A stretch of 64,000 bases of DNA from an uncultured Candidatus Saccharibacteria bacterium. GTDB lineage: Bacteria; Patescibacteriota; Minisyncoccia; Minisyncoccales; JAGMDC01. The number at the start of each line of letters is the position of its first letter. Positions within the stretch are counted from its first letter, which is position 1. The DNA lies in contig CAZTQA010000002.1 of assembly GCA_964615205.1 (NCBI GenBank), positions 53,286 through 117,285 on the forward strand. Reading direction: 5' to 3'. A program made the translations under genes and the position numbers. Of this stretch, positions 1-64,000 are shown piece by piece. The notes beneath the pieces are model-generated. The model did not search any database. It was not told the DNA's origin and worked only from the letters and a program-made list of their open reading frames with translations.

Positions 1-2
1 GC

Positions 3-1712
3 TTACCCTTTTAGCATCTGATTTATTTTAGCTCGAGTAGAAGGTCCCACAAATCCAGTGGCTTGTTTTAAATCTAATGGTTCTAATATCTCTGAAGAAA
101 ACTTTTCTTGAAAGCGGATAACCGCTTTTTGAGTTAATGAAAGAAAATTGCCTGTAATTAATCCTTCCGGGTAAATTTCTTCCCCCTGATTTTTTAAAAA
201 TTCTTGCAGACAACGAACCTCCTCATTGTTCTGAATCCCAAAATAAAGATTATTATTTAGAGATTGGCAGTATACTTGGTTTCTTTGAGCTAAAATTGAA
301 TCTATCTTAGCTTGAATTTCAGCAATTTTGGCTTTTAATTCTGCAATACGGGCCAAAAGCTTTTCTTGCTCCTCTTCCTCTTTCTGTTGAGGCGTCTTTT
401 CAACTGTTGATACAGTAAAACTGTATCTGTGGCCGCTTTCCTCTCCATTAAATCCGATTTTCTTGGACTGAGCCAAGGGCATAATAGTTAAAGAAACATT
501 CTCATCATTAAAATCCTCTACATAAAGAATAGCCTGATCGTTTCCGTCAAATTCAATAAAACCAATACTTAATTCTCCGTTAATATCTTCTACGATATAA
601 GGGATGTGAAAATAGGCCTGGGAATTATTCTCAAATTCTATTTTTAAAACATCCTTGCCTCCGATTATTTTATGCCAATTGCCACTCCAGTCCTTTACGA
701 TATTACTGATGGAAAAAGTGGTTTCTCCATATTTAGGAATAAGAATGATTTTGGGAGAAATACGCAAATTACTTAAATTTTCATTTGAATAACAATATTT
801 TTCCCCAACAGAACAGTCATTAATTAAAAGAGCAATAACCCAATCGCTGAAAATTTGATTAAAATCTTCTTCAAATCCGTTTTCATCAAGGGCATATTCT
901 ATTGAAGAAATACCTACTTTGGATGAAGTCAAGGAATCCACTAAAATTTCTATCCCATACTGTTCTACTAAGTATTGGGTAAAAAGATTAACCACTGCGT
1001 AATCTGCTTTTTCATTAAACCATTCTGTCAAAGAATCACTGGGTGAATTCAAAAAATTTCTTACCCGGCTGGCTAAGTTGCTGTTATCGTACTTTTTATC
1101 ATAGCCCAAAAAGGTTGATGTATAATCAGCTCTGGCTTCATTGAGCCAAACTTCTTCAGAGACCCCGTGAACATTATCCTTTTGGTTGAAGGTTATCATG
1201 TGCATAAATTCATGAGCTAAATAACCTTTAAGGTTGGGACTATTAATGTGATTAAGATTAATATACAGTATTTCCCTTTCGTTAGAAGTAGGCATTAATA
1301 TCTTCTCGTATTCATCCCTAGTGTTAAAATATCCACCTACATCTTCAACCATTTGGTGGAATAAGATTGTAATATGCTCGTCATTATCTATTCCTGTTTT
1401 CCATTCTATTCCGAAAGTGGGAGTAAGAGTAGGATAGATATGCTCTTCAAATTCTTTAGATAATTCATCTAATTTTTTATTTATGTCTATTTTCTGGATA
1501 TCGCTCAAACTATTCCAATATTCATCCTCAAAATAAAAATAAAGCTGGGAGCTTTTCTCTCTTAAAGTAGCTGAAATCTCTTTTCTTCCTTCAGAATCAT
1601 AAGAAGAATCCACAAAAAAATCAGTCTTTTGACCGACATAATCAGCAGAAACAGAAAAAGGCAGGATAATAAAAAAAGCCCCTATTAATAATGTTTTTAT
1701 TCTGCTATTCAT
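3..1712 (-). CDS. Secreted zinc metallopeptidase (HExxH gluzincin-type) with C-terminal peptidoglycan-binding (PG_binding_1-like) domain
   Basis: N-terminal signal peptide; HEFMH motif with a downstream Glu; coiled-coil segment; C-terminal segment 'LQEFLKNQGEEIYPEGLITGNFLSLTQKAVIRFQEKF' typical of PG-binding domains; stop TAA at 3-5. Confidence 0.6.
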   Translation of the reverse strand: MNSRIKTLLIGAFFIILPFSVSADYVGQKTDFFVDSSYDSEGRKEISATLREKSSQLYFYFEDEYWNSLSDIQKIDINKKLDELSKEFEEHIYPTLTPTFGIEWKTGIDNDEHITILFHQMVEDVGGYFNTRDEYEKILMPTSNEREILYINLNHINSPNLKGYLAHEFMHMITFNQKDNVHGVSEEVWLNEARADYTSTFLGYDKKYDNSNLASRVRNFLNSPSDSLTEWFNEKADYAVVNLFTQYLVEQYGIEILVDSLTSSKVGISSIEYALDENGFEEDFNQIFSDWVIALLINDCSVGEKYCYSNENLSNLRISPKIILIPKYGETTFSISNIVKDWSGNWHKIIGGKDVLKIEFENNSQAYFHIPYIVEDINGELSIGFIEFDGNDQAILYVEDFNDENVSLTIMPLAQSKKIGFNGEESGHRYSFTVSTVEKTPQQKEEEEQEKLLARIAELKAKIAEIQAKIDSILAQRNQVYCQSLNNNLYFGIQNNEEVRCLQEFLKNQGEEIYPEGLITGNFLSLTQKAVIRFQEKFSSEILEPLDLKQATGFVGPSTRAKINQMLKG

Positions 1713-1714
1713 CT

Positions 1715-2578
1715 TTATTGATTTTTAATTTGTTCTTGAAGCTGCTGGATTAACTGTGTTATTAAAACAATAATCTGCTGTTGGATTTCTTTGATTTTTT
1801 GTTTTAATTCTTCAATTGTCATTTCTTCCTTTTCCTCTTCCTCTTCTTTTTCCTCACCCTCTTCTTCCTCACCTATTTCTGAAACAACTGAAACATTAAT
1901 CCCCTCTCCGGGTTCTTCAATATTATTCCACCAGTCTGTAGCTCTTGTCTTAATGTTATAATCTCCCTCTTCCGGACTCTCCCAAACATATTCCCAAGTA
2001 AAACCGGTTTCAATACTTTCTTTGGGTTCTGCAGTTAACCAATTTTCTCCATTATTAAAAATAATTTCCACTTTTTGAACCGAGGAACCGCCTGTATCTG
2101 TAACTTGACCTTGAATAATAAAATCCTGGCCAACTAAAATTTCTTGGTCCTTTTCTAAATTAGTTACAGAAGAAACCGGAGCTTCGTCGTCTACATTTTC
2201 TTCTAATTCTGTCACATAACAGCGAACAACATTGGAAATATCAGAACTGCCGTCATCGTTTACAGCTTTCATAGCAAAAAAAACAGTCCTATCGTCGGGC
2301 AGTCCAGAAACTATAGCTTGGGTGGTTTCAGCTTCCCAGTTTTGGGAAAATTCTGTTGCCTGGCTATAATTTGAGGAATTAATATTAGCCAATGAATATT
2401 TCACTTCCCAACTCGTGGGACTGCCGCTCGGAATACCCCAGCGAAGCCAGACACCGTTGCTGACTTTGTCCTCAACGCACTGTAGATTTGTAATAGCATT
2501 AGGAGCTGCAGCTGAAACAAAATTAAGAGAAATAAAAATTCCCGCAATTATTATTGACGTGAGTATTATCTTTTTCAT
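1715..2578 (-). CDS. Secreted fibronectin-III-like / Ig-like protein with poly-Glu linker and C-terminal coiled coil
   Basis: signal peptide; beta-rich N-domain; E-rich low-complexity region; heptad-like C-terminus; starts 3 nt after the stop of the upstream gene. Confidence 0.45.
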   Translation of the reverse strand: MKKIILTSIIIAGIFISLNFVSAAAPNAITNLQCVEDKVSNGVWLRWGIPSGSPTSWEVKYSLANINSSNYSQATEFSQNWEAETTQAIVSGLPDDRTVFFAMKAVNDDGSSDISNVVRCYVTELEENVDDEAPVSSVTNLEKDQEILVGQDFIIQGQVTDTGGSSVQKVEIIFNNGENWLTAEPKESIETGFTWEYVWESPEEGDYNIKTRATDWWNNIEEPGEGINVSVVSEIGEEEEGEEKEEEEEKEEMTIEELKQKIKEIQQQIIVLITQLIQQLQEQIKNQ

Positions 2579-2610
2579 TTATTAATTATACAATAATCAA
2601 AAAAACTCTG

Positions 2611-2639
2611 CAAATCAAAAACCGCCCCTTTCGGGACGG
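2611..2639 (-). terminator. Intrinsic terminator (hairpin ccgcccc..gggacgg followed by U-run in minus sense)
   Basis: GC hairpin at 2622-2639; minus-sense T-tract from 2611-2621. Confidence 0.55.
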
Positions 2640-2670
2640 ATATTTGATTCCTCACAAGGAAAGGAAAATG

Positions 2671-5580
2671 TTACAAGTTAATGGTGATTGCGTTAGCTTC
2701 TGATTGAATGCTCCAATTTGATCCGCCAAACCCAGCATAACCGCTTGTTACAGTAACATCTGTATAAGCGTTTATGTACCATTTCTGGCTCAAATCAACT
2801 GTTCCCCAATCAGAATCGGTAAAGTCAACCCTTAATTCAATGGTTTTAGGAACTCCAATTTCAACAGTTAGATTGGTTCCAATACCAGAGAAAGCAATAG
2901 TTCCATCTGACTGACTAAGAGTTCTGGTAGTAGTAAGCTCTGTTCCATCTCCATCGTAAAGCTTGAACAATGTTGCGTCTGTGGTTCCAGTAATAGCAGT
3001 TGGTATTCCACTGTCAGTAGTAAAGGTTATAGCTGTAATAACAGCGTTTGCCAGATTGGCATCCATATTAGCAACATCCCATCTACCTACTACTGTATTA
3101 CTTGAAGGACTAACAGTTCCAGAAGGAGAATCTGATGCCTTGGTTATCTCTACCACTTTAGTGTCTAACTGGAATGTACCTCCGCTGTACGGACTGCTGA
3201 TAGCAAAATCAATAGCGGCACTGGCATCTGCATCTGTTCCGCTTTCAATACCAGTTAAGGTTAAGTTTGCCGTAGCTGCTACAGTTAAGTGGAAATCAGC
3301 AACATCACTAGTGCTACTAGGGTTACCCACTAAAAGAATATTTCTGTAAACGTTCTTTTCAAAACGAATATCAGTATCCCATGTATCAGAATCAAAAGTA
3401 AATACACCACCTGACTCTGAAACTGAATCAGTTAAAGGAGTGGTTCCATCATCAGCAAAAATCCTTAAAGCGCTAAGCTTACCAGTAGATGATGGCGTAA
3501 TAACTAAATCCTTTAATTTCATATCCTCTCTGGTAGTTCTAATCTTCAAAGCGCCAAAAACAACATTTGCGCTTGGAGTTAACACACCTTGATTGTAATG
3601 AGTTAAGGTTTTATCAGTGCTCGCAGCGCTGGTAAATGTTCCAGCAGCGTAAATCTTGATATTGGTACTAGCTACATCAGTAGCTGAGGTAATGGCTTCT
3701 CCAGATGACAAACCGGTTGCAGAATAACCGCTGAAAGTAATGGTTATTACATCATCATTAGCATCCAGGTTATCAGTAATACCCCTAACAGCTAATTTCT
3801 TGGTTGTTCCAGCAGGAACAGTCCAAGATAAAGAATATTCTTCTCCAGGATCAGCAGTCTCGGCATTTACAGTCAGTGTACTGGTAGAAACTGCGCTATA
3901 TCCATCACTGGTTACTTCATAAAGACCAACAGAACTTAAGTAATTAGTACCAGCAATATCAGGAGTACCAGCAAACAGAACATTGATGGTATCAAATATT
4001 ACAGCCTCTCCGGTTGCCTTTACATCAAATACAGCTAATGTTTGTGGAGATGTTGACTGAATCATAAAGGCATTTTGCCCTTGAGGATGATCAGCAGACA
4101 TTGCAACTGATATAGAACCAGTTCCAATAGTAACAGTATTAGCAGTGGTTGTTCCAGTGCTTGAAACATTTACACCAGAAGTAGCTCCCTTACCAATAAT
4201 AGCTCCGTCAGCAGCCACAGCCATTTTAATGGTGTTTCCGCTTCCGTTAACAATATCAGCTATTAATTCAAAGCTTTGGGAATAACCTTTAGTTAAGCTT
4301 ACTGGTGAAGTCAGATTAAAGGTAACTTTGTCATTACTTCCTAAGGTTCCAGCAGCTGTTACTGCATCTCCGCCGATTTTTCTAACTTTGAGATTAGAAA
4401 TATCAGAAGCAGAAATGGTTCCTGTGTTAGTGAATGTCATCTGATTAATAGTGACATCTTCATTAGAACCAGCAGAAACAGTGAATTTTTCTAACACAAT
4501 CTCTTTCTCTCCAATCTTGGCAGTATCCTTTGGAAGTGAACTGTATTCAGCTACAGTCAAAGTTCCAAGAGAACCAGCCGGCACAACTGTAAACACATTA
4601 CCTTTGACTGGAAAGTCACCAGTAAAGGTGGCTCCGCTTATTGCTGAAGCAGAATCAATACCCATTTGGACAGTACTCATTGTTGTTCCAGCAGCTGCAA
4701 TATTAACAGCAACACTTATCGTCCTGCTTCCTCCTTGAGGAATGGACAATTGAGGAACAATAACAAAAGTTGCTTGTCCGCCCACCAAATTCTTTTCAGT
4801 GGCTACCTCAATATTGTTTTCGTCAAGAAGCTTGACTTTAGCAATAGTAGTGGTATTGGTTTCAGCAGTTCCGTAGTTCTTTACAGTAAGACCGCTGATA
4901 GTGGTAGCTTCATCCTCACTGCCGTAAATAACGAATTTGGTTACTGTGTTAATAGCAGAACCTTTCATTACATTGGCAGATAAAGGTGTTTCTTTGGAAA
5001 GCACCACGCTTAATGGCTCAACTCCCTCCTCTTCCTCTTCCTCTTCTTCTTCCTCCTCTTCTTCTTCCTCCTCTTCTTCTTCCTCCTCAGCATCAGCTAA
5101 TAATTCGTTTAACTTTTCAATAGTAGTGTCACCGACATAACCGGTTCCAGAAGTTAAATTCCAAGGAGCCAATACATCTTCTTCATATAGCTCTTGGAAA
5201 TCAATAACCGCTGCTTTGGTCAAAGGACCAAAATAGTCAGTTTCGCTTCCTGGAGAACCAGCCCCGGTTTCAGCTACTTGTGTTCTAGAATCGCTATTTA
5301 AAACGATCTGTAAACATTCAACGTCATCGCCGGACATTCCTTGACTTAAGTGTCGGTCAAAAGCGGTGATGGAACAGCCAGAAACAGATGGAACAGTAGC
5401 GCCTTCCAATTCAGCTAACTGATTTTGAAGTTGGGTTAATTGAGATAATAAAGCATCAATTTGAACCTGAAGTTCAGCAGCAGTTAATGCTTGAGCTGGA
5501 GCAACGGCTACACTCATCATCATAACCGCGCAAGCCAAAGTAGTAGTACCGGCAACAATTTTTCTAATTAATTTAGACAT
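2671..5580 (-). CDS. Large S-layer-like cell-surface protein: signal peptide, coiled coil, PG-binding domain, poly-Glu linker, long Thr/Ser/Gly-rich beta domain
   Basis: signal peptide; 'DVECLQIVLN...GPLTKAAVIDFQ' PG_binding_1-like segment; run of about 22 Glu; T/S/G/V-rich remainder; rho-independent terminator immediately 3' of the gene. Confidence 0.55.
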   Translation of the reverse strand: MSKLIRKIVAGTTTLACAVMMMSVAVAPAQALTAAELQVQIDALLSQLTQLQNQLAELEGATVPSVSGCSITAFDRHLSQGMSGDDVECLQIVLNSDSRTQVAETGAGSPGSETDYFGPLTKAAVIDFQELYEEDVLAPWNLTSGTGYVGDTTIEKLNELLADAEEEEEEEEEEEEEEEEEEEEEGVEPLSVVLSKETPLSANVMKGSAINTVTKFVIYGSEDEATTISGLTVKNYGTAETNTTTIAKVKLLDENNIEVATEKNLVGGQATFVIVPQLSIPQGGSRTISVAVNIAAAGTTMSTVQMGIDSASAISGATFTGDFPVKGNVFTVVPAGSLGTLTVAEYSSLPKDTAKIGEKEIVLEKFTVSAGSNEDVTINQMTFTNTGTISASDISNLKVRKIGGDAVTAAGTLGSNDKVTFNLTSPVSLTKGYSQSFELIADIVNGSGNTIKMAVAADGAIIGKGATSGVNVSSTGTTTANTVTIGTGSISVAMSADHPQGQNAFMIQSTSPQTLAVFDVKATGEAVIFDTINVLFAGTPDIAGTNYLSSVGLYEVTSDGYSAVSTSTLTVNAETADPGEEYSLSWTVPAGTTKKLAVRGITDNLDANDDVITITFSGYSATGLSSGEAITSATDVASTNIKIYAAGTFTSAASTDKTLTHYNQGVLTPSANVVFGALKIRTTREDMKLKDLVITPSSTGKLSALRIFADDGTTPLTDSVSESGGVFTFDSDTWDTDIRFEKNVYRNILLVGNPSSTSDVADFHLTVAATANLTLTGIESGTDADASAAIDFAISSPYSGGTFQLDTKVVEITKASDSPSGTVSPSSNTVVGRWDVANMDANLANAVITAITFTTDSGIPTAITGTTDATLFKLYDGDGTELTTTRTLSQSDGTIAFSGIGTNLTVEIGVPKTIELRVDFTDSDWGTVDLSQKWYINAYTDVTVTSGYAGFGGSNWSIQSEANAITINL

Positions 5581-5805
5581 TTTTTTAATTTTTTACTGAT
5601 ATTCTTGCTTTCTCTTTTAGAAAATAGCAATTCTATCAGTAATTTTTTAACCTTTTATTTTATTACCGTTGACGACCTTTTAAGCATCTTTTAGGTATAA
5701 AGAATTCTTTGAGCTTTTAGCAAACACTTAAAAGATGTTTCTAACGGCTTTTTTTCGACCTTTAGACAACTTTCTTAAAATAGTTGTTTCAAAATAATAT
5801 TATTG

Positions 5806-6552
5806 TTAATAACCTAAAATCAAGATTTTTTCAAGGGCTTCCTGATAATTGCCTTCCTCAAACAGTTCTTTGACTTGGTCAGCTAATTCTTGCTGCATCT
5901 GGCTCAATTCCCTGCCCTCTAAATCTTTGAGTTCCCTTTCCACTAAAACCTTGTAATAATTATTGACTGAATCTTCTAATTCTTGTGTGTCAATCTTAGT
6001 AGCTAAAATTTCCTCTGCTATTTCTTTCTTCTCCTGGATGTCTTCTACTTTATTTTTAACTTCCGCGAACATATCAGAATTATTTTCAGCAAGAGCAACT
6101 TTCTTTATGGCTTCAGCTGTTTCTTTAACGCTTTTTTCCACTTCTTCCACTGCGGGAGCCAAGTTTCTGCCTTTATTTCCTTCGGCTATTTGCACTAATT
6201 CATTAAGCTTGTCCTGAGTAATCTCCATTTGAACTCTGGGCTTTTCTTCCTCTGAAGCTAAGCTTATTTTAGCTTTCTCTCCCATTCTCTTCACTGAATA
6301 AAGCATATCTCCAGGCAAAGAATCCTGACTAAAGCTAAAAGTACCCAACAAAAGGCAAAAACAAAAAGCAGTTACTAAAGCTGGTTTTAAAAAGGGCCTT
6401 ATCTCAAAAACTGAAACTAATTGGGCTATAAAAGACTGTTTTTGTTCTTGATTTTCAGATAAAATCCTGTTTTTAGCCAAAACAACCCAGTCTTCTCTGG
6501 GTTCAATATCCTGAATTTGTCTTAATTTTTGAATAAGCTCTTTTTCGGTCAT
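5806..6552 (-). CDS. Putative anti-sigma factor (single-pass membrane protein, extracytoplasmic coiled-coil domain)
   Basis: short cytoplasmic N-terminus, one TM helix, long charged coiled-coil ectodomain; lies directly downstream of the ECF sigma gene in the same orientation. Confidence 0.5.
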   Translation of the reverse strand: MTEKELIQKLRQIQDIEPREDWVVLAKNRILSENQEQKQSFIAQLVSVFEIRPFLKPALVTAFCFCLLLGTFSFSQDSLPGDMLYSVKRMGEKAKISLASEEEKPRVQMEITQDKLNELVQIAEGNKGRNLAPAVEEVEKSVKETAEAIKKVALAENNSDMFAEVKNKVEDIQEKKEIAEEILATKIDTQELEDSVNNYYKVLVERELKDLEGRELSQMQQELADQVKELFEEGNYQEALEKILILGY

Positions 6553-6612
6553 TTAAAAAAGAAAAACCGCTTCTATAATATTAAGACGGATTTAATCCCC
6601 TTTTTGTTACAC

Positions 6613-7107
6613 CTAAGCCAGTTCTTTTTTAAGGGCTTTCAATCCCCTGTGCAGCATAATCCTAATATTTCCTTCTGTTTTGTCCATAACTTCAGCTATT
6701 TCTCTAATGGGCATATCTTCAATATAATGGCAGAAAACCACATCTTGATACTCTGGCTTTATCTTAGATAAAGCTAACTTTATTTGTTCAAAATCTGATT
6801 TAGAAAAAACCTGTTCTTCTAAATTCTCCCTGTCTTCCAATTCCGGGCAATCATCAACTGAAACTGTCTTAATTTTGTTTTTTTCCCTATAATGGTCAGC
6901 TACCATATTTCTAGCTATCTGAAAAATAAAGGCCTGGGGATTTTTTATGTCTTGTTTTGAATTTAAGCTATGCCAAAAACGGGTAAAAACCTCTGAACAA
7001 AGATCTTCAGCTGTTTCTGAAGAATCCACTTTTAAAAGCACAAATCTATAGACCTTGGCAATATAACTATCATATATTTGACTGAATTTTTGGCTTATAC
7101 TCTCCAT
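6613..7107 (-). CDS. ECF-family RNA polymerase sigma-70 factor
   Basis: region 2 ('FTRFWHS...IARNMVADHYR') and region 4 HTH ('IREIAEVMDKTEGNIRIMLHRGLKALK') motifs. Confidence 0.85.
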   Translation of the reverse strand: MESISQKFSQIYDSYIAKVYRFVLLKVDSSETAEDLCSEVFTRFWHSLNSKQDIKNPQAFIFQIARNMVADHYREKNKIKTVSVDDCPELEDRENLEEQVFSKSDFEQIKLALSKIKPEYQDVVFCHYIEDMPIREIAEVMDKTEGNIRIMLHRGLKALKKELA

Positions 7108-7117
7108 AATTTGGTTT

Positions 7118-7194
7118 TGTCATATGACACTATGTCTAAACGTCATATGACAAAGGAATTATGTCATATGACATACATATTCTGTCATATGACA
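7118..7194. promoter_or_regulatory. Array of four copies of the 10-bp palindrome GTCATATGAC (three copies extend to the 12-bp palindrome TGTCATATGACA) spaced 21-23 bp apart; putative operator in the ECF sigma promoter
   Basis: palindromes read directly at 7119-7128, 7142-7151, 7163-7172 and 7184-7193; located between the stop of the HTH regulator gene (7195) and the start of the ECF sigma gene (7107). Confidence 0.6.
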
Positions 7195-7722
7195 TTACCC
7201 TAATTCGTAAAATGTATTACTAAAATCCCCTCTTAGTTTGATTAAACCTTTATTTTTCAAAAAAACAACATCCCTTTGAATAGTTCTTTTGCTTACTTTG
7301 GAAAAGTAATTCTGAATTTCCTTTAGCTGAACTCTCTTTTTCTCTTCTATAATAGCTAATATTTCCTTCTGGCGTTGAGAGATTTCTTTTGGGTTAGCTT
7401 TTTTTTCTTCAAAATAACTTTTCAATTCACTATATATTTTATCATATTCTCTCTGAAGTACCAAGAAATTGGAGGGTTTGGTTAATGACTTAGCAACAGC
7501 TGAATCAAAACATTCCTTAAGATTTTCTATATTCTTAGCTGTTTCTTTTGCCAGATAGATATCTTCAGCATTTGACCTCCTGCTACTCTGAAAAACAATA
7601 AGGTTACCCAGAATATTATTCACCTGGCCCCTTATATCCCCTCTCAAGGGTTCTTCTTTAGGAAAAACATCTGTCACCTTGTAAACAGCAAAACTTAAAT
7701 TAATAATTTGTTCTCTATTCAT
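7195..7722 (-). CDS. Transcriptional regulator with C-terminal DeoR-like winged HTH
   Basis: C-terminal 'ILAIIEEKKRVQLKEIQNYFSKVSKRTIQRDVVFLKNKGLI' matches the DeoR-type wHTH pattern; N-terminal 120 aa of unknown function. Confidence 0.5.
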   Translation of the reverse strand: MNREQIINLSFAVYKVTDVFPKEEPLRGDIRGQVNNILGNLIVFQSSRRSNAEDIYLAKETAKNIENLKECFDSAVAKSLTKPSNFLVLQREYDKIYSELKSYFEEKKANPKEISQRQKEILAIIEEKKRVQLKEIQNYFSKVSKRTIQRDVVFLKNKGLIKLRGDFSNTFYELG

Positions 7723-7795
7723 GGTTAAGTAATAAAAAAGCCGCTTCTATTTATAATACTAATAAAAACAGCTCCGTCAACCTGTGGATAATTAA

Positions 7796-7819
7796 GTAAA
7801 CTCACGATCGTGAGATTAC
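7796..7819. repeat. 24-bp near-perfect palindrome GTAAACTCACGATCGTGAGATTAC (copy 1 of 3), preceded by TGTGGATAA (7783-7791)
   Basis: read directly; abuts the stop of the ComEA/LTD gene; about 75 bp upstream of the start of the 7195..7722 regulator. Confidence 0.7.
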
Positions 7820-10800
7820 CTATCGTATTGGTTTGACAAAGTAAATAGAGTAATGACCCGGGAGATAAACGATTTTGTCGAAACCCAAAGAAATGCTCTG
7901 TCGGAAGCGCTCAAATGACTGACTAAAGATTTCTTCACCGTTAGAGTTTAAACCCATAACACCGCCGCCAGAACCAAGATAAGTATAAATATTCCCTTGG
8001 GAGTCAACAACTAAACTGTCTAAAGGATTGCTTAGCAATCTTTTCTCCCAAACAACTTTTCCGGTTGAAACGCTGACAGCATAAAGAACTCCGTAAACAG
8101 AACCAACCGGGCCCCAAACCGGATGGCGAGTGGCATAAACAACTTCTTCATCTGGGCTCAAAGCCCTAGGAAAAAGACCGTCGTAAGCAAGAGTCCAGAG
8201 TATATCCCCTTCTGAATTCAAAGCATGAAGATATTTGGAACGAATAAAGATTTTATTGTCTTGAGAAATAATAGGATAACTTAAATGTTCGGCTAATCTG
8301 TGAAGTTCTTCAAATTCTGTCTGCCATTTTTCTGTTCCGTCAGAATTAAAAGCCCAAAGCTTATTTTTATGGCTTACATAAACAGTTCCATCCGGTCCCA
8401 CAGAAGGAGAACTAATTTCATCGTCTATTTCTCTGCCAAAAGATTTTTTCCATAATTCCTGGCCTTGATTATCTAAAGCAAAAAGCACATGGTCATAGAC
8501 GTCATCCTCTTTCAAAAAAGTGCTGAAATAAACCACGCCCTCATCATCAACCGCTGGAGAAGTAGTATTAAACATATAATCAATTTCTTTTTTCCACATA
8601 AATCTGCCCGAAGAATCAACTGCGATTAATCCAGTTCCAGACATAAAATAAACTGTACCATCTGGACTGATAGCCGGAGAACTCCTAAGCATGCCCACAT
8701 CTGCTTCGTAAAACCATTCCTTATTCCCTTGAGTATCAAAAGTGTAAATTCCTGTTTTAAGCTCCACCCTTGCCGGAACATAAACCCTGTCGTTCGTAGC
8801 TACTACCAAACCAAAATAATCTCTATCCTCTTTTCTGCCAGCGAATATTCCTGAATCAATATCTTCACTATCGGGCCCTTCAAACCGGCTATAGCCGGAC
8901 CGTTGAGCGTTACCCCCAAACATTTTCCAGGGACTTTGGAAAAAATCCTCTTTATAGAAACTATTTTCTTGTTTGGGAGTCCCAAAAATTGAGTTTCCAT
9001 TAGCATCCTTACCATTAAATATTATCTGATTGTTATCCTGCCACTCATTCAAGCCAATCCTTTCCATAGAAATATAATCCGGTCCAGCTTTACCAGCCAG
9101 CCAAAGACCGTCTTGCGAACAAGTAGTAGAATCAATTAAATTATCATTCTGGTCAAAAAGCCATAGAACTTCACAACTATTATTACCCAATCCATTGCCA
9201 AAAGAACCGGTCCAGTCAGCGGAAATATCAGAAACAGCATTATCGTCTGTGCGTTCTATCAAATAAAAACCGTCTTCAGGAATAGTGGTTGTTCCTAACC
9301 CCTCAATAAAAGAAATGTCCGGCCCATTGTCTGAAGACACTAATTTCCAGCCGGAAATATCTATTTCTTTATCAGTATTGTTATAAAGCTCAATCCATTC
9401 ATCAAAACCAGATGCTTTGGTCCCCATCCAGGCAACTTCGTTTATTAAAACATCTTGCTTGTCCGCCGTAGCTTCAGCGGAGGCGGATTCTTCCTCTTCC
9501 CGATCTTCTTCATTCTCCTGATTCCCTTGGCTCTCTTCATTCTCTTGCTCTCCTGGGTTTCCTCCCCCATTTTCCTCTTCTTGGTTTTTGCTCGTCTCTA
9601 CTGGATTAGTAATATTAATTTTACTTTTAAATTCCGACAAATAATTACTTTTTCCGTTTTCTCTAACTCTAGCTATAATATCTGCCTGGCCTTGAAAATC
9701 TTGATTTTCAATTTTTAATCTAAATTTATTTTCAAACGAAGTGCCAAAGAAAACTTCTTCAATATAGTAAATGGAAGACTGCCAATTATTATCCTCGTCA
9801 CAATCAGAGTAGCAAATAGAAGGGAAAGGACTGCCGGTATCAATGGAAATCTTCACATCATAAACGACAAGATGAAGATTGGAAACAGAAAAAATAACTT
9901 CAATTTCCTTGTTTACCGGGTTTTCTTCTGGATAATCAAGTATAATCTCAGGAGAAGGAGTAGAGGAAGAACTAGAACTAGAACTAGAACTAGAACTAGA
10001 ACTAGAATCATCTTTAGGACCAACGTCATTTTCGACATAAGCGCAATCCTGGTCTATTATTTTTTGCAAGGTTATTTCACCGATTCCGCTCACCCTTATC
10101 AGTTCATAAAGAGAAGAAAAAGGTCTTCCATCTATTATCCTTTGAGCAATTACTGGTCCAACGCCTATTATTTTCTGCAAATCCTCTTTAGATGCAGTAT
10201 TAATATTTACAAGACAGATATCTGTTTCTTCTTCGTCTAATTTTTTTTCAACCTCCTCTTCTTCAATTTCTTCTTCAATTTCTTCTTCAATTTCTTTCTC
10301 TTTAATTTCCTCCTGATCCACTTGATCTTCTTGATTTTCTGGTTCTTGATCCTCTTGGTTCTCTTGATCCCCTATCTCCTCATTCTCTTGCTCTTCTTGA
10401 TTTTTTCGCCCTTCTATGTCAGAAGAAAATGGTTCTGAAACTTGAGCTCCAAAATCAGAAAATATATCAGCTATATTTTTAAAATCATCAACCGTACCCG
10501 ATATTTCATTTTCTATGCTTTTTCTAATCTTTCCAAAAAAAGAAGCCGGCTCCTCAAAGGGATAAGCCGGCACCGGCTCTGAAAAAATTACTTCCACTTT
10601 TGAAGAATCATCCCAGACAAACCCTCCGGTGTAAAGTTCATTCACCCCGCCCGTTATCTTTACAATAAATGGTGAAAGCTTAGTATTTCCTCTCTCAAGC
10701 CATTCTTCTATATCCCAAGGAGATCTTCCTAGCCACATAATACTGGAAGTTCCTTTTAACGGCTCTACTTCTTCAGGACAATAAAATTCTTCAACTATAT

Positions 10801-11326
10801 TTGATTTGTCATTGCCTAAATAACGATAATTAATAAGGTAATGAAATTTTGGCTCTTGAACATTCTTTTTATAAGAAATATATTTAAATTTTAATGGCCC
10901 GTTAGCTATTTTTAATTCATTTTGTGAAAGCCAATCTTTAACTATCTGAACAGCTTTCTCAACTGTCTCTTTTTCTATTTTATCTATAATAGAAGAAATG
11001 TCGTGTTTTAAGATTAAAGAGGCCCCAACTTTAATGATTTTTTCAAGGTATTCTTTAGGAATTTCTACAAAACAATAAGACAGTTCTTTTTTCTGGATTC
11101 CGCTTCTGACCAAAAATAAAGCCGCCTGTTTTTCTGGAGAGGAAAAATCCGGAGAGGTAGTCATATTTATCCATTCATCTACTAATTTATGCTGGCTAGA
11201 ATTCAAAATATTGATAGCCTTTGTTTTTTCTAATTCGTATTCTTCTGAATAACATAAATTTGGCACAACTAAAAAACCTATTACGCAAAATAACATAAAA
11301 AAGCTTAAAAATTTTCTTTTCGTCAT
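7820..11326 (-). CDS. Giant secreted multidomain protein: ComEA-type helix-hairpin-helix DNA-binding module, lamin-tail domain (LTD), C-terminal PQQ-like beta-propeller, acidic and poly-Ser linkers
   Basis: signal peptide; 'NINTASKEDLQKIIGVGPVIAQRIIDGRPFSSLYELIRVSGIGEITLQKI' matches the ComEA HhH pattern; 'VLINEVAWMGTKASGFDEWIELYNNTDKEIDISGWKL' matches the LTD pattern; repeated 'DGTVYF/GTVYV...W' propeller blades; poly-Ser from (AGAACT)n. Confidence 0.65.
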   Translation of the reverse strand: MTKRKFLSFFMLFCVIGFLVVPNLCYSEEYELEKTKAINILNSSQHKLVDEWINMTTSPDFSSPEKQAALFLVRSGIQKKELSYCFVEIPKEYLEKIIKVGASLILKHDISSIIDKIEKETVEKAVQIVKDWLSQNELKIANGPLKFKYISYKKNVQEPKFHYLINYRYLGNDKSNIVEEFYCPEEVEPLKGTSSIMWLGRSPWDIEEWLERGNTKLSPFIVKITGGVNELYTGGFVWDDSSKVEVIFSEPVPAYPFEEPASFFGKIRKSIENEISGTVDDFKNIADIFSDFGAQVSEPFSSDIEGRKNQEEQENEEIGDQENQEDQEPENQEDQVDQEEIKEKEIEEEIEEEIEEEEVEKKLDEEETDICLVNINTASKEDLQKIIGVGPVIAQRIIDGRPFSSLYELIRVSGIGEITLQKIIDQDCAYVENDVGPKDDSSSSSSSSSSSSSSSTPSPEIILDYPEENPVNKEIEVIFSVSNLHLVVYDVKISIDTGSPFPSICYSDCDEDNNWQSSIYYIEEVFFGTSFENKFRLKIENQDFQGQADIIARVRENGKSNYLSEFKSKINITNPVETSKNQEEENGGGNPGEQENEESQGNQENEEDREEEESASAEATADKQDVLINEVAWMGTKASGFDEWIELYNNTDKEIDISGWKLVSSDNGPDISFIEGLGTTTIPEDGFYLIERTDDNAVSDISADWTGSFGNGLGNNSCEVLWLFDQNDNLIDSTTCSQDGLWLAGKAGPDYISMERIGLNEWQDNNQIIFNGKDANGNSIFGTPKQENSFYKEDFFQSPWKMFGGNAQRSGYSRFEGPDSEDIDSGIFAGRKEDRDYFGLVVATNDRVYVPARVELKTGIYTFDTQGNKEWFYEADVGMLRSSPAISPDGTVYFMSGTGLIAVDSSGRFMWKKEIDYMFNTTSPAVDDEGVVYFSTFLKEDDVYDHVLFALDNQGQELWKKSFGREIDDEISSPSVGPDGTVYVSHKNKLWAFNSDGTEKWQTEFEELHRLAEHLSYPIISQDNKIFIRSKYLHALNSEGDILWTLAYDGLFPRALSPDEEVVYATRHPVWGPVGSVYGVLYAVSVSTGKVVWEKRLLSNPLDSLVVDSQGNIYTYLGSGGGVMGLNSNGEEIFSQSFERFRQSISLGFDKIVYLPGHYSIYFVKPIR
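9968..10003. repeat. Hexanucleotide microsatellite (AGAACT)6 encoding the poly-Ser tract inside the 7820..11326 CDS
   Basis: six perfect tandem units read directly. Confidence 0.8.
10259..10294. repeat. 12-bp tandem repeat (TTCTTCAATTTC)x3 encoding (EEIE)n inside the 7820..11326 CDS
   Basis: three perfect units read directly. Confidence 0.8.
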
Positions 11327-11330
11327 TAAA

Positions 11331-11933
11331 TTACTCTATGGTCAAATTATCTATAAATTTATTTAATGATTGCGAGCATTTTTCCAAATTTTCAGAACTA
11401 GTACTTATTCCTATGCCTCGCAATAAATCATCTAAAATATATATTTCAATTGAAGGACCTAATTCTAAACAATCAAAAGTATTCTTTAGAATATTCTTTC
11501 CTTTAATTTCTATTTCCTCAAAATTATCATACTGAATAGCTAAAAAACTATGATTTTCTTTTATTTCTTCTTTTAAGTCCTCTGTATTAATTTTTCTATA
11601 ATCTACTACTGTCTCAATCATACAACCTTGCTGGAGAGGCGGCCTTATCTTATCTGGATTCAATCCTTGAGCATCTGGACTGTAAAAAACCACTGAACCT
11701 TCCATTACATTTATCTTCCTAACGCTCCACCCTTCCGGAGCCTTCATCGTCAAGCCAGCTTTTTTGTTTTCTACAATTGTCCCCTCTTCTGTTTCTATAA
11801 TCACATAATCATCAGGACTGCCGACTTTTTCTCTCTTTTCTTGCTTGAAATAAAAAAACACGGCTCCTGCCGCTAAAATTAATATAATAATTAAAATAAA
11901 AAAATTCCTCTTATTTTCTATTTTCAAAAACAT
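11331..11933 (-). CDS. Hypothetical membrane-anchored protein
   Basis: N-terminal TM helix; no recognisable motif. Confidence 0.35.
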   Translation of the reverse strand: MFLKIENKRNFFILIIILILAAGAVFFYFKQEKREKVGSPDDYVIIETEEGTIVENKKAGLTMKAPEGWSVRKINVMEGSVVFYSPDAQGLNPDKIRPPLQQGCMIETVVDYRKINTEDLKEEIKENHSFLAIQYDNFEEIEIKGKNILKNTFDCLELGPSIEIYILDDLLRGIGISTSSENLEKCSQSLNKFIDNLTIE

Positions 11934-11989
11934 TATTTAATTTTACAACCACCCTCTAACTTTTCAACCCTTCCCCTGTGGATAACTAA

Positions 11990-12013
11990 GTAATCTCACG
12001 ATCGTGAGATTAC
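11990..12013. repeat. 24-bp perfect palindrome GTAATCTCACGATCGTGAGATTAC (copy 2), preceded by TGTGGATAA (11977-11985)
   Basis: read directly; 3 nt from the stop of the PaaX-like gene; about 57 bp upstream of the start of the 11331..11933 gene. Confidence 0.7.
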
Positions 12014-12016
12014 TTT

Positions 12017-12565
12017 TTATAGTAATTTAAAAATCTTTTCCAAATGTAATTCATTATCTATAAAATCCAATGTACCGTAGCGAACATATTTTCTTAAGTC
12101 AAAAAACTCAATAATAAAATCTAATTCATCTTCGCATTTATAGGGAAAAACAAAGACGCTTTTTTGCAGTTCGTAAAAACCTAATTTTTTAAGCTTATCC
12201 CTCAAAGCGTCTCTCCCTCTTCTTAATTTCTCTGGAATATCAAATATAACTATTCTCCATTTACCGTCCCAATTATCTCTTCTAATTTTCATCTTTTCAA
12301 AATGAAAATTCAAAGCTTTCAATTTACCTTTCTTTGTCAAAACCAAAGTACTACTCTTATCGGAATTCTCTTTAAAATCAACTAATTTTGATCCATAGAG
12401 TTTTCTTATTTCTTCGTTGAGTTTTCTTTGATTGATTAGTTTCCATTCTCTAGCTGTTTCCTTTAATATCTTAATCTGCCCTCTGGACGTATAGGTAAAA
12501 TCTAAAGCCAAACCACTTAATAAAAGAATTATGATCTTTTGTTTATTGGAAGATAACTCAGACAT
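12017..12565 (-). CDS. Minimal PaaX-family-like transcriptional regulator (N-terminal wHTH plus C-terminal Cas2-like ferredoxin-fold domain)
   Basis: N-terminal 'IIILLLSGLA...LTKKGKL' winged-helix pattern; C-terminal 'RIVIFDIPEKLRRGRDALRDKLKKLGFYELQKSVFVFP' matches the PaaX_C/Cas2-like fold signature; flanked on both sides by the 24-bp palindrome. Confidence 0.5.
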   Translation of the reverse strand: MSELSSNKQKIIILLLSGLALDFTYTSRGQIKILKETAREWKLINQRKLNEEIRKLYGSKLVDFKENSDKSSTLVLTKKGKLKALNFHFEKMKIRRDNWDGKWRIVIFDIPEKLRRGRDALRDKLKKLGFYELQKSVFVFPYKCEDELDFIIEFFDLRKYVRYGTLDFIDNELHLEKIFKLL

Positions 12566-12594
12566 TACTTAATAATAGCAAAAACATCACTAAA

Positions 12595-12618
12595 GTAAAC
12601 TCACGATCGTGAGATTAC
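12595..12618. repeat. 24-bp palindrome GTAAACTCACGATCGTGAGATTAC (copy 3)
   Basis: read directly; 30 bp upstream of the PaaX-like start codon (12565). Confidence 0.7.
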
Positions 12619-12769
12619 TTATGGATTAACTATAGGTTATTTCTAATTAAATTTTGTTTAGATTTGTTTAGTAAAAAAAATGGACTCCGGAAAGGAGCAC
12701 TTTATTCGCTTGTGTAGAAATCCAGTTGATTGGTGATTACTATTAACAAAATAAGAACCGCAAATATGA

Positions 12770-13522
12770 TTAGAAAGCGAGAAAGGTTTGGATTTTGGAA
12801 ACAGGAATGGTTATTATTCTGTTTTGAGAATCTTCTTCAGAATCTAAAGTATTTAGTCCTATTAAACCGCCTTCAATGTCAAACAAAGGACTGCCTAAAA
12901 ATTTTTTAGTTTCAAAAATGTTGGTTTCTATTAAACCTTGGCTTATTTCACTCACAATACCTTGATTAACAAAAAGAATGGGTAAAATATCAAACTCTGC
13001 GCCTAAAACAAAAATTCTTCTGCCTAATTTTAGCTTTCCTAAATCTGCATAGCCAGGATTATTCAAGTTTTCCGCTTCAAGCTTGATCTCGGCTAAGTTA
13101 TTTTCCAAGTCCCGCTTGATTATTTTTCCCTGCGTTTTTTTAAAGCTCCCATTAGTTCCTTCTTTAATATAGAAAGCATATTCTGCTCCTTCAGGAACAA
13201 TTTCAGCTAAAGTAACTGCTAAACCGTCGGAAGTAACAATAATTCCGCTACCTTCTAAAATTTTCCCATTTTTTTTAGTTGTTTTTATAGCTAAAATGGT
13301 CTTGTCTATTTTTTCCATTGCCAGTTCCAAAGCTGTATTTTCCTGAATATATATTTCCTTGGTTTCATTAACGTAAACCGGAGATTGATTCAAGCGATAT
13401 TCTAAAAAAAGAGGCCTTTCAATAAAATAAGGCCAGAGAATCTGGTCAGCGAAAATTCCTCCTATAGTTCCTACAATAAAAATAATGACTATCTGAAAAA
13501 TAAATTTAGACATAGTTAACAA
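12770..13522 (-). CDS. HtrA-like trypsin-fold pseudo-protease (catalytic His and Asp missing, no PDZ), membrane anchored
   Basis: N-terminal TM helix; segments align to the HtrA encoded upstream ('GSGIIVTSDGLAVT' vs 'GSGFIISQEGMILT'; 'PLFDIEGGLIGLNT' vs 'PLLNLRGEVIGINT'); the protein contains no His at all; 7-bp overlap with the clpB stop. Confidence 0.5.
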   Translation of the reverse strand: MLTMSKFIFQIVIIFIVGTIGGIFADQILWPYFIERPLFLEYRLNQSPVYVNETKEIYIQENTALELAMEKIDKTILAIKTTKKNGKILEGSGIIVTSDGLAVTLAEIVPEGAEYAFYIKEGTNGSFKKTQGKIIKRDLENNLAEIKLEAENLNNPGYADLGKLKLGRRIFVLGAEFDILPILFVNQGIVSEISQGLIETNIFETKKFLGSPLFDIEGGLIGLNTLDSEEDSQNRIITIPVSKIQTFLAF

Positions 13523-16209
13523 ACTTCTGCTTTCTTTAATTTAGAGGCGCCGTTAAGAATAATTTTTCCATCCTTAACGTCTACACTTACCCTTTCCCCT
13601 TTTTTAATAATACCAACAACTATCTTTAAAGCTAAGGGGTCTAATAAAAGTTTCTGAATAATCCTTTTCAAGGGTCTGGCGCCCAAATTAGGATCAAATC
13701 CTTTTTCAGCCAAAAGCTCCTTGGCTTTAACATTTACATTCAAAACAATATTTTTACTCTTTAATCTTTTAGCCACTTTTTCCAACTCCAATTCAACAAT
13801 ATTTTTAATCTCTTTTTTGCCCAGATAATTAAAGATAATGATTTCGTCAATGCGATTTAAAAATTCCGGCCTGAAAGTTTCTCTCAAAACAGACATCACC
13901 TTTTCTTTCAGAGAATGTTTCATTTCTTCTCTTCCTTTCATAAAGCCGATTTCATCCGCTGAACCCATTTCAGCAATCTCTTCAGAGCCAATATTAGAAG
14001 TCATAATTAAAATGGTGTTTTTAAAAGAAACCTTCCTGCCTTTAGCGTCAGTTAATCTTCCGTCTTCTAAGATCTGAAGCAGAATATTAAAAACTTCGGG
14101 ATTGGCTTTCTCTACCTCATCCAGTAAAACCACGCTGTAAGGCCTTCTGCGGATTTTTTCAGTTAGCTGGCCTGATTCTTCATATCCGACGTATCCGGGA
14201 GGAGCACCGATAATTTTGGAGACCGTGTGCTTTTCCATATATTCAGACATATCCAAACGAATCATAGCGTTTTCGTCATTGAAAAGAAATTCAGCCAAAG
14301 CCCGGGCTGTCTCGGTTTTGCCCACGCCTGTGGGGCCCAAAAACATAAAGGATCCGAGGGGCCTGTTTTCTTCAGCAATTCCAGCTCTGGAGCGCCGGAT
14401 GGCATTAGCAATAGCTTTAATTGCTGTTTCCTGTCCGATCACCCGCCTGGAAAGAATTCCCTCTAGTTTTTCCAGCTTTCTGGCTTCTTCTTCCATCAAC
14501 CGAGTCACAGGTATACCTGTCCAGGAAGCCACTACTCGCGCCACATCCTCTTCTCCAACATCCTCTTTAAGCAATCCTTTCTTTTTTTGGAAACGGGAAA
14601 GTTCTTTTTCCTTTTTGCCTATTTCTTTGAGCAGCTCTGGTATTTTTCCGTATTTTATTTCTGCCACTCTCTGAAGATTGCCTTCCCTTTGATTTACTTC
14701 GGCTTGAAAATTTAAATCATCAATCTCTTTTTTGAGATTTCTGATACCTTGGATAAGATCCTTTTCTGTTTTCCAGCGCATCTCAATTTCTTTTATTTTT
14801 TCTTTCAAGTCAGCCAACTTGCGGTTGATAACTGTCAAACGTTTCTTGGTATTGGCTCCTTTTTCTTTGTTAAGAGCCTGTTTTTCAATTTCTAATTTCT
14901 GAATTTCTTTCCTGTATTCATCAAATTCACTCGGCTCTGATTCTATTTCCAGACGCAAAGCGCTGGTAGCTTCATCAATCAAATCCACCGCCTTATCGGG
15001 CAAAAACCTGTCTGTGATATAGCGGCTGGAAAGCTCGGCTGCTGCCACCAAGGCAGAATCTTTTATCTTCACTCCGTGATGAAGCTCATATTTTTCTTTT
15101 ATCCCACGAAGAATAGCAATAGTATCTTCCACCGAAGGTTCAGAAACATAAACCGGCTGGAATCTTCTTTCCAGAGCAGCATCCTTTTCAATATATTTTT
15201 GATACTCTTTCAAAGTAGTAGCTCCTATGGCTCTTAATTCTCCTCTTGCTAAAGCTGGCTTAAGCAAGTTGGAAGCATCAATAGCTCCCTCAGCTGCTCC
15301 AGCCCCTACTAAAGTATGAAGTTCGTCAATAAATAAAAGATAATGCCCGGATGCCCGATTAATTTCTTTAATCAAGGCCTTCATTCTGTCTTCAAATTCC
15401 CCCCTATACTTGGTCCCGGCAATTAAACTTCCTAAATCCAAAGAAATTATTTCTTTATCCTGCAGACTTTCAGGAACATCTTTTTGAATAATCCTTTGAG
15501 CCAGACCTTCCACAATAGCGGTCTTACCTACTCCGGCCTCGCCGATTAAAACAGGATTGTTCTTGGTTCTGCGAGAAAGAACCTGCATCAGACGTCTGAT
15601 TTCATTTTCCCTTCCCACTACCGGATCCAGTTTTCCCTGTTTGGCTAAAAGATTAAGGTTATGGGCATACTTATCTAAAACCTGGTATTTGGTTTCCGGC
15701 TCCGGATCAGTAATTCTCTGACCTCCTCTGATTTGCTTTAAAATTTTTAAAACCTCACTATAGTTTAATTTTCCAAATTCCAACGCAGCTGCTCCTCCGC
15801 CAGGAGAAAGAAACTTAACATTTTCCAAAACCTCTTTGGCTTTGGTAGGCACTTCCAGCAGGGATAAAAACAAATGCTCTACAGAAATAAACTCATCATT
15901 CATTTTCATTGCTTCCTGTCTGGCTCTTTCTAAAACCTTTGCCATATCTTGGGTTAAATAAAACTGGCCGAATGCCTGAGCATTAGAAATACTTGAGATT
16001 TCAGAAAGAAATTTCTTGGTTTTCTTTTTTAAATCCTCTATATCTGCTCCCAGTTTCTGAAGCAATGTTAAAACTAAGCTTTCCTCCTGCGAAGTCAAAG
16101 CATAAAGTAAGTGAAGAGCATCAATTTGTTGCTGTCCCATTTCCCGGGCTAAATCTTGAGCCAAGAGAATTGCCTCTTGAGCTTTGTGGGTAAAATTAGC
16201 ACCAGTCAT
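13516..16209 (-). CDS. clpB: ClpB chaperone / AAA+ disaggregase (two AAA modules with a middle coiled coil)
   Basis: Walker A motifs '[15 protein letters not shown]' and '[13 protein letters not shown]'; Clp N-domain; long coiled-coil insertion between the AAA domains. Confidence 0.9.
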
Positions 16210-16273
16210 ATTCTATATTTATTTTTACTATAAAATGGCTTAAAAATCAAGTTTATAAAATAAAAGGGAAAAA

Positions 16274-17617
16274 TTACTCTTCGCGTTCAGCTAAAACTAT
16301 CCAGACATCTTTTTCTTCTTCATCGCTTAACACCCTTAACTTCACTTTATCTTCTGGATTATATTTAACTATAATATTAGCCAAAGAATTCTCTGTGGTA
16401 ATTCTCTCATTATTAAGCTCTAAGATTATATCCCCTTCTTTTAATCCAGCTTCTTCTGCCGGAGAACCCGGAGAAATAGCTTGTTCGTCATAGTTTTCAC
16501 CAGAAACAATCAAAGCACCGTAATCAACCTCCAATTTATATTCTTTTTTGACAACCTCGTTTATGAGAACATAACGCACTCCGATGAAAGGATAAACTAT
16601 TCTGCCTATGTCTTTTATCTGCTCTACGTCTCTTTCGGCTTTGTTTATAGGAATGGCAAAACCAATATTTTGGGCACCAACCACTGTAGCTGTGTTTATG
16701 CCAATAACTTCACCTCTTAAATTCAAAAGCGGGCCTCCGGAATTCCCTGCATTAATAGCTGCATCCGTCTGAATAACATCTTCAATGGTTTCTACAATAC
16801 CTCCGCCCGAAGCAGTGATGGTTCTTCCCAAGCCGGAGATTACTCCTACTGAAACCGTATTTTTAAATTCTCCCAAAGCATTACCAATAGCAATTACTGT
16901 CTGGCCAATCTGCAAATTGGAAGAATCACCCAGCTCCACTGTTATAAAAGGTTGGGCATTTACATTGCCGTTGCTATCAGTAATCATTTCCTGATCTATT
17001 TTCAAAATAGCCAAATCCTGAACAGGATCCTGGGCTAAAACCTTGGCTGGAAATTCTCTTCCGTCATTGGTAAAGATAGTATAATCAGCATCTTCTTCTA
17101 AAATGACGTGCTTGTTGGTCAAAATCATACCTTCCTGAGAAATAATAAATCCACTCCCTCCTCCCACTTCTTTTTTCTCTGTTCCTTTCTGCCTGTATTG
17201 GGGCACTTTAAAATCAAAAAACCAGTCATCGTCAAAAGGACTAATATAATATTCCTCTAAAACAGGAACATCTTTGGTAACAATAATACTGACTACAGCT
17301 GGAGAATATTTTTCTACTACTTCAATTATCTTCTCTTCCTGGCTGGTTTGAGGAACGTACTCTTTCTTTACTATTTTAACCGGTTCTTGTATAATCGTTC
17401 TTATTTCCGGCAGTTCAATATTGAATTCAGAAAGAAAATCTTTTAAATCATTGTAATAGTATACAGTCAGAAAAGATCCCAGTAAAAAAATCAAAACAAA
17501 GAAAAGCAAAACAAATATAATACTGAAATTGGAAATTATTTTTTTCCGTTTTTGTTTATCTTTAAGAAAATTGTATTTTGGTAAATCGTACATATTTTTA
17601 TTATAAAAAACCATCAT
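16274..17617 (-). CDS. htrA: HtrA/DegP-family serine protease with PDZ domain, membrane anchored
   Basis: 'TNKHV', 'DLAILKID' and 'GNSGGPLLN' catalytic-triad motifs; C-terminal PDZ; N-terminal TM helix. Confidence 0.85.
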   Translation of the reverse strand: MMVFYNKNMYDLPKYNFLKDKQKRKKIISNFSIIFVLLFFVLIFLLGSFLTVYYYNDLKDFLSEFNIELPEIRTIIQEPVKIVKKEYVPQTSQEEKIIEVVEKYSPAVVSIIVTKDVPVLEEYYISPFDDDWFFDFKVPQYRQKGTEKKEVGGGSGFIISQEGMILTNKHVILEEDADYTIFTNDGREFPAKVLAQDPVQDLAILKIDQEMITDSNGNVNAQPFITVELGDSSNLQIGQTVIAIGNALGEFKNTVSVGVISGLGRTITASGGGIVETIEDVIQTDAAINAGNSGGPLLNLRGEVIGINTATVVGAQNIGFAIPINKAERDVEQIKDIGRIVYPFIGVRYVLINEVVKKEYKLEVDYGALIVSGENYDEQAISPGSPAEEAGLKEGDIILELNNERITTENSLANIIVKYNPEDKVKLRVLSDEEEKDVWIVLAEREE

Positions 17618-19160
17618 TTTTTTTCAAGCGGAATTTTTCCGTAACCCAGAAGCCCATATACTTACCCAGCATTAATCTGGTCTGGGCTTCGATGGATGGA
17701 ATAGCTCCAAAGATTATTAAGCTCACGGGCAAAAAAACCCACTGGGCCACAATAAAAAGATTTTCTTTTCTGCCAAACTCAAGCTTAGAGGCTTTCAACA
17801 GTAAGCTGTTTATAATCATAAAAACCAGTACTCCCACAAGAGCAATCTTCATTAAGTTTCCGGTTATGGTCGGCAAGCTGTAGGAAAGAACTGTCTGCCT
17901 GAATTCTTCTCCTCCTAAAACAATAGGCAGCCATCCCAAGAAAAGAATAATCAAAGCATTAGTTCCCCAAGCCCAAAAACCTTCAATAAGAAGAAAAACA
18001 TAATGGAATTTTTTCCAAAAAGGGATTTTCTTATTTTTGAAAAAACCAAAAAGGATATAAGGTATGCCCTCTCCTCCCCAAGCCCATCTCCTCTGCTGCT
18101 TGTATTGATTAATGATTGTTTGTTTCAAACTATCAGCCACGCAGTTATCCTGGGAAATGGGATAATGGAGAGGAATTGTTTTGTAATTGCCTTCAAAAAA
18201 CAGCAAAGATTTCCAGAAAATACCAGCGTCTTCAGAAACCACATTTGTTTGCCAGAAATCCATTTCTACTAAGGATTTGAAACTCATAGAATGAGAAGAA
18301 TAAGTGACTAATTTTTCTGGCCTCTGCTGCTGAATCATCTGCCAGAAAACATTACAGGAAGAAACTAATCTGGAAAAAAAAGGCGCTTCTTTAAGATTAT
18401 TCAAGTATAAAGGAATGGGCTGAAAACTGGAATGAAAAGGATCTGGATCAATTAAGAAGTGATAAGTCAAACAGGAAAAATAGTGAGGATAGGCCTGGGT
18501 ATCAATGTCAAAACTAGAAACAATAACTTTTTCATAAGGAATTCCTTCCTTATCTATAATTTCTTCTTTGGCTTTTCTTCCTGCCCAGGATTCATTTGAC
18601 CCTTTGCCGGCAATTTCCCCCACAATGTCATTAGGATGGCGAGTGATTAAAAATCTATGAAATTTAGGGCCAAATTCTTTTTCAATTTCCTGGGCGGTTC
18701 TTTCTGCTTCTTGCCCAGCCCTTTGTTCTATTCCTAAAACAACAATCATTTTTTCCTTGGGATAATAGCAATCAGCTAAGGCTTGAAAAGTTTCCCTGGC
18801 AACACTCAATTCTTCCTTGTACATAGGAAATACAATGAGATGATAAACGTCTTTCCAATCATTCTCTTTTAATTGGTTCAGTTTTTCAATCCAATCAATT
18901 TTCAAGTTTCTATTCATCTCCCGATAAGCTGAAACTAAACAAAGAGAAAAATAAATGGTGCGTAGAAGCCAGTAGATACAAAAAGCAATAATAAAGAAAC
19001 CCACATAAAACGGAAAGAGCCAGGAAAAAACAAAGATGCCGATCAAAGTAAACCAAACCAAAAAACCAGGAATAATTTCAAAAACCCGGTAAATAAATCT
19101 TTCTTTGGGATTTTTTAAATCAGTGGCTTTGCCAACCTTTATATAATAAGGAACATCCAT
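17601..19160 (-). CDS. Membrane-embedded processive family-2 glycosyltransferase (cellulose/chitin/PgaC-synthase-like)
   Basis: N- and C-terminal TM bundles; 'AGKGSNESWA' (KxGxxN-like), 'DID' and 'QQRRWAWG' (QxxRW) motifs. Confidence 0.6.
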   Translation of the reverse strand: MDVPYYIKVGKATDLKNPKERFIYRVFEIIPGFLVWFTLIGIFVFSWLFPFYVGFFIIAFCIYWLLRTIYFSLCLVSAYREMNRNLKIDWIEKLNQLKENDWKDVYHLIVFPMYKEELSVARETFQALADCYYPKEKMIVVLGIEQRAGQEAERTAQEIEKEFGPKFHRFLITRHPNDIVGEIAGKGSNESWAGRKAKEEIIDKEGIPYEKVIVSSFDIDTQAYPHYFSCLTYHFLIDPDPFHSSFQPIPLYLNNLKEAPFFSRLVSSCNVFWQMIQQQRPEKLVTYSSHSMSFKSLVEMDFWQTNVVSEDAGIFWKSLLFFEGNYKTIPLHYPISQDNCVADSLKQTIINQYKQQRRWAWGGEGIPYILFGFFKNKKIPFWKKFHYVFLLIEGFWAWGTNALIILFLGWLPIVLGGEEFRQTVLSYSLPTITGNLMKIALVGVLVFMIINSLLLKASKLEFGRKENLFIVAQWVFLPVSLIIFGAIPSIEAQTRLMLGKYMGFWVTEKFRLKKNDGFL

Positions 19161-19168
19161 AAAAATAA

Positions 19169-20149
19169 CTAATTATTTATCAATTCCTTTGTTTCTTCCC
19201 AAATACTATCGTCATTCTGCTTGGTTTTCATCCAATACCACCACTCCCCTCCCCAGAAGTAAAACTCTTTTAATCCGGTCTCTTTAGCTAAACTGATTAT
19301 ATCTCTGAATCTATCCAAATTCATAGTTTTCTTTTGTTCTTCTAAGGAAGAATCATAAAGCAAGGTAGGCCCCCAGGGTTCTGCCTGGAGTTCAGTGCAA
19401 ATTATTTCTTTTTCAAAAACAAAATCTATAATTTTAGATTTGCGCCAGTAAAAAACACCCGGCAAATGATATTTTACATATCTTTTAAGTTCTTTAAACC
19501 AGGCTTCCTGGTATAAAGAAATGCCTACTACATCTCCCAGCTTTGCTCCTTTAAACCAAAAAGAAAAGCTTCCGCTTTCTGTTATAACTATTTTCTTGTC
19601 TGGATCAAGTTTTTTGACTAAATCTATTTCTTTTTCCACCAAATCCCGGCTTGTTTCAGGGCAATCTCCAAAAGGAAAAAAGGGTTCGTTTTCAATTTGC
19701 CAAGCCCAGACTATTTCTTCGTCCTTATGCTGTTCTACTATTTCTTCTAAATATTTTAATAGTTCTTCCTCCCAGTTATCGCGAGCCCATTCTGGAATAT
19801 GGCATTCAGGCCAGCGTGGAGTTTTCATTCCTACGGTCAAAATAACATCCGCATTTCTTTTTTTTGCTTCTTCTATCTGCCAATCCAAATCTTCAAAAAA
19901 GTATTGGTCTTTCTGCGGCTCAACCATATCCCAGTAAGCAATCAATCTCACATTTTTAATATTTAAATCATCTAACAAAGCCAGATAGGTTTCCTTCCAG
20001 TCTAAATTTAAAGCTTGGGTGTGTTTCTGGGAAAAATTCATTCCCCAAACAATTTCATCTTGAACTGGCGCTTTTCCCATAAAGAAAAACGAAAAAACAA
20101 TCATTAAAAAAACTAATAGAGCAATTAAAAATTTAATTTTTTTCTTCAT
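19169..20149 (-). CDS. Secreted clan GH-A glycoside hydrolase (GH5-like)
   Basis: signal peptide; 'WQIENEP' catalytic NEP motif; TIM-barrel-like composition; directly downstream of the GT2 synthase. Confidence 0.5.
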   Translation of the reverse strand: MKKKIKFLIALLVFLMIVFSFFFMGKAPVQDEIVWGMNFSQKHTQALNLDWKETYLALLDDLNIKNVRLIAYWDMVEPQKDQYFFEDLDWQIEEAKKRNADVILTVGMKTPRWPECHIPEWARDNWEEELLKYLEEIVEQHKDEEIVWAWQIENEPFFPFGDCPETSRDLVEKEIDLVKKLDPDKKIVITESGSFSFWFKGAKLGDVVGISLYQEAWFKELKRYVKYHLPGVFYWRKSKIIDFVFEKEIICTELQAEPWGPTLLYDSSLEEQKKTMNLDRFRDIISLAKETGLKEFYFWGGEWWYWMKTKQNDDSIWEETKELINN

Positions 20150-21117
20150 AATAAAAATAATATACCTAATCCAGACCCAATAAACAAAAGGGCAATAATT
20201 TTCTGAAAAGCAATGACTGGAGAAATTTCTTCTTTTAATATTTTGGGATACTTAAAAGCGATTATAAGCGCTAATAAAATAAGGAAAAAATACTGTAAGC
20301 CCTGCAAGGCATTAATCAAAGCCACAGAAGCCAAGGGAGCCAAAGCAACAGCCCAGTTTTGAAGAATATTAGCTAAAGCGCCCAAACCCCTATTAACAAT
20401 GAGAATAAAAGCGGTTCTCATTTTTGTTTCTAATCCGGAAAAAAAACCAATCATCGTCCTTTTAGGTTTGTAAATTTTTCGCCTTAATTCTGAACTTATT
20501 AAAAGAAAAACCAAAGCTGCTAAAACACTGCCTAATTTTATCCAGATAAAGCCGTTCCAAAAAGGATTCCAAGCGGGCTGATTTAAGTAAACGTATTTTG
20601 CTAAAACAATTTCTAAAGCAAATAAAAAAGCGGTTATCAAAGAATATCTCAAAACACTAAGAGAGACATGAGTTTCTTTTCTTAAGGTAACAAGAACGCT
20701 TCCCATAACCAGTAAACCGAAAGCTAAGGTCTTAGAGAAAGACAAAAATATTTCACCGCCAGAGAAAAGATAGATTAAGAATAAAACAAAAAAAGGACTC
20801 AACCCCCCTATCACCGGCACCACTCTTGAAGCATCAAAAAGATGCAAAGAGAAATAAAGCCAATAAAGAGCTAGAACAAAAACCATTCCTGTAAATAAGC
20901 TTAAAAGTAAAACTCTTGTTTCAGGAACAAAAAATCCCACAAAAGGAATTAAAGCCACAACAAAGATACTCGTCAAGCCGACATAAAAAGCATAGACTCT
21001 GGGATGAGGCATTGGCCCGCTTAAAAGATATTTATCAATCAGAGAGCAGACGGCCAAAAGAAAATATGCTGAAATAATAATTGGAAGCCAAAGCATAAAT
21101 CTTATTAAATGAGGCAA
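20146..21117 (-). CDS. Polytopic membrane protein (about 9-10 TM helices), polysaccharide-cluster associated
   Basis: hydrophobicity pattern; 4-bp overlap with the downstream GH5 gene. Confidence 0.4.
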   Translation of the reverse strand: MPHLIRFMLWLPIIISAYFLLAVCSLIDKYLLSGPMPHPRVYAFYVGLTSIFVVALIPFVGFFVPETRVLLLSLFTGMVFVLALYWLYFSLHLFDASRVVPVIGGLSPFFVLFLIYLFSGGEIFLSFSKTLAFGLLVMGSVLVTLRKETHVSLSVLRYSLITAFLFALEIVLAKYVYLNQPAWNPFWNGFIWIKLGSVLAALVFLLISSELRRKIYKPKRTMIGFFSGLETKMRTAFILIVNRGLGALANILQNWAVALAPLASVALINALQGLQYFFLILLALIIAFKYPKILKEEISPVIAFQKIIALLFIGSGLGILFLL

Positions 21118-21125
21118 TAAGGTTT

Positions 21126-21241
21126 CAAAGTAACTCTCGGAGTTCTGCCGGCATGGTCTCTCTTGATTAAAATCAAGAGAGCGGCAGAACGAGAGCGTAG
21201 GCTGGCAAATCTCGCTGGAGATTTGGACAGCCGGTACTTTG
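21126..21241. ncRNA. GC-rich structured RNA candidate (Y-shaped: closing stem plus two long hairpins); strand unresolved
   Basis: GC-rich island in an AT-rich genome; P1 pairs CAAAGUA with UACUUUG; hairpin A pairs CUCUCG-UUCUGCCG-CUCUCUUGAUU with AAUCAAGAGAG-CGGCAGAA-CGAGAG; hairpin B pairs GGCUG-CAAAUCUC with GAGAUUUG-CAGCC; all Watson-Crick pairs. Confidence 0.4.
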
Positions 21242-21262
21242 AAATTTTGATTGCCGAATAAA

Positions 21263-22468
21263 CTAAATTTTTAAATAATTATTCTTGCAGATTTCTGCAT
21301 AATAATAAGCGCTGGACCGGGGCTTTCTTTCTAAAGTATTATAATTAATTTCCAATAATCCGAATCTCTGCTCAAATTTCTCAGGCCCTCCATGCCATTC
21401 TAAATTATCCATCAATGACCAGTACAAATAGCCTTTAACGTCTATTCCCTCTTGAATGGCTCTATGGATCCAAACCAAATGGTCTCTAATAAATTCTTTT
21501 CTATATTTATCCTGGCTATCAGCTAAACCATTTTCTGTGATATAAATGGGTTTTTTAAATTTTGCCAGATATTTTAAAGCCCAATAGATACCCTCTGGAT
21601 AAATCTCCCAGCCCATATCAGTTATTTTTTTGTTTAGATTCTTTACAAAAGGCACCCTTACCCCAGCAACTGTAGAGAATAAAGAGGGATACCAAACCAT
21701 TCTATTATGGAAATAATAATCCAAACCAATAAAATCAATCTCATCTTTTATTTTGCTTAAAAACCAATCATTCCAGAGAAAATGAAAAACTTTGGCTAAG
21801 AAAATTTCTACTGGGCAGTATTTTCTGGCTGGTTCAAAATAATTAGTCAACTTAGTAATACTAACCTTACCTGTAGGGCATTTTTTATGAATTAAGTAAT
21901 AGCTTTTTTGATATGCTTTTGATAAATTATTGAAAACCCTGAATAATTTAAAAATATTTCTTTTTTTAAAGGGCGGAAACTTACCTATTGAATAACCACT
22001 AATATATACCATTGGTTCATTTAAAATTATCCAGAAATCAATCAAATCACCTAATTCTTGAACAATAATTTTAATATAATTTTCAAAATAATCAACTGAT
22101 TTTTTATTTGCCCATCCGCCTCTTTCCATAAACCATTTTGGATTGGTCCAATGCCAAAGAGTAACAATCGTTTTAATATTTCTTTTTTTTAAAGCCAAAA
22201 GAACTTTTTTATAATGTTCAATTTCTTTTTGATTAATCCTACCCGGTTCTGGCTCTATTCTTGACCATTCAATGGAAAACCGGAATGCGTTTTGATTCAA
22301 TTTTTCCAGCCAGTCAAAATCTTGATCGTAGCGGTTGTAATGGTCGCAGGCCCTGCCAGCCGGATATTTGTCTGACCAGTCGCAATTTTCAATGCCGCCT
22401 TCTACCTGATAAGCAGAGGTGGAACTTCCCCATAAAAAATCTTTTGGAAAATCCAATTTTTTTTCCAT
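21263..22468 (-). CDS. bglA: GH1-family beta-glucosidase
   Basis: 'LWHWTNP', 'ILNEPMVY' (acid/base Glu) and 'IYITENG' (nucleophile Glu) motifs. Confidence 0.9.
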   Translation of the reverse strand: MEKKLDFPKDFLWGSSTSAYQVEGGIENCDWSDKYPAGRACDHYNRYDQDFDWLEKLNQNAFRFSIEWSRIEPEPGRINQKEIEHYKKVLLALKKRNIKTIVTLWHWTNPKWFMERGGWANKKSVDYFENYIKIIVQELGDLIDFWIILNEPMVYISGYSIGKFPPFKKRNIFKLFRVFNNLSKAYQKSYYLIHKKCPTGKVSITKLTNYFEPARKYCPVEIFLAKVFHFLWNDWFLSKIKDEIDFIGLDYYFHNRMVWYPSLFSTVAGVRVPFVKNLNKKITDMGWEIYPEGIYWALKYLAKFKKPIYITENGLADSQDKYRKEFIRDHLVWIHRAIQEGIDVKGYLYWSLMDNLEWHGGPEKFEQRFGLLEINYNTLERKPRSSAYYYAEICKNNYLKI

Positions 22469-22487
22469 TTCCTAATTATAACATAAA

Positions 22488-23825
22488 TTAATATTTTAGG
22501 AATTTGAGTTTTTGATTTTGTCTCTGATTAAGATGCCGAACCAAATATACCAGAACTAAATAATAGACTATTACCCAAAGCCAATGCATATTATTTATAG
22601 CCACAAAAGCCACAGGCAATTGAGAAAAAAAATCAATTGTTTTCACAATATAGGTTAAGAAAAACCAGTTTGGTAAAGAAAAAATCCAACCTAAAAACTG
22701 CCAAAATATGCCTACTAAACCCGAAACAAGACCAAAAATCATAATAAAGGGCAACAAGGGCACAATTAAGACATTGGCAATTGGCGAAACTAAAGAGACA
22801 TAACCGAAATTATAGATTAAGATGGGTAAAGTAAAAACATAAGCTGAAAAAGTCATAGCCAATATGTTTCTAACAAATTCCAAAGGAATTTTTTTAAGCC
22901 TGTGCTGAAAAAAAGGCATTAAATGAATTATGCCTAAGGTGGCTAAAAAAGAAAGCTGAAATCCAACGTCATAACGCAAAAGCAAAGGATTGTAGAAAAG
23001 CATTAAAGCCGCAGCTAAAACCAGGGCCCTGTCTGATTTGTTCATTCTGCCGGTCTTTTCAGCCAACAGAAACAAACCACCCATAATTCCTGCCCTCACA
23101 GCTGAAGCGGGAGCGCCGATCATAATAATATAAAGAAATAAAACAACAATGGCAAAATAAAAGGCCTGACTTTTCCACAAGCCCAATGCCATACCTAACC
23201 ACATCAAAATACCTGCCAGCAAAACAATATGCAGCCCGGAAACACAGGTAATATGCCGGGTGCCGGTAATATTAAGTTTTTCTTTATACTCTTCTGAAAT
23301 CTGCTTTTTATCCCCTAAAATAATGGCTCCTAAGATAGCTGATTGGGGAGGCGAAATATTTTCGTAAAGGGATTTTCTTAATTTGCTTTTAAACCCCAAA
23401 ATCAAAGAATAAAAATTGAGGGAGGCTGAGCCCCCCTCAATTTTTTTAACTTGGGGGAAATAAATTATGGAATAGATGCCGTCTTTAGATAAATATCCTT
23501 GATAATTAAAATCTTCAAAAATTTCAGGCGTTTCCAATTCTCCTTTAATTTCTAATCTATCTCCATAATTGTATTCAGGAAATCTATATGTAAAAACTAA
23601 AATTTTTCCTTCTCCTGCTTCTAAAATTAGCTGTGTATGTTTCTCCCTTACATCCGGTTCTTGGGAAATTCTGCCTGTTAATATTATTGTCTCTCCTGTA
23701 TCGTTATATTTTCTTAAAGAATTATCCGGAATATCTGTTTTAATTGGAAAATTAAAAAAGGAATTCAAAAAAATTCCTAAAATAAAAAGCAAGCAAAGAA
23801 AGAAAACAATTTGAGATAGAGTCAC
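22488..23825 (-). CDS. comEC: ComEC/Rec2 DNA-internalisation channel (competence domain only, no metallo-beta-lactamase domain)
   Basis: multi-TM; 'TRHITCVSGLHIVLLAGIL' matches the ComEC signature; N-terminal OB/DUF4131-like region; GTG start overlapping the nrdG stop (GTGA). Confidence 0.75.
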   Translation of the reverse strand: MTLSQIVFFLCLLFILGIFLNSFFNFPIKTDIPDNSLRKYNDTGETIILTGRISQEPDVREKHTQLILEAGEGKILVFTYRFPEYNYGDRLEIKGELETPEIFEDFNYQGYLSKDGIYSIIYFPQVKKIEGGSASLNFYSLILGFKSKLRKSLYENISPPQSAILGAIILGDKKQISEEYKEKLNITGTRHITCVSGLHIVLLAGILMWLGMALGLWKSQAFYFAIVVLFLYIIMIGAPASAVRAGIMGGLFLLAEKTGRMNKSDRALVLAAALMLFYNPLLLRYDVGFQLSFLATLGIIHLMPFFQHRLKKIPLEFVRNILAMTFSAYVFTLPILIYNFGYVSLVSPIANVLIVPLLPFIMIFGLVSGLVGIFWQFLGWIFSLPNWFFLTYIVKTIDFFSQLPVAFVAINNMHWLWVIVYYLVLVYLVRHLNQRQNQKLKFLKY

Positions 23826-24517
23826 CTTAACTTACATAATTTAAATTTGGGTTTTATCTCCTCTACCACCTCTTTTATCTCATTTTCTTTCAAAACAGGA
23901 AGTTTTAGTATTTCAGGATTTAGAATGGGTTTTTGAGAATTAAATTCCTGCAAAAAATATTTTACATTTTCCACAGCAATCCAATCTGCCAGATCTTGTA
24001 TATCTTCTTTAGTTAGTCCGGGAGCAACAGTTGTCCTGAATTCAAAATCAACCTTACCCTTTTTTAAGATATCAATGCTCTTGTCTATTTTTTTTAAATC
24101 AATTTTTTTTCCGGCATAAAAAGAATATTTTTCTTTGGGAGCTTTTACATCCATAGCCACATAATCAATTAATTTAAGCTGGATTAATTTTTGAAGCATC
24201 TCCGGATTAAAACCGTTGGTGTCTAACTTAATTAAAAAACCCATAACCTTTATTTTTTTTACAAAACCAGGAAGTTCTTTGTAAATAGTGGGTTCCCCTC
24301 CGCAGATTACCGTCCCCTCAAGCATTTTCTGCCTTTCTTTTAGAAAGTCAAAAAAATCTTTTTCTGAAATCTTGGGCTGTTTTTTTATTTCTTCGGGCAA
24401 AACCAGTTCCCGGGAATAGCAAAAAGGACAGCGAAAATTGCATCCAGTTAAAAAAACCGTGGCTGATAGTTTGCCAGGGTAATCTATTAAGCTTAATTTT
24501 TGGATTCCTCCGATCAT
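23822..24517 (-). CDS. nrdG: Anaerobic ribonucleotide reductase activating protein (radical SAM)
   Basis: 'GCNFRCPFC' CxxxCxxC cluster motif; translationally coupled to nrdD. Confidence 0.75.
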   Translation of the reverse strand: MIGGIQKLSLIDYPGKLSATVFLTGCNFRCPFCYSRELVLPEEIKKQPKISEKDFFDFLKERQKMLEGTVICGGEPTIYKELPGFVKKIKVMGFLIKLDTNGFNPEMLQKLIQLKLIDYVAMDVKAPKEKYSFYAGKKIDLKKIDKSIDILKKGKVDFEFRTTVAPGLTKEDIQDLADWIAVENVKYFLQEFNSQKPILNPEILKLPVLKENEIKEVVEEIKPKFKLCKLR

Positions 24518-26622
24518 AGTGCCTTAACTTTGAATTCTTTTCTTTCTCTAAATTCCTGCTGTTTGCCGCGATTCCATTGCTGAACCGGCCTCAAATAACC
24601 CACTACTCGAGAATAAACTTCGCAAGGCTGTTTAACCAAGCATTTGGGACATTCAAAATGTTCACCGCTTAAATATCCGTGAACCGGACAAATAGAAAAA
24701 GTAGGACTAATAGTGATATATGGAAGATGAAACTTTTCAAAAACTTTTCTCACCAATGCCTTAACTGTTTCCACATTAGAAATCCTTTCTCCTAAGAATA
24801 AATGTTCTACTGTGCCTCCGGTATACTTACATTGAAGTTCGTCTTGGAGTTTTAAGGCCTCAAAAGCATCATTAGTATAATTAACCGGCAACTGACTGGA
24901 ATTGGTATAATAAGGATTTTCTTTTACTCCGGCCGTAATAATATCCGGGTATTTCTCTTTGTCTTTAAGGGCAAAACGGTAAGCTGTGCTTTCAGCCGGA
25001 GTGGCTTCCAAGTTATAAATGTTGTTGGTTTCTTCCTGATACTTAATCAACTTTTGACGCATAAAATCCATTATTTCCAGAGCAAACTTTTTTCCTCTGA
25101 TAGAAGCAATATTCTCTCCCAAGAAATTCAAAAGAGCTTCATTCATGCCCACTAATCCTATAGTAGAAAAATGATTAGCAAAATAATTTCCTCTGGCTTT
25201 TTTTACGCCTGACAAGTAAAACCTGGAATAAGGATAAAGTCCCTTTCCAATTAAATCCTCTATGGCTTTTCTTTTAATCTCCAAGCTATCCCTGGCTAAA
25301 TCCATCATTTTTTCTAATCTTTCAAAAAATTCCTTTTTAGTCTTAGAAACATATCCCAGGCGCGGAAGATTAATGGTAACAACACCTATACTTCCTGTAA
25401 GCGACCCACTTCCAAAGAGACCACCACCACCACGGTTGTAAAGGTCTTTTAAATCCAAACGAAGCCGGCAACACATCGAGCGCACGTCATCAGGTTTCAT
25501 TTCTGAATTAATATAATTGGCAAAATAATTAATTCCGTATTTAGCCGAGGCTTCAAAAATTAAATCGTAATTGGGGTCCTGCCATGGAAAATCTTTAGTG
25601 ATATTAATGGTCGGAATGGGAAAATGAAATGGACGGGAAGAACGATCCCCTTCCAACATAGTTTCATAAAGAGCTTTATTAAAAAGTTTCATTTCTTCCT
25701 CAAACTCACCGTAATTTTCTTTTTGGGGTTTTCCTCCAATAATAACCGGCTGATTAGCAAAAACAGAAGAAGGTTTCAAATCCAAAGTAATATTAGAAAA
25801 AGGACACTGGAACCCTACTCGAGTGGGTACAGCCATATTAAATAAAAATTCCTGCAACGCCTGCTTGACTTGACTAAAGTTTAAATTGTCATAACGGATA
25901 AAGGGAGCTAGTAAAGTATCAAAATTGGAAAAAGCCACTGCGCCAGCGCATTCTCCCTGAAGAGTATATAAAAAATTAACCGTCTGGCCTAAAGCAGCCC
26001 TGAAATGCTTGGCTGGTTTGGTTTCTACTTTTCCTGGTACGCCTCGAAAACCTTTTAACAAAAGATCATACAAGTCCCAGCCCATACAATAACAGGAAAG
26101 AGTGTCTAAATTATGAAGATGCAAATCAGCTGATTCATTGGCTTCCCTTATTTCCTGAGAATAAATTTTGTTAAGCCAGTATCTTTTAATAATATATGTG
26201 ACGCCATAGTGGTTTAATCCCTGCAAAGAAAAAGCCATATTAGCGTTTTCCTGCACTTCCCAGTCCAGTTTTTCCAAATACTGGTCAATTCTGTCCACAG
26301 CTTCTTCGCTTACAGCAATGGCCTCCCTGATTCTTCTTCTCTGCTCGCGGTAAAGAATATACGCTTTGGCAGTTTCCACTAAATCTTCCATAATTAAAAC
26401 CTCTTCCACAATATTTTGAACCTGTTCCACATTGGGAATCTCATCTTTCTTAAATCTGCGGTTTAAAATTTTAGCTACCCGATCTGAAACTTTTTTAGAT
26501 TTCTTTCCGTCGCCCTGGCCAGTGGAAGTAATGGCTTTATAAACAGCCTTGGTTATCTTTTCTTGGTCAAAATCCACTATTGTTTCGTCTCTCTTTTCAA
26601 TTTTAGTAATATGGTTTTTCAT
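24514..26622 (-). CDS. nrdD: Anaerobic ribonucleoside-triphosphate reductase (class III RNR)
   Basis: N-terminal ATP-cone; C-terminal Zn ribbon 'CPVHGYLSGEHFECPKC'; glycyl-radical motif 'RVVGYL'. Confidence 0.9.
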   Translation of the reverse strand: MKNHITKIEKRDETIVDFDQEKITKAVYKAITSTGQGDGKKSKKVSDRVAKILNRRFKKDEIPNVEQVQNIVEEVLIMEDLVETAKAYILYREQRRRIREAIAVSEEAVDRIDQYLEKLDWEVQENANMAFSLQGLNHYGVTYIIKRYWLNKIYSQEIREANESADLHLHNLDTLSCYCMGWDLYDLLLKGFRGVPGKVETKPAKHFRAALGQTVNFLYTLQGECAGAVAFSNFDTLLAPFIRYDNLNFSQVKQALQEFLFNMAVPTRVGFQCPFSNITLDLKPSSVFANQPVIIGGKPQKENYGEFEEEMKLFNKALYETMLEGDRSSRPFHFPIPTINITKDFPWQDPNYDLIFEASAKYGINYFANYINSEMKPDDVRSMCCRLRLDLKDLYNRGGGGLFGSGSLTGSIGVVTINLPRLGYVSKTKKEFFERLEKMMDLARDSLEIKRKAIEDLIGKGLYPYSRFYLSGVKKARGNYFANHFSTIGLVGMNEALLNFLGENIASIRGKKFALEIMDFMRQKLIKYQEETNNIYNLEATPAESTAYRFALKDKEKYPDIITAGVKENPYYTNSSQLPVNYTNDAFEALKLQDELQCKYTGGTVEHLFLGERISNVETVKALVRKVFEKFHLPYITISPTFSICPVHGYLSGEHFECPKCLVKQPCEVYSRVVGYLRPVQQWNRGKQQEFRERKEFKVKAL

Positions 26623-26648
26623 AAAGATATTACTCCATTCTACTCCAC

Positions 26649-26676
26649 ATAAAAAAGAGCGTCAAATCAGCTCTTT
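26649..26676 (-). terminator. Intrinsic terminator for the 26711..27394 gene (hairpin aagagc/gctctt plus U-run in minus sense)
   Basis: hairpin at 26655-26675 flanked by an A-run on the plus strand. Confidence 0.5.
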
Positions 26677-26710
26677 CCCTATTAAAAAAATTAGTTATCC
26701 ACAGAGAAAA

Positions 26711-27394
26711 CTAATTTTTCTTTATTTCTTTTTGATATTCAAGATAGGAATAGACAATAAGATAGCCGGTAATCAATAAAACGGAACCTAAAAGAAGATA
26801 AACAAAATAATCTTCAAATAAAATTGCTAAAAGAAAAACAACAGCCAGAAGTTTAAACAATTTACTTCCGATTTTATGCGTTTTCTCCCAAACTTTATCG
26901 CTGCTTAATGTCCAGGGAGTTCTAATGCCAATAAACCAATTTCTTTTGGCATTCTCAATCAAGATTCCGCAGTAGTAGAATAACACTGATACGGCTGGCA
27001 GCATCAATAAATTCATATTGAAAGTCCAATCCAAGTTCCAGAAAATGGTTAAAAGATAAATATAGAAAAGAAAACCGATTATTAAAACAATAAATATGTC
27101 AAAGTATTTTCTAAATTTGGCAATGTTCTCTTTTAAGGGATCAATTTTAGGAATAACCAAAAAAAATAAAAACAAGCCCAAAATCATTAAGGGCATCGTA
27201 AACAAAGCCCAGAACTTAGCCATATAGCCGTCAACTTGGCCATGCTCGTTCCAGTGCGAAGCCATTTTCTCCGGCATCTGCGGATAAAAATAAAAGCCAA
27301 CCGCAAAAGAAAGCCCGATAATCAATAAAACAATAATATTAGTTTTCTTCATATATTTTATTATACCACACTTTCCCCTAAAATAAAAAATCAA
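26711..27394 (-). CDS. Polytopic membrane protein, hypothetical
   Basis: about 6 TM helices. Confidence 0.35.
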   Translation of the reverse strand: MIFYFRGKCGIIKYMKKTNIIVLLIIGLSFAVGFYFYPQMPEKMASHWNEHGQVDGYMAKFWALFTMPLMILGLFLFFLVIPKIDPLKENIAKFRKYFDIFIVLIIGFLFYIYLLTIFWNLDWTFNMNLLMLPAVSVLFYYCGILIENAKRNWFIGIRTPWTLSSDKVWEKTHKIGSKLFKLLAVVFLLAILFEDYFVYLLLGSVLLITGYLIVYSYLEYQKEIKKN

Positions 27395-27487
27395 ACGGAA
27401 ACGATTTTTATTATAATCTCGCGGTCGTGGGAGCGTTCGTCATAATGGCCTTTAGTAGAAATACTTATTAGAGGCATATTTAATAAT

Positions 27488-29164
27488 TTATTTTAGTCTT
27501 TCTTTGATATCCTTAATTTCTTTTTCAATTTTTTCCCTACTAATCCGTAAGGCCTCACTAATATGTTGATAAGCCTTTTTTTCCTGTTCGTTAAAACCTG
27601 GCTGATTGTCAACCATTTCAATCCTTTTAACTACCTCCTTTTCCAAAGAATCAAAGTTCTTTTTAAGCGATTGTTCTGCCTCCCAGGCCTCTCTCGTCAG
27701 TATCTTTTTATTCTTCTGATTCTTGCCATAAAAATATAGCATTAGGGCCATTCCAATAATCAAAATTATGAAGAAAACTAAAGACAGGTTCTTAAAACTA
27801 ATCATTAACTGTCCGAGAATAATTCCATTAAAGAAAACTTCTATTTTCTTTTCTTCTGAATAATTACTAATGGCTCCTCTTTGGTCTTGGGCCATAACAT
27901 ATAAAGAATAAATGCCTGGCTTTAACAGTTCCTTAGTGGAAAAGGACCACTCCCCCTGCTCATCACTTGGAATTATCCATTGCTTTACTTCCTGATTATC
28001 TTTTTTAAGCAAAATGACGATTTCAACATTGAACAAAGAGCTACCCTGAAGATAAAAAGTTTCTTCTCCAGCCATATACTCTTCCGGCCAGACAATAATT
28101 TGAGGAGTTTCTAATGGCTCTATGTTTATAAGCGATTCAGTTTGAGCAATATTGCCAGCCTGATCTATTGCCCTAACAACAATCCGATGGCTGCCCGGCT
28201 CCAATAAAGACAAAGAAACAGAACCAATCTGGGCTAGCATTAAGTCAAAGAAATCGGCCTGGTCTATCTTCACCTTGTAAGCGTTTATGCCTGAAGTTTC
28301 ATCAAAAGTTTCAAAATAGAGATTGGGTTGTGGATTAGTCTGGTCGCCGCTGTTATCAATAGTTATTTCAAAAGAAGAAGGCGGTAAAGTATCAACCTGA
28401 ATCTTGTAATGGCTTGTCTCTAACCAGCCATCATCATTGGCTAATCTTAAATGAAAATACCAAACACCATCATCTAATCCATAATATTTTGTTGACTGAA
28501 TAACGCCCTCTGAAGATTCATCAGGAATTGTTTCTGGATCCTTATCTAAAACAAAGCTTACTTTCTTAATATCCTGGTTTAAGGTCCATTCAAATAAAGG
28601 TGAATTATTGTTATACCAACTGTCCTGCTTAGGATGAGTAGAAGAAAAAATACCAGTTGAGGAAGTTTTTACATCCTCAAAGATAAGATATTTTGCTTTT
28701 TTTAAATAACTTAAAACGTTCGTTCCTTTGCCGTCATCAGCTAAAATTTGGGCATCGCCAAAATTAAGCTCTATATCGCCTTTCTCTTTTGCTTTAAATT
28801 CAATAGTAATTATTTTTCCTTGGCCTTGAAAGCCAGGCGTAGGCAAACCGCCGGCAAAATTTATACTGCCTTTAGTATCAGAAAAGCTTGGTTCTTCTGG
28901 CCAAAGAGAAAAAATAGAATTATCTTTAGAAAGAGAAAGAACCTCTAATTTATCTGTTGGAAAATAGATTACTGCTTGGCTAGCATTAATAGGAATAAAG
29001 TTACTATCAACCATTACTTCTATAGAGAATTTTTCTCCCATCTTAAAACTCTTGCTGGTTGGTGAAAGAAATAAAGAAGCATTGCTGCCTTCAGCTACTG
29101 CAGGCAGTCCGCTAAGTACCACGAATAAGACACTAAATACCGCTAATAATAGATTATTTCTCAT
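27488..29164 (-). CDS. Secreted surface protein, paralogue 1 of 4: cohesin-like N-domain, Ig-like middle domains, C-terminal TM anchor and cytoplasmic coiled-coil tail
   Basis: signal peptide; N-domain shared across the four paralogues ('...ILADDGKGTNVLS'); motifs 'DGVWYFHLR', 'VDTLPP' and 'AIDQAGN'; C-terminal TM helix followed by a Lys/Glu-rich tail. Confidence 0.5.
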   Translation of the reverse strand: MRNNLLLAVFSVLFVVLSGLPAVAEGSNASLFLSPTSKSFKMGEKFSIEVMVDSNFIPINASQAVIYFPTDKLEVLSLSKDNSIFSLWPEEPSFSDTKGSINFAGGLPTPGFQGQGKIITIEFKAKEKGDIELNFGDAQILADDGKGTNVLSYLKKAKYLIFEDVKTSSTGIFSSTHPKQDSWYNNNSPLFEWTLNQDIKKVSFVLDKDPETIPDESSEGVIQSTKYYGLDDGVWYFHLRLANDDGWLETSHYKIQVDTLPPSSFEITIDNSGDQTNPQPNLYFETFDETSGINAYKVKIDQADFFDLMLAQIGSVSLSLLEPGSHRIVVRAIDQAGNIAQTESLINIEPLETPQIIVWPEEYMAGEETFYLQGSSLFNVEIVILLKKDNQEVKQWIIPSDEQGEWSFSTKELLKPGIYSLYVMAQDQRGAISNYSEEKKIEVFFNGIILGQLMISFKNLSLVFFIILIIGMALMLYFYGKNQKNKKILTREAWEAEQSLKKNFDSLEKEVVKRIEMVDNQPGFNEQEKKAYQHISEALRISREKIEKEIKDIKERLK

Positions 29165-30455
29165 ATAATTTATCTTTGATTTCCTTGCTATGATTATTTG
29201 TTTTCTTTTTTATTTCTTCTAAGTTTTTTCTTAATTTTTGTAAGGCCCTATTTTTTCGCCACCATAATAAAATTATTCCTATAACTAAAAGGATAATCGT
29301 CAAAAGTAATAAGATTACTTCATGCCAATTAAGATAAAGATTTAAAATGTTAAGGCCATTTTTGGAAATATAGAAAAATTTTCCAATAGGTATGACTTCA
29401 ATTTTCTGGATGCTGTCTCGGTAATTGCCAGCCGCATCAAATGCCCTAACTATTATCTCATACTCACCAAATTCCAAAGAAGGCATTTTATAAGGAGCAT
29501 TAACTTCTACAAAAAAGATCTCTTTTTGATCTATTAAATCAATATATCTTAACTCATAATGGTTTATTCCAGAAACAGCATCAGTAGTAATAAATCTAAC
29601 AATCGGCTCTTTAGAAACAGAAGCCGGCGAATGTAAAACTGGATCAAAAGACAGTTCAAAATCAGCTGGAGGAGTAGTGTCAACTTGAACAACATAGCGA
29701 CTAATACCGCCCCAAACCTTTCCTTTTTTGGCTTTTATAGAAAAATACCAAATGCCGTCAGCTAAATCACTAAAAGAAACTGAAGTATAATCGCCTTCTG
29801 CTAAATTATCTGGCTCATTATAATAATTAGTACTGATATCATAACTAAAAGCATTGACCAAATCCTCTTTTTCCCAATTAAAAGTAGGATTATTATTTTT
29901 ATACCATTTATTCTGGTCAGGATGAGTTGAAGAAAATACTTTCGGCCCTTCTGGCGGTGGAATAATAAGAGCATAAACTCCTCTGCCCAGAGAACTTAGA
30001 ATATTGGTCCCCTTACCATTATCTAAGAGAATCTGGGAAGAATCTAAAAAAGAAATTTTTGTTTCCCCAGGAGCAATAGCTCTAAAAGTAATAGTAGAAA
30101 CCAAGCCAGAAGAGGTATTAATTCCTGGCGAGGGAATACCGCCCTGAAAAGAAGCAAACCCCTCAATATTAGAATAATTGGGCTGGCTAATCCAAACCGA
30201 AATAAACGATTTGCCAGTTGTTGGACTGGCAATTTGCAGTTTTTTCGGATCAAATTTAAAATCAACTTTTACAGCATTGATATTGTTGTTGCCAGTATTA
30301 ATAAAAACAGAAACATCAAAAGTACTGCCAATATTAAAAGTGCCTTGGCTGGGTGAAAAATATAAAGAAGCACCGGCTCCCTTTACTGCAAAAGGCAATC
30401 CACTGAATATCAGTAATGAAAGAATGAATATCAATAATAAATTAATTTGTTTCAT
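29154..30455 (-). CDS. Secreted surface protein, paralogue 2 of 4 (cohesin-like N-domain, C-terminal TM anchor)
   Basis: same architecture; 'QILLDNGKGTNILS', 'DGIWYFSIK', 'VDTTPP' and 'AFDAAGN'; overlaps its neighbours. Confidence 0.5.
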   Translation of the reverse strand: MKQINLLLIFILSLLIFSGLPFAVKGAGASLYFSPSQGTFNIGSTFDVSVFINTGNNNINAVKVDFKFDPKKLQIASPTTGKSFISVWISQPNYSNIEGFASFQGGIPSPGINTSSGLVSTITFRAIAPGETKISFLDSSQILLDNGKGTNILSSLGRGVYALIIPPPEGPKVFSSTHPDQNKWYKNNNPTFNWEKEDLVNAFSYDISTNYYNEPDNLAEGDYTSVSFSDLADGIWYFSIKAKKGKVWGGISRYVVQVDTTPPADFELSFDPVLHSPASVSKEPIVRFITTDAVSGINHYELRYIDLIDQKEIFFVEVNAPYKMPSLEFGEYEIIVRAFDAAGNYRDSIQKIEVIPIGKFFYISKNGLNILNLYLNWHEVILLLLTIILLVIGIILLWWRKNRALQKLRKNLEEIKKKTNNHSKEIKDKLYEK

Positions 30456-31639
30456 TTCTTAAGAATTCTCCACATTATTATTATTGGAGTTAGAAACATT
30501 ATTGAAACTACTAAAACGATCAGCCACCAGGAAAAAAGCTTTCCTTTTATCTCCAATCCTTTGTTCTCAATATGGGAAACCAATGGTGTCATCAGTCTAA
30601 AACGGGCTTCAGCTTCTCTGTTATTGCCGGCTTTATCAACTGCTTTTATTATAACATTGTATTTTCCAGCTTTGATAAAAGGTACTTTGTAGGGACTAAT
30701 TTGCTCTGAAAAAAAGGAAGGAAATGTTTCTGGATTACTTAAATCGCTGATACCTACTTCATAATGGTCAACGCCAGAAGCATCATCTTTTGCTTCAAAA
30801 TAGACCATAGTTTGGTAACCAACCAAACGTGAGTAGGTTTCTACTTTAGGACTGAATTCATGGGGTGGCGTTGTATCTATCCTCACAGCCACAGTAGAAG
30901 TTTGACCCCAGACATCGTCTTTTTTCTGGCGGATGTGAAAATACCAAATACCATCTTTGGTACTGGGAAAGGAAATCATGGTTGTTTCTCCCTCGCTCGT
31001 GCCATCTGGCCGGTTGTTAGGATTCTGGTCAAAAATCCATGAAAAATCAGTTGCTCCTTTTTCTTTTTCCCAACTGAAACTTGGACTGGAATCGGTATAC
31101 CAGACGTTAGGATTGGCATGGGTCGGAGAAAAAACTTGAGGACCTTCTGATGCCGGAATTAAAATTTGATACTCGCCATTAATTTTATTAGTCAAAATAT
31201 CAGTTCCTTTGCCATCATTCAAAAGAACCTTGGATCCGTCTTTGAATTTTATCTTCGCTGTTCCTGAAGCAACAGCCCGAAAAGTAATTGCAGAAACCAA
31301 GCCAGCTGAAGTAGTAATGCCTTCCCTCACACCTCCCTGAAAATTGACAATGCCTATTTCGTTGGAATAATTAGGCGGTATAGTCCACTGGGAAACAAAA
31401 GAATCGCCAGTGGTTGGAGAAGTAATTTGCAAAATCTCTGCTGGAAATTCCAGTTCAGCCCAAATCACATTAATATCATTGCCTTCGGTATTTAAAAAAA
31501 TAGAAACCGTAAAAGCACTTCCTACCAAAAAACTACCCGAAGAAGGAGAAAGATAAAGAGAAGAACTTGCACCTTGTGCAATAGTTATTAAGCCAAGACT
31601 AAAGATTATAATAAAAAATATTAAAAATGATTTATTCAT
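30452..31639 (-). CDS. Secreted surface protein, paralogue 3 of 4 (cohesin-like N-domain, C-terminal TM anchor)
   Basis: 'KVLLNDGKGTDILT', 'DGIWYFHIR', 'IDTTPP' and 'AVDKAGN'. Confidence 0.5.
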   Translation of the reverse strand: MNKSFLIFFIIIFSLGLITIAQGASSSLYLSPSSGSFLVGSAFTVSIFLNTEGNDINVIWAELEFPAEILQITSPTTGDSFVSQWTIPPNYSNEIGIVNFQGGVREGITTSAGLVSAITFRAVASGTAKIKFKDGSKVLLNDGKGTDILTNKINGEYQILIPASEGPQVFSPTHANPNVWYTDSSPSFSWEKEKGATDFSWIFDQNPNNRPDGTSEGETTMISFPSTKDGIWYFHIRQKKDDVWGQTSTVAVRIDTTPPHEFSPKVETYSRLVGYQTMVYFEAKDDASGVDHYEVGISDLSNPETFPSFFSEQISPYKVPFIKAGKYNVIIKAVDKAGNNREAEARFRLMTPLVSHIENKGLEIKGKLFSWWLIVLVVSIMFLTPIIIMWRILKK

Positions 31640-32771
31640 TTTTAGAAATTAGAAATTTTTTAAAAATCCAAAAAACCACTAACAAAATGATAATGATTAA
31701 TATAAACAAATAGATAACTTCTGTCTTTTTCTCTGGAATATATTCTGCTATTCTTTCATTGCCTGCCTGGTCAACTGCTTTGACAACAATCTTCGTTTTT
31801 AAATCCTGGTCTTCTAATAAATAGGGACTGGTAATTTTTTTAAAATCCTTATTGCCTTCTTTAATTTCATAATAATCTATTCCTGAAGTTTTATCGGTGG
31901 TGCTAAAACTTAAAAAATACTTTCCTTCAAATATGGCTGGTTCCTGACCAATCTCCAAATTAAATTCTTGAGGCAAAGTATTGTCTATCATTGCCCGATG
32001 AGAAACAGCTTCTGACCAATCTTTGTCCGAAAACTTCTGTTTTAATGTAAAATAATAGATGCCGTCTTCAAGATCCGCGTATTTCATATCACCCACCCAA
32101 AATGATTCATCTCCTTCTGGTTTGTCGGGAATTTCATCTGGCTGGGCTAAAGGATCACGGCTCAAAAGATAGCTGTATTCAGCTTCTTCATTTAAATCCC
32201 AGTGGAGACGAAGAACATTAAACTTTGACCACTCATATTGACTAGGATGAGTATTAGAATATATTTCAACTAAATCTTCTGGTTTTTCAATAATCTCATA
32301 ATCACTCTCAAGAAAATGTAAAGAAGAAACTGTACCTTTACCATCATTTAATAAAACTTGAGAACTATCTTCAAAATCAATTTTAGTTTGAGAAACCTGC
32401 TTAGATTTAAAAACAATTCTGCCAACTAACCCCTGACCATTAAATCCATTAGGCACGCCGGCAATAAAGGATATTTGATTTTTGGAAATACTCGGCTCTT
32501 TAGCCCAGAGGGTTAAGAAAGAACCGCCTTTATTAAATTCAATAAACTCTAACAATTCATCAGGGTAATTTAAATCTATGCCTACGGTATTGATTTCTTC
32601 ATTTTCGGTATCCAGCATCAACTCAAGAATAAAAGAATCATTCTCGTAAACAGTCTGCCCCTGTGGCAGGAAATAAAGAGTAGAAGCTAAAGCTATATCA
32701 GCAATAATAAACAAGAGACAAGTGACAAGGGATAAGTAACAAGTTTTTGATTTTAAACTGTGACTTTTCAT
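31632..32771 (-). CDS. Secreted surface protein, paralogue 4 of 4 (cohesin-like N-domain, C-terminal TM anchor)
   Basis: 'QVLLNDGKGTVSSL', 'DGIYYFTLK', 'IDNTLP' and 'AVDQAGN'. Confidence 0.5.
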   Translation of the reverse strand: MKSHSLKSKTCYLSLVTCLLFIIADIALASTLYFLPQGQTVYENDSFILELMLDTENEEINTVGIDLNYPDELLEFIEFNKGGSFLTLWAKEPSISKNQISFIAGVPNGFNGQGLVGRIVFKSKQVSQTKIDFEDSSQVLLNDGKGTVSSLHFLESDYEIIEKPEDLVEIYSNTHPSQYEWSKFNVLRLHWDLNEEAEYSYLLSRDPLAQPDEIPDKPEGDESFWVGDMKYADLEDGIYYFTLKQKFSDKDWSEAVSHRAMIDNTLPQEFNLEIGQEPAIFEGKYFLSFSTTDKTSGIDYYEIKEGNKDFKKITSPYLLEDQDLKTKIVVKAVDQAGNERIAEYIPEKKTEVIYLFILIIIILLVVFWIFKKFLISKNE

Positions 32772-32808
32772 TTTTGATTTTTGATTATTTTAGTGTAGGT
32801 TGACTACG

Positions 32809-33753
32809 TCAACCTGTCCAAAAGTACATCATAATGCTAAAGTCTGTCAAATTAACTATACCATCTTTATTTTGGTCAGCACAGGTATTGGATTTTCCCC
32901 ACCAATAAAGCAAAATGCTGAAATCAACCATATTGACTTTGTTGTCATGATTAAGATCAACTCCTGAACAAGGATGGGCTTCCATATAAAAACTTAATTC
33001 ATTGGAAAATTCACTCACCAAACCTTGAGGAGAAACAACTTTGGCTTTAACTGAATAATTACCTTCTTTGCTTAAAACACTTGAATCAAAAGAATAAAGC
33101 CATTTTCCTTTCTCGTCGGCTTGAACGGTTTTAGAAATATTGGCTAAGGAATTAATAAAAACAGTCATTTCAGATTCGGACGCGCTATAACCAAAGATAT
33201 CCAAATCTCCCCCCTGGTAAATATTATTTGCGTTTAGTTCAATAGTGGGCGGGAAAAATATGTTTGAGAAAGTAGTTGTAGTATCTCTATTGAGAGAAAT
33301 AGTAAAATTTAAAGTGGGTGATTTTCTATTTTCTTCATCTTCTGCATATAAACCAAACTGCCAAACGCCTACCGGAATTCCAGTTAATTTCAAAGAAAAA
33401 TTTCCTGAAGAGTCAGCTAATCCAGTTTTAGCCACCACATTGTTTCTCATAACAGCAATAAAAGCATTGGGGTAAGCTGCTCCTTTGAACACAACATTGG
33501 CATAATAGGTTATTGTTCCGCTAACGCTCCCGCCTCCAGAAGGCGGAGGCGTTGGTGCGCCGCCCTCAACAGTAGCTGAAACACTCATCCCGCTTTCAAC
33601 TGGCTGGGCTTGAATTTTTTGACTAAAAACAAAAATAGTAAAGAAAACTAAAAATAATAAAAAAACGGTTCTTATGGATAAAAAAAACCGCCAAAAGGAA
33701 AAACTTTTTTTATAATTCAAAAAATTGTTTGTTTTTTTGTTTAAAGGAAACAT
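32809..33753 (-). CDS. Secreted dockerin-containing protein (carboxypeptidase-regulatory-like beta-sandwich domains plus a C-terminal type-I dockerin)
   Basis: signal anchor; two canonical Ca-binding dockerin repeats 'DLNHDNKVNMVDFSILL' and 'DQNKDGIVNLTDFSIMM'. Confidence 0.7.
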   Translation of the reverse strand: MFPLNKKTNNFLNYKKSFSFWRFFLSIRTVFLLFLVFFTIFVFSQKIQAQPVESGMSVSATVEGGAPTPPPSGGGSVSGTITYYANVVFKGAAYPNAFIAVMRNNVVAKTGLADSSGNFSLKLTGIPVGVWQFGLYAEDEENRKSPTLNFTISLNRDTTTTFSNIFFPPTIELNANNIYQGGDLDIFGYSASESEMTVFINSLANISKTVQADEKGKWLYSFDSSVLSKEGNYSVKAKVVSPQGLVSEFSNELSFYMEAHPCSGVDLNHDNKVNMVDFSILLYWWGKSNTCADQNKDGIVNLTDFSIMMYFWTG

Positions 33754-33761
33754 TCATTATT

Positions 33762-34724
33762 TTAAACAGATGTCTTTTCTCCCTTCACCAATACCTTCAC
33801 AGCCAGTTTCCATCTCTTTCTGGTTTTAAAGAAAAAGATAAAAATAAGCGCTAAGCCAACAACAATTCCCAAGATTATCTTCCAGGGCAAAACCCAGAAA
33901 GTGATAACGCGAGAATCTATATTCTGGTTGGACACCCCGTAGACCCCGAAGATAGTGGCTGTATATTTCCCAAACAGCCATTTAGTGTCCCATTCTGCCT
34001 TAATCTTTCTGACAGCTCCCGGCATAACATTTTCCTGCGGAAATTCCAGTTCTTTAACATTATTGTTAAACCAGTTAGCAATCACTATATATCCTTTTGG
34101 CTTGACATGAACAGTTCCCTTGTTTTCAAATCTTATTTCAAAGGCCACGGGCCCGTACTCTTGGAAGGAAGATGTTGAAAAATCTTTCACGCTAAGTTTC
34201 TCTTTTAAATCCCCTGCCACCATTAATAGAACAAGACTTCCTGTTTTTGTTGAAATGACAGCTCCGGTTCCATCTTCCTGCATAGAACCGGTTATTCCTA
34301 CTAAAACAGAACCGTATTTTCCGCCTGGCTCTGCATTTTGAGGTACTTCTATTATGAAATTAACTGTTTGGTCTCCTTTCCCTTCTAAGGTAAACTCTTC
34401 TGGTGTTATGGTTATCCATTTGCGGAGAGAATAGGTTGTGTCTTCTTCCTGTTCAGAGGTGGTGACTACCCGCCCCTCTTCTCCTATGGCCACAAAGTTT
34501 TCTGCCTCCATTTTTATAGAAATAGCCGCGTCTGAAAAATTAGACACTTTTAGTGTATTGGCAATTATATCTCCTGGATTGGCTGTAAGTTCAAAAGTCA
34601 AAGGAGAAACTGTAACGCCCGGCCCCTGGGCATTAACCTGAAAAGCTAAAACCAATCCTATAAGACCTACACTTATTAAAATTAATGATTTTTCCCAATT
34701 CATTTTAATGGGTTTTCTTAGCAA
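33762..34724 (-). CDS. Cell-surface beta-sandwich protein with C-terminal TM anchor (DUF916/CscA-like topology), paralogue B
   Basis: signal peptide; C-terminal 'WVLPWKIILGIVVGLALIFIFFFKTRKR'; paralogous to the 35994..37070 protein. Confidence 0.45.
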   Translation of the reverse strand: MLRKPIKMNWEKSLILISVGLIGLVLAFQVNAQGPGVTVSPLTFELTANPGDIIANTLKVSNFSDAAISIKMEAENFVAIGEEGRVVTTSEQEEDTTYSLRKWITITPEEFTLEGKGDQTVNFIIEVPQNAEPGGKYGSVLVGITGSMQEDGTGAVISTKTGSLVLLMVAGDLKEKLSVKDFSTSSFQEYGPVAFEIRFENKGTVHVKPKGYIVIANWFNNNVKELEFPQENVMPGAVRKIKAEWDTKWLFGKYTATIFGVYGVSNQNIDSRVITFWVLPWKIILGIVVGLALIFIFFFKTRKRWKLAVKVLVKGEKTSV

Positions 34725-34804
34725 AAAACTGACCTAAAGTCAACCCTTAATCCTCCACTAAAGTAAAGAATCAAGGGTTAAGCTTTAAAATTTAAAAGAA
34801 TGAC

Positions 34805-35953
34805 TTAATAGGTCGGCGTAGCAATAAAAACAAGGGTATCAGTATAAGTTCCAGCTGGAGTAGTTGCGGCAATGGCTGCATACAAAGCCACCTCAACAAT
34901 ACCGCTGCTGACAACCCCGGATGCAGAAGCAATTTCCTGGTTGCTGGTGCTTATTATCCCAGTAGCAGTCTCATCTGCGAACGTATTTTCAGTTAAAGTA
35001 GTTCCACTGGAAGTATATAAAGCATATCCCTCTGTTCCATCCGCAATATCATTTGCATTGTCAGCTTCAATTAACTCCGTTGTACTAGAACAGTATAATC
35101 CTGCATTTGTTGTACCGTCACCCGTGCTCCTAGCCGTAACTGAAACTCCACCACCACCATTTGATGAAACAGTAAGCTGGAAAGGAGAAGAATTAGAACT
35201 AGTATCACCAGCTGCATTTTTAGTAGCCCAGGTATCATCTGTAGCTCCACCTGTCCAGGTTCCAAAACCAACAGCGTAATCGTCACATGAGAAAGTCAGA
35301 TATTCCTCAACGGTTCCAGTAACTCCTACCCCGGCAAGCATGGCAACCCGAGCTGCTCCAGATTCATCTGATGTTGTTACAGTAACAGAACAAACATTAC
35401 TGTCGTCTCCTGTACCGCAAGTGGCTGTTGCCGGGTTTGTGATATGGGCTGTTCCTCCTGCTACCGAACCAATCTCTATAGTAATCGGTTCCTCATCAGC
35501 AATAGTTGTTCCAGTACAAAGAGTAAAAGTAATCGTGCTTGTTCCTATTCCAGTAACACCCAGTTCATCATCAACACAAGCGCCTTCGTCAAGAGTATAA
35601 TCATCTGAATCATCAGCAATGTCTATATCTGCAAAAACCACGCTAGCAACATTAAAATCGGCTTCAAAGGCAACTTGTATGGTATCACTGTCTGTTAAAG
35701 CACCAGCTTTAATAGTGAAAGCAATCGTGTGATCTGAAGCAGTGCCAAACCGCGAATCTGATAATGTGTCTTTGACGCTGGCTAAAGTGGCTTCTGCGTT
35801 TTCAGTAATTAATAAAAACGAGAACACCAAAGTACCCATGCAAACAAGCGCAATAATTTTTTTACTTAATTTTTTTACCTTTTCTGGCATTTTTTTAGAA
35901 AAATTTAATCTTGCCTGCCGACCTTTTAATTTTAAACAGGCACATAAACACAA
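34805..35953 (-). CDS. Thr/Gly/Asp-rich secreted surface protein with conserved C-terminal motif '..TYTDTLVFIATPTY'
   Basis: signal peptide (the likely real start is Met22, near 35890); T/G/S/D-rich beta composition; C-terminus shared with the 1240-aa giant. Confidence 0.45.
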   Translation of the reverse strand: MCLCACLKLKGRQARLNFSKKMPEKVKKLSKKIIALVCMGTLVFSFLLITENAEATLASVKDTLSDSRFGTASDHTIAFTIKAGALTDSDTIQVAFEADFNVASVVFADIDIADDSDDYTLDEGACVDDELGVTGIGTSTITFTLCTGTTIADEEPITIEIGSVAGGTAHITNPATATCGTGDDSNVCSVTVTTSDESGAARVAMLAGVGVTGTVEEYLTFSCDDYAVGFGTWTGGATDDTWATKNAAGDTSSNSSPFQLTVSSNGGGGVSVTARSTGDGTTNAGLYCSSTTELIEADNANDIADGTEGYALYTSSGTTLTENTFADETATGIISTSNQEIASASGVVSSGIVEVALYAAIAATTPAGTYTDTLVFIATPTY

Positions 35954-35993
35954 TCATTAGATTATATCATAAAAGAAAAGATAAAAGAAAGTG

Positions 35994-37070
35994 TCAATCT
36001 GTGGAAAACTTTTTTCTTGTTAAAATGACTTTCGCGGCTGCTCTAATTCTTTTCCTCATTAAGATCAAAATGACAAGGACAAAAAGAATTATTAGGAAAA
36101 TTTTCCATGGGAAAATCCAAAAGCTGATATACTTGTCTATCTGGTTATTTCCAAAATTCATTATTAAATGGGCTTGAAATTTGCCCCAAAGTAAATTTCT
36201 AGAAATAAAATTAGAAATAGTTTCTGGCAGATATTTAGCAATTTTTTCTGAAAGCGAAGCTTTGAATTCAACCGGAAATCTGCGGATTTTGCCAGGCATA
36301 ATAGTGGTTTCAGCCACAATTGTTTCCCCTACTGTTCTGCCAGTCCAGGAAGTAATAACTAATTTGCCTTCTGGCTTGATATGGAAAAGGTCATTATTTT
36401 GAATACGCAAAGTAAAAGGCAGTTCGCTGGCACTGACAATAAAAAAAGGTTTTTCTTCCTTGGCTAAAGCTTTGGCAAACAGGCCGCTGGCGCTGGCTAA
36501 AGCATTTTCTAATTTCTGAAGATGGAAGTTTTCAGGAATATTAAACTCAACCACAGTTAAGGGTTCTGATGATCTTTGTTTGTCTTTCATATCAACGGAA
36601 AGCAGAAATAAAACACCAATTTCAGGAACAGCTTTAACTGTTTTATTTTCAAAGTAATAAGAAGGCAGTTTGGGTCCAAATAAGATAGTAACATAATATC
36701 CTCCAGCATTTACTTCTTGAGGGATATTGATTTCAAACTTAACTTTTTCTGACTGGTGGGGCTCTAAAATAAAATAAGGGTTTTCAATTTCAAACCAATC
36801 CCGCGGATTAACAGCTGTTTCCTCTGGAAAATCTATAGCTCCTTCCTCGCCCACTGCTTCAAAGTTAATTGTTTTGGCTTCAAAGGGTATGCTTAGATCG
36901 CTTTTATTTAACAAATAAATCCTGTCCTGATAATTCTGGCCTTTTTCCAACTCCAACTCAAAAATCGGCGGAGAGACAAAGATGTTTATTCCCTCATTAG
37001 CATGACATATTCCGTTAATGGATATTAACACCAAACTAACTAAAATTATTTTTAATATTGTGCTGTGCAT
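35994..37070 (-). CDS. Cell-surface beta-sandwich protein with C-terminal TM anchor (DUF916/CscA-like topology), paralogue A
   Basis: signal peptide; C-terminal 'FWIFPWKIFLIILFVLVILILMRKR'; 19-bp overlap with the upstream giant gene. Confidence 0.45.
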   Translation of the reverse strand: MHSTILKIILVSLVLISINGICHANEGINIFVSPPIFELELEKGQNYQDRIYLLNKSDLSIPFEAKTINFEAVGEEGAIDFPEETAVNPRDWFEIENPYFILEPHQSEKVKFEINIPQEVNAGGYYVTILFGPKLPSYYFENKTVKAVPEIGVLFLLSVDMKDKQRSSEPLTVVEFNIPENFHLQKLENALASASGLFAKALAKEEKPFFIVSASELPFTLRIQNNDLFHIKPEGKLVITSWTGRTVGETIVAETTIMPGKIRRFPVEFKASLSEKIAKYLPETISNFISRNLLWGKFQAHLIMNFGNNQIDKYISFWIFPWKIFLIILFVLVILILMRKRIRAAAKVILTRKKFSTD

Positions 37071-40000
37071 ATGAATATAAGCGTGGTTGAATAATCACCG
37101 GCTAATTGGGTGGTTGGAACCGAGGATTTAACAGTCATGCGGTAAGTGCCACCAGTATCTGCTTGGGAAACCGGCTGGCTGTAATCGCTAATAACATTGC
37201 CGGGGCTAGTAGAAGGAAACTTAGCATAGTTGCTGCCTGAATTGTAGCGGTCGGAACCTTCAACTAAAGGATCATTAGAAGTATAGCCAAATCCGCAATA
37301 GCTGCTGTTGTCTTTGCAATAGCCGCTCCATTCTAACGGAGAACTGTAAGTGCCAGAGAAATCATCTATATATATAGTAGAGGGAAAATCAACATGACGG
37401 AAAACATTAGGCGTATAAGCGCTTGAAGCCCAACTGGTTACCATGTAGCCATGGCTGGCACTGGTAGTCACCTTTAAATCAAGCCAGTCAGTACTGGTAA
37501 AGTTAGGCGATTCTAAAGTGCCGATTTCAAGTGTTGGCGGATCATCTGTATCGCTGTCAACAATCTCAAAATCCAGGCCTGGCCGCAGACCGCAATAGAA
37601 AGTGCCATAAGTTGGCGGATCATCTATGGATGGTTCAGTATTATTAGCATCAATATCTTCCCTGCGCCAGTCATAACTACCGCTGTCGCCAATAATATTA
37701 TCATGACCTCCTCCAGAATAATAATTGGAAATAACATACTTGTTATCGCCTGCCCACTCGTAATAATCATATTCTCCATAACTGGTCTGCCATTTCACAT
37801 ATAAATTATAGTAATAGAAGGTATAACCAGAAGAAGTTCTGGAATATTCCCTAATCCTAATAGCGCCATTATTGTTTGGCTGGGGAATCTTGCCATTGCT
37901 GTCAGTGCCAGTTTCCTGATAAGTTGAGGCACTGCCCCAGGAACCACTGCTATATTTCCAAACAGTTGGTTGGGGCGTGCCAGAGTTTTCAGAAATGACC
38001 ACATCAGTATCACCTGTATCAATATTAGCCAAAGTCCCAGCATCAACCAAATGCGCACCAACATACCAATCACTATTCAATGTCGCCCCAGCAGCCGGCG
38101 CAGCTGGCTCACTACTGCTATCTAAAACCGTATTCAAGGCAGTGACTGTGCCGGAATTGACTTTCATGTAATCTACCTTGGCTTCCTGGATAATTAATTC
38201 TGAACCAGTGTCATTGTTGAAATTCCAGGAACCAGAAGCTGGCGCGTAAGTGACAGTGGTCTTGTCGTTTAAAGCGCTCTCCCCGCCTTTAATTTCCAAA
38301 TTCTCTCCAGAACCAACTGTCACTGTAGCATTTTCTTGGATAGTCACTTGGCATTGCCGAGTAACTCCAGCACCATCAAAATCCTTGGCATATGACCAGT
38401 AATCAGTTGCACTGTCTGGCACAGCATAAGCGCCCCAAATAGATAAGTAGCCGTCATTAGCTGCGTGGTCCATTGAATACAAACTACCAGAAATATTATA
38501 GGTGGAAGCTGAAGAATCCCACATCCTGATATATTGGCCAGCGCTAACATTGATTGTTCCGTAAACATCACCGCCAATGTTTTTGATGTCATTAATGCAG
38601 TAGCTGCCTGAACCATCTAAGACTAAAATAGAACTGGTCCAGGTAGTTGATAAGCCACCAACATTGTTCTTGAATTGGCCTTGCACAGTAATTGTCCTGT
38701 CAGTAGCGTCAAAGCTGTTCAAGCTGGTCAAAGTAAAGTTATTGGTAGCCTTCAATTCATTGGTAGAGATCGTCCAACCTCCGCCAGAATTGTTAAAAAC
38801 AATATTGTAAAAAGTTTTGCCAGCAGCAGTGCCGTCAGTAACAATGGTTTCGCCGGTATTTGCTGAATCAAAGGTAACTGTGCCTTCTTGACTAGTGAAT
38901 GTGCCTGAATTAGACCAGGAACCTCCAACATTAATAGCATAATAACTGCCTGAAACATCTAATGTAGAATTAGCATTAGCAATAGTCAAATCATTTTCCA
39001 CATCAATAGCTCCGCTTAAGGTAACTGTATTGGCGCTGCTCTTGGCTACTTGCAAGTCATAGAAGTCATGATTTTCATCAGTGCCTCCTGGAGACAAAGC
39101 GCTGGCAGTTGTTTCATCAAAGACAACAGTAGTAGGATAAGTTTCTGATTCCTGGGCAGTAAAAGTAGCTCCTCCTGCTACTGTCCAGTCAGTGCCCAAA
39201 TTAATAATTGTGCCATTGCCAGGTTCATTAGCACCGCCAGATTCAGTGCAATCCAAAGTGCCATTAACTGTCACAAAAGTACCAATATTCAAATCCCAGC
39301 CATGAGTTTCAAATTTATCACCACTGGCTACTGTTAAACTGTCAGCTGTCATATCGCTCTTTAATTTGGTCACAGCTGGTGAATTTCCTATTTGTACTGT
39401 CCCCATATTCTCTTTAGTGCCATTTGAATCAGTAAAATAACGAGGATAAGTATCATCACCGCCGTCAAAGATTAGAGTGCCTGAACCTTTGGTGTAATCG
39501 CCACCGCTTTCAATGGTTAAATCTCCATAAACAGTTAAGCTATTGGTACTGCCAACGAAACTAGCAGCGTTCTTAATCAAGAAAGTGCTGGTGGCTGATA
39601 AAGTAGAATTGCCAAATGCCAGAACAGGATTATTAGTATCTGCTTTCAAAGTAACTGCATTAGTTCCATCACCAATTGTCACATTGTTATTAGCTACAAT
39701 GTTACCTAGAATTGTATAATTCGGCGTGCCGCTGGTTGGACTGAATTCCAAATTATAATAAGTGGTGCTGGTAATATTAGTAGCTGATGTACCAGTATAT
39801 TTAATTGTAGAATTGTTGTAAGTGAAAGTGCCATTCTTCACAAATGGCGTTGTTGACCCAGTCAAAGTAATGGTTTTATTAGACCCGTCAAAGATATGGT
39901 TATTAGTACTGCCAGCAATAGTTAAAACATTATTAACTGTAAAATCACTAGCAGCAGTAGTTGTGCCAGTTTCAGTGTTGTCGCCTAAAGAAAGATTGTA

Positions 40001-40774
40001 AAAAGTGATTCCTCCGCTACCGCCGCCGAGGTTGCCAGTGTCGAGAATAGTTGTTGTGCCAGCAGAACAGCCGGAACAAGTAATTGTGCCCGTTGAAGCA
40101 GTGGTTAAAGCACCGCCAGTGATATTCAGATTCTGGCTATTCAAAGCTAATTCTTGTGCATCAGCTACAGCTAAGGTATATGTTTTAACTCCAGTGGAAA
40201 GTTGAATCTTTGGCGTATCAGAACCTCCAGTAATGGAGACAATGCCAAGGTTTTGTTTAGTTCCATTATCATCTGCCCAGGTTTTGGTGCCGCTGACTGT
40301 CCAGGTCAAGGTAGCTGAATCACTCTTAGTCCAGACACTGGGTGAATTTAAATCTAAATTGCCTTTTAAGGTAATGGCTGGACTATAAGTATTCCAGTCA
40401 ATGGTTGGCGTATTGGTTTCATTACCAATAGTTAAGTTGCCATTAATGGTAATTGTTTGTGAACCAGTTGTAGCTAAATGATAAGTAGTATTAGCTGAAG
40501 GTTTTAATTCTAAATTATTAAAAGTGGTTTGCTGGATATCGCTTTCAGATGAGCCAGTGAATTTAACTGTATTACTATTAGCATTAAAGGTTCCTGAATT
40601 AATATACAAAGGTCTGGATGTACCTGTGCCAGAACCAGAAAGAGTCAGGGTTTCATTATCACCAGTATAAGTGCCAACTATTTCTAATTGGCCAGTGCTG
40701 ACATCAGCATCAGTGCCTGGTGCATAAGTATCTCCGGTATTAATGTATGTCTTGACTGTAGAAGCAGTGGACAA
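37052..40774 (-). CDS. Giant Thr/Ser/Gly/Asn-rich beta-solenoid-like surface protein (1240 aa) with no own signal peptide; probably the C-terminal continuation of the 40876..44028 gene; C-terminal motif '..DYSTTLIFICTAQY'
   Basis: TTG is the first in-frame start; the upstream reading frame stays open back to 40909 with the same composition; no N-terminal hydrophobic segment. Confidence 0.5.
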   Translation of the reverse strand: MSTASTVKTYINTGDTYAPGTDADVSTGQLEIVGTYTGDNETLTLSGSGTGTSRPLYINSGTFNANSNTVKFTGSSESDIQQTTFNNLELKPSANTTYHLATTGSQTITINGNLTIGNETNTPTIDWNTYSPAITLKGNLDLNSPSVWTKSDSATLTWTVSGTKTWADDNGTKQNLGIVSITGGSDTPKIQLSTGVKTYTLAVADAQELALNSQNLNITGGALTTASTGTITCSGCSAGTTTILDTGNLGGGSGGITFYNLSLGDNTETGTTTAASDFTVNNVLTIAGSTNNHIFDGSNKTITLTGSTTPFVKNGTFTYNNSTIKYTGTSATNITSTTYYNLEFSPTSGTPNYTILGNIVANNNVTIGDGTNAVTLKADTNNPVLAFGNSTLSATSTFLIKNAASFVGSTNSLTVYGDLTIESGGDYTKGSGTLIFDGGDDTYPRYFTDSNGTKENMGTVQIGNSPAVTKLKSDMTADSLTVASGDKFETHGWDLNIGTFVTVNGTLDCTESGGANEPGNGTIINLGTDWTVAGGATFTAQESETYPTTVVFDETTASALSPGGTDENHDFYDLQVAKSSANTVTLSGAIDVENDLTIANANSTLDVSGSYYAINVGGSWSNSGTFTSQEGTVTFDSANTGETIVTDGTAAGKTFYNIVFNNSGGGWTISTNELKATNNFTLTSLNSFDATDRTITVQGQFKNNVGGLSTTWTSSILVLDGSGSYCINDIKNIGGDVYGTINVSAGQYIRMWDSSASTYNISGSLYSMDHAANDGYLSIWGAYAVPDSATDYWSYAKDFDGAGVTRQCQVTIQENATVTVGSGENLEIKGGESALNDKTTVTYAPASGSWNFNNDTGSELIIQEAKVDYMKVNSGTVTALNTVLDSSSEPAAPAAGATLNSDWYVGAHLVDAGTLANIDTGDTDVVISENSGTPQPTVWKYSSGSWGSASTYQETGTDSNGKIPQPNNNGAIRIREYSRTSSGYTFYYYNLYVKWQTSYGEYDYYEWAGDNKYVISNYYSGGGHDNIIGDSGSYDWRREDIDANNTEPSIDDPPTYGTFYCGLRPGLDFEIVDSDTDDPPTLEIGTLESPNFTSTDWLDLKVTTSASHGYMVTSWASSAYTPNVFRHVDFPSTIYIDDFSGTYSSPLEWSGYCKDNSSYCGFGYTSNDPLVEGSDRYNSGSNYAKFPSTSPGNVISDYSQPVSQADTGGTYRMTVKSSVPTTQLAGDYSTTLIFICTAQY

Positions 40775-40875
40775 ATCTCCTGATGCAACTGTATAAAGTA
40801 CATCGGTATCTTCTCCTGAATCCCAAAGAGCTAATTTGGCATTTGTTACTGAAGTAGAAGTCTGGCTTTCTATCC

Positions 40876-43800
40876 TTAAAGTATCTTTGTATACATTAAT
40901 ACTAAAATACTAACATTTTCCCCATTAGACAAGGTCACTGAAACACCATCTTCTGTTTCTCCTTCCATATAAACTGAAATCAATTTGTTAGCAGCTGGCT
41001 CGGGAATATCAGCTACAGAAAAATAGCCAGTATCAGCATTGCAGGTGGTCGTGTAAGTTGTATCGTCTTCCACGCTGATTTTGACATTGGGAGTAGATCC
41101 ATCGCATTCATCCCACTTAGTAGGCGTGACGTCTTCATACATATAGCCGGAAATAGTGATGTTAGCTGGGCTATACTCGCCATCCAGTTCTATGGCTGTA
41201 ATGCGTATCATAAGATAATCAGGACCTTTGGATTTGCTGTAGCCCCAAGTAAAAAGAAGAACTGCTCCATCCCAAACTGTTTTATTATTGTTGCCCTGAA
41301 GAGTAAAAGGTTGAGTCGCCTTGGCGTAAGAGCTAGTACTAATATTAGTCCATTGGCAAATAGTGACTTGATTGGTCAAAGCAGCTCCTTCTTCTGATTC
41401 AAAGATTTGAGCGTAAAGAGTAACCTGATCATCGTCTCTAGCGCCAGCTGCTTTTACCACTACATCAATATTGAGCGAATCCATAGAAACAAAATCAGAA
41501 GGCATATTATCAAGGGTAAAGTATTGACTAGCATTAGTGGCATCATCATCATTTACCACATAGCTTGTGTCATTATCGTGGCTTTCAGCGTCATCATTGA
41601 CTGAATCCCAACAATCTTGATTAGCGGCAGCGCACTCATTGGATAAGCCTGTATTGAATGTATTCGTGTAACCATCTGAACTATCTGAATCAGGCCTTAT
41701 ATCAGACACAGGCATATCTGAAACAATCTGCCACTGCCTTGCTTCGGCAAAAATAAAACTTGTCTCTTGTTGCTTGTCACTAAATACAATACCGTCATTT
41801 GATCCAGTAGTAGTTTCTATAGATGTTATCGAAGTTGGACTTTGATAGCTGGTTTTGTTGGATCTAAATTCCAAAAGACCAAGAAAATATACATAAGGGC
41901 TAATATCTGGCGCATCAAATTGATAACTTAATTCATAAATCTGACCTGCTTGCCAATCAACATCCCAAGTAGTTGAACCAGTGATTTCAAAACAAGCTGG
42001 CACTTGTTCTATTATCTGGCCATTAAAATCCTGATTAGCTTTTACTTTTATGGTCATCTGATAATCAGCTGGCGGGTAAATTCTGGTTGGACCGATTCTT
42101 TCCACCTCAAAAGGAACTTTTTGCCAAACCTCAAAAGAATCTGTAATTTCATAACCATTATCAAGGTTGGTGAGTTTAATGTCGTAAATACCCAACTCCC
42201 CTGTTTGGTAATAAGAAAAGTAATCAGGTATATCAACAACATTATTGGGTCCGCAAAGACCTGATCTCTGCATTTCTGGATGACTAACACTTTTGTCAGG
42301 AGCAGTAATCTCCAATAACAAATTACTATCGCATATAGTATCGCCATTATCTGCTAAAGCAGCCATCTGCAGATAGGCCTGTTCTCCAGACACATATATT
42401 GATTTGTTGACATTAATAGCCAAAACTCCCCAGATAAAATCCTGTGTAAATTCTTTAACATCTCCGTCTTCTTCAATTTTTAAAATAATCTTGTAAAGGC
42501 CGGGCTTAAGATTCAGAGGTTTTTTAATTTTTACAGAAAAATCACCATTGTCTTTTTTAGAAACTTCTGTTTCAATTTCAGAATTTAGTTCATTGTAGAA
42601 ATTCTTGATTTCTATTGTCAGATTGACATCCTCCCAAAAATCATAGGCGCCGATTAGTTCTTCAATAGAATCAACAAAAGAAAACAAAATGTTTTTTTCT
42701 TTTTTATTATAGCGGAAATCAAATTCCGGCTCTTCTCTAGCTTGAAAATTCCTTTTAGAAGAAAGTTTGTTGATTTTAGGTTCCTCTTCTTTTTTCTCGT
42801 CATAAATTAGTTCTAGCCAAACAGCATCAAGATAAACCATTAGTCTTTCTGATGAATTGTTATTAGTTAAATAGCTGACTCTTATCTTTAAATTGTTAAT
42901 CTCCTGCCAATCAAAATCAGCTGGTAGACTAAAAGAGAAAAAGCCGAAATTTAAAGCATTGGAATATTCCTGGTTTTGATTAAAGGTAACCAGATTATTC
43001 CAGGACTGGTTATCTAAAGACCACTCCAATAATACCTGGTCATTTTCTAATTCTCTACCCTGGCTGGCAAAAGAAAAATTAACATTCATTTTTTGGATTT
43101 CTTTTGCTTCATCAAAAGCATCTTCCTTAGGTAGAGAAAAACTGGAAACAATCAAGCTTGCCTGTTCCGTAAAGATAACTACTTCTTCTTGTCCTTTGTC
43201 GCTTGTCTCTTGCTGGCTTGTTTCTTGCTGCCCCGGCATTTCTCCATCAACTGTTGGAAGAATGACTTCTACTCCCTCTTGAGGAGAAGAAATCGTTTCT
43301 TCTGAATCAACCATTTCTTTTACGCCTTCTAAGAATATAGTTGTAGTATTTACTGAAGATATACCCTTTTCACTAAAAATAGAACTATTTAACGTATCGG
43401 GTAGATTTAAAGTATCGGATAGTTTAATAAAAGCTGAATTCTGGCTATTAAAACTATTTAAATCGCTATTATTGCTTAAATCCAAAATTAAAACATTGTG
43501 TGGGTTCTGCCATTCTGTTCCTCCATTTGATTGAAGCGACCAAACAGTAGGAAAAACCTCTATTTTTTGCTCTTTTTTAGGAAAAGCGTAGATAACTAAA
43601 GCTGAAATACCGATAATCAAAAACACTAAAACGCTTGGCAAGGCATAATGAAGACCCTCTGAAAAGTTGTGCTTAAAAGCGGGAAGGAAACGAGATAGTT
43701 TTTTACTCCAAAAAAACTTCTTAATCTTTAAATTTTTACCTATTTTCTTTTCTTTTTTCTTCTTAATCTTGTAATTAAGAACTGTTTCAGGATTAATCAC

Positions 43801-44028
43801 CCAGGTTTTGCCTAAAGAAATTGATTTACCTTTTATTTTCTTGGTCCTTATCAAATATCCAATGTAATCAGAACTATAACCGGATAATTTAGCCGCTTCT
43901 TTAAGAGAAATATATTCGTCCTTCTTTCTTTTTATATCTTTTTTTCTTTTCATTTTATCGCGAGGGTCGAGATTTCTACAATTTTTCAACCATTCTCTTA
44001 TTTTAACAAATAAAAAAGAGCTGGACAA
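40876..44028 (-). CDS. Membrane protein with cytoplasmic excisionase/MerR-type HTH, one TM helix and a 900-aa extracellular domain; likely the N-terminal part of a roughly 2300-aa surface protein interrupted by a frameshift
   Basis: 'ISLKEAAKLSGYSSDYIGYLIRTKKIKGKSISLGKTWVI' matches the HTH_17 pattern; TM 'VLVFLIIGISALVIYAF'; the C-terminus runs in the +1 frame into the 1240-aa giant at a TAGTATT-TAGTATT duplication (about 40880-40905). Confidence 0.5.
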   Translation of the reverse strand: MSSSFLFVKIREWLKNCRNLDPRDKMKRKKDIKRKKDEYISLKEAAKLSGYSSDYIGYLIRTKKIKGKSISLGKTWVINPETVLNYKIKKKKEKKIGKNLKIKKFFWSKKLSRFLPAFKHNFSEGLHYALPSVLVFLIIGISALVIYAFPKKEQKIEVFPTVWSLQSNGGTEWQNPHNVLILDLSNNSDLNSFNSQNSAFIKLSDTLNLPDTLNSSIFSEKGISSVNTTTIFLEGVKEMVDSEETISSPQEGVEVILPTVDGEMPGQQETSQQETSDKGQEEVVIFTEQASLIVSSFSLPKEDAFDEAKEIQKMNVNFSFASQGRELENDQVLLEWSLDNQSWNNLVTFNQNQEYSNALNFGFFSFSLPADFDWQEINNLKIRVSYLTNNNSSERLMVYLDAVWLELIYDEKKEEEPKINKLSSKRNFQAREEPEFDFRYNKKEKNILFSFVDSIEELIGAYDFWEDVNLTIEIKNFYNELNSEIETEVSKKDNGDFSVKIKKPLNLKPGLYKIILKIEEDGDVKEFTQDFIWGVLAINVNKSIYVSGEQAYLQMAALADNGDTICDSNLLLEITAPDKSVSHPEMQRSGLCGPNNVVDIPDYFSYYQTGELGIYDIKLTNLDNGYEITDSFEVWQKVPFEVERIGPTRIYPPADYQMTIKVKANQDFNGQIIEQVPACFEITGSTTWDVDWQAGQIYELSYQFDAPDISPYVYFLGLLEFRSNKTSYQSPTSITSIETTTGSNDGIVFSDKQQETSFIFAEARQWQIVSDMPVSDIRPDSDSSDGYTNTFNTGLSNECAAANQDCWDSVNDDAESHDNDTSYVVNDDDATNASQYFTLDNMPSDFVSMDSLNIDVVVKAAGARDDDQVTLYAQIFESEEGAALTNQVTICQWTNISTSSYAKATQPFTLQGNNNKTVWDGAVLLFTWGYSKSKGPDYLMIRITAIELDGEYSPANITISGYMYEDVTPTKWDECDGSTPNVKISVEDDTTYTTTCNADTGYFSVADIPEPAANKLISVYMEGETEDGVSVTLSNGENVSILVLMYTKIL

Positions 44029-44064
44029 CAGCTCTGCTGTGGATAATTTTATCTAAAAAAATAC

Positions 44065-45267
44065 TCATTCAAGATAGTGGTTGTAATCATCAACTATGGT
44101 TAACTTAATACCCAATTCTTTTAATTTCTGTTGGGCATTAGATCCGATTTTTTTTACTATAATCTCGTCCGGATCAATGGATTTAACAAACCTCATTCCA
44201 AATCCGCGTCCTTTCTCAAAGTAAGGATTTTCAACCGTCTGTTTTTCTAAAATTTCATTATCTTCTTTATCAATAATTAAATATTCAGAAGAGCCAAAAT
44301 CATCACAAGGTTTTCCATCTTTAAAAGGAATGACAATTCTGTAACCTTTTTTCTCTAAACCTAAAGAAACAAATTTTTTATGAAAAGATTTTCCCCCACC
44401 CCATTTAGATCTAATAAATCCTTGCTTAACTTTATGGGATTCAATTTGAATCAATAAATATTCCAGATTTTTAATGTTTTTGATTAACTCCTCCTGCATC
44501 TTTTTTGAAATGACTTCTGCTTCTTCTACCCTTAAGCGAGCTTCTAATTTAATAGTTGCTTCAGCTAAAGTGGCTGAACCAATTTTCTGACTTTTCAAAG
44601 AAACCAGTTCGATGTTTTTCTCCTGGCAGTAATTTCTGATAGCTTGTTCTGTTTTTTCATCTCTTACTCCCAAAAGATTATCCACCACTTCCCTGCCCAA
44701 ACCAAAACTTTCTTTAAGAATATATAAGCCGATAGCTACGGCCATAATTCCATCGGCATAAATAAAATAAGGGGTTAAAATTAGGCCGGCTAAAACCCCT
44801 AAAGAAGAAAAAACATCTGCCCGTGAGTGCTGGGCATCAGCAATTAAAGCTAAGCTTTCTTCCTGGCGGCCGTACTTAAACTTTAATCTTGCCATGGATT
44901 CAACTAAGATTATGGAAATTATAACCACCACAAAACCAATCAGACTTAACTGAACTGTTTCTTTGTCCAAAATACTTTTAAGGCCGTTAAAAACAATCAA
45001 AATGGCAGAAAAAACCAGAAGAAAAACAACCATTAAACCGCTGACAGTTTCAGCTGCATAATAACCATAAGGATGTTTTTCATCAACCGGCTTCTTGGAT
45101 ACTTTGATGCCGATATAAACGCCTAAAGAAGAAATGAAATCAGTTATGGAATGAATGCCGTCAGCTAAAAGAGCAGAGCTGTTAATCAGCAAGCCAATCA
45201 GGGCTTTGGCTAAACCAATGACTGCATTAACTAAAACTGATAAAATTGAAACTGATTCTTTATTCAT
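44065..45267 (-). CDS. Cation-diffusion-facilitator (CDF) transporter fused to a C-terminal NifX/NifB-like (dinitrogenase FeMo-cofactor-binding family) domain
   Basis: 6 TM helices with 'HSITDFISSLGV' and 'HSRADVFSSLGV' CDF motifs; C-terminal 'IVIPFKDGKP...GMRFVKSIDPDEIIVKKIGSNAQQKLKELGIKL'. Confidence 0.6.
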   Translation of the reverse strand: MNKESVSILSVLVNAVIGLAKALIGLLINSSALLADGIHSITDFISSLGVYIGIKVSKKPVDEKHPYGYYAAETVSGLMVVFLLVFSAILIVFNGLKSILDKETVQLSLIGFVVVIISIILVESMARLKFKYGRQEESLALIADAQHSRADVFSSLGVLAGLILTPYFIYADGIMAVAIGLYILKESFGLGREVVDNLLGVRDEKTEQAIRNYCQEKNIELVSLKSQKIGSATLAEATIKLEARLRVEEAEVISKKMQEELIKNIKNLEYLLIQIESHKVKQGFIRSKWGGGKSFHKKFVSLGLEKKGYRIVIPFKDGKPCDDFGSSEYLIIDKEDNEILEKQTVENPYFEKGRGFGMRFVKSIDPDEIIVKKIGSNAQQKLKELGIKLTIVDDYNHYLE

Positions 45268-45270
45268 AAG

Positions 45271-45831
45271 CTACTTTTTGATTAAATTTAAAAGATTATC
45301 AAAAATTTCAGCGCCAGAGGTTTTTTTAATAGACATTTCGGGATGAAACTGGAAAGCATAAATCATTTTTTTCCTGTGTTTAATTATTTCAAATCCGTCT
45401 TTTGACTCTGCCAAGCCAATAAAATCTTTGGGCAGTTTTTTAAGAGCCCAACAATGGGATTCATAAACTTTGAAATCTGAAGAATTTAATATTTCGTCTT
45501 TTTTTATAACCTTAATTTTAACTATGCCTGTTCTCTTTTTTGATAGTTTTACTGACCTTCCCCCAAAAGCATAAGCAATTAATTTAAGACCGAAACAAAT
45601 CCCCAGAACAGGTTTCTTGGTTTTTCTGACTAATTCAACTTCTTTAGAAAGCTGTTTTCTGAATTTATTTTTTGAATCTGATTTCCTGCCGGAAAGAATA
45701 ATCAAATCAAACTTATCTGCTTCAGATAGGCCAATCTGTAAAGGGTTAATAATGGTAACGCTTTTAGGGACAAGCATTCTTTTTAAATTCCTGAAATGCT
45801 TTGTACCGTTGTTGATGACGAGGATATTCAC
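45271..45831 (-). CDS. Stand-alone class-I glutamine amidotransferase
   Basis: 'PVLGICFGLKLIA' (nucleophile Cys) and 'FQFHPE' (His/Glu) triad motifs. Confidence 0.6.
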   Translation of the reverse strand: MNILVINNGTKHFRNLKRMLVPKSVTIINPLQIGLSEADKFDLIILSGRKSDSKNKFRKQLSKEVELVRKTKKPVLGICFGLKLIAYAFGGRSVKLSKKRTGIVKIKVIKKDEILNSSDFKVYESHCWALKKLPKDFIGLAESKDGFEIIKHRKKMIYAFQFHPEMSIKKTSGAEIFDNLLNLIKK

Positions 45832-45832
45832 A

Positions 45833-46618
45833 TTAATTAATCTCGTAAGTGATACTCACCGCAACGGTTATTTTGTTTTCCCCGGTTTCTATCTGGGGCG
45901 AAGGAGCTTCATCAACCATTCCTATTCCAGCTGCCTTCTCCAAACCATAATAATAAGGAGAAGAACTGCTTTCATTGAAATTAACAATTCTTACCAAATC
46001 AACATCCAATTCTTCAGCCAATCCTTTAGCTTTGTTCTTGGCTTTTTCAATGGCCTGGCTTCGGGCTTGTCTCTTTAATTCTTCCTCATCATCTATGGTA
46101 AACTGTAAATCACCCACTTGATTAGAACCAGCTTGGGTAGCTTCTTGGATAATATCCCCTATCTTGCCCATATTCCTGATTTTAACTTCCAGATTCTGAC
46201 GAACTTCGTAACCGACCAGGACCCTTTCCCCTTCATAATAATCCCCGTTTCTCCATTCATAACGGGGATAAAGATTAAAGCTGGTGGTTTTTAAATCTTT
46301 GTCTTCCACGCCTTCATTTTTAACTGATGCAATAACCGCATTCATTTCTTGCGTATTCTGGTTTATGGCTTCAGCCACTGTTTCAGCTTCATTGACAACG
46401 CTAAAATCAACTACTGCCAAATCCGGCTTAGCGTAAACTTCTCCGCTGTCAGAAACTGTAATTGTATTCTTGCTTTCAATTTCCTGGCCGATATACTTGC
46501 TTTGCTTAATCTGATTCTGAATAATAACTACAGTTAAGAAAAACAAAGCTACGAGAAGAATGACCACAACCCAAACAAGCAAAGGAAATAATTTTTCGTT
46601 TTTTGATTTTAAATTCAT
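45833..46618 (-). CDS. SIMPL/BP26-family (DUF541) membrane-anchored protein
   Basis: N-terminal TM helix; sequence pattern consistent with the periplasmic-immunogenic-protein family. Confidence 0.4.
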   Translation of the reverse strand: MNLKSKNEKLFPLLVWVVVILLVALFFLTVVIIQNQIKQSKYIGQEIESKNTITVSDSGEVYAKPDLAVVDFSVVNEAETVAEAINQNTQEMNAVIASVKNEGVEDKDLKTTSFNLYPRYEWRNGDYYEGERVLVGYEVRQNLEVKIRNMGKIGDIIQEATQAGSNQVGDLQFTIDDEEELKRQARSQAIEKAKNKAKGLAEELDVDLVRIVNFNESSSSPYYYGLEKAAGIGMVDEAPSPQIETGENKITVAVSITYEIN

Positions 46619-46658
46619 ATTTTTGTTTTAAAATTCTAATACGACCTTTCTTTTTTCA

Positions 46659-47633
46659 TTAAACTCTTTTCATATACTTTTTATTCAAAGAATAACCCAA
46701 ATATCCTATGAACATTATGCTGAATCCGGCAATAATCAGGGAAATAGGCCATCCTAAATTATCACTGAAAAAATCTACTGTTATTCTGTCTATTTCTGCA
46801 AAAGTAAAGATTATAGAAAAAATTAGAAGAATCCTGTTTTTCCGAACAATGCTTATTAAGAACGAAATAAATAAAAGAACAGGAAAAGCAAAAAGCCAAA
46901 GACTGCTATCAAAACTTAAGGCAAAAGTTGAACTAAGTAAAAAAACAGCTCCCAAAAGATGAAAAATGTTAACCAGGTTCTTTCGATAACTTTTAAAACG
47001 TTCGGCTAAGGCAAAATAACCCAATCCCAATATAACTAAAGAATATAGGATTACATCCAAGCTTAGCTCCCCTGCTAATAAAGTTACAGAGCTTAAGAAA
47101 AGACCTGATATAGATACAACAGAAAAAAGAAGAAAAATATTATTTCTAAGAAGCAAAAAAGAAATATCGTAAATTATGAAAAGGATAAAAAAATATAAAG
47201 AAATGTATCTGTATTCTAATAAAGGAAAGCTAACTAAGTCAAAAAAAGTTATTAATCCTAAGGGCAGGAGAAAATTAGAAAGAATAAAGGACACATTGCT
47301 GAATACCCTTAGCTTGGAAGAAGCATAATACAAATAATAACCAATAGTATAAAAAGTAAGAGTTAAAGCTAAAGTAAAAATCACCCTGATGGGCTCATTC
47401 TGGCCCATCCAAAATTGAGAAATAAATATAGTGAAACCTAAAATAATAATTAATGCCCCTAAGAAATAAAATATTTTTTGGAAGCTAAAATCAGACTCTT
47501 TGCTGGCTTTCTTATCTTTTTCGGGAAATAAAACTAAAACCTGTTCTCTGGTAATTATCCCTTGATCTGCCAGTTCTTTGATTCGTTTTAATATCTTGTT
47601 GTCGCCTGATTGTGATGTTTCTATATTATCCAT
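46659..47633 (-). CDS. Polytopic membrane protein, hypothetical
   Basis: soluble N-terminus followed by about 8 TM helices. Confidence 0.35.
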   Translation of the reverse strand: MDNIETSQSGDNKILKRIKELADQGIITREQVLVLFPEKDKKASKESDFSFQKIFYFLGALIIILGFTIFISQFWMGQNEPIRVIFTLALTLTFYTIGYYLYYASSKLRVFSNVSFILSNFLLPLGLITFFDLVSFPLLEYRYISLYFFILFIIYDISFLLLRNNIFLLFSVVSISGLFLSSVTLLAGELSLDVILYSLVILGLGYFALAERFKSYRKNLVNIFHLLGAVFLLSSTFALSFDSSLWLFAFPVLLFISFLISIVRKNRILLIFSIIFTFAEIDRITVDFFSDNLGWPISLIIAGFSIMFIGYLGYSLNKKYMKRV

Positions 47634-47698
47634 TTTGTTTTCTTTATTTTTAATATATTTATATATTTTACAAAAAAACGAGTAATAATGTCAAACAA

Positions 47699-48766
47699 TT
47701 AAGCGCTGCTTTTAATGGTAATGACATCGCCGTCCTGAACAATATATTCTTTTCCCTCAGTACGAATAAGGCCTTTTTCCCTGGCTTGGCTGAAACCGCC
47801 TGCATCAACCAGCTCCTGCCATTTGATGACTTCTGCTTTAATAAAATATTTTTCAAAATCACTATGGATAATTCCTCCTGCCCGGGGCGCTTTCTCTCCT
47901 CCCTTTAATGTCCAAGCCCGTGTCTCATCACTGCCGGTGGTAAAGAAAGTTATTAAATCCAGAAGCTTATAGCATTCTTTTATCAAACTGTTTAATTTCA
48001 ATTCTACGGGTATGCCAAAAGTTTTTCTTTCTTCCAAGGAAAGATCGACTCCGTCAAATTCTGTTAAAACATCCATAATGAGAGACTGCCAGTTGTTTTT
48101 CTTAAAAATATCTTTTACTTCTTGAGAAACATCTTTTTCAGAACCGTTGAGTAAAAACAACCTTGGTTTTAGAGTTAACAACTGATAATTATTCAAAATT
48201 CTATTTTCTTCTTCACTCCATTCCTGCTCACTTAGAATCTTTTCCTGCTTTAAAAATTCCTGGGCTTTTTTTAATACCTCCTGTTCTATCTTGGCTTCTT
48301 TTTTTCCAGCTTTTATGTCCCTATCTAAATCCGGGATTCTCTTTTCCACTGTTTCAAGGTCTTTTAAAGCCATTTCTATATCCAGAACTTCTTTGTCTTT
48401 AAGAATATCTATTTCTGACTGGGTATTAATAATATCCTTGTTCTGAAAACAACGAAGAATATAGACGATAGCATCTGTTTCACGAATACTGGCTAAAAAC
48501 TTATTTCCCAGCCCCTCCCCTTTGTTAGCACCCTTTATTAATCCGGCAATATCCACAAATTCAATGGTGGTATAAATCTTTTTAGCTGATTGCGTCAATT
48601 GGGCTAATTTATCCACTCTTTCATCAGGCACTGCCACTACTCCTACATTAGGATCAATGGTGCAAAAAGGATAGTTGGAACGTTTGACTTGTTTTTTAGT
48701 TATGGCTTGGAATAATGTTGATTTTCCCACATTAGGTAAACCAACAATACCTATGGATAAAGACAT
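47699..48766 (-). CDS. ychF: Ribosome-binding Obg-like ATPase YchF
   Basis: 'GIVGLPNVGKSTLFQA' P-loop; coiled-coil insertion; C-terminal TGS domain. Confidence 0.85.
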   Translation of the reverse strand: MSLSIGIVGLPNVGKSTLFQAITKKQVKRSNYPFCTIDPNVGVVAVPDERVDKLAQLTQSAKKIYTTIEFVDIAGLIKGANKGEGLGNKFLASIRETDAIVYILRCFQNKDIINTQSEIDILKDKEVLDIEMALKDLETVEKRIPDLDRDIKAGKKEAKIEQEVLKKAQEFLKQEKILSEQEWSEEENRILNNYQLLTLKPRLFLLNGSEKDVSQEVKDIFKKNNWQSLIMDVLTEFDGVDLSLEERKTFGIPVELKLNSLIKECYKLLDLITFFTTGSDETRAWTLKGGEKAPRAGGIIHSDFEKYFIKAEVIKWQELVDAGGFSQAREKGLIRTEGKEYIVQDGDVITIKSSA

Positions 48767-48802
48767 AGGTTAATTTAAATTAAAGGGTAACAAATTTTAC
48801 TA

Positions 48803-49357
48803 TTATTGAAAAACTTCTCTTAGGGCAGTTTCTTCAGCTAAAATTCCTACTAACTTGGCTAATCTTTCAGCTCTTTTCTTCATTTCTTCTTCTGTAACTG
48901 AATTAACTTCTTCTACTGAAGCAGCCACAAAGTCTCCTGAGTCAGAAATGCCTAATTCGCTTGCTAATTTTGCAAATTTAGCTTTTATTTCTGTTTCACT
49001 TTCTCCTCTATCATATCTTCCTCCGCAACCAGTAATAGAGCCAACGATTTCTCCCCTTACTTTAATAGGAACCCAGAGTGAAGCATAACCAGCATGGCAA
49101 TCCATAAAAGCGGGCTCTTTCTGGGTTTTGACTAGACCAAGAGCCATTTTATAACATTCCTCGCATTTTTCTTTTCCTTTTGGCGTACCCATAATCAACT
49201 GACAAACTCGCTGGGCTCCGCTCATCTTGGTGACTAAATTTCCTTCCCTATCTGTGGTAACGATTTGAGCGCCGACGCTCTCGGCAAAATCGTCTTGAAG
49301 TTTTTGAAGGTTTCTTAAAAACCATTTAGCTTCCTCGGAAATATTCTTTTCAACCAT
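48803..49357 (-). CDS. Stand-alone PocR-like sensory domain protein
   Basis: Cys-rich 'CQLIMGTPKGKEKCEECY...FMDCHAGYASLWVPIKVRGEIVGSITGCGG' resembles the PocR ligand-sensing domain. Confidence 0.4.
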   Translation of the reverse strand: MVEKNISEEAKWFLRNLQKLQDDFAESVGAQIVTTDREGNLVTKMSGAQRVCQLIMGTPKGKEKCEECYKMALGLVKTQKEPAFMDCHAGYASLWVPIKVRGEIVGSITGCGGRYDRGESETEIKAKFAKLASELGISDSGDFVAASVEEVNSVTEEEMKKRAERLAKLVGILAEETALREVFQ

Positions 49358-49479
49358 AATAAATTAAGTTTATTTTTTTATTAATCTAAAGCGACCTTTA
49401 CTATATTGTAAACTTTTTTAAAAATATGGCAAACTTTCTACTCTTGATTTAATTTAAAAAATAGGATATAATATAGTTT

Positions 49480-50364
49480 ATGCGATTAGTAATCACTTTT
49501 GCAGCCATCATAATTGTTTTAATAATTATTGGTGTCCAATTAGGACAAGATTCCCAAAAAAACTGGGCTGGTTTTGGATTAGCTAATTTTTTTGAAGGTG
49601 CAAAAAAAAACCTGCCCCAAGAAACCATAAAGGAAGAAGAAAAAGAAACCGAACCTGAAGAAATTGAAGAACTCACTGAATCTCCCTACATTGGAAAAAT
49701 AAAAATCTCTGGAGTAAGCATTAATTCTTCTAATGAAATAGGAAAAATAACTTTAAGCACTCGCTTAGAAAAAAAAGAAACCATAAACATAACTGGCTGG
49801 AAATTAGAGGGAGAAGGAGGAACTTATATTGTTCCTCTAGGCACAAAAGAATACAGCTTTACTCCTTCTCAAGAAAAAGAAACAAAAGATATTGTTATTG
49901 AAAAAGGAGATGGAATATATCTTTCCACCACCGAAACTCCTTTAGGAAAAACTAATGCTTTTCAAATAAATAAATGTTTTGGTTATCTTAAGAATTATTA
50001 TGATTTTGAAATATCTGTTTCAAAGATATGTCCTAAGCCAGGAAAAGAAGATATCCTTTACCTTAGCGGATGCTGCTCAAAATTTATTCTTGGACTTAAT
50101 AGATGCGAACTACCAGATTATTCTGAAGAAGAGGAAATTATTAATGATGCAGAATGCAAGGACTATCTTTTTAATAATCTTAATTACAGCGGCTGTTCTA
50201 AAAATTACTCCCAAGATGATGACTTTTTAAAAAATGAATGGCATATCTATATGAATAAGGACATTCTCGTCTTTGATGATTGGGACACACTTTACTTAAA
50301 AGATGACAAAGGATTTGTGGTGGATAGTTATTTTTACGGCTGCCCTACTTGTCTTAAAGATTAA
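49480..50364 (+). CDS. Membrane-anchored extracellular protein with lamin-tail-like domain and Cys-rich C-terminal region (the only plus-strand gene)
   Basis: N-terminal TM helix; 'INITGWKLEGEGGTYIVPLG' LTD-like motif; 10 Cys in the C-terminal half. Confidence 0.4.
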   Translation: MRLVITFAAIIIVLIIIGVQLGQDSQKNWAGFGLANFFEGAKKNLPQETIKEEEKETEPEEIEELTESPYIGKIKISGVSINSSNEIGKITLSTRLEKKETINITGWKLEGEGGTYIVPLGTKEYSFTPSQEKETKDIVIEKGDGIYLSTTETPLGKTNAFQINKCFGYLKNYYDFEISVSKICPKPGKEDILYLSGCCSKFILGLNRCELPDYSEEEEIINDAECKDYLFNNLNYSGCSKNYSQDDDFLKNEWHIYMNKDILVFDDWDTLYLKDDKGFVVDSYFYGCPTCLKD

Positions 50365-52130
50365 TTCTTTAAACTTTCAAGCACTGTTTCAAAATCTTTT
50401 TCTGCAAGAGCAAAATAAAATTGATCGTCTAAGTCGTTAATGACGCCAACATAGGCATTAACTCCGTGGCAAATAGAATCTGTTCTTACGTACTTATCCT
50501 TATAATTCCAAAATAATCCTCCCTGGGATATTTGAGAATTAGGTAAAGAAAAAGAATTCTCCTGCGTATAAGTATTCTGATTTAACCAGAATATTATTTT
50601 TATTATCCCTTCCTTATAGTTATTACAATCATTTTGTTTTTCTTCCTGGCAAAAATAATACATCTCCATCATTACTTCTGCCAGCCATCCATTACCGCTG
50701 CTGGAATAAGCACCGTTAAAAGAACCAAAAGAAAGAGGGTCGTCTTTGTTCTGACTTTGTCTTTTTAAAAGTTCCTGGCTGCATCTTAAAATTATATCCC
50801 TGTGTTCTTTTTTCCCCTCTATCTTATAGAAATCCCAGAGAGACATTACTACCCAGGCACTGGAAATAGGATTTTTGATTCTGTAATCGTCTCCTAGATA
50901 ACATCCTTCTTCTGCTACCTTGTTAACAAATTTCTGAGCGATTTTTTGAGCGCTTTGAAAATATTTTTCCTCCTCGGTTTCTCTATAAAGGCGAGAAAAG
51001 GCTGAAAGAACCTGTCCGTTATACAGCAAAGATTCCTGTTTGGATTCATACCAATTTCCCTGCACTAATTTTCTTCGATAGGATTGCATGCTTCCGTCTT
51101 CCTTCTGCATAGTAATCAACCAATTCCCGGCCAATCTAGCTGCTTCTAAATATTGACGCTTTTCTTCTCTTTGATACAAATCTAATAAAGTGAAAATGCT
51201 TAGGGCAGCTGTTCCGACTACAAACTTTTCCTCTTTTTCTTCTTTATTCAGATCATAAGAGTAGTGAAAAGCTCCATAATTGAGGTCAGTTTCGTCTCTG
51301 TTCTGCATAAACAAAAGAAAATCAGTCCCTTCTGAAACAGCTTCTAAAATCTTAGGATCTTTATCATAGTCATAAATCTTAAGAAGAGTGTAAACAATAG
51401 AAGCTGAATAGACAGCATGAACTATGTTGCCGAAATCATCATTTAAGGCATCATACTTTTTATAAAATCCGCCCGTTTCTTCATTTTGAGCCCTGAAAAG
51501 AAATTCTTTAGCTTCCTGAATATTCTCTTCTATTATTTCCTTGTTTAAATCACGGTAGATAACCAGTCCTTTCTGGACTTCCTTTCCTTGATTTTTATAT
51601 TCTACAAAAGAAAACTCCTTACTAGAATTATAATTAAAAGTAATTAAAAATACTGTTTTTTCAATATTTTCCTTTAATCTGGAAAAGGGATTCTTTAATG
51701 TTTCTTGAACCGTTTTTTCTAAAGCAGGAGCTAAGAACCCATTTTCGCTCTGGCTTCTTCCTTCTTCTTCTAATTTCCCCTCTAAATAAGCAGATATTTT
51801 AATATCCCAGTTGCCTTCAATTTCTAATTCCTGAGGATAAGGATTGTCTTTATTCTCAAGAAAATTCACAGCTGCTTGTCTTACGAATTTTACAACTGAA
51901 TTCCTAAATTCAGTTAAATTAGTAATCTCTTTTTCTTTCTCTGTTTTTTGTGAATTATTTGAAGATTGTGGATTCTCATTTTTTTCCGAAGAAACTTCTA
52001 ATGGGTTTGAATCATTGAATTCTGTTTCCTTTTTAGAAAATTCAAAAATACCTATCTCAACCAGAAAAGCCATGACTATTATTAATAAAATATAAAGCCA
52101 GTTGGTATGATTATTTTTCAGGAATTTCAT
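50361..52130 (-). CDS. Membrane-anchored alpha/alpha-toroid repeat protein (prenyltransferase/squalene-cyclase-like or glycoside-hydrolase-like)
   Basis: N-terminal TM helix; repeated aromatic/QW-like segments ('MQKEDGSMQSYR', 'AWVVMSLWDFYK'). Confidence 0.3.
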   Translation of the reverse strand: MKFLKNNHTNWLYILLIIVMAFLVEIGIFEFSKKETEFNDSNPLEVSSEKNENPQSSNNSQKTEKEKEITNLTEFRNSVVKFVRQAAVNFLENKDNPYPQELEIEGNWDIKISAYLEGKLEEEGRSQSENGFLAPALEKTVQETLKNPFSRLKENIEKTVFLITFNYNSSKEFSFVEYKNQGKEVQKGLVIYRDLNKEIIEENIQEAKEFLFRAQNEETGGFYKKYDALNDDFGNIVHAVYSASIVYTLLKIYDYDKDPKILEAVSEGTDFLLFMQNRDETDLNYGAFHYSYDLNKEEKEEKFVVGTAALSIFTLLDLYQREEKRQYLEAARLAGNWLITMQKEDGSMQSYRRKLVQGNWYESKQESLLYNGQVLSAFSRLYRETEEEKYFQSAQKIAQKFVNKVAEEGCYLGDDYRIKNPISSAWVVMSLWDFYKIEGKKEHRDIILRCSQELLKRQSQNKDDPLSFGSFNGAYSSSGNGWLAEVMMEMYYFCQEEKQNDCNNYKEGIIKIIFWLNQNTYTQENSFSLPNSQISQGGLFWNYKDKYVRTDSICHGVNAYVGVINDLDDQFYFALAEKDFETVLESLKN

Positions 52131-52512
52131 AGGGAAAAAAGATTACTATCAAAAGCCATAAAACCATAGAAATCAAAATTACAGGTAAGATTCCTGAATA
52201 ACCCACAGCTGAAGCCCTGATTAAATCATTCAAAGCACTGGATAAAACCACAATTAAAACCAGCCATTTGTCCTTAACTGGATTAGAAATAGCTAATAAA
52301 GCCGCTAAACCCATAATGAGGAAATAAACTCCTAATCCTTTAGAGGCCATAACCATCCAGGGATGACCAGCCTCAAAATAAGGCTGGTTTATTAGTTCAT
52401 GTCCCTGCTGAGGAAAAAATATATGGTCCAAGCCAAGACTAAACAAAAAAACTGCCATCAGCAAAAGAACTGTTCTAATAATTTTTAATTTAATATCAAT
52501 TCTTACCAACAT
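52111..52512 (-). CDS. Small 4-TM membrane protein
   Basis: hydrophobicity; overlaps the start of the upstream gene. Confidence 0.35.
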   Translation of the reverse strand: MLVRIDIKLKIIRTVLLLMAVFLFSLGLDHIFFPQQGHELINQPYFEAGHPWMVMASKGLGVYFLIMGLAALLAISNPVKDKWLVLIVVLSSALNDLIRASAVGYSGILPVILISMVLWLLIVIFFPYEIPEK

Positions 52513-52530
52513 AATTTATCTATTATATCA

Positions 52531-52580
52531 AAAAACCGCCCTTACTAAAAGGCGGAATGAGTGAGGCCGAACCTCACTCA
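52531..52580 (-). terminator. Dual-hairpin intrinsic terminator (copy 1 of a repeated element)
   Basis: hairpins gagtgagg-ccgaa-cctcactc (52559-52579) and ccgcc..ggcgg (52536-52555), then a U-run in minus sense; identical architecture at 58251-58300. Confidence 0.6.
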
Positions 52581-53000
52581 AAATGACATCGTATCTGTTC
52601 TTAGCTGGATTGACTGGGCAGTAATGCTTCCATCTTGGTTTGTTTTTCCATTGATTGTAACCGAGCTTCCAATTTCAAGATCATCTGATACTCCGTTTAC
52701 AAATTTACTTATTTCTGTACTGTCTGAATAAAAAATGATTTTTGATCCGCCGTCAGGCAGTTTTATGGTAATACTTTGTTCATCTTTTGAAATAATCTCT
52801 CCGCTGGCAAAACCTGCACTTGTCCGATTGCTTACCCTACCAGCTCCTGCGCCTATATCAGCCATTCCCATTTCTTGAAACTTTTGTTGTCTTTCTTCTG
52901 AAGTTAAATCGCCGGTTTGGGCATATTTCATTCCTCCTAAAAAGCCACCTGTGCCCACTAATGCAGTTATGGCTATAATGATTATAAAATTTTTGTTCAT
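52578..53000 (-). CDS. Small secreted beta-rich protein (DUF5666-like)
   Basis: signal peptide; Gly/Ser-rich segment; C-terminal beta domain. Confidence 0.35.
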   Translation of the reverse strand: MNKNFIIIIAITALVGTGGFLGGMKYAQTGDLTSEERQQKFQEMGMADIGAGAGRVSNRTSAGFASGEIISKDEQSITIKLPDGGSKIIFYSDSTEISKFVNGVSDDLEIGSSVTINGKTNQDGSITAQSIQLRTDTMSF

Positions 53001-53023
53001 ATTTTTATTTTAAATTTAATTTA

Positions 53024-54247
53024 TTACTCGTACCTCAATGCTTCTATGGGACTAAGTGAAGCGGCACGCCTGGCTGGATAATAGCCAAAACCTATGCCAA
53101 TAGCAGCAGATACGCCAAAAGCCAAAACAACAGAAAACAATGAAATACTTGTTGCCATTCCTCCAAATTTGCTAATAAGTAAAGAGATAAACCAGCCCAG
53201 AAGAATACCTGCAATTCCACCGATAAAGGTAAGCATAGTTGCTTCTGAAAGAAACTGCAAACTGATATCTTTTTTCTTAGCCCCTATGGCCTTACGCAAG
53301 CCAATTTCCCGTGTTCGTTCTGTTACGGTTGTCAGCATCATATTCATAATCCCGATACCACCCACTATTAGAGAAATACCTGCAATAGCAGCCAAAAGCA
53401 CAGTAAAAGTACTGGTTACAGAAGAAGCTGTTTCTATAATGTCAGCCTGATTCATAACAGAGAAATCAGCTGTTTGAGAATCGGAAATATTGTGTCGAAT
53501 GAGTAAGAGATTGGTAACCTGCTCCTGAACATTGGCTGTATATTTTGAATCCTGGGCTTGCACATTGATAGTGCTAACATAATCATCACCAGCTAAAAAT
53601 TGTTGGGCCGTAGAAAGAGGAATAAAAATACTATCATCCTGACTATTCATGCCTGTCCCACCCTTTGCTTCCGCAATACCAATGATTGTAAAATCAATCC
53701 TGTTTATTCTAATCTTCTCTCCAACAGGATTAACATTCTCTCCGAATAAATCATCGCGGGTTGTTGGTCCTAAAACAGCCACTTTTGATAAATTGGATAC
53801 ATGCTGGTCAGAAATAAAAGAACCTAATTCTATTTCAAGATTTCTCACCTGGCTATAGGAGGCCACTGTGCCAATAACTGAAGTATTAGTGTTTGCGCCT
53901 TTAGCTGTAATCTGATATCTGCCTGAAACCTCTGAAGCTACTGCTTCTATAAAAGAAACCTGTTCCTGAATGGCTTCAGCATCTTCTTGAGTAAGCGTTT
54001 GAGCTGAACCTCGGCTGGAACGCACCTGCGATCCTGGTCCCATCTCAAATCCTGGCATAACCATTATTAAATTTGAACCAATGCCTTCGATGCTGGATTG
54101 TATTTCTCCCTGGGCGCCCTGTCCAATGGAAATCATGGCCACTACTGAACCAATGCCAATAACTATGCCCAAAATCGTCAGCCCTGACCTGACTTTGTTC
54201 ATTGATATGGCGGAAAATGTTTCTTGTAATAAGTCAGAGAACATCAT
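53024..54247 (-). CDS. ABC transporter permease, MacB/FtsX family
   Basis: N-terminal TM helix, large extracytoplasmic domain, three C-terminal TM helices of FtsX type. Confidence 0.8.
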   Translation of the reverse strand: MMFSDLLQETFSAISMNKVRSGLTILGIVIGIGSVVAMISIGQGAQGEIQSSIEGIGSNLIMVMPGFEMGPGSQVRSSRGSAQTLTQEDAEAIQEQVSFIEAVASEVSGRYQITAKGANTNTSVIGTVASYSQVRNLEIELGSFISDQHVSNLSKVAVLGPTTRDDLFGENVNPVGEKIRINRIDFTIIGIAEAKGGTGMNSQDDSIFIPLSTAQQFLAGDDYVSTINVQAQDSKYTANVQEQVTNLLLIRHNISDSQTADFSVMNQADIIETASSVTSTFTVLLAAIAGISLIVGGIGIMNMMLTTVTERTREIGLRKAIGAKKKDISLQFLSEATMLTFIGGIAGILLGWFISLLISKFGGMATSISLFSVVLAFGVSAAIGIGFGYYPARRAASLSPIEALRYE

Positions 54248-54959
54248 GGTTTATAAAACGTTGCTTTTTATTTTGATCGTCTTCCACAATATTACCATCA
54301 ATAATATGAATAATCCTGTTGGCGTGTTCAGCTACATAACGCTCGTGAGTAATGAGAACAATGGTTCTTTTCTGTTCAAAATTAAGCTTTTGAAATGTCT
54401 CCAAAACAATCTGGCCTGTTTTTGTATCAAGATTGCCAGTGGGTTCATCAGCTAAAATAAGTGAAGGGTTATTTACCAGAGCTCGGGCAATAGCCACTCT
54501 TTGCATCTGTCCTCCGGAGAGTTGATTGGAAAGGTGTCCAAAACGAGATTCTTCCAAACCAGCATCAAGAAGAGCTGTTTTAGCTTTTTTTTCCCGTTCC
54601 TCTCGAGGAACACCCGCATAAATAAGGGGCAGGATAACATTGCGAAGGACTGTAGTCCGAGGCAGTAAATTAAAAGACTGAAAAATAAAACCAACCTTGT
54701 CTTTTCTAATATCTGCCAATTCTTCATCAGAAAGCTGGGATACATCTTGTCCATTCAAAAAAAACTTACCCTTGGTAGGAGTGTCCAAGCATCCTAAAAT
54801 ATGCATTAAAGTTGATTTGCCTGACCCAGAGGGACCCGTAATAGCCACAAATTCTCCATCTTTGATAGAAAAAGAAACACCCTTAAGCACTTGAGTTTCT
54901 ATTTCGCTATCCGTGGAACCGCTTTTATAAGTTTTAGTAATGTTTTGAACTTCAATCAT
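54234..54959 (-). CDS. ABC transporter ATP-binding protein (MacB/LolD-type)
   Basis: Walker A 'GPSGSGKST'; signature '[15 protein letters not shown]'; Walker B '[11 protein letters not shown]'. Confidence 0.9.
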
Positions 54960-54960
54960 T

Positions 54961-56871
54961 TTAACGCATCATTCTTATCATGTCTTGCATTTCTCCGCTG
55001 CCTCCAAAATTACTGCTTGATTGACTTGGAGTAGAACCTGAATTTATGGTTTGAATAACCACAATATCGCCTTCTTCAAGACCATCAATAATTTCTGTCA
55101 TAGTATCATTAGACAAACCAATTTGAATCTGCTGTATTTTCAAACTTGAATCCGGTACGGCTGCGCCAGAAACATTTGCTGCAGCTAAATCAGATCCAAC
55201 ACTCGAGCCGTCTATTAATTGAACATAATTTATATCCCCCTGCTGTTTTATGGCTGAACTGGAAATCACAAGAGCATTTTGTTTAGAATCGGTAATAATA
55301 CTGACAGAGAGACTCATTCCTGATTTTAAACGTTCATCTTTTTGAGCATCAAGAGAAATCTTAACGTCATAGGTTACCACACCTTGATTTACAGAACCCA
55401 GAGAATCAACCTCAATTATCTTACCCGTAAGGGTTAAGCCATCTATAGCATCAAGAGTTAAAGTGGCAAGCTGGCCCAGTTCCACTTTGGCAATATCTAG
55501 TTCGTTAAGAGTAATTTCAGCTATTTTTTGTTCACTAATAATGGTTGCCATAGCAAACCCCAATGAAACTGAATCTCCTTTTTCTACCTCTATTTCAGCT
55601 ACAATCCCATCAATGGGAGAAAAAATTCGGCAATCAATTAGATTCTGTTTGGCTGTGAGTAATGCTTCTTCTTTTTGCCGAATAGCAATTCTTTTAGCCC
55701 GGACTTCCAATTCATCAGCCCCTTCAGTTATTTCTGCCAGGTTCTCTTTTTTTTCTTTAAGAGTTATTTCAGCTTCTTGCAAATCAAGGGGCTGGGTTTT
55801 CTTTACGTCCCTTAAATTCTCTTCAGCTTCTAATTTAGCGTCTCTACTATCTTCGAGCGACCTTTGAATAGATGAAAGATTTGAGAGAAGAGTATTTGTT
55901 TTGGAGTTATAATTTTTTAAATCTGACTGGTAATTAGTTATTTTATCACAAACAGGCCAATCGTTTTTGGTAAAGTAATCAATAATAAAATTGATAAAAG
56001 TGATTTCGGCTTTGATTACTTCCGTAAGTGATTTTGTTGTTTCTATGGTCTCATTAAGTAAAGCATCTATTGTTTCTTTCTCTGAATAACGATTAGCGTT
56101 TTTATAGTTCTCGAAATTTTCATCATAGTTTGCTTGGACTAATTCGTAACCTTCTTCAGCTTCTTTGATGATTTTACTATCAACGTAGAAATAATTTTTA
56201 TAAGCACAGCTGTTAGTCTGGCATCCACTCATTCCCCAACCACTTTTTGCAATCTCGTCACTGTATAGAATATCTTCTATTTCTATAATAAGTGTGGGTA
56301 ATTCTAAAAAAGCGTTTGTGACAGCATTAAGACTATCTTCATAGGCTTCTTCAATGTCTTTCTCTGTATTCTCCACGGATTCCAGAGCCTTCTGGTACTC
56401 TTTTTCTTGATTTAATTTTAATCTCTCTAGAGAATTCTCCGCTTCCAAAACTGCATTTTGAGCCTTTAAAAGAGTAAGCTCGTCAGTGGAATTTATTAAT
56501 TCCTCTAATTTAAGTTTTTCCATTTCAAGAGAAATTTCGGATTCCTCCACTGCCTGCTCGTAATCTGCTGAATCTAATTCTGCTATCAAATCCCCTGCTT
56601 CTATTTTTTCTCCCTTTAGAACATAAACTCTAACAACATCTCCTTTGACTTTAAATTCAATATTAACTTCATCAGAAACTGATACCTGCCCGCTTCCCTC
56701 AACCGAAGCAATAAGGGTGCCCCTTTCTACTGCCGCAGTCACATAACGAATTATCTCTCCGTCATTGGTTAATTTCTGATAGCCAAAATAACCTCCTATA
56801 ATAACTAAGAGTATAAGCAGAACTAATATAAATCTATGTTTAAGTATTTTCGAGGGTAATTTAATTGACAT
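54961..56871 (-). CDS. HlyD/MacA-family periplasmic adaptor (membrane fusion protein) with very long coiled coil
   Basis: N-terminal TM helix; biotinyl-lipoyl-like motifs; extended coiled-coil hairpin; beta-barrel C-terminus. Confidence 0.75.
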   Translation of the reverse strand: MSIKLPSKILKHRFILVLLILLVIIGGYFGYQKLTNDGEIIRYVTAAVERGTLIASVEGSGQVSVSDEVNIEFKVKGDVVRVYVLKGEKIEAGDLIAELDSADYEQAVEESEISLEMEKLKLEELINSTDELTLLKAQNAVLEAENSLERLKLNQEKEYQKALESVENTEKDIEEAYEDSLNAVTNAFLELPTLIIEIEDILYSDEIAKSGWGMSGCQTNSCAYKNYFYVDSKIIKEAEEGYELVQANYDENFENYKNANRYSEKETIDALLNETIETTKSLTEVIKAEITFINFIIDYFTKNDWPVCDKITNYQSDLKNYNSKTNTLLSNLSSIQRSLEDSRDAKLEAEENLRDVKKTQPLDLQEAEITLKEKKENLAEITEGADELEVRAKRIAIRQKEEALLTAKQNLIDCRIFSPIDGIVAEIEVEKGDSVSLGFAMATIISEQKIAEITLNELDIAKVELGQLATLTLDAIDGLTLTGKIIEVDSLGSVNQGVVTYDVKISLDAQKDERLKSGMSLSVSIITDSKQNALVISSSAIKQQGDINYVQLIDGSSVGSDLAAANVSGAAVPDSSLKIQQIQIGLSNDTMTEIIDGLEEGDIVVIQTINSGSTPSQSSSNFGGSGEMQDMIRMMR

Positions 56872-56881
56872 ATTATAAAAT

Positions 56882-57667
56882 TTATTTTCCTGGAACTATA
56901 GGTATACGATGCGGCACAATCATATTTCTTGGTTGGGGTCTATAATTTTTAGAAGGAATATTAAGATTGTCATCAATCTTACGAACATCAGAGGCCCGTA
57001 CAGTGCCGTTGTCTCTTTCTCCTAAGATTATTACTGTATCTGATTCTTTGATTCCTGTTCCAAAAGGAAAACGAGTTTCGGAGCTTACGATAACTTCTAA
57101 TATTTCCCCATCAGACATCTCAACGCGGAAACCATCATCTGTTATTTCAGAAACAACACCGCGATGCACATCCTGAAATTTAGGCGCACTAAATCCACGG
57201 TAAAATTCTCCGGCTATTGGCGGCAAACGACCTTCTTGGGCTTGCCGAAAAAGAAAAGGATGAAATTGGGTCTTATTGATCAAAAAACTGCTTACAACCA
57301 CAATCAAAACAATGGCTATAGTTGAATAAAGAATGGGTCGGCGGTAAGCAAAAGAAAAACGTTCCACAAGTGTTTCCAAAATTACAATCAGAAACAGAGC
57401 TGTTAACACTAATAGCCAAGGTATTGAAGTAAATAAGATTCTGACACCATGGAAACCAAAACCCGGTAAAAACCATAGCCCACTAGCGCGCAAGGTAAAA
57501 GTAACAAAACTAATCAAATACAAAATAAACAAAGCTAAAACAACTATGCCAAGAACAATTAAAAGCGTTCTTAAAATAAAGTGTATTTTCGGCTTCATTT
57601 TAACTTTATCTGTTTTTAATTTAGAAAGCACTTTTTCAGCTAATTGTTTGGGTAAATTGTTGTTCAT
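56882..57667 (-). CDS. Membrane protein cotranscribed with the ECF sigma factor; putative anti-sigma factor
   Basis: 4 TM helices plus a C-terminal soluble domain; 32-bp overlap with the sigma gene. Confidence 0.4.
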   Translation of the reverse strand: MNNNLPKQLAEKVLSKLKTDKVKMKPKIHFILRTLLIVLGIVVLALFILYLISFVTFTLRASGLWFLPGFGFHGVRILFTSIPWLLVLTALFLIVILETLVERFSFAYRRPILYSTIAIVLIVVVSSFLINKTQFHPFLFRQAQEGRLPPIAGEFYRGFSAPKFQDVHRGVVSEITDDGFRVEMSDGEILEVIVSSETRFPFGTGIKESDTVIILGERDNGTVRASDVRKIDDNLNIPSKNYRPQPRNMIVPHRIPIVPGK

Positions 57668-58214
57668 AGATTAATTTCATAATTTGTTTGCCTCTTTTTA
57701 ACCTCACTCCTACCGTAGCAATGGGAATACGAAGTACGTCAGAGATTTCCTTATAATTCAATTCCTCAAAATAATAAAGCACCAGCGGTTCACGATATTT
57801 TGGATCCAACTCACTAAGACATTTATCAAGCATCTCTTGTAATTCCCGATCATTCGCTTCCTTTTCCGCAGTTTCATTTGATGCAGGATGGGGAAAAAGA
57901 GTATCTAAATTAAAAAAAGGTAAATGTTCTCTCTTTTTTTTCTTAATGGCATTAATGAATTCATTATGGGCAATGCGGTAAAGCCAAGAGGAAAATTTTC
58001 TTGATGCATCAAAGCTTTGTATATTGACATAGGCCTTAATAAATACTTCCTGCACAATATCTTCTATCTCTTCATGGCTAAAAAGGAATTTTTTAGCATA
58101 GCGCATTATCTTATCTTCGTAACGTCTAATCAAAATCCCGAACAGATCAGTCTTCCCTGCCTGAACTAAACGAGCAATTTCCTCGTCTGATTTCTCTGAC
58201 TCTTTTTGTTCCAT
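57636..58214 (-). CDS. ECF-family RNA polymerase sigma-70 factor (second copy in the window)
   Basis: region 2 'IVQEVFIKAYVNIQSFD...SWLYRIAHN'; region 4 'NYKEISDVLRIPIATVGVRLKRGKQ'. Confidence 0.85.
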   Translation of the reverse strand: MEQKESEKSDEEIARLVQAGKTDLFGILIRRYEDKIMRYAKKFLFSHEEIEDIVQEVFIKAYVNIQSFDASRKFSSWLYRIAHNEFINAIKKKKREHLPFFNLDTLFPHPASNETAEKEANDRELQEMLDKCLSELDPKYREPLVLYYFEELNYKEISDVLRIPIATVGVRLKRGKQIMKLIYEQQFTQTIS

Positions 58215-58250
58215 AGAATTACTACAACAAAATTGCAGCTTTTATTTCAT

Positions 58251-58300
58251 AAAAACCGCCTTCGCTAGAAGGCGGAATGAGTGAGGCCGAACCTCACTCA
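58251..58300 (-). terminator. Dual-hairpin intrinsic terminator (copy 2)
   Basis: hairpins gagtgagg-ccgaa-cctcactc (58279-58299) and ccgcc..ggcgg (58256-58275) plus a U-run. Confidence 0.6.
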
Positions 58301-59106
58301 AAACGGCAGGTATCTTTATTCCAATTGAGCACTCTATAATCGCTTTCCGGACAAGGGTCATCCATAGATTGCATTATGTCCGGCACTTTCTTAATTATCA
58401 TTTTCTCATCTAATAAACTTATTTTTAATCCGTAATCCGATTCAGCTACTCCATTGTTTTCTGCCAAGGAAGTATTATTTATGGTTTGAACTTCTTCAAA
58501 ACTATTATTTTTTATTTTAAATAGAGCTGCATTGCCAAAACAGCATGTTCTATTAGGGCAGCCGTGCGAAACAAAGGCAATATATTTTATTCCTTGGCAA
58601 TCATAAAATCCGAACCCACCTTGATCTCCTCCAAATTGTACTTGATCTGTATAAAAATCATAGTCTTCACTGTCGTAAGAAGAAGTAGATGTTAAAAGAC
58701 TTCCATTTTTATCAAACAAACCAAGATAGGTATGATATAATCCATCAACATGTGGTACGCCATCAAGTCGAACAATTAAGAGCAATGTTTTCTCTTTATT
58801 ATTTGCGAAATAACCCTCAATAGAATCTTCTAAATAAAGATTGAAATGTTCAGAATGCGTTTCTGTGTGATTGGCTATGCCGTCAGTGAAGGTTAAATTA
58901 GGAAAAAGCTTATGAAGCAATACATCTTTATCTAACTTAGAAAAATCATTTCTTGGATGTTTTATAGCTTCCGGAGATTCAATGTTTGGCGTTCCGGTAA
59001 AGTAACATTCATAGGTTAATTTAAATACAACAGCCGTAATTATTAATACGGCTATAAGAATTATTATCAAGGGTATTGATATTCCCCTATTTAAATCTTT
59101 AAACAT
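58294..59106 (-). CDS. Secreted/membrane-anchored hypothetical protein, Cys-containing
   Basis: N-terminal TM helix or signal anchor. Confidence 0.35.
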   Translation of the reverse strand: MFKDLNRGISIPLIIILIAVLIITAVVFKLTYECYFTGTPNIESPEAIKHPRNDFSKLDKDVLLHKLFPNLTFTDGIANHTETHSEHFNLYLEDSIEGYFANNKEKTLLLIVRLDGVPHVDGLYHTYLGLFDKNGSLLTSTSSYDSEDYDFYTDQVQFGGDQGGFGFYDCQGIKYIAFVSHGCPNRTCCFGNAALFKIKNNSFEEVQTINNTSLAENNGVAESDYGLKISLLDEKMIIKKVPDIMQSMDDPCPESDYRVLNWNKDTCRFE

Positions 59107-59244
59107 AAATTTATCATTCTATTTTTTTTCGAAAATTTTACTGCTTTTTTTATCCATTATTTTTTCTTAATCGCCTTTAAAAAAGACGACTGAAATTAAA
59201 AGTTTAATTCTCGTATTTTAATACGTAGTTTATCTGCCCTAAGT

Positions 59245-59877
59245 TTAAAACAATTTTTTCAGCCAGTTAGAAAATCTGCCCAACAACCATTTATGTTGTT
59301 TTTCCCCTTGGGCTAACTGCTGTAATCTTTCCTGCTCCTGCTCCATATTCTGTATTTGCTCCTGAAGCATAGCTTCTATTTCTCCTTCGCAATCGCATTG
59401 TTCTCTTAATTGGTTCAGCTGTTCTATTCTTTCTCTGTTGCGGTTAACTTCCTGTTCTATCAATTCAGCCGCTTCCTCGTCTCCTCCCGCAAAGAACCTG
59501 ACAATGCGGTTTCTTTTTTCAATCCTCTCTTCTGCCTTAATGGTTGACTGAACCGAATTATTAAACTCCTGGGCAATCTGCGATACTTCAGAACCAATCC
59601 CTCCTATTATGTCTTTCATTTCCAGCAAAGAATGAACCGCTGTTCTTACCTGATTCTGGTTTTTATAAACTTTCTGACTAATTTCTTCCATTGACTGTAT
59701 TTCTTGCTCCATTTCCTGCTGTTTTTGCTCTATTTTCTGCTTTACTTCCTTTATTTTTTCAGCTGCGACCTGGCTCATATTCTGGCTTTGCGCTTGTTGC
59801 TGTATCTGCTGATTTTGAGCCAAAACAGCTGAGGCAAAGAAGATTAAAAATAATGAAAGAATAATTATTTTTTTCAT
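59245..59877 (-). CDS. Secreted Gln/Glu-rich coiled-coil protein
   Basis: signal peptide; QQ/EQ-rich heptads. Confidence 0.4.
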   Translation of the reverse strand: MKKIIILSLFLIFFASAVLAQNQQIQQQAQSQNMSQVAAEKIKEVKQKIEQKQQEMEQEIQSMEEISQKVYKNQNQVRTAVHSLLEMKDIIGGIGSEVSQIAQEFNNSVQSTIKAEERIEKRNRIVRFFAGGDEEAAELIEQEVNRNRERIEQLNQLREQCDCEGEIEAMLQEQIQNMEQEQERLQQLAQGEKQHKWLLGRFSNWLKKLF

Positions 59878-59998
59878 ATTTTTAGAATAAATAAATTATT
59901 GATTAAGACCTTTTGTTCTCATTCTTTTGTTCTAACAATATTATACCAAAAATTCGCCATTTTACCAAATCTCCGCTGCTCGATTCTACATAATAAAA

Positions 59999-60214
59999 TC
60001 AACTGGATAGAAAAAACAGTTTATCAATAGATACTTTTAATTCTTTAGCTAATTTTAAGGCAAGTTTTAAAGATGGATTGTACTTTCCCTGCTCAAGAAA
60101 AACAATGGTTTCTCTGCGCACCTCAACCCGCTTAGCTAATTCTTCTTGAGTTAAGTTTCTTTTAATTCTAAACTCTTTTACTCTTACTCTAATCACGCTC
60201 ATTTCTTCTTTCAT
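59999..60214 (-). CDS. XRE/Cro-family HTH transcriptional regulator (YozG-like)
   Basis: '[39 protein letters not shown]' matches the HTH_XRE pattern. Confidence 0.75.
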
Positions 60215-60647
60215 ATATTTTAAATAAGACGGAGTAAAGAAGCATCAAAAAACAGACTGAATACAACAAAGTGCTACCAATGGCGAATAAGACTTCGTTT
60301 TCTTTCTCGGCGATATAGAGAATTAAACCAGCAATAACTGAAAAAGAAACATAAATCGTCATTGCCCACATAGAAGCTTTGCCCGCAATCTTATAATCCC
60401 GTTCATCTGTTATTACTTCTTTTACTCTGTTTCTTAAAGCGTACAAAGAAATCCAGGCAGTTATGAGAAAAATTACAGGCAAATACCAGTTGCCGTAATT
60501 AACAGATACGCTCACTACAATAGCCACAACAGTTACTGCTACAAGTTTATAAACTAAAAACAGTTTTTTGGTCATTATATTAATGTTAGAAAAACATAAC
60601 ATTCTTGTCAAGGGGTAAAACTGTCCTTTTTCTATTGGCTCATCCAT
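60189..60647 (-). CDS. Small membrane protein paired with the XRE regulator (DUF2975-like arrangement)
   Basis: 3-4 TM helices; overlaps the regulator gene. Confidence 0.4.
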
Positions 60648-60659
60648 GACTTTAATTAT

Positions 60660-61595
60660 TTATTCTAAATTAAAATCAATGCACTCTTCTTCGTTAAAGC
60701 ATTTGCCTTCTCCGCAATCACAAACTTTTACTTCATGGCTATTTTCCAACGAACAACCGCAAGCGCCAATAAGACAGGTGTTTGGGAAATCACCTGTTGA
60801 CTTGCAACACATGGCTGTCGCAACAGTTCCTCCTGAAGATATACAGGCCTGATCTGTTGTTATCTCTTTTATGGTGAACACTACATCGCTAATATCATAT
60901 ACGCTGCTATTTTGACTATCTTCTACAGTAACTAAATACTTATCTGAAGCTGGCAGGTCTTCCACGCCTAAAACTTCTGCATACACATCTTGCACGGTCC
61001 ATTCATATTTGCCCGTGTTTGGAAAATCAGACGTAATGGCAGCACTAAAGCTCTGACCTTCCCCATCACTTAAAATTCCCAACCTTATATTAACAGATTC
61101 CACTTCCTCTGCTGCCCTCCACAATATCTGAACTTTTTTACCCTTTGACCAAACTTCTCCGCCGTTTGGCGAAACAACTATTATACCTTCTTCAGGAACC
61201 ACAACACATCCTGTATAATATTTTTCAATATTATTTTCTAATACAAAAGCAGTATCCCCTTTGCTCCAGAAGATAAAAGATTCATCGCTGTTGGCATAAC
61301 GTCCTCCGTCTGCGGAAATTGTTTGGGGCAGATCAAAGCTTCTGCCATCATTTAAAACAAGCTTCACGCTTCCTGAAGGAATCGGCTGTTCGCCCGGCTC
61401 TACTGATTCCTCTTCTTTTTTATAGAAAGCGGCCTCTATTGTTCTATCGTCATCACAAAGATAAGTAACTTGAGCTATAAGAGATGGCGAAGGAGAAGGA
61501 GAAAGATCTTCCTCTCCATTTTGACTGGCATACCATATTCCCACACCAGCAAGAATAATAAGTATTACTATAATAAATATAAGATTTTTTTTCAT
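60660..61595 (-). CDS. Membrane-anchored extracellular protein with Cys-rich C-terminus
   Basis: N-terminal TM helix; 12 Cys within the last 60 aa. Confidence 0.35.
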   Translation of the reverse strand: MKKNLIFIIVILIILAGVGIWYASQNGEEDLSPSPSPSLIAQVTYLCDDDRTIEAAFYKKEEESVEPGEQPIPSGSVKLVLNDGRSFDLPQTISADGGRYANSDESFIFWSKGDTAFVLENNIEKYYTGCVVVPEEGIIVVSPNGGEVWSKGKKVQILWRAAEEVESVNIRLGILSDGEGQSFSAAITSDFPNTGKYEWTVQDVYAEVLGVEDLPASDKYLVTVEDSQNSSVYDISDVVFTIKEITTDQACISSGGTVATAMCCKSTGDFPNTCLIGACGCSLENSHEVKVCDCGEGKCFNEEECIDFNLE

Positions 61596-61635
61596 ATTTT
61601 TAATTTAAATTAATGACCTTTTCTTTAGTATATCA

Positions 61636-61666
61636 AAAAACCGCCTGGCTGCGCAAGGCGGTTTTG
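61636..61666 (-). terminator. Intrinsic terminator (ccgcctg..caggcgg hairpin plus U-run) for the ASCH gene
   Basis: read directly. Confidence 0.6.
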
Positions 61667-61714
61667 GACCTGTCCTCTGCTGGGCTCCCCTTGCTGGACG
61701 CATTTAGAACCCTG
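61667..61714. repeat. Conserved 3'UTR element, copy A (TGTCCTCTGCTGGGCTCCCC...ACGCATTTAGAACCCTG)
   Basis: about 85% identical to copy B at 62829-62870 and related to copy C at 62155-62192; each copy sits between a stop codon and a terminator hairpin. Confidence 0.6.
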
Positions 61715-61759
61715 GATTGGAAAAAGGTAAGGGAAGAAATGGAATTATTAAAACCTATT

Positions 61760-62101
61760 TCAATCTAAAATAAAAGCTAAAATTCCATATTTGGATAATC
61801 TTTCTTTATATTTCGGAAAAGTATACCAAAGTTTTTTAGCTTCCATCTCTGAAGATGCAAAAGGCATTATTTCCTTAAAATTGAATTTATCTAATAGTTT
61901 ATCTACGGTTTTAAAATGATATACTTTTTCAACCCTCTTTTTGAGCTTTTTGCCTGAACAAGAAAATACTAAAACATCCCCTTCTTTTATTTTTAAGTAT
62001 GTTGAACTACCAGCTCTTGTCTCTATCTTTTTTAAACCTTTCTCAATAGCTTCAAAAAAAGGTTTATCTTTTTTTCTTATTAATAATCTATATTCTTTCA
62101 T
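61760..62101 (-). CDS. ASCH-domain protein
   Basis: 'GLKKIETR' GxKxxExR motif and beta-barrel pattern. Confidence 0.6.
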   Translation of the reverse strand: MKEYRLLIRKKDKPFFEAIEKGLKKIETRAGSSTYLKIKEGDVLVFSCSGKKLKKRVEKVYHFKTVDKLLDKFNFKEIMPFASSEMEAKKLWYTFPKYKERLSKYGILAFILD

Positions 62102-62124
62102 AAATCTATATTTCTATAGTATCA

Positions 62125-62150
62125 AAAAATCGCCAGTTTGGCGACTTTTT
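62125..62150 (-). terminator. Intrinsic terminator (tcgcc-agttt-ggcga hairpin flanked by A- and T-runs)
   Basis: read directly. Confidence 0.55.
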
Positions 62151-62154
62151 TTCT

Positions 62155-62192
62155 TTGTTGTGCTCCGTCTACGAGACGATGTTAGAATCTGT
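62155..62192. repeat. Conserved 3'UTR element, copy C (GTGCTCCGTCTACGAGACGATGTTAGAATCTG)
   Basis: shares the GCTC...GACG.ATTTAGAA(T/C)C core with copies A and B. Confidence 0.45.
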
Positions 62193-62225
62193 TTAGTTGA
62201 AGCTAATTGATGATAATTTATTGAT

Positions 62226-62388
62226 TTGGAGTTTTTTTAGGTTTCCCTGATACTGATGATGTAGCTACTAAACCTATCCCAACAATAAGTATGGTAATTC
62301 TGGCTGGCAAAGGAAAAACATCTAAAATCATTAAAATAGCACTTACCAGCGCTAATAAAATCCCTAATATAAATAAAGTCTTATTCAT
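62226..62388 (-). CDS. Possible 54-aa small membrane peptide (not in the ORF track)
   Basis: hand translation gives MNKTLFILGILLALVSAILMILDVFPLPARITILIVGIGLVATSSVSGKPKKTPNQ; two hydrophobic helices; followed by 3'UTR element copy C and a terminator. Confidence 0.3.
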
Positions 62389-62798
62389 GGCAAATATATT
62401 TTGTTATCAAATTATTTAGACCTTTGTTTTATTCTACTAAAAAACCGGCCTCTTGACGAGATCGGCTCTAAAAAACAAGCCAACATAAATTGAGTAAGAA
62501 GGATTATTTATCTTAGTATTATTTATTGTTAATATTTTCTTTTTTTTCAACTGTCAAAAAAGTAAGCCACAAAATAAATGGCCTCCGAAGCTTATCTAAA
62601 GACCAATCGTTATCCTTAAAAAGCGAAGCTTTCTCTATTTTAAAACGTGAAAGCAAAGACTTTGTGGCCTGCAGGTTTAAAGGAGATAATTTATTATGTT
62701 CTGATAAAAATTGTTGTTTTTTAGTCATTTATTTTTATTTTACATTAATTCTTTGAAAAAATCAAGCTCTTTTCAAAAATCTGAAAATGCCTAAACCA

Positions 62799-62823
62799 AA
62801 AGAACGAGGTCTGTCCTCGTTCC
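62799..62823 (-). terminator. Intrinsic terminator (gaacgagg-tctgt-cctcgttc hairpin plus U-run)
   Basis: read directly. Confidence 0.55.
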
Positions 62824-62828
62824 GTTTG

Positions 62829-62870
62829 TCTTCTGCTGGGCTCGCCCTAGCGAACGATTTTAGAACCTTG
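62829..62870. repeat. Conserved 3'UTR element, copy B (TGTCTTCTGCTGGGCTCGCCCTAGCGAACGATTTTAGAACCTTG)
   Basis: see copy A. Confidence 0.6.
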
Positions 62871-62962
62871 AGATGAGAAGATGTGTTTAAATATCCCGAA
62901 ACAACCCTACTCCAGTTAAAGGAATTGGTGGGACAATACTAGAGCCTATTTTAATCTAAAAC

Positions 62963-63913
62963 CTATTTGTTATATTTTTCTTTACCAATTTGGATCTCTG
63001 GCTCTATTTCTGCAACTCCCATTACAACATCCTTGCTAGCATAAAATTTCAATTCATTATAATCGTCTACATAAGAATTATAGATTAGCGCAAAACCTTG
63101 CTTTATTGTATTAAAAAAAACTCCGTTGTTCTCTATCCAGTTAACATTTAAACAATTAGCTGTGAAACCCTGGCTTGAACTAAAAACAGGACGAGAAGAA
63201 AGAGTAATTTGAGGTTGTTCAGACCAAAAAGAATTATCTTTTTGTTTTAAGTTTACATCTATAGTTTGATCAAGCTCTGTTTTAAAGCTTAATAGATAAA
63301 TTTCATTGTTCCAATTTGGACAGATTAAAGGAAACTTCTCCTCTTTAACGGATTGATACTCCATCCAATTATCTTCTATTTTTTCTTGATATACTATATT
63401 GCCTAACGGATAATTTACCCAGGAAACATGAAGATCATCAGCCTTATCTAAGTTAAAGTGCGGAAAAACATTATTTCCCGAATCTATCCCAATTATCTCT
63501 GATGGCAATTCCGTAGGTATCCAGTTCCAATCCTCTTTACGATACTTAATAAGTCTATTTTCCCCAGTGGAATCGTTTCCTGCCCATAAAATATGAACAA
63601 TATCTTTAGAGTCAATATTGATTAGAGGATCATTTTGTTGAAAATCAGCAACTGCAATATATTGCGTCTCTTCCCATCCGATAGTATTTCTTTTTTGGTA
63701 TTTTAAAATAGAATTTCCGGTATCATAGTCTGGCTCGCTCCAAATAACATGAACTTCGTCTTTGGAATCAATCATAATATGAGGACCAGGAAAAGCGTTA
63801 GCATCTATTTTCTCTCTTAATCTTTCTACTCCGTCTGAATTAACCACTACATATTGAAAATAATGGGAATCTACAAGGCACTTAGGATCATTTTCATCTC
63901 TTACTATAGTCAT
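62963..63913 (-). CDS. Hypothetical beta-propeller/BNR-like repeat protein
   Basis: repeated 'IDSKDxVHxxW...G...I.Y.K' units; an upstream in-frame ORF ends one TGA codon before the start. Confidence 0.35.
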   Translation of the reverse strand: MTIVRDENDPKCLVDSHYFQYVVVNSDGVERLREKIDANAFPGPHIMIDSKDEVHVIWSEPDYDTGNSILKYQKRNTIGWEETQYIAVADFQQNDPLINIDSKDIVHILWAGNDSTGENRLIKYRKEDWNWIPTELPSEIIGIDSGNNVFPHFNLDKADDLHVSWVNYPLGNIVYQEKIEDNWMEYQSVKEEKFPLICPNWNNEIYLLSFKTELDQTIDVNLKQKDNSFWSEQPQITLSSRPVFSSSQGFTANCLNVNWIENNGVFFNTIKQGFALIYNSYVDDYNELKFYASKDVVMGVAEIEPEIQIGKEKYNK

Positions 63914-64000
63914 AGCCTGTCATAACATATGAATATTATCCTTTGAATCAATCCCAATAGAAGAGAAATGACCTCCACCATTTGGGCTTTGGTCAGCATA

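Follow-up and report, generated by a model that had tools for sequence, protein, structure and literature searches.

Operators built of TACA/TGTA dyads are known for the winged helix-turn-helix (wHTH) proteins BlaI, MecI and CopY, and the locus described here resembles these systems in the wHTH fold of its candidate regulator and in its core, a short xACA element capable of forming a dyad. However, the wHTH of BlaI and MecI is N-terminal and is followed by a helical dimerization/cleavage domain, whereas here it is C-terminal and lies behind a helix bundle, and their one or two dyads contrast with arrays of 4-15 units, mostly direct repeats. Arrays of short repeats spaced by about one helical turn are likewise found in the pho boxes of PhoB/OmpR, with Streptomyces BldC and with AspA, which spreads on the pNOB8 centromere; there too the number of units varies between promoters or lineages, and the cooperative occupancy of a long stretch has its counterpart in the mechanism proposed below. 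PhoB/OmpR and BldC bind phased direct repeats as head-to-tail multimers, but their folds and oligomerization domains, a receiver domain in PhoB and a MerR-like domain in BldC, are unrelated to those of the protein considered here, and to our knowledge none of PhoB, BldC and AspA is encoded beside its own array starting at the stop codon.

Two further comparisons concern the bundle and the sigma factor. The N-terminal 105 residues of the candidate regulator are modelled as a four-helix bundle matching that of the bAvd/23S-rRNA-IVS family (PF22296, PF05635), but known members of this family stand alone, being associated with a DGR reverse transcriptase or of unknown role, and none is known to carry a wHTH or to be connected with a sigma factor. 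Transcriptional control of an ECF sigma factor by a separate regulator is established for HrpL under HrpRS and for Streptomyces coelicolor SigE under CseBC. In both, as here, the sigma gene lacks an ECF promoter of its own and lies behind the sites of another regulator, and the ECF promoter drives downstream targets; their controllers, however, act at a single promoter and are either enhancer-binding proteins or two-component systems, whereas the present locus combines a candidate cis-encoded controller made of a four-helix bundle and a wHTH, a multi-site array, and an anti-sigma gene as the ECF target.

The window (the whole 64-kb stretch of DNA that was analyzed) carries on its minus strand a gene for a 175-aa protein with an N-terminal four-helix bundle and a C-terminal wHTH (7195..7722), which is the candidate reader of the array, an ECF sigma factor gene (6613..7107) and a gene for a DUF5667 membrane protein (5806..6552), presumed from its domain match and synteny to be an anti-sigma factor. 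A gene for a giant surface protein of 969 aa (2671-5580) is located 3' of the DUF5667 gene. In line with the ECF type, in which about 160-200 aa comprise regions 2 and 4 only, the sigma factor contains sigma-2 and sigma-4 domains, with matches to Sigma70_r2 and Sigma70_r4_2 above their cut-offs and a TIGR02937 score of 94 bits against a cut-off of 42.9.

An 87-bp spacer (7108..7194, minus strand) follows the regulator stop codon and leads up to the sigma start codon. As the first-pass annotation had reported, it holds four exact copies of the palindrome GTCATATGAC, packed into 77 bp (7119-7128, 7142-7151, 7163-7172 and 7184-7193), three of which extend to the 12-bp palindrome TGTCATATGACA. Site 1 (7183..7194, TGTCATATGACA) begins directly after the TAA stop codon of the regulator gene and is followed by site 2 (7162..7173, TGTCATATGACA); site 3 (7141..7152) reads CGTCATATGACA on the plus strand and TGTCATATGACG on the gene strand and is palindromic in its inner 10 bp only; and site 4 (7118..7129, TGTCATATGACA) ends 10 nt ahead of the sigma ATG. 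Each palindrome consists of a TATGACA core and its mirror image, and the core is present on both strands at every site. No fifth exact copy of GTCATATGAC occurs anywhere in the window, the 64 kb of genome covered by the motif count, and allowing up to one mismatch yielded five matches against 0.94 expected, a number reached by none of 100 shuffles. A density scan for ATGACA/TGTCAT and GACA/TGTC identified the spacer as the sole cluster in the window.

The protein encoded next to the array had been labelled a DeoR-type regulator. DeoR-family regulators are proteins of about 250 aa with an N-terminal HTH and a C-terminal sugar-phosphate-binding/oligomerization domain. HTH_DeoR (PF08220) does match the 175-aa protein above its cut-off of 21 bits, scoring 31.4, yet the matched segment, residues 117-162, lies at the C-terminus, where HTH_11 matches as well. 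No sugar-phosphate-binding/oligomerization domain of the DeoR type was detected in Pfam or NCBIfam searches of this protein, and equivalog models of the family (AgaR, GlpR and others) scored 15-20 bits against cut-offs of 260-400 and aligned over the HTH only. Membership in the DeoR family was therefore rejected, the HTH being C-terminal rather than N-terminal and the rest of the protein being a bAvd-like four-helix bundle.

In the AlphaFold model (m7f86f9653c46, pLDDT 81), the four-helix bundle spans residues 3-107 and is joined by a short linker to the wHTH at residues 111-174, whose recognition helix occupies residues 145-157 (SKRTIQRDV). The top Foldseek matches of the bundle were 2gsc chains A-E and 2rld_E, on which it superposes with target-normalized TM-scores of 0.77-0.80 and an rmsd of 1.7-2.0 Å over 103-104 columns. 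At E <=1, the bAvd profile PF22296 matches five of 22 family members and 23S_rRNA_IVP (PF05635) four of 22, all below the gathering thresholds (the best bAvd match, in L013, has 22.3 bits against a cut-off of 40, E = 1.9e-4), and the window protein itself matches neither at this level. For the wHTH, fold matches comprise MecI/BlaI, ArsR-type regulators and AspA, with 25-28% identity to the MecI and BlaI structures over about 60 residues; Penicillinase_R matches 10 of the 22 family members (best E = 6.9e-5). Sequence searches against solved structures linked the wHTH only marginally to DsvD, BlaI and MotA (E at least 0.002) and gave no significant match for the N-terminal domain. The interdomain linker varies from about 10 residues in the window protein to about 60 charged residues in clade C. 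Taken together, the regulators form a large, uncharacterized family of Patescibacteria, in which a linker of variable length connects a bAvd-like bundle to the C-terminal wHTH.

All homologues found for the 175-aa protein come from Patescibacteria-type MAGs. Among 1.84 billion representatives of 50%-identity protein clusters, a profile search gave 3221 matches at E <=1e-3 and 906 at E <=1e-10; among the best 150 matches, nearly all are 170-280 aa long and most aligned over their full length. About 35 related loci, in MAGs of Parcubacteria/Paceibacterota, Nealsonbacteria, Minisyncoccales and Saccharibacteria, share the order regulator gene, array spacer, ECF sigma gene and DUF5667 gene at 26-55% protein identity; in every locus with enough sequence, the ECF sigma gene follows the regulator gene, and a DUF5667 gene usually comes next.

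The array had been described as lying in the promoter of the sigma gene. In the window, a strong sigma-70-type promoter (TTGACG-16-TATTAT, 7753..7780, minus strand) is located upstream of the regulator gene, and the spacer contains no sigma-70 promoter with at least 9 of 12 consensus matches, no ECF-type promoter and no predicted terminator; its inspection by hand revealed only poor promoter candidates such as ATGACA-19-CATAAT. Sigma-70-type promoters with 9-11 of 12 matches (mostly 10-11) precede the regulator gene in 31 of 37 loci, these calls being consensus matches in organisms whose own promoters are uncharacterized, and the related spacers show only weak, repeat-derived promoter matches. 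As the recognizable promoter is upstream of the regulator gene and not in the spacer, the array is probably intercistronic, and the arrangement is read most simply as an operon of the regulator and sigma genes that encloses the array and in which the promoter at 7753..7780 probably also drives the sigma gene by read-through.

Nearly every related spacer is an array of 3-15 short repeats, whose sequence is lineage-specific around a GACA-like core (TAYGACA, TAGGACA, CTGGACA, GTGGCCA and TGTSACA). The orthologous comparison proposed at first pass gave a divided answer: the literal motif is absent except for one exact copy of GTCATATGAC in L019, right after the stop codon, whereas the array of GACA-core elements is conserved. 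At this stop-proximal position, L019 carries TGTCATATGACA, L001 carries TGTCATGACA and L006 carries TGTTATGACA. The arrays are mostly direct repeats with 9-12 bp spacing, full palindromes being special to the window genome, and a model in which a dimer binds each palindrome does not extend to the relatives. L001 has four copies of TGATACGACA together with TGTCATGACA; L004, L058 and L057 have five, six and seven copies of GGGTATGACAA, respectively; L022 has eight copies of ATAGGACA; and L020/21 combine five to six direct copies of GATAGGACA with two to three inverted copies of TGTCCTA. Longer arrays are found in L013-L018, with about 13-15 copies of TTCTGGACA/ATGTGGACA, and in L028-L040, with 8-12 copies of AATGTGGACA/AATCCGGCCA, while L011, L024 and L026 carry ATGTCACA/TGTGACA and L062 has three direct copies of GGTATGACA and five inverted copies of TGTCATACC. 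When exact 6-mers were compared with shuffled sequences, 18 of 32 non-redundant spacers were equalled by at most 2 of 500 shuffles; the other arrays have degenerate copies. The near-identical strains L052-L056 share an identical spacer and are uninformative, and L036 carries a different, GC-rich inverted repeat.

The array always adjoins the regulator gene, often from the stop codon on. In L004, L057 and L058, the 3' end of the regulator ORF overlaps the array, its tail GYDKGMT being encoded by the repeats, and the array is located just upstream of a TATAAT box. Additional sites occur outside the spacer. In L011, one occupies the stretch that separates the -35 from the -10 element in the promoter of the regulator gene itself (TTGACA-18-TAAAAT), and in L013-L018, three phased copies of CTGGACAA, 21 and 22 bp apart, and one inverted copy are located inside the sigma gene. 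These intragenic copies are encoded in two different reading frames and have been retained although synonymous positions around them vary.

The spacing of the sites follows the helical repeat of DNA. Over 814 same-strand pairs from 26 arrays, the vector strength peaks sharply at a period of 10.5 bp (0.675), against 0.09-0.2 at periods of 8-9 or 12-13 bp. Neighbouring sites are alternately 9 and 12 bp apart, which places every second site 21 bp away, and the start-to-start distances of 23, 21 and 21 bp in the window obey the same rule. Phasing at 10.5 bp marks sites that share one face of B-DNA. The claim that the four palindromes share a helical face is approximately right, the 21-bp steps equalling 2.0 turns and the 23-bp step 2.2 turns. 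Together with the gene-array-gene arrangement in about 35 loci, this phasing argues for a cooperative phased operator, as had been suggested from the window alone.

The linkage of the array to the regulator gene and the covariation of its motif with the recognition helix are both suggestive of the adjacent protein as the reader, in agreement with the initial proposal. As the residue equivalent to Q149, clade A, with the motif TA[TC]GACA, has Q; three clades whose motif contains GGACA or GGCCA have R, and the clade with TGT[GC]ACA, which contains TGACA, has I or L. The base preceding GACA thus appears to track one helix residue, Q, S, I and L occurring with Y-GACA and R with G-GACA. Four additional proteins were picked solely for their helix (Q in P0017, P0022 and P0024, S in P0065; loci L059-L062), and their arrays, GCGACA/ACGACA, TATGACA/TGCGACA, T[AG]TGACA and GGTATGACA, all show Y-GACA. 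L023, with L at the key position and the motif TGGACA, and L036, with its GC-rich inverted repeat, are exceptions. In clade A, the recognition helix is invariant while the motif flanks differ, and the helix therefore does not explain all of the motif variation. As the covariation follows the clades, part of it could stem from shared ancestry; sigma region 4 also has clade-specific changes.

The palindromes are one lineage's version of an array conserved in many Patescibacteria, which, judging from these comparisons of sequence, is probably read by the adjacent regulator and controls expression of the sigma factor. Given the linkage, the covariation and the exclusion of the sigma factor itself as the binder, the 7195-7722 protein is the best candidate for the reader. 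Its wHTH domains would read a multivalent operator array on double-stranded DNA, each recognizing a short GACA-like core (TATGACA in the window genome), and their placement on one helical face would allow an oligomer joined through its four-helix bundles to occupy the whole spacer cooperatively, from the regulator stop codon to 10 nt before the sigma start. The occupancy of the array would set the amount of ECF sigma factor made. If the array does serve the adjacent regulator, a repressive role is somewhat favoured over other roles; the likeliest route would be a block of read-through from the regulator's sigma-70-type promoter or the occlusion of weak internal promoters in which the repeats themselves act as -35-like hexamers. 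The extra sites in the regulator promoter of L011 and in the sigma gene of L013-L018 are located where a repressor would sit, while the position of the array upstream of the TATAAT box in L004, L057 and L058 would also suit an activator.

The occurrence of palindromes here and direct repeats in the relatives requires a binder that tolerates both orientations, and, on the basis of the structural model, an oligomer formed through the bundles and carrying tethered wHTHs would explain how site number, spacing and orientation vary freely at a fixed helical phase. bAvd forms a pentameric barrel (PMC6182149), and the 2gsc entry contains five identical chains. It is possible, as a tentative extension that we hold to be rather less likely than its contrary, that the family represents an unrecognized class of multivalent regulators in which the bAvd-like bundles form a pentameric or higher barrel and the tethered wHTHs clamp the phased array. 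The DNA may then be wrapped or looped, with inclusion of the intragenic sites of the sigma gene in some lineages, and site copy number and orientation would be free to evolve because the geometry is set by a tether and not by a fixed dimer interface.

We consider it unlikely that the array is bound by a different, trans-acting protein encoded elsewhere in the genome, such as an OmpR/PhoB-type response regulator, DnaA, or region 4 of the housekeeping sigma factor, for which the xGACA repeats would serve as weak promoters or as decoys resembling a -35 element. Read on the opposite strand, the core is TGTCATA, and this sequence, like the 11-bp period of the direct repeats of L001 and L004, is reminiscent of the pho boxes of E. 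coli, with their 11-bp direct repeats. Clades C and D contain TTGTCCACA-like copies, and the reverse complement of AATGTGGACAA, TTGTCCACATT, is one base off the canonical DnaA box; ATGACA, TGGACA and GTGACA are each one mismatch away from TTGACA, and several spacers have promoter-like matches at 9-10 of 12 positions. However, the motif changes between lineages together with the locally encoded recognition helix, and sites that vary in this way are not expected of DnaA, PhoB or sigma-70 region 4, as these proteins are highly conserved. A canonical DnaA box, TTATCCACA, is present separately in this clade, upstream of the regulator gene (in the window at 7783-7791, next to the -35 element), and the array motif is therefore not the DnaA box of the organism. 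For the sigma-70 variant, no promoter-like match was found in the window spacer, and for PhoB, none of the 10 size-matched ORFs of the window is a response regulator, a weak argument in that the window represents 64 kb of the genome only. An origin of replication with a DnaA-box cluster, which would be expected at a switch of GC skew and gene strand, was rejected, as the window motif matches the box at five of nine positions and the GC skew is negative throughout the window. All ORFs of at least 150 aa in 1-49357, excluding those nested in longer ORFs, are on the minus strand.

The self-complementarity of the copies could also act in RNA, sites 1 and 4, 2 and 3, or alternative combinations pairing in the regulator-sigma co-transcript to form an attenuator or processing structure. 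The window spacer folds to -40.2 kcal/mol (z = -7.2) with nested 12-bp helices, and L024 and L034 beat their shuffles (z = -3.2 and -2.8, respectively); but strong folding follows automatically from the palindromes, and direct-repeat arrays fold no better than shuffled sequences (z = -0.8 in L001, +1.7 in L004, +0.6 in L022 and -0.6 in L013). A search of the spacer against Rfam gave no family match, and the conserved 10.5-bp phase belongs to B-DNA rather than RNA. Given the near-zero z-scores of the orthologous direct-repeat spacers and the Rfam result, a conserved RNA structure was rejected, and control at the RNA level appears very improbable.

Equally little credence is given to a neutral or contingency-type tandem repeat that has no specific reader and in which slippage generates the repeats and varies their number. 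The copies are indeed homogenized within a genome and different between genomes, their number varies among close relatives (five, six and seven in L004, L058 and L057, and 13-15 in L013-L018), and the regulator ORF of L004, L057 and L058 reads into the repeats. Slippage, however, would hardly place arrays at the same position down to 26% protein identity or keep a GACA-like core and a 10.5-bp phase even where units alternate between 9 and 12 bp, and the orientation changes in the window, L020/21 and L062 are beyond it; extra copies are also located at promoter and intragenic positions.

The adjacent regulator thus remains the preferred reader, and its array differs from the sites at which the sigma factor itself would act. 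Directly 3' of the sigma stop codon, ahead of the anti-sigma gene, lies an ECF-type promoter, TGTAAC-N17-CGTC (6585..6611, minus strand), in agreement with the AAC-containing -35 and CGT-containing -10 elements, about 16-17 nt apart, that are typical of ECF targets. In a regex scan, GTAA[CT]-N15-18-CGTC was found at this position in 27 of 29 loci, in the same form in all clades (consensus GTAA[CT]AAAA...CGTC), and it was absent from every regulator-sigma spacer scanned. This position, the invariance between clades and the absence from the spacers imply that the specificity of the sigma factor differs from the array motif, and 6585-6611 is accordingly predicted to be its real target promoter. 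Most ECF sigma genes are preceded by their own promoter; it is scarcely credible that the array is such an autoregulated promoter or set of promoters, since TGTC does resemble the -10 element CGTC but the units, 4-15 identical copies, have no separate -35 and -10 parts, and the reading was rejected once the real ECF promoter had been found 3' of the sigma stop codon. The ECF sigma factor of this locus, as predicted from its promoter sequences, is not classically autoregulated. Nor are the sigma and anti-sigma genes simply one operon under the array, as had been assumed at first pass, since the anti-sigma gene has its own conserved ECF-type promoter. Once made, the sigma factor would act at this separate, invariant promoter to drive the anti-sigma gene and probably the downstream surface-protein genes as well.

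Precedents exist for the logic of the module, both for phased multi-site operators and for ECF sigma factors that are transcriptionally controlled by other regulators. The available portions of the literature on DUF5667, on ECF and anti-sigma factors in CPR, on Parcubacteria and Saccharibacteria, and of the 2021 ECF reclassification paper do not describe the module itself. New with respect to the literature searched are the combination of a bAvd-like bundle with a C-terminal wHTH, the strict cis-linkage of this protein to a fast-evolving array, and an ECF wiring that lacks an autoregulatory promoter and in which the sigma factor targets the anti-sigma gene. Transcription factors are very few in CPR/Patescibacteria, and we know of no regulatory circuit that has so far been dissected in them. 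A module of regulator, array, non-autoregulated ECF sigma factor, invariant ECF promoter of the anti-sigma gene and nearby giant surface-protein genes that recurs in hundreds of 50%-identity clusters may be of interest in this respect. One helix residue that appears to track one base of the site would offer a ready-made specificity code, testable without culturing, and the defined ECF promoter consensus could be used to predict the sigma regulon in any CPR genome. If the bundle oligomerizes like bAvd, it would represent a new way of building a multivalent DNA binder; and if the barrel arrangement proves true, the module would be among the most widespread dedicated regulatory modules of the regulator-poor CPR, gating an ECF sigma factor that controls giant surface proteins.

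With regard to the region downstream of the sigma gene, the giant surface-protein gene is preceded by a weaker, tentative ECF-like promoter (TGAAAC-N17-TGTC, 5765..5791, minus strand), which fits the loose pattern only, a pattern expected nine times by chance in the window. In several loci, a terminator-like hairpin is located between the sigma stop codon and the ECF promoter of the anti-sigma gene.

The sigma gene (an ECF sigma factor; 6613-7107, minus strand) is followed by the presumed anti-sigma gene (a DUF5667 membrane protein). An ECF-type promoter was found between the two in the window (6585-6611, minus strand), and its pattern, GTGTAA[CT]AAAA-N11/12-CGTC, was invariant in 27 of the 29 loci examined, often preceded by a terminator-like hairpin. 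Among the numbered orthologous loci with the order regulator gene, repeat array and sigma gene, the same promoter was located past the sigma stop codon in L001, L010, L011, L013-L018, L028-L039 and L060-L062. Because this invariant promoter sits between the two genes, its position shows the predicted ECF target to be the anti-sigma gene and not the sigma gene, and the pattern is usable as a promoter consensus for the CPR ECF group of the window sigma factor. The upstream regions of the anti-sigma and regulator genes also have in common the sequence TATTATA(AAT)AGAAGCGGYTTTTT (6567-6583 and 7741-7760, respectively, both on the minus strand), possibly the sign of a common transcript start or leader; AGAAGCGG occurs only four times in the window, two of these copies being in the TATTATA(AAT)AGAAGCGGYTTTTT stretches.

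Copies of array motifs were also identified outside the spacer between the regulator and sigma genes. CTGGACAA occurs three times inside the sigma gene, at spacings of 21 and 22 bp, in the linker between sigma-2 and sigma-4 (3602-3661 in L013, and the equivalent position in L015, L016 and L018), followed by an inverted TGTCCAG in L013, L015 and L018 that is absent from L016. The copies fall in two different reading frames and are kept while nearby synonymous sites vary. These copies resemble operator sites within the gene, suggesting looping or a roadblock. In the Saccharibacteria locus L011 (2455-2490), one array motif (ATGTCACAT) falls between the -35 and -10 elements of the promoter that serves the regulator gene itself, called by a promoter consensus scan as TTGACA-18-TAAAAT, and this placement suggests autoregulation of the regulator in the clade of L011. 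Unlike in L011, no array motif was found upstream of the window's regulator gene.

The array itself varies between lineages. In the sub-lineage of L004 (4551-4582), L057 and L058, the 3' end of the regulator ORF runs into the array, and the repeats GGGTATGACAAGGGTATGACA code for the C-terminal tail GYDKGMT.. of the regulator. In L019 (3080-3290), a MITE-like insertion of about 200 bp with four GC-rich hairpins splits the array, so that the TGTCATATGACA near the stop codon is cut off from the TACGACA copies. The sister group L041-L051 has longer proteins (273-338 aa) that have the N-terminal bundle in common with the regulator family and, behind a long linker, an HTH at the C-terminus; their genes precede a sigma gene of the same kind, with at most 2-3 repeats in the spacers, such as GTAGGC in L050.

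The perfect DnaA-box 9-mer TTATCCACA occurs four times in the window (0.5 expected), and all four copies are intergenic: 7783-7791, 11977-11985 and 44038-44046 on the minus strand and 26695-26703 on the plus strand. The first adjoins the regulator gene's promoter at its -35 element, in an arrangement, TTATCCACAG(G)TTGAC, common to the window, L001 and L004; the 9-mer is also upstream of the regulator gene in L003, L006 and L058. A 34-bp intergenic sequence combining a terminator-like hairpin with the box, ATCTCACGATCGTGAG(T/A)TTACTTA(A/G)TTATCCACA, has near-identical minus-strand copies (7792-7816 and 11986-12010) downstream of two different genes, and could be a small intergenic repeat element.

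Two giant secreted proteins are encoded on either side of the module of regulator gene, array, sigma gene and anti-sigma gene (2671-5580 and 7820-11326, both on the minus strand), one carrying a run of 26 Glu residues together with a peptidoglycan-binding-like domain, and the other lamin-tail, HhH and PQQ-propeller domains with a run of 17 Ser residues. Since comparable giant genes likewise flank the orthologous modules, they may belong to the regulon of the sigma factor. A few kb upstream, at 12017-12565 on the minus strand, is the gene for a 182-aa protein that contains a PaaX central Cas2-like domain (PF20803, E = 2e-23).

Follow-up and report, generated by a model that had tools for sequence, protein, structure and literature searches.

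A ComEA-type helix-hairpin-helix domain in a probable modular surface protein of an undescribed Patescibacteria-specific family

A locus in a 64-kb stretch of Minisyncoccales DNA (64,000 nucleotides, hereafter the window) offers a concrete, conserved and readily recognised candidate for the way in which uncultivated CPR bacteria recognise hosts, hold on to them and capture DNA. It is a regulated cluster with one fast-diverging surface protein, in which the distal head changes from one relative to the next and the stalk at times carries a ComEA-type helix-hairpin-helix (HhH) domain. An earlier note had proposed this protein as an extracellular DNA receptor for the nearby ComEC channel. The features of the locus are collected in Table 1.

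Table 1. Features of the studied protein and of its locus; coordinates are those of the window.
Feature	Residues	Position	Strand	Remarks
Studied ORF	1-1168	7820..11326	minus	1168 aa, ATG start
N-terminal segment	1-26	11249..11326	minus	basic n-region MTKRK, hydrophobic 6-24; from hydropathy scan, alignment A1 and family N-termini
N-terminal alpha/beta module	27-294	10445..11248	minus	family-defining
Polyanionic linker	300-368	10223..10429	minus	51% D+E
ComEA-type (HhH)2	369-432	10031..10222	minus	between invariant Cys371 and Cys428
Poly-Ser linker	433-456	9959..10030	minus	perfect (AGAACT)x6.7 hexanucleotide repeat
Ig-like beta-sandwich (mid domain)	457-585	9572..9958	minus	macroglobulin/CARDB type
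Second acidic linker, Gly-rich	586-619	9470..9571	minus	38% D+E
Lamin-tail domain (LTD)	620-790	8957..9469	minus	pI 4.05, net charge -21
Eight-bladed PQQ_2/BamB-type propeller	791-1168 + stop	7820..8956	minus	distal head
Upstream gene		11331..11933	minus	200 aa; 4 nt from start of studied ORF
Cis-element, copy 1		11975..12015	minus	GTAATCTCACGATCGTGAG-N-TTACTTA-N-TTATCCACAGG
Cis-element, copy 2		7781..7821	minus	between stop of studied ORF and DeoR-HTH start
DeoR-type HTH regulator		7195..7722	minus	175 aa; directly downstream of studied ORF
ECF-type sigma factor		6613..7107	minus	Sigma70_r2 + r4_2
DUF5667 protein		5806..6552	minus	one TM helix about 54-72, DUF5667 domain external
Three exported proteins completing cluster		3..5580	minus	
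ComEC-like gene		22488..23825	minus	DUF4131 + Competence; 11.2 kb from studied ORF

The domains named in the earlier note were confirmed by an HMM scan, in which HHH_3 (PF12836, residues 372-424), LTD (PF00932, 620-735) and PQQ_2 (PF13360, about 860-1130) scored 50.9, 56.8 and 67.4 bits, above the Pfam cut-offs of 27, 34.3 and 27.6, respectively. The long acidic and poly-Ser linkers were also found as described, the Ser run being 17 residues long, and the pI of the whole protein was 4.4. The conserved 300-residue N-terminal module (N-module) and the Ig-like domain had been overlooked. The extracellular location was upheld: the protein is exported, as judged by a single hydrophobic segment at the N-terminus with no further TM segment in the hydropathy scan, and by the invariant Cys pair around the HhH. 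Residues 1-26 are predicted to be a Sec signal peptide or signal anchor, and a conserved Pro with a small residue at -1 suggests a SPase I cut near CYS|EE. As read from the sequence, the N-terminus (MTKRKFLSFFMLFCVIGFLVVPNLCYSEE) has neither a class III prepilin leader (G|F..E5) nor a lipobox, and the C-terminus (...YFVKPIR) is without a sorting signal or other anchor motif. With prepilin, LPXTG and lipobox motifs missing, the protein was rejected as a type IV pilin, sortase substrate or lipoprotein. An exact-sequence look-up gave no identical entry on record.

The propeller matched PDB structures down to E 5e-43, and eight blade motifs at a spacing of 40-50 aa indicate an eight-bladed propeller. 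It shares the fold and the repeat signature with the BamB/PQQ_2 propellers of archaeal and bacterial surface proteins (3HXJ, 8PRA). However, BamB identity was rejected with 39.5 bits against 285.2 (TIGR03300) and 27.8 bits against 423 (NF008351), no outer membrane is expected, and PQQ cofactor chemistry is unsupported. The equivalog scores were far under the cut-offs for a PQQ enzyme as well. A nuclease was rejected because the Pfam scan gave no catalytic domain and no EEP or OB match; the score on the ExeM model (NF033680) was 16.7 bits (cut-off 1300), with the LTD part alone aligning.

Residues 1-300 matched no family in Pfam and NCBIfam. The AF2 model of the N-module (pLDDT 78, pTM 0.71) predicts a helical bundle and a sheet of ~6 beta-strands, with a long helix at the C-terminal end, and a Foldseek search of the PDB found no solved fold (best E 0.1, TM about 0.2). 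The fold offers no hint of function. The module is common to most homologues of the protein, and its profile (A1, with the protein as the first row) delimited a sharply bounded family, with about 297 representative clusters, 221 of them at E<=1e-30. It was always located at residues about 2-300 of proteins mostly 1100-2150 aa long, and all the named matches were from Patescibacteria. Word-indexed homologue searches with the N-module or the HhH alone returned only short fragments. The N-module proteins constitute an undescribed Patescibacteria-specific family of exported modular surface proteins, in which the N-module is typically followed by 1-4 LTDs and a variable head (PKD, beta-helix, fn3, propeller, BACON or dockerin). 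The protein studied here, with the order N-module, HhH, mid domain, LTD and propeller, has the N-terminal ~300-residue module, the LTD, the C-terminal head and the DeoR-HTH/ECF-sigma neighbours that mark the family. In an unbiased sample of 101 members, the LTD was present in 99, the HhH in 16 and the propeller in 28. A Pfam scan of 33 members resulted in LTD in 32, PKD in 9, Beta_helix and fn3 in 7 each, HHH_3 in 4 and PQQ_2 in 3, and in no catalytic nuclease domain. Across the family, the median linker behind the N-module is 149 aa long, with 24% D+E. The N-module is the fastest-diverging part of the protein, being 27-31% identical to its counterparts in four loci with the same ClpB backbone (L001, L003, L086, L087), far below the flanking housekeeping genes ClpB (67-73%) and HtrA (49-61%).

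In sequence, the HhH is closest to 2DUY, a ComEA-related protein of T. thermophilus (E 1.4e-11, 40% identity), on which its AF2 model superposes with a rmsd of 1.0 A and a TM of 0.82, in agreement with the canonical ComEA module claimed before. The GVG and GIG hairpins are conserved with their GhG pattern intact, and the 51-aa core carries a net charge of +1 compared with 0 to -2 in the solved ComEA HhH domains. Judged from these features, the domain very probably binds dsDNA. It is optional in the family: only 12-16% of the members have it (16/101; 4/33), and it is missing from P0002 (L085), the closest orthologue that fills the same genomic slot, as well as from P0025, likewise in this slot. 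In 30/30 HhH-bearing members the domain stands ahead of the first LTD, in about half of them it is followed by the mid domain, and the mean number of LTDs is 1.25 compared with 2.64 in the others (p 3.5e-14), the HhH taking the place of about 1.4 LTDs in the stalk. The HhH segment is 55-77% identical among relatives, the rest of the protein being much less conserved, and some relatives have up to 5 tandem copies; it is therefore under real selection where present and may provide the principal function of the HhH-bearing members.

The other DNA-binding element of the earlier proposal, the LTD, found no experimental basis. The LTD is dispensable for the nuclease activity of Xds and for the extracellular DNA degradation by ExeM in vivo (PMC6746945, PMC6085458). 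Moreover, 99% of the family LTDs are acidic (median pI 4.4, median net charge -11), and electrostatic DNA binding by them was rejected.

The genomic slot of the family is well defined. The product of the upstream gene has a single TM helix at the N-terminus, followed by an ectodomain of ~165 aa, and no Pfam family; most related loci have a gene of ~175-229 aa in its place. In 11/11 related loci the family gene adjoins the DeoR-HTH/ECF-sigma pair. The DUF5667 protein, whose predicted topology is that of an anti-sigma factor, was detected by Pfam or tblastn in 9/11; at its position L092 has a Pfam-less 241-aa gene and L093 none. The three exported proteins that complete the cluster consist of 969 aa (PG_binding_1, weak), 287 aa (fn3/Big_7) and 569 aa (PG_binding_1), the last with 45-53% identity in five of six compared loci. 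By hydropathy, all cluster products other than the regulators carry a hydrophobic segment at the N-terminus. The conserved cluster members include no pilus or com gene, and L090 has two family genes within the slot. A shared element of 40 nt lies ahead of both the pair formed by the upstream gene and the studied gene and the regulator genes. Copy 1 precedes a promoter-like TTGAAA-16-TAAAAT and the start of the upstream gene, and copy 2 is followed by a promoter-like TTGACG-16-TATTAT. The TTATCCACAGG half also occurs about 50 nt upstream of the corresponding genes in L001, L085 and L090, and with one mismatch at the same distance in L091. The protein is presumably regulated by the adjacent ECF sigma factor. 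Rfam and tRNA scans of the window gave no matches.

The distance of 11 kb to comEC reported before was confirmed, whereas the common strand is uninformative because 47/50 ORFs of >=150 aa in the window are on the minus strand. Between the two genes lie nine unrelated genes, among them PaaX-like, Trypsin_2, ClpB, HtrA, GT2, GH42-like, one unknown and GH1, and comEC overlaps nrdG and probably shares a transcript with nrdDG. In L086, comEC is likewise located about 10 kb upstream. In L088, by contrast, the 10 kb upstream hold unrelated genes and the ClpB/comEC backbone is absent, while the homologue retains the ~200-aa upstream gene and the DeoR/ECF-sigma/DUF5667 trio. The proximity of comEC is backbone synteny via ClpB and HtrA, and no feature specifically links the protein with the ComEC channel; the locus gives no evidence of a ComEC-coupled receptor. 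ClpB itself is too conserved to serve as a locus anchor for the protein: about 7/80 loci found with it were from Patescibacteria, and none contained the protein.

The explanation that we favour, by a modest preference, is a variable-head surface recognition/adhesion protein to which the HhH adds dsDNA binding as an accessory. The protein would leave the cell via Sec and be held at the membrane or wall by the N-module, possibly docked on the ~200-aa membrane protein encoded upstream. The polyanionic and poly-Ser linkers and the Ig-type modules (mid domain, LTD) would form an extended stalk, with the terminal propeller as the ligand-binding head, in place of which orthologues have a beta-helix, PKD, fn3, BACON or dockerin head. 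Such head swapping suggests recognition of, or adhesion to, variable targets, e.g. a host surface or matrix. The disulfide-stapled (HhH)2 and the Ig-like domain would occupy membrane-proximal LTD positions, where the HhH most likely gives sequence-independent dsDNA binding near the cell surface. DNA binding is regarded as accessory, not core, because the HhH is confined to a minority of the family. The conserved envelope gene cluster, in which the family gene occupies a variable slot, extends from the ~200-aa membrane protein through the protein itself, DeoR-HTH, ECF sigma and the anti-sigma-like DUF5667 protein to the large PG-binding proteins. Surface retention, the adhesion role, DNA binding and regulation by the ECF sigma factor are inferred, unlike the domains, the family with its architecture counts, the synteny and the cis-element, which were observed. 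Gram-positive modular adhesins share the Ig-repeat stalk, low-complexity linkers, variable distal head, fast divergence and domain shuffling, whereas in the present family retention would be N-terminal through a new module, without LPXTG, SLH or LysM. Counting against the adhesion reading are the prepilin-type genes 2 kb upstream in the HhH-less locus L092, the conservation of the HhH and the ComEA gap in CPR MAGs.

According to the receptor proposal, the protein is a dedicated surface dsDNA receptor replacing ComEA, its tethered HhH capturing or ratcheting DNA for ComEC. Most CPR MAGs are reported to have ComEC and only some ComEA, which leaves room for a substitute dsDNA receptor (PMC13293708). 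The genuine ComEA-type (HhH)2, its membrane-proximal position, high conservation and multiplication in relatives, the absence of a second HhH gene from the window, the comEC gene near the homologue in L086 and the JGI name 'DNA uptake protein ComE-like' for the relative P0010 all agree with it. As in ComEA of B. subtilis and Geobacillus (8DFK, 8DSS) and in 2DUY, an extracytoplasmic HHH_3-type (HhH)2 lies behind a flexible linker and an N-terminal anchor; the order anchor, module, linker and HhH resembles the Gram-positive layout of TM, oligomerisation domain, linker and HhH (PMC9747964). However, the module before the HhH matched neither ComEA chains nor other PDB folds, and the ComEA oligomerisation domain is lacking. 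The protein is also far longer than ComEA (about 65-210 aa), its HhH is internal instead of C-terminal, and it adds the Ig-like domain, LTD and propeller. Both NCBIfam ComEA models remained below their cut-offs (TIGR01259, 51.3 bits vs 152.35; TIGR00426, 36.3 bits vs 53.1). The HhH is missing in 84-88% of the family and dispensable in orthologues, and polyanionic linkers flank it in an acidic protein. The conserved association with comEC or competence genes expected of a ComEA type was not observed, the neighbours being DeoR-HTH, ECF sigma and DUF5667 genes. The premise that CPR bacteria scavenge nucleotides is weakened, since in Southlakia, the one CPR organism tested genetically, comEC was needed for transformation and not for fitness (PMC10633639). 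Taken together, the proposal is unlikely.

A broader reading, which we likewise consider unlikely, combines parts of both. The family would be an ECF-sigma-coupled system, lineage-specific to Minisyncoccales/Paceibacteria-type CPR, for host or environment recognition, with one conserved locus presenting interchangeable heads. The HhH variants would at the same time act as the 'missing' ComEA of these organisms by keeping dsDNA on the cell surface for ComEC, and LTD and (HhH)2 would be functionally analogous polymer-binding modules of the stalk.

A further alternative, which we consider improbable, is that the family consists of surface-tethered enzymes or binders for nutrient acquisition, such as beta-helix heads that degrade glycans and propellers that trap ligands. 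The stalk, including the HhH, would serve only to keep polymeric substrates (eDNA, polysaccharide) close to the cell. Many members indeed have Beta_helix, NosD or pectate-lyase-like heads, and glycoside hydrolase and glycosyltransferase genes are present in the nearby backbone. LTDs also occur in the extracellular hydrolases ExeM (Shewanella) and Xds (Vibrio cholerae) (PMC6085458, PMC6746945), which share with the protein export, surface association, long unstructured linkers and the eDNA context. In secreted DNaseI-family enzymes of halophiles, LTD or (HhH)2 alternate at one position (PMC4486849), as in the present family. In contrast to all of these, the protein has no detected catalytic domain and lacks the OB-fold (YhcR/YcgR-like) and EEP nuclease domains, and the family's LTDs are strongly acidic. 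Its propeller belongs to the PQQ_2/BamB type, which is non-enzymatic; the ExeM score and the nuclease-free Pfam scan given above also speak against the alternative. The exchange of LTD for HhH gives a testable lead on the role of bacterial LTDs.

Very unlikely, finally, is a HhH that binds a non-DNA ligand (host protein or glycan) as one more adhesin module: the HhH motifs of Pasteurellaceae ComE1 bind fibronectin (PMC2601033), and in the stalk of the present family HhH and Ig-type LTD modules can replace each other, the HhH having acidic surroundings, but its intact hairpins, identity and superposition with 2DUY place it near DNA-binding ComEA, and ComE1, a small protein of a Gram-negative host-associated bacterium with a surface ComEA-type HhH and neither modular stalk nor head, has its adhesin role besides DNA binding, which it still performs (PMC2601033).

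The perfect repeats in the linkers, the hexanucleotide behind the Ser run and a 12-nt tandem repeat encoding EIEE units in linker 300-368, were rejected as phase-variation switches; they can vary linker length only, because periods of 6 and 12 keep the frame. For annotation, the 300-residue N-module represents a new domain family. Pipelines now label its members 'HhH domain-containing', 'lamin tail domain-containing', 'PQQ-binding-like' or even 'ComE-like', and automatic ComEA calls in CPR MAGs may partly be such large N-module surface proteins.

The query protein is probably a modular bacterial surface protein and a testable lead for CPR surface biology. Its open reading frame and the HhH (ComEA-type (HhH)2), LTD (lamin-tail) and PQQ domains read in it by the earlier note were borne out by the HMM scan, in which all three Pfam families scored above their gathering cut-offs (see the table). 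The best alignment of the HhH was with the T. thermophilus ComEA-related protein 2DUY (E 1.4e-11), and the AlphaFold2 model of residues 365-600 matched that structure with an rmsd of 1.0 A (TM 0.82, 40% identity). The net charge of the HhH core was +1, compared with 0 to -2 for the solved ComEA HhH domains; it is at least as basic as these. The Cys pair bracketing the HhH was invariant in every aligned relative, which fits an exported, disulfide-stapled module. No second HhH was found in the 64-kb window. The propeller contained eight blade motifs and matched PQQ-like surface-protein propellers in the PDB (E down to 5e-43). Residues 457-585, unremarked in the earlier note, were determined to be a generic Ig-like beta-sandwich of the macroglobulin/CARDB type. 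The acidic and poly-Ser linkers were also real: the D+E content of residues 300-368 and 586-619 was 51% and 38%, respectively, and a run of 17 Ser was present. These linkers are encoded in part by perfect in-frame microsatellites, which are probably young and likely vary the linker length between strains. A single hydrophobic segment was detected (residues 6-24), and no C-terminal anchor, prepilin motif or lipobox was found in the sequence.

The part most widely common to the homologues is residues 1-300 (N-module), on which the earlier note was silent. No Pfam or NCBIfam family was matched by it. In the AF2 model (pLDDT 78, pTM 0.71), the N-module comprised a helical bundle and a beta-sheet, with a hydrophobic helix at its N-terminus and a long helix at its C-terminus, and the Foldseek search against the PDB gave nothing similar (top match E 0.1, TM about 0.2). 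The search of 1.84 billion representative proteins with the N-module profile yielded 297 clusters (E<=1e-30 for 221). In every case the match covered residues about 2-300, and the proteins were mostly 1100-2150 aa long. All the named relatives were Patescibacteria (Minisyncoccales, Nealsonbacteria or Paceibacterota).

With locally built HMMs, 122 of the 125 family members of >=800 aa contained the LTD (1-4 copies, mode 3), while the HhH, propeller and Ig-like domain were present in 34, 36 and 17, respectively. The corresponding counts for the 101 members found only via the N-module were 99, 16, 28 and 7. When 33 sampled members were scanned against Pfam, the domains detected were LTD (32), PKD (9), Beta_helix (7), fn3 (7), HHH_3 (4), PQQ_2 (3), BACON_2 (3), Lcl_C (2), Big_13 (2) and GLUG (1), with no nuclease domain among them. 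The commonest architecture was the N-module followed by three LTDs and a C-terminal head. The HhH was located before the first LTD in 30/30 cases, the mean number of LTDs was 1.25 with the HhH and 2.64 without it (p 3.5e-14), and the modules between N-module and head (the stalk) totalled about three in either case. Therefore, membrane-proximal LTDs are replaced by the HhH cassette, whether or not it includes the Ig-like domain. The individual domains are already known, whereas their combination, the N-module, the LTD/HhH substitution and the variable-head locus appear to be undescribed; no papers linking the LTD with CPR were found in the literature search.

The genomic position of the family gene was compared in 11 independent related loci. 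Genes of a DeoR-type HTH protein and an ECF sigma factor adjoined it in 11/11 loci, with one or two genes in between in L090 and L092 and with divergent orientation of the two regulators in L087. A DUF5667 single-pass protein with an anti-sigma-like topology came next in at least 9 of the 11. After it, there were usually one or two genes of exported proteins (about 570-650 aa), many times carrying PG_binding_1. A ~200-aa single-TM protein (up200) was usually encoded just before the family gene; in the window, up200 ends 4 nt ahead of the query start. The same slot was also held by relatives in which no N-module could be recognised (P0016, P0033, P0036) and by HhH-less members, namely P0025 and, in GCA_049642725.1, P0002, whose N-module and ClpB were 59% and 85% identical to the query's. 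The two family-type genes in tandem in the slot of L090, before the DeoR-HTH/ECF sigma genes, suggest duplication or cassette exchange inside the slot. In L092, the locus of P0025, a pair of prepilin-type (N_methyl) genes is located ~2 kb upstream, the only pilus-related neighbour of the family gene seen among the 11 loci. Between Trypsin_2 and up200 the window has a PaaX-like regulator with a Cas2-like middle domain; the other loci contain a Y1 transposase, toxin-antitoxin genes or small ORFs there instead, indicating a variable insertion spot beside the slot.

In four orthologous loci with the ClpB backbone (L001, L003, L086, L087), the identities were 67-73% for ClpB, 49-61% for HtrA and 41-48% for the ECF sigma factor. 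The N-module was only 27-31% identical, and the head was different in kind from the query's. The identity of the HhH segment was 55-77%.

Taken with moderate confidence, the protein would be exported via Sec, retained by its N-module and built as an extended stalk with a variable head within the conserved ECF-sigma-linked envelope cluster. Its likeliest role would be recognition or adhesion, and in this member the ComEA-type HhH would add dsDNA binding near the cell surface.

The earlier note regarded the protein as a candidate DNA receptor for ComEC, citing the nearby comEC on the same strand. The position was correct, with genes of GH1, an unknown protein, a GH42-like protein, GT2, HtrA, ClpB, Trypsin_2, the PaaX-like regulator and up200 in the interval. 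As evidence it did not hold: co-orientation is uninformative since 47/50 ORFs of >=150 aa in the window are on the minus strand, and the backbone recurs in L086, where comEC is located ~10 kb upstream, therefore the distance is inherited synteny. In the 10 kb read upstream in L088, unrelated genes replaced the backbone and the ECF cluster was kept; in L087, an inversion left the up200-family gene pair together. The window's ComEC contained no metallo-beta-lactamase nuclease domain, and no further competence or pilus genes were found in the window. The genes nrdD, nrdG and comEC follow one another with 4-nt overlaps (comEC with nrdG), indicating that comEC is probably co-transcribed with these anaerobic ribonucleotide reductase genes. 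The coupled receptor was not supported, and a substitute for ComEA is rather unlikely, because the HhH is optional in orthologues, ComEA models were not passed and no com association is conserved. ComEC has been reported for the majority of CPR MAGs and ComEA for some (PMC13293708). One family member carries the JGI label 'DNA uptake protein ComE-like', so proteins of this family may account for some of the ComEA calls made automatically in CPR genomes. In Southlakia epibionticum, comEC was needed for transformation, not for fitness, and epibiotic growth required both adhesins and type IV pili (PMC10633639).

DNA binding by the LTD is not shown in the literature. The nuclease activity and membrane association of Xds were both independent of the LTD (PMC6746945), and in ExeM the LTD was dispensable for in vivo extracellular DNA degradation, its role being 'not yet elucidated' (PMC6085458). 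Secreted halophile DNases carry either the LTD or (HhH)2, proposed as analogous in a bioinformatic study (PMC4486849), and this alternation parallels the LTD/HhH substitution described here. Of 299 family LTDs, 99% were acidic (median pI 4.37, net charge -11; query 4.05 and -21), which argues against simple electrostatic DNA binding. That the protein is a tethered enzyme or holds a substrate is quite improbable, and a non-DNA ligand of the HhH is very doubtful.

Positions of features in the window, unless another locus or protein residues are stated
Feature	Position	Details
Query ORF	7820..11326	minus strand, 1168 aa
HHH_3	query residues 372-424	50.9 bits (Pfam cut-off 27)
LTD	query residues 620-735	56.8 bits (34.3)
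PQQ_2	query residues about 860-1130	67.4 bits (27.6)
Microsatellites	9968..10007 and 10257..10296	poly-Ser run, (AGAACT)x6.7, and EIEE repeats, (TCTTCTTCAATT)x3.3
40-nt element, DeoR-HTH gene	7781..7821	
40-nt element, up200-query pair	11975..12015	
Palindrome alone	12600..12613	third copy, ahead of PaaX-like gene
Promoter-like site of up200	11940..11967 / 11933	-10 hexamer TAAAAT
PaaX-like regulator	12017..12565	
nrdD, nrdG, comEC	22488..26622	
ComEC-like gene	22488..23825	445 aa, DUF4131 + Competence
Exported orphan proteins	27488..44028	include several Pfam-less ORFs, 314-395 aa
Cohesin-domain and Big_13 proteins	27488..30455	
WxLIP_PGBD protein	33762..34724	
Large Pfam-less ORF	37052..40774	1240 aa
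Large Pfam-less ORF	40876..44028	1050 aa
HlyD/MacB-type ABC export system	53024..56871	
Second ECF-type sigma factor	57636..58214	region 54961..58214
Tandem slot genes	L090 10001..16532	HhHx2-PKD-BACON, 676 aa; LTD-Beta_helix, 1052 aa
Prepilin-type genes	L092 1220..2241	

Both the up200-query pair and the DeoR-HTH gene have a 40-nt element, GTAATCTCACGATCGTGAG-N-TTACTTA-N-TTATCCACAGG, ahead of their promoter-like sites. The palindrome CTCACGATCGTGAG was observed three times, with none expected by chance. The TTATCCACAGG part is a perfect DnaA-box consensus and was found again ~50 nt upstream of the up200-like genes in L001, L085 and L090, and with one mismatch in L091; the palindrome was not conserved at the equivalent position in these four loci. 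The promoter-like hexamer ends only ~7 nt before the up200 ATG, thus the up200-query transcript could be leaderless.

No tRNA genes or Rfam families (gathering threshold) were found across positions 1..64000, where the GC skew was negative throughout and almost all genes were on the minus strand. Exported orphan proteins are concentrated a second time at 27488..44028, and a second ECF-type sigma factor adjoins an HlyD/MacB-type ABC export system.

Follow-up and report, generated by a model that had tools for sequence, protein, structure and literature searches.

Background

PaaX, the phenylacetyl-CoA-responsive repressor of the paa operon in E. coli and Pseudomonas (PDB 8a39, 3l09, 3kfw), has a winged-helix (wHTH) domain followed by a PaaX_M domain. 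In E. coli, it binds the dyad TGATTC-N27-GAATCA (6 + 27 + 6 bp) and represses its own promoter (PMC9493321). A “minimal PaaX” is encoded in the window, by which we mean the whole 64-kb stretch of DNA analysed here. The two proteins share the order of a wHTH, putative in the window protein, and PaaX_M, and both have a long dyad at their own promoter, which in the window overlaps the predicted promoter. The window protein differs in having 182 aa, without the PaaX_C effector domain, and no paa genes are nearby. Its sites are also different: spacer-less perfect palindromes on both sides of the gene and at dispersed positions, some of them inside ORFs. In the FDIPE motif, the window protein keeps the Cas2-type Asp, for which the PaaX-like protein Rv0674 has Thr.

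REP/RAYT systems offer a second comparison. There, as here, short palindromic repeats are found in multiple copies, mostly between genes and often at 3′ ends, and a single-copy, vertically inherited and syntenically stable gene has copies of its own repeat type on either side. Several such gene/repeat families can be found in one genome. The proteins, however, are unrelated in type: an IS200/IS605-type HUH Y1 transposase in REP/RAYT, and a wHTH plus Cas2-like protein here. The elements here are single palindromes (AAGTAAWCTCACGATCGTGAGWTTACTT), with no GTAG/CGTC tag and no REPIN doublets, and while REPINs reach hundreds of copies, about 11 are inferred here. The in-frame copies inside genes found here are a further difference. 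In this last property the elements resemble Rickettsia palindromic elements (RPE) and MITE-like repeats, which also lie as in-frame palindromes in essential genes, in surface or variable loops (tsaD, alaS and argS here). RPEs are ~100–150 bp long, compared with 28–50 bp here, where a cognate flanked gene is also present. The terminal inverted repeats and target duplication of RPE/MITE-type elements were not identified here.

With Cas2, the window protein shares the fold and the N-terminal beta1-alpha1 motif, and it is associated with palindromic repeats of 28–40 bp. It aligns only to the first half of the Cas2 model and is fused to a wHTH, and neither cas1 nor a CRISPR array accompanies it. 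Nor do the repeats alternate with spacers; they stand on either side of the gene. In the literature searched, there was no paper tying PaaX or Cas2-like proteins to such repeats.

Results

Palindrome copies in the window

The sequence GTAAWCTCACGATCGTGAGATTAC occurred three times in the 64 kb (7796–7819, 11990–12013 and 12595–12618), exactly where the sequence-only reading had placed it. There was no fourth copy in the 64 kb when three mismatches were allowed. The expected number of copies was 0.00 (100 shuffles), which excludes a chance or low-complexity origin. The 14-nt core CTCACGATCGTGAG had three matches, against 0.09 expected. CGATCG hexamers were found in the window at exactly the three palindrome sites, and short palindromes were generally avoided there (GATC 0.45, TCGA 0.12). 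The copy at 11990 was indeed a perfect palindrome, but its true extent was 28 bp (11988–12015) and not the 24 bp given earlier. As ssDNA, it folded with −10.7 kcal/mol (z = −5.9), and copy 3 with −6.6 kcal/mol (z = −3.5). Both gene-flanking copies were present in five independent assemblies of the source organism.

Table 1 Positions of the palindromes, genes and signals around the minimal PaaX gene in the window.
Feature	Position	Strand	Description
Promoter-like site of DeoR-HTH gene 7195..7722	7753..7780	-	TTGACG-16-TATTAT, 10/12
DnaA-box-like motif, second copy	7782..7791	-	between copy 1 and -35 TTGACG
Palindrome copy 1	7794..7821	.	one A.A mismatch pair
1168-aa protein	7820..11326	-	ComEA-like HhH, lamin-tail and PQQ beta-propeller domains
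Membrane protein, 200 aa	11331..11933	-	family match absent; conserved downstream neighbour (cluster c12) in window-type loci
Promoter-like site of the 200-aa membrane protein gene	11940..11967	-	TTGAAA-16-TAAAAT, 10/12
DnaA-box-like motif	11976..11985	-	sense TTATCCACAG, between copy 2 and -35
Palindrome copy 2	11988..12015	.	AAGTAATCTCACGATCGTGAGATTACTT, perfect 28-bp palindrome
Minimal PaaX protein, 182 aa	12017..12565	-	putative winged helix ~1-95, Cas2-like PaaX_M 97-167
Promoter-like site of PaaX_M gene	12572..12599	-	TTTACT-16-TATTAT with TG
Palindrome copy 3	12593..12620	.	AAGTAAACTCACGATCGTGAGATTACTT, 13/14 pairs, one A.A mismatch
Terminator-like hairpin	12684..12698	-	canonical, with T-run; GCTCCTTTCCGGAGT CCATTTTTTT

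The positions of the genes relative to the copies were also as first described. Upstream of the PaaX_M gene, 27–29 nt separate copy 3 from the ATG; copy 2 begins 1–3 nt past the stop codon of this gene, 56 nt before the ATG of the membrane protein gene. The stop codon of the giant LTD/PQQ/HhH protein gene adjoins copy 1, which is found 73 nt before the ATG of the DeoR-HTH gene, upstream of the promoter-like site of the latter. In agreement with the earlier assignment of the copies to promoter regions of minus-strand genes, each was at or just upstream of a coding-strand promoter-like site. The predicted −35 of the PaaX_M gene overlaps an arm of copy 3, and because of this the window geometry fits autoregulation, as judged from predicted promoters. 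The predicted −10 ends 6 nt ahead of the ATG, so the PaaX_M mRNA may be leaderless. The promoter-like site of the membrane protein gene is 20–22 nt downstream of copy 2, in the sense direction. All three copies are within 5 kb and in promoter-like positions, and the element is not dispersed inside the window; a simple operator reading therefore fits the local data.

Two copies had been described as carrying a conserved 5′ extension. The extension, TGTGGATAA, is present at 7783–7791 and 11977–11985, but it is not part of the repeat. It is the reverse complement of the DnaA-box consensus TTATCCACA and represents a separate, promoter-proximal DnaA-box-like motif, found elsewhere in the window too. 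In eight syntenic loci it is kept as AGTTWTCCACAG after the downstream palindrome.

The earlier statement that no U-tract follows any copy was roughly right. The coding-strand tails after the copies are TTTACTTAAT, TTACTTAGTT and TTTACTTTAG. Yet the terminator scan gave weak terminator-like calls on the coding strand for copies 1 and 3 (inner 5-bp stem, weak T-rich tails), and on the + strand for copy 2, which is followed there by TTTTTA. A canonical terminator-like hairpin closes the upstream ClpB/peptidase unit, ahead of copy 3. Rfam and ARAGORN found no known RNA family or tRNA in the window.

The window neighbours encode ClpB, a trypsin-like peptidase, the membrane protein, the LTD/PQQ giant protein, a DeoR-HTH protein and an ECF sigma factor. 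There were no paa (phenylacetate catabolism) genes among them. Neither cas1 among the neighbours nor a regularly spaced repeat array in the window was found, which excludes a CRISPR mini-array or a cas locus. In relatives, the gene in the position of the giant protein gene hosts a palindrome copy or is trailed by one: the palindrome is just past this gene in loci L016 and L049, and inside it in L006.

The 182-aa protein

The PaaX-like identity proposed for the protein was confirmed by a PF20803 (PaaX_M) match over residues 97–167 (E = 2e-23, 82.7 bits, cutoff 24) and by E. coli PaaX (8a39) as the best Foldseek match of the protein model (E = 6.5e-5). Other structural neighbours of the model were Cas2 and VapD, and winged-helix structures were among the fold matches. 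Residues 1–96 had no Pfam match; residues 34–96 gave a weak profile match to the YodB wHTH (E = 0.17). In the model, the N-terminal region consists of three helices and a beta-hairpin, with a pLDDT of only 61–76; so modelled, the domain would be a wHTH of the DNA-binding type. There is no PaaX_C domain, the protein ending ~15 residues past PaaX_M without a PF08223 match. The full-length PaaX equivalog TIGR02277 scored 28.1 bits against a cutoff of 264.55. TIGR01573 (Cas2) scored 27.9 against a cutoff of 24.5, but with only model positions 2–43 of 96 aligned, and PF09827 (Cas2) remained under its cutoff (22.9, cutoff 23.8). No Y1_Tnp match was detected, the profile results being limited to PaaX_M and Cas2. 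PADLOC returned only partial Cas2 matches, and membership in a defence system was dropped on this account.

Across the family, conservation is far higher in the Cas2-like part (entropy 0.89) than in the wHTH (1.5–1.9). The FDIPE...LQKSVF motif of the former is invariant, as are D109, R118, QKS134–136 and C144, and the same invariant residues are found in clades with different palindrome cores. The recognition helix is fairly conserved, whereas the inner palindrome arms vary widely. The search for covariation between residues of the protein and bases of the palindrome core gave no clear signal.

A conserved gene–palindrome module

Among 75 Patescibacteria homologues, 58 had a perfect palindrome of 20–52 bp on one or both sides of the gene, 30 of them on both; the remaining 17 had none by the criteria used. 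Conversely, 48 of the 52 CGATCG-centred perfect palindromes in 849 kb were within 150 bp of a homologous gene. The same architecture and the CTCACGATCGTGAG core were found in Kiritimatiellota, in locus L098 and in locus L158 of the cultured Pontiella desulfatans. No relatives were found on IMG/VR contigs, and a phage or viral origin was dropped.

The family fills at least eight conserved syntenic slots, in housekeeping contexts, with two to four paralogues per genome which are only 40–65% identical to one another. Together, the conserved slots across genomes and the divergence of the paralogues exclude a recently mobile IS-like cassette. The palindrome type tracks the protein clade and not the host genome. 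For example, in genome MHPJ locus L031 has a CGATCG-type palindrome and L085 a GCCGWWCGGC-type, the latter matching L077 and L080 of other genomes.

Comparison of the upstream with the downstream copies gave 29 symmetric, pairing-preserving changes vs 27 single-arm changes. Copies are alike within one genome, and orthologous positions differ between genomes. Further same-genome copies were found in the window (7796) and in L006, L016, L019 and L158. A downstream palindrome was present in 14 of 19 loci with a convergent next gene, vs 28 of 54 with a co-directional one; where the next gene is convergent, no promoter is available at that downstream palindrome.

The evolutionary conservation of the link between gene and palindrome makes a cognate relation between the protein and its site likely. 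We infer the interaction from co-occurrence and covariation.

Dispersed copies in metagenomes

In metagenomes, the same 22-mer was found at 47 distinct sites, most of which lacked the gene; the organisms ranged from 27 to 60% GC. Six contigs with the 22-mer had a PaaX_M-like gene, each time directly adjacent to it. About 37 of the 47 sites were solitary, on contigs with neither a PaaX_M-like gene nor the window’s own locus. Convergent genes flanked seven of the sites. Six others were within ORFs and kept the reading frame; Pfam confirmed four of these ORFs (tsaD, alaS, argS and a ResB-like gene). Copies were also found in the giant protein gene of L006 and at the 3′ end of jetD. The in-ORF copies of the 22-mer all use the one frame that is free of stops, pointing to selection in vivo. 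The generic REP-like element at promoter-unrelated positions, which the sequence-only reading had named as the outcome contrary to its regulon, was found in part, in the convergent and in-ORF copies.

Some eight further sites, including the copy in tsaD, most probably belong to the window’s organism, as judged by matching contig size, sample co-occurrence and tetranucleotide similarity and not by contiguous sequence. The contig with the tsaD copy is 191,116 bp long, the same size as the contig bearing the window’s protein, and other contigs with solitary copies share the window’s tetranucleotide signature.

No target-site duplication was recognizable in 11 flanks. Compared with its orthologues, L006 had a net gain of ~6 aa, which was not a clean indel. 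The TsaD loop holding the copy is hypervariable.

Discussion

The window sequences would be copies of a short, perfectly dyad-symmetric repeat element, 28 bp long here and 20–52 bp in relatives. The element would be the cognate nucleic-acid site of the ~180-aa wHTH and Cas2-like “minimal PaaX” encoded between two of its copies. Our favoured account, which we hold to be somewhat probable from the genomic patterns, is a REP/RAYT-like association in which this PaaX/Cas2-like protein binds a cognate dispersed palindrome. Gene and flanking palindromes would form a conserved and vertically inherited module. Several paralogous modules, distinguished by their palindrome types, would coexist in a genome. 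The palindrome would also be a low-copy dispersed repeat, placed at other intergenic sites and in frame within genes.

A plainer account makes the protein a transcription factor which controls its own gene and a small regulon around it, the palindromes being operators only. The protein would repress itself, the membrane-protein/giant-protein unit and the DeoR-HTH/ECF sigma unit, and copies elsewhere would be further regulon members or irrelevant. The arrangement in the window speaks for it: the three copies are at or just upstream of promoter-like sites, copy 3 overlaps a predicted −35, and the upstream operon has a canonical terminator of its own. PaaX is known to bind long dyads and to repress its own gene, protein clade and palindrome type go together, and the DnaA-box-like promoter-proximal motif and the palindrome are jointly conserved upstream of the c12/c40 gene in eight genomes. 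Operators alone, however, do not predict a downstream palindrome at least as frequent with convergent as with co-directional next genes, nor copies between convergent genes or in the reading frame of tsaD, alaS, argS, jetD and the giant protein gene. Perfect palindromes of 40–52 bp with symmetric compensatory changes between two sites of one protein are unexpected for operators, and the near-identical copies per genome are unlike degenerate regulon sites. We therefore consider it unlikely that the palindromes are operators only. Of the small autoregulated regulon proposed earlier, self-regulation retains the support of copy 3 over the predicted −35, and a cognate pairing that of the conserved gene link; the restriction to a few promoters does not agree with the convergent, in-ORF and metagenomic copies. 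Because the palindrome occurs elsewhere in genomes, even inside essential genes, it seems, on balance, to behave more like a REP-type repeat element than like a plain operator.

Stand-alone Cas2 and VapD proteins are endoribonucleases, and both were among the structural neighbours of the protein. The elements could act in RNA, as transcribed hairpins with a C-GAUC-G loop that serve as bidirectional intrinsic terminators or as mRNA-stabilizing or processing sites. The Cas2-like (RRM-like) protein would then bind or cleave the RNA hairpin, controlling termination or excising its own mRNA. An A-run/GC stem/T-run layout in 23 of 59 palindromes (e.g., AAAAAACCCACGATCGTGGGTTTTTT in L016) agrees with this, as do the many palindromes 0–30 nt past stop codons, the pairing kept by symmetric changes and the inner stems flagged as weak terminator-like sites. 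The polarity was reversed (T-run/A-run) in 7 of the 59, though, and mixed in 29. At internal mismatches, the excess of G.U over A.C was not significant (16 vs 8, p = 0.15), and 21 of the 45 mismatches were non-wobble. The window copies have no real U-tract and look different from the true terminators of the window, in-frame copies that terminate transcription in essential genes would be harmful, and the N-terminal domain is probably of the DNA-binding wHTH type. An RNA-level function is, in our view, quite improbable. A generic genome feature near the gene by chance is already strongly disfavoured, and we give it hardly any credence. It could take the form of restriction/methylation sites (PvuI/Dam-type CGATCG/GATC), HIP1-like iterated palindromes or assembly/adapter artefacts. 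GATC and CGATCG within the core, the avoidance of short palindromes in the window and an identical 22-mer across organisms of such different GC content are compatible with these forms. Against them stand the gene adjoining nearly all CGATCG-centred palindromes (48 of 52), the paralogue-specific palindrome types inside single genomes, the recovery of the window copies in the five assemblies and the single stop-free frame of the in-ORF copies. Arms which vary with compensation between organisms cannot be a fixed adapter sequence.

In the REP/RAYT-like association, a protein dimer would sit on the dyad, with the variable wHTH on the variable arms and the conserved Cas2-like dimer over the CGATCG centre. 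Binding to the upstream copy, which overlaps the −35 of the protein’s own gene, would repress transcription, in the manner of canonical PaaX at Px. For copies 2 and 1, the −35 of the next promoter follows 15–22 bp downstream, and they may modulate these promoters. The spread of the element and its kept perfection could come about via protein-dependent cleavage or repair, gene conversion or template switching. That the wHTH-Cas2-like protein is itself an active site-specific nuclease or recombination factor, which makes, keeps or mobilizes its palindromes, is a speculative extension with a rather low probability. If true, it would represent a repeat-associated protein of a new class, with no relation to HUH transposases, and a free-living Cas2 relative acting on ~30-bp palindromic repeats. 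This would bear on the way in which Cas2 and the palindromic repeats of CRISPR were brought together.

The family is large, with 4,939 representatives at 50% identity, and appears to be the protein partner of previously undescribed short perfect palindromic repeats in the genome-reduced Patescibacteria and in Kiritimatiellota. If so, it would be a second case of a repeat plus a cognate flanked gene, mechanistically different from REP/RAYT, and would account for odd insertions that keep the reading frame of essential genes in uncultured bacteria. Its occurrence in the cultured P. desulfatans makes the system open to experiment. Database names for the family differ, “Cas2” at NCBI and “PaaX” at JGI, and its members may be neither. 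Such genes should not be taken as evidence for CRISPR or for phenylacetate catabolism.

Palindromic repeats at the minimal PaaX locus

The three palindrome copies described by the sequence-only reading were found again at exactly the same positions. They were the sole matches in the 64 kb with up to 3 mismatches allowed (shuffles expect 0.00), and the 14-nt core CTCACGATCGTGAG had 3 matches in the window vs 0.09 expected. All CGATCG hexamers of the 64 kb belonged to these copies. Copy 2 is indeed a perfect palindrome, with a span of 28 bp rather than the 24 bp reported, and copies 1 and 3 each have a single A.A mismatch pair. As ssDNA, copies 1, 2 and 3 folded with -4.9, -10.7 and -6.6 kcal/mol (z = -1.7, -5.9 and -3.5). 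All genes in this region lie on the minus strand, and five independent assemblies repeated the same protein together with both flanking copies.

Positions of the palindromes and of other features discussed in the text
Feature	Position	Strand	Remark
Copy 1	window 7796-7819		directly next to the stop of the 1168-aa gene 7820..11326(-); ahead of the DeoR-HTH gene 7195..7722(-)
Copy 2	window 11990-12013 (perfect span 11988-12015)		starts 3 nt past the stop of 12017..12565
Copy 3	window 12595-12618		29 nt from its end to the ATG of 12017..12565
PaaX_M gene	window 12017..12565	minus	182-aa product
Canonical hairpin with T-run	window 12698-12684	minus	ends the ClpB/peptidase unit ahead of copy 3
AGTTWTCCACAG (TTATCCACA / TTTTCCACA)	window 7782-7791, 11976-11985, 26695, 44038, 36000, 23967		near promoter-like -35; TTGACA directly after the copy at 36000
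GTCATATGAC array	window 7119-7193		four exact palindromes, 21-23 bp apart
58-nt repeat, 90% identical	window 52531-52588, 58251-58308		two tandem hairpins after minus-strand genes
Very large surface-type proteins	window 2671-5580, 7820-11326	minus	long acidic or serine low-complexity runs
Other long perfect palindromes, Patescibacteria loci	L062 328-359, 10078-10115; L083 2460-2519; L030 7937-7980; L048 1261-1306		32-60 bp; kilobases from PaaX_M genes
P. desulfatans locus L158 (CAAHFG010000005.1)	9933-17851		palindromes on both sides of the PaaX-like gene and also of the neighbouring Wadjet (JetABCD) anti-plasmid operon
Repeated peptide in P0133 (TsaD homologue)	TsaD alignment columns 20-50, 240-275, 300-320		three different loops

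A consensus scan of the coding strand gave a promoter-like site at each copy: TTTACT-16-TATTAT overlapping copy 3, TTGAAA-16-TAAAAT 20-22 nt past copy 2 and TTGACG-16-TATTAT 15 nt past copy 1. With these sites and a separate terminator, the window palindromes locally look like operators. Such matches were not enriched over shuffles (27 vs 22), so the promoter placement is weak evidence. The site bound by canonical PaaX is TGATTC-N27-GAATCA, and this regulator is a repressor of its own promoter (PMC9493321).

The TGTGGATAA extension seen earlier at two copies is a separate element. A DnaA-box-like AGTTWTCCACAG followed the downstream palindrome in eight syntenic Patescibacteria loci, and was also present at further promoter-proximal places of the window. 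In two of the fetched loci (L038 and L069) this motif formed a hairpin of its own, with a T-run.

The protein and its family

The 182-aa protein matched PaaX_M (PF20803, E=2e-23) and lacked the PaaX_C domain, scoring far under the cutoff of the PaaX equivalog (28 bits, cutoff 264). The NCBIfam Cas2 score was just above cutoff (27.9 vs 24.5), covering the first half of the model only, and PADLOC likewise gave partial Cas2 matches. In the AlphaFold model (pLDDT 76), three helices and a beta-hairpin precede a ferredoxin-like domain; its best PDB matches were E. coli PaaX (8a39) and Rv0674 (3kfw), next VapD and Cas2 structures. The protein is a "minimal PaaX", composed of a putative wHTH and a Cas2-like part.

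Relatives were numerous: 724 word-limited matches, with 60-72% identity, ~179 aa and mostly from Patescibacteria, and 4,939 representatives at 50% identity (E<=1e-3). They are named "Cas2" at NCBI and "PaaX" at JGI. None were found on the viral contigs of IMG/VR. The Cas2-like part was much more conserved than the wHTH (column entropy 0.89 vs 1.5-1.9). Invariant across all clades were W99, D100, D109 (FDIPE), P111, R118, G129, Q134-K135-S136, P141 and C144; the PaaX-like Rv0674 has Thr at the D109 position. As the Asp closing beta1 is the metal ligand of Cas2, nuclease activity is possible by analogy.

Conservation of the gene-palindrome module

We fetched 80 genome loci with homologues and scanned their flanks, which were long enough for 75 genes. 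Palindromes with at least 10 pairs flanked 58/75 genes on at least one side, and 30 of the genes on both. These palindromes were typically perfect, spacer-less and 20-52 bp long. Within 849 kb, 69 of the 119 perfect palindromes (stem >=10, loop <=2) were located <=150 bp from the gene, as were 48 of the 52 perfect ones centred on CGATCG. The arms varied between genomes, and in the main clade the centre was CGATCG almost without exception. A downstream palindrome was present at 14/19 loci with a convergent next gene vs 28/54 with a co-directional one, which speaks against a plain promoter operator.

The family occupied at least eight recurrent syntenic slots, with several paralogues per genome. 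Among them are the arrangement of the window itself, ClpB-peptidase-[X]-membrane protein-giant protein ([X] being the PaaX_M-family gene), secY-adk-map-[X]-tpiA, and a position upstream of an S1-like gene. The genes are stable and inherited vertically rather than being fresh transposon copies.

The palindrome type goes with the clade of the protein and not with the host genome. Of the paralogues in genome MHPJ, one had ACAAAATACTACGATCGTAGTATTTTGT and another TACGGTTTTTTGCCGWWCGGCAAAAAACCGTA, the latter type matching relatives of that paralogue in two other genomes. The GCTATAGC-, GCGACCGC- and GGCGTACGCC-centred clades were protein-specific too. Of all the evidence that protein and site are cognate, this is the strongest.

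Other long perfect palindromes, centred on CAATTG, CCATGG, AATATT or GAATTC, were also noticed in the Patescibacteria loci, and these genomes seem to have a general excess of spacer-less perfect palindromes.

Between the upstream and downstream copy of one locus, we counted 29 symmetric, pairing-preserving double changes vs 27 single-arm changes (for example, TATA-CGATCG-TATA vs CTCA-CGATCG-TGAG in locus L081). Symmetric changes that differ between two sites are not predicted by identical monomers reading two half-sites. At window-type loci, copies were alike within one genome and had different arms in other genomes. The third copy lay just 3' of the giant gene in the window and in locus L016, and within it in L006; in L049 a palindrome of another type was found just 3' of that gene. 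The window's organism had two perfect "alleles", TAATC...GATTA and TAAAC...GTTTA, plus a hybrid. Something keeps the elements symmetric and homogenised, be it selection for pairing, template switching or gene conversion.

Copies away from the gene

The metagenome scan for TAAWCTCACGATCGTGAGWTTA gave 68 contigs, reduced to 47 distinct sites by flank clustering. The contigs spanned 27-60% GC, and the outer arms differed with symmetric compensation. Only six contigs had a PaaX_M-like gene, directly adjacent in 6/6 and bracketed in three (L098, L113, L125). About 37 sites were solitary: their contigs contained no PaaX_M-like gene and did not include the window's own locus. By position, 27 sites were co-directional, 7 convergent and 3 divergent intergenic, 6 were inside ORFs and 4 at contig ends.

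Pfam confirmed the hosts of four in-ORF copies: AlaRS, ArgRS, TsaD and a ResB-like protein. Each of the five in-ORF copies examined was read in the one frame that contains no stop, encoding ...KLTIVSL... or ...NLTIVRL.... The copy within the L006 giant protein gene and the one at the 3' end of Pontiella jetD likewise used the sole stop-free frame. In P0133, a Patescibacteria TsaD homologue, nearly the same ~20-aa peptide (…VKSFASSKRKSEILFNRVK…) was repeated, which suggests that a further repeat element has inserted in frame several times into this essential gene.

Besides the TsaD copy (P0121), seven solitary sites had the window's exact arms (AAG...CTT). The contigs of these sites matched the window's tetranucleotide signature with r = 0.82-0.94 (known same-organism control 0.91, other Patescibacteria median 0.72). 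We infer, across separate contigs, that the window's organism probably carries at least 11 copies, including the TsaD one, two of them within ORFs.

The GC-rich TAAWCTCACGATCGTGAGWTTA contigs were from Kiritimatiellota (Pontiella, Pontiellaceae, Kiritimatiellales). Here the protein was full length (~270 aa) and had PaaX_M together with a weak match to PaaX_C. In the cultured Pontiella desulfatans, ...GCTCACGATCGTGAGC... palindromes were located 31 nt upstream and 3 nt downstream of PDESU_06202. A 44-bp perfect third copy was found 7 kb off, where the neighbouring jetABCD operon ends; it falls inside the final 17 codons of jetD. The P. sulfatireligens palindrome was CTCACGGCCGTGAG.

Relation to known systems and alternative readings

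We read the module as a repeat element together with the gene that it flanks and that is probably cognate to it. It would resemble PaaX in working like an autoregulated dyad binder, but differs from PaaX proper by lacking PaaX_C and paa genes and by its sub-threshold equivalog score. Cas2 proper comes with cas1 and an array, both absent here. REP/RAYT systems are organised alike, yet the HUH transposase, the GTAG tag and the REPIN doublets are missing. Rickettsia RPEs have similar in-frame copies, whereas the elements described here are much shorter and come with a cognate gene. In the literature searched, no paper was found that connects such repeats with PaaX or Cas2-like proteins.

A minority reading takes the palindromes as transcribed hairpins or bidirectional terminators. 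The A-run/stem/T-run layout of such terminators was seen in 23/59 palindromes, but 7/59 had the reverse layout and 29/59 a mixed one. At internal mismatches, G.U was not significantly enriched over A.C (16 vs 8, p=0.15), and the genuine terminators of the window look unlike the palindrome copies. The initial proposal of an autoregulated small regulon survives in part: it is likely that protein and palindrome form a cognate pair, with probable autoregulation, but promoter operators of a small regulon do not explain the pattern in general. Overall we lean slightly towards a PaaX/Cas2-like protein with a cognate, dispersed, symmetry-maintained palindromic repeat, to which it would bind.

Other features of the window

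Ordinary terminators of this genome are illustrated by the 58-nt repeat, in which one hairpin is TGAGTGAGGCCGAACCTCACTCA and the other a canonical CCGCC...GGCGG terminator with a T-run. The four GTCATATGAC palindromes, the sole ones in the window, sit in the gap that separates the DeoR-HTH stop codon from the ATG of the ECF sigma gene (6613..7107), and look like a classical operator array for this locus; no obvious equivalent was found in the intergenic region of the syntenic L038. Searches for tRNA and Rfam families across the 64 kb gave no hits. The low-complexity runs of the two large surface-type proteins, among them an E-rich stretch and poly-Ser in the 1168-aa protein, account for most direct-repeat families in the window. 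Relative to base composition, several four-base palindromes were strongly under-represented (TCGA 0.12, ACGT 0.20, CTAG 0.25, CATG 0.26, GTAC 0.31, GATC 0.45), and CCGG was over-represented (2.27).
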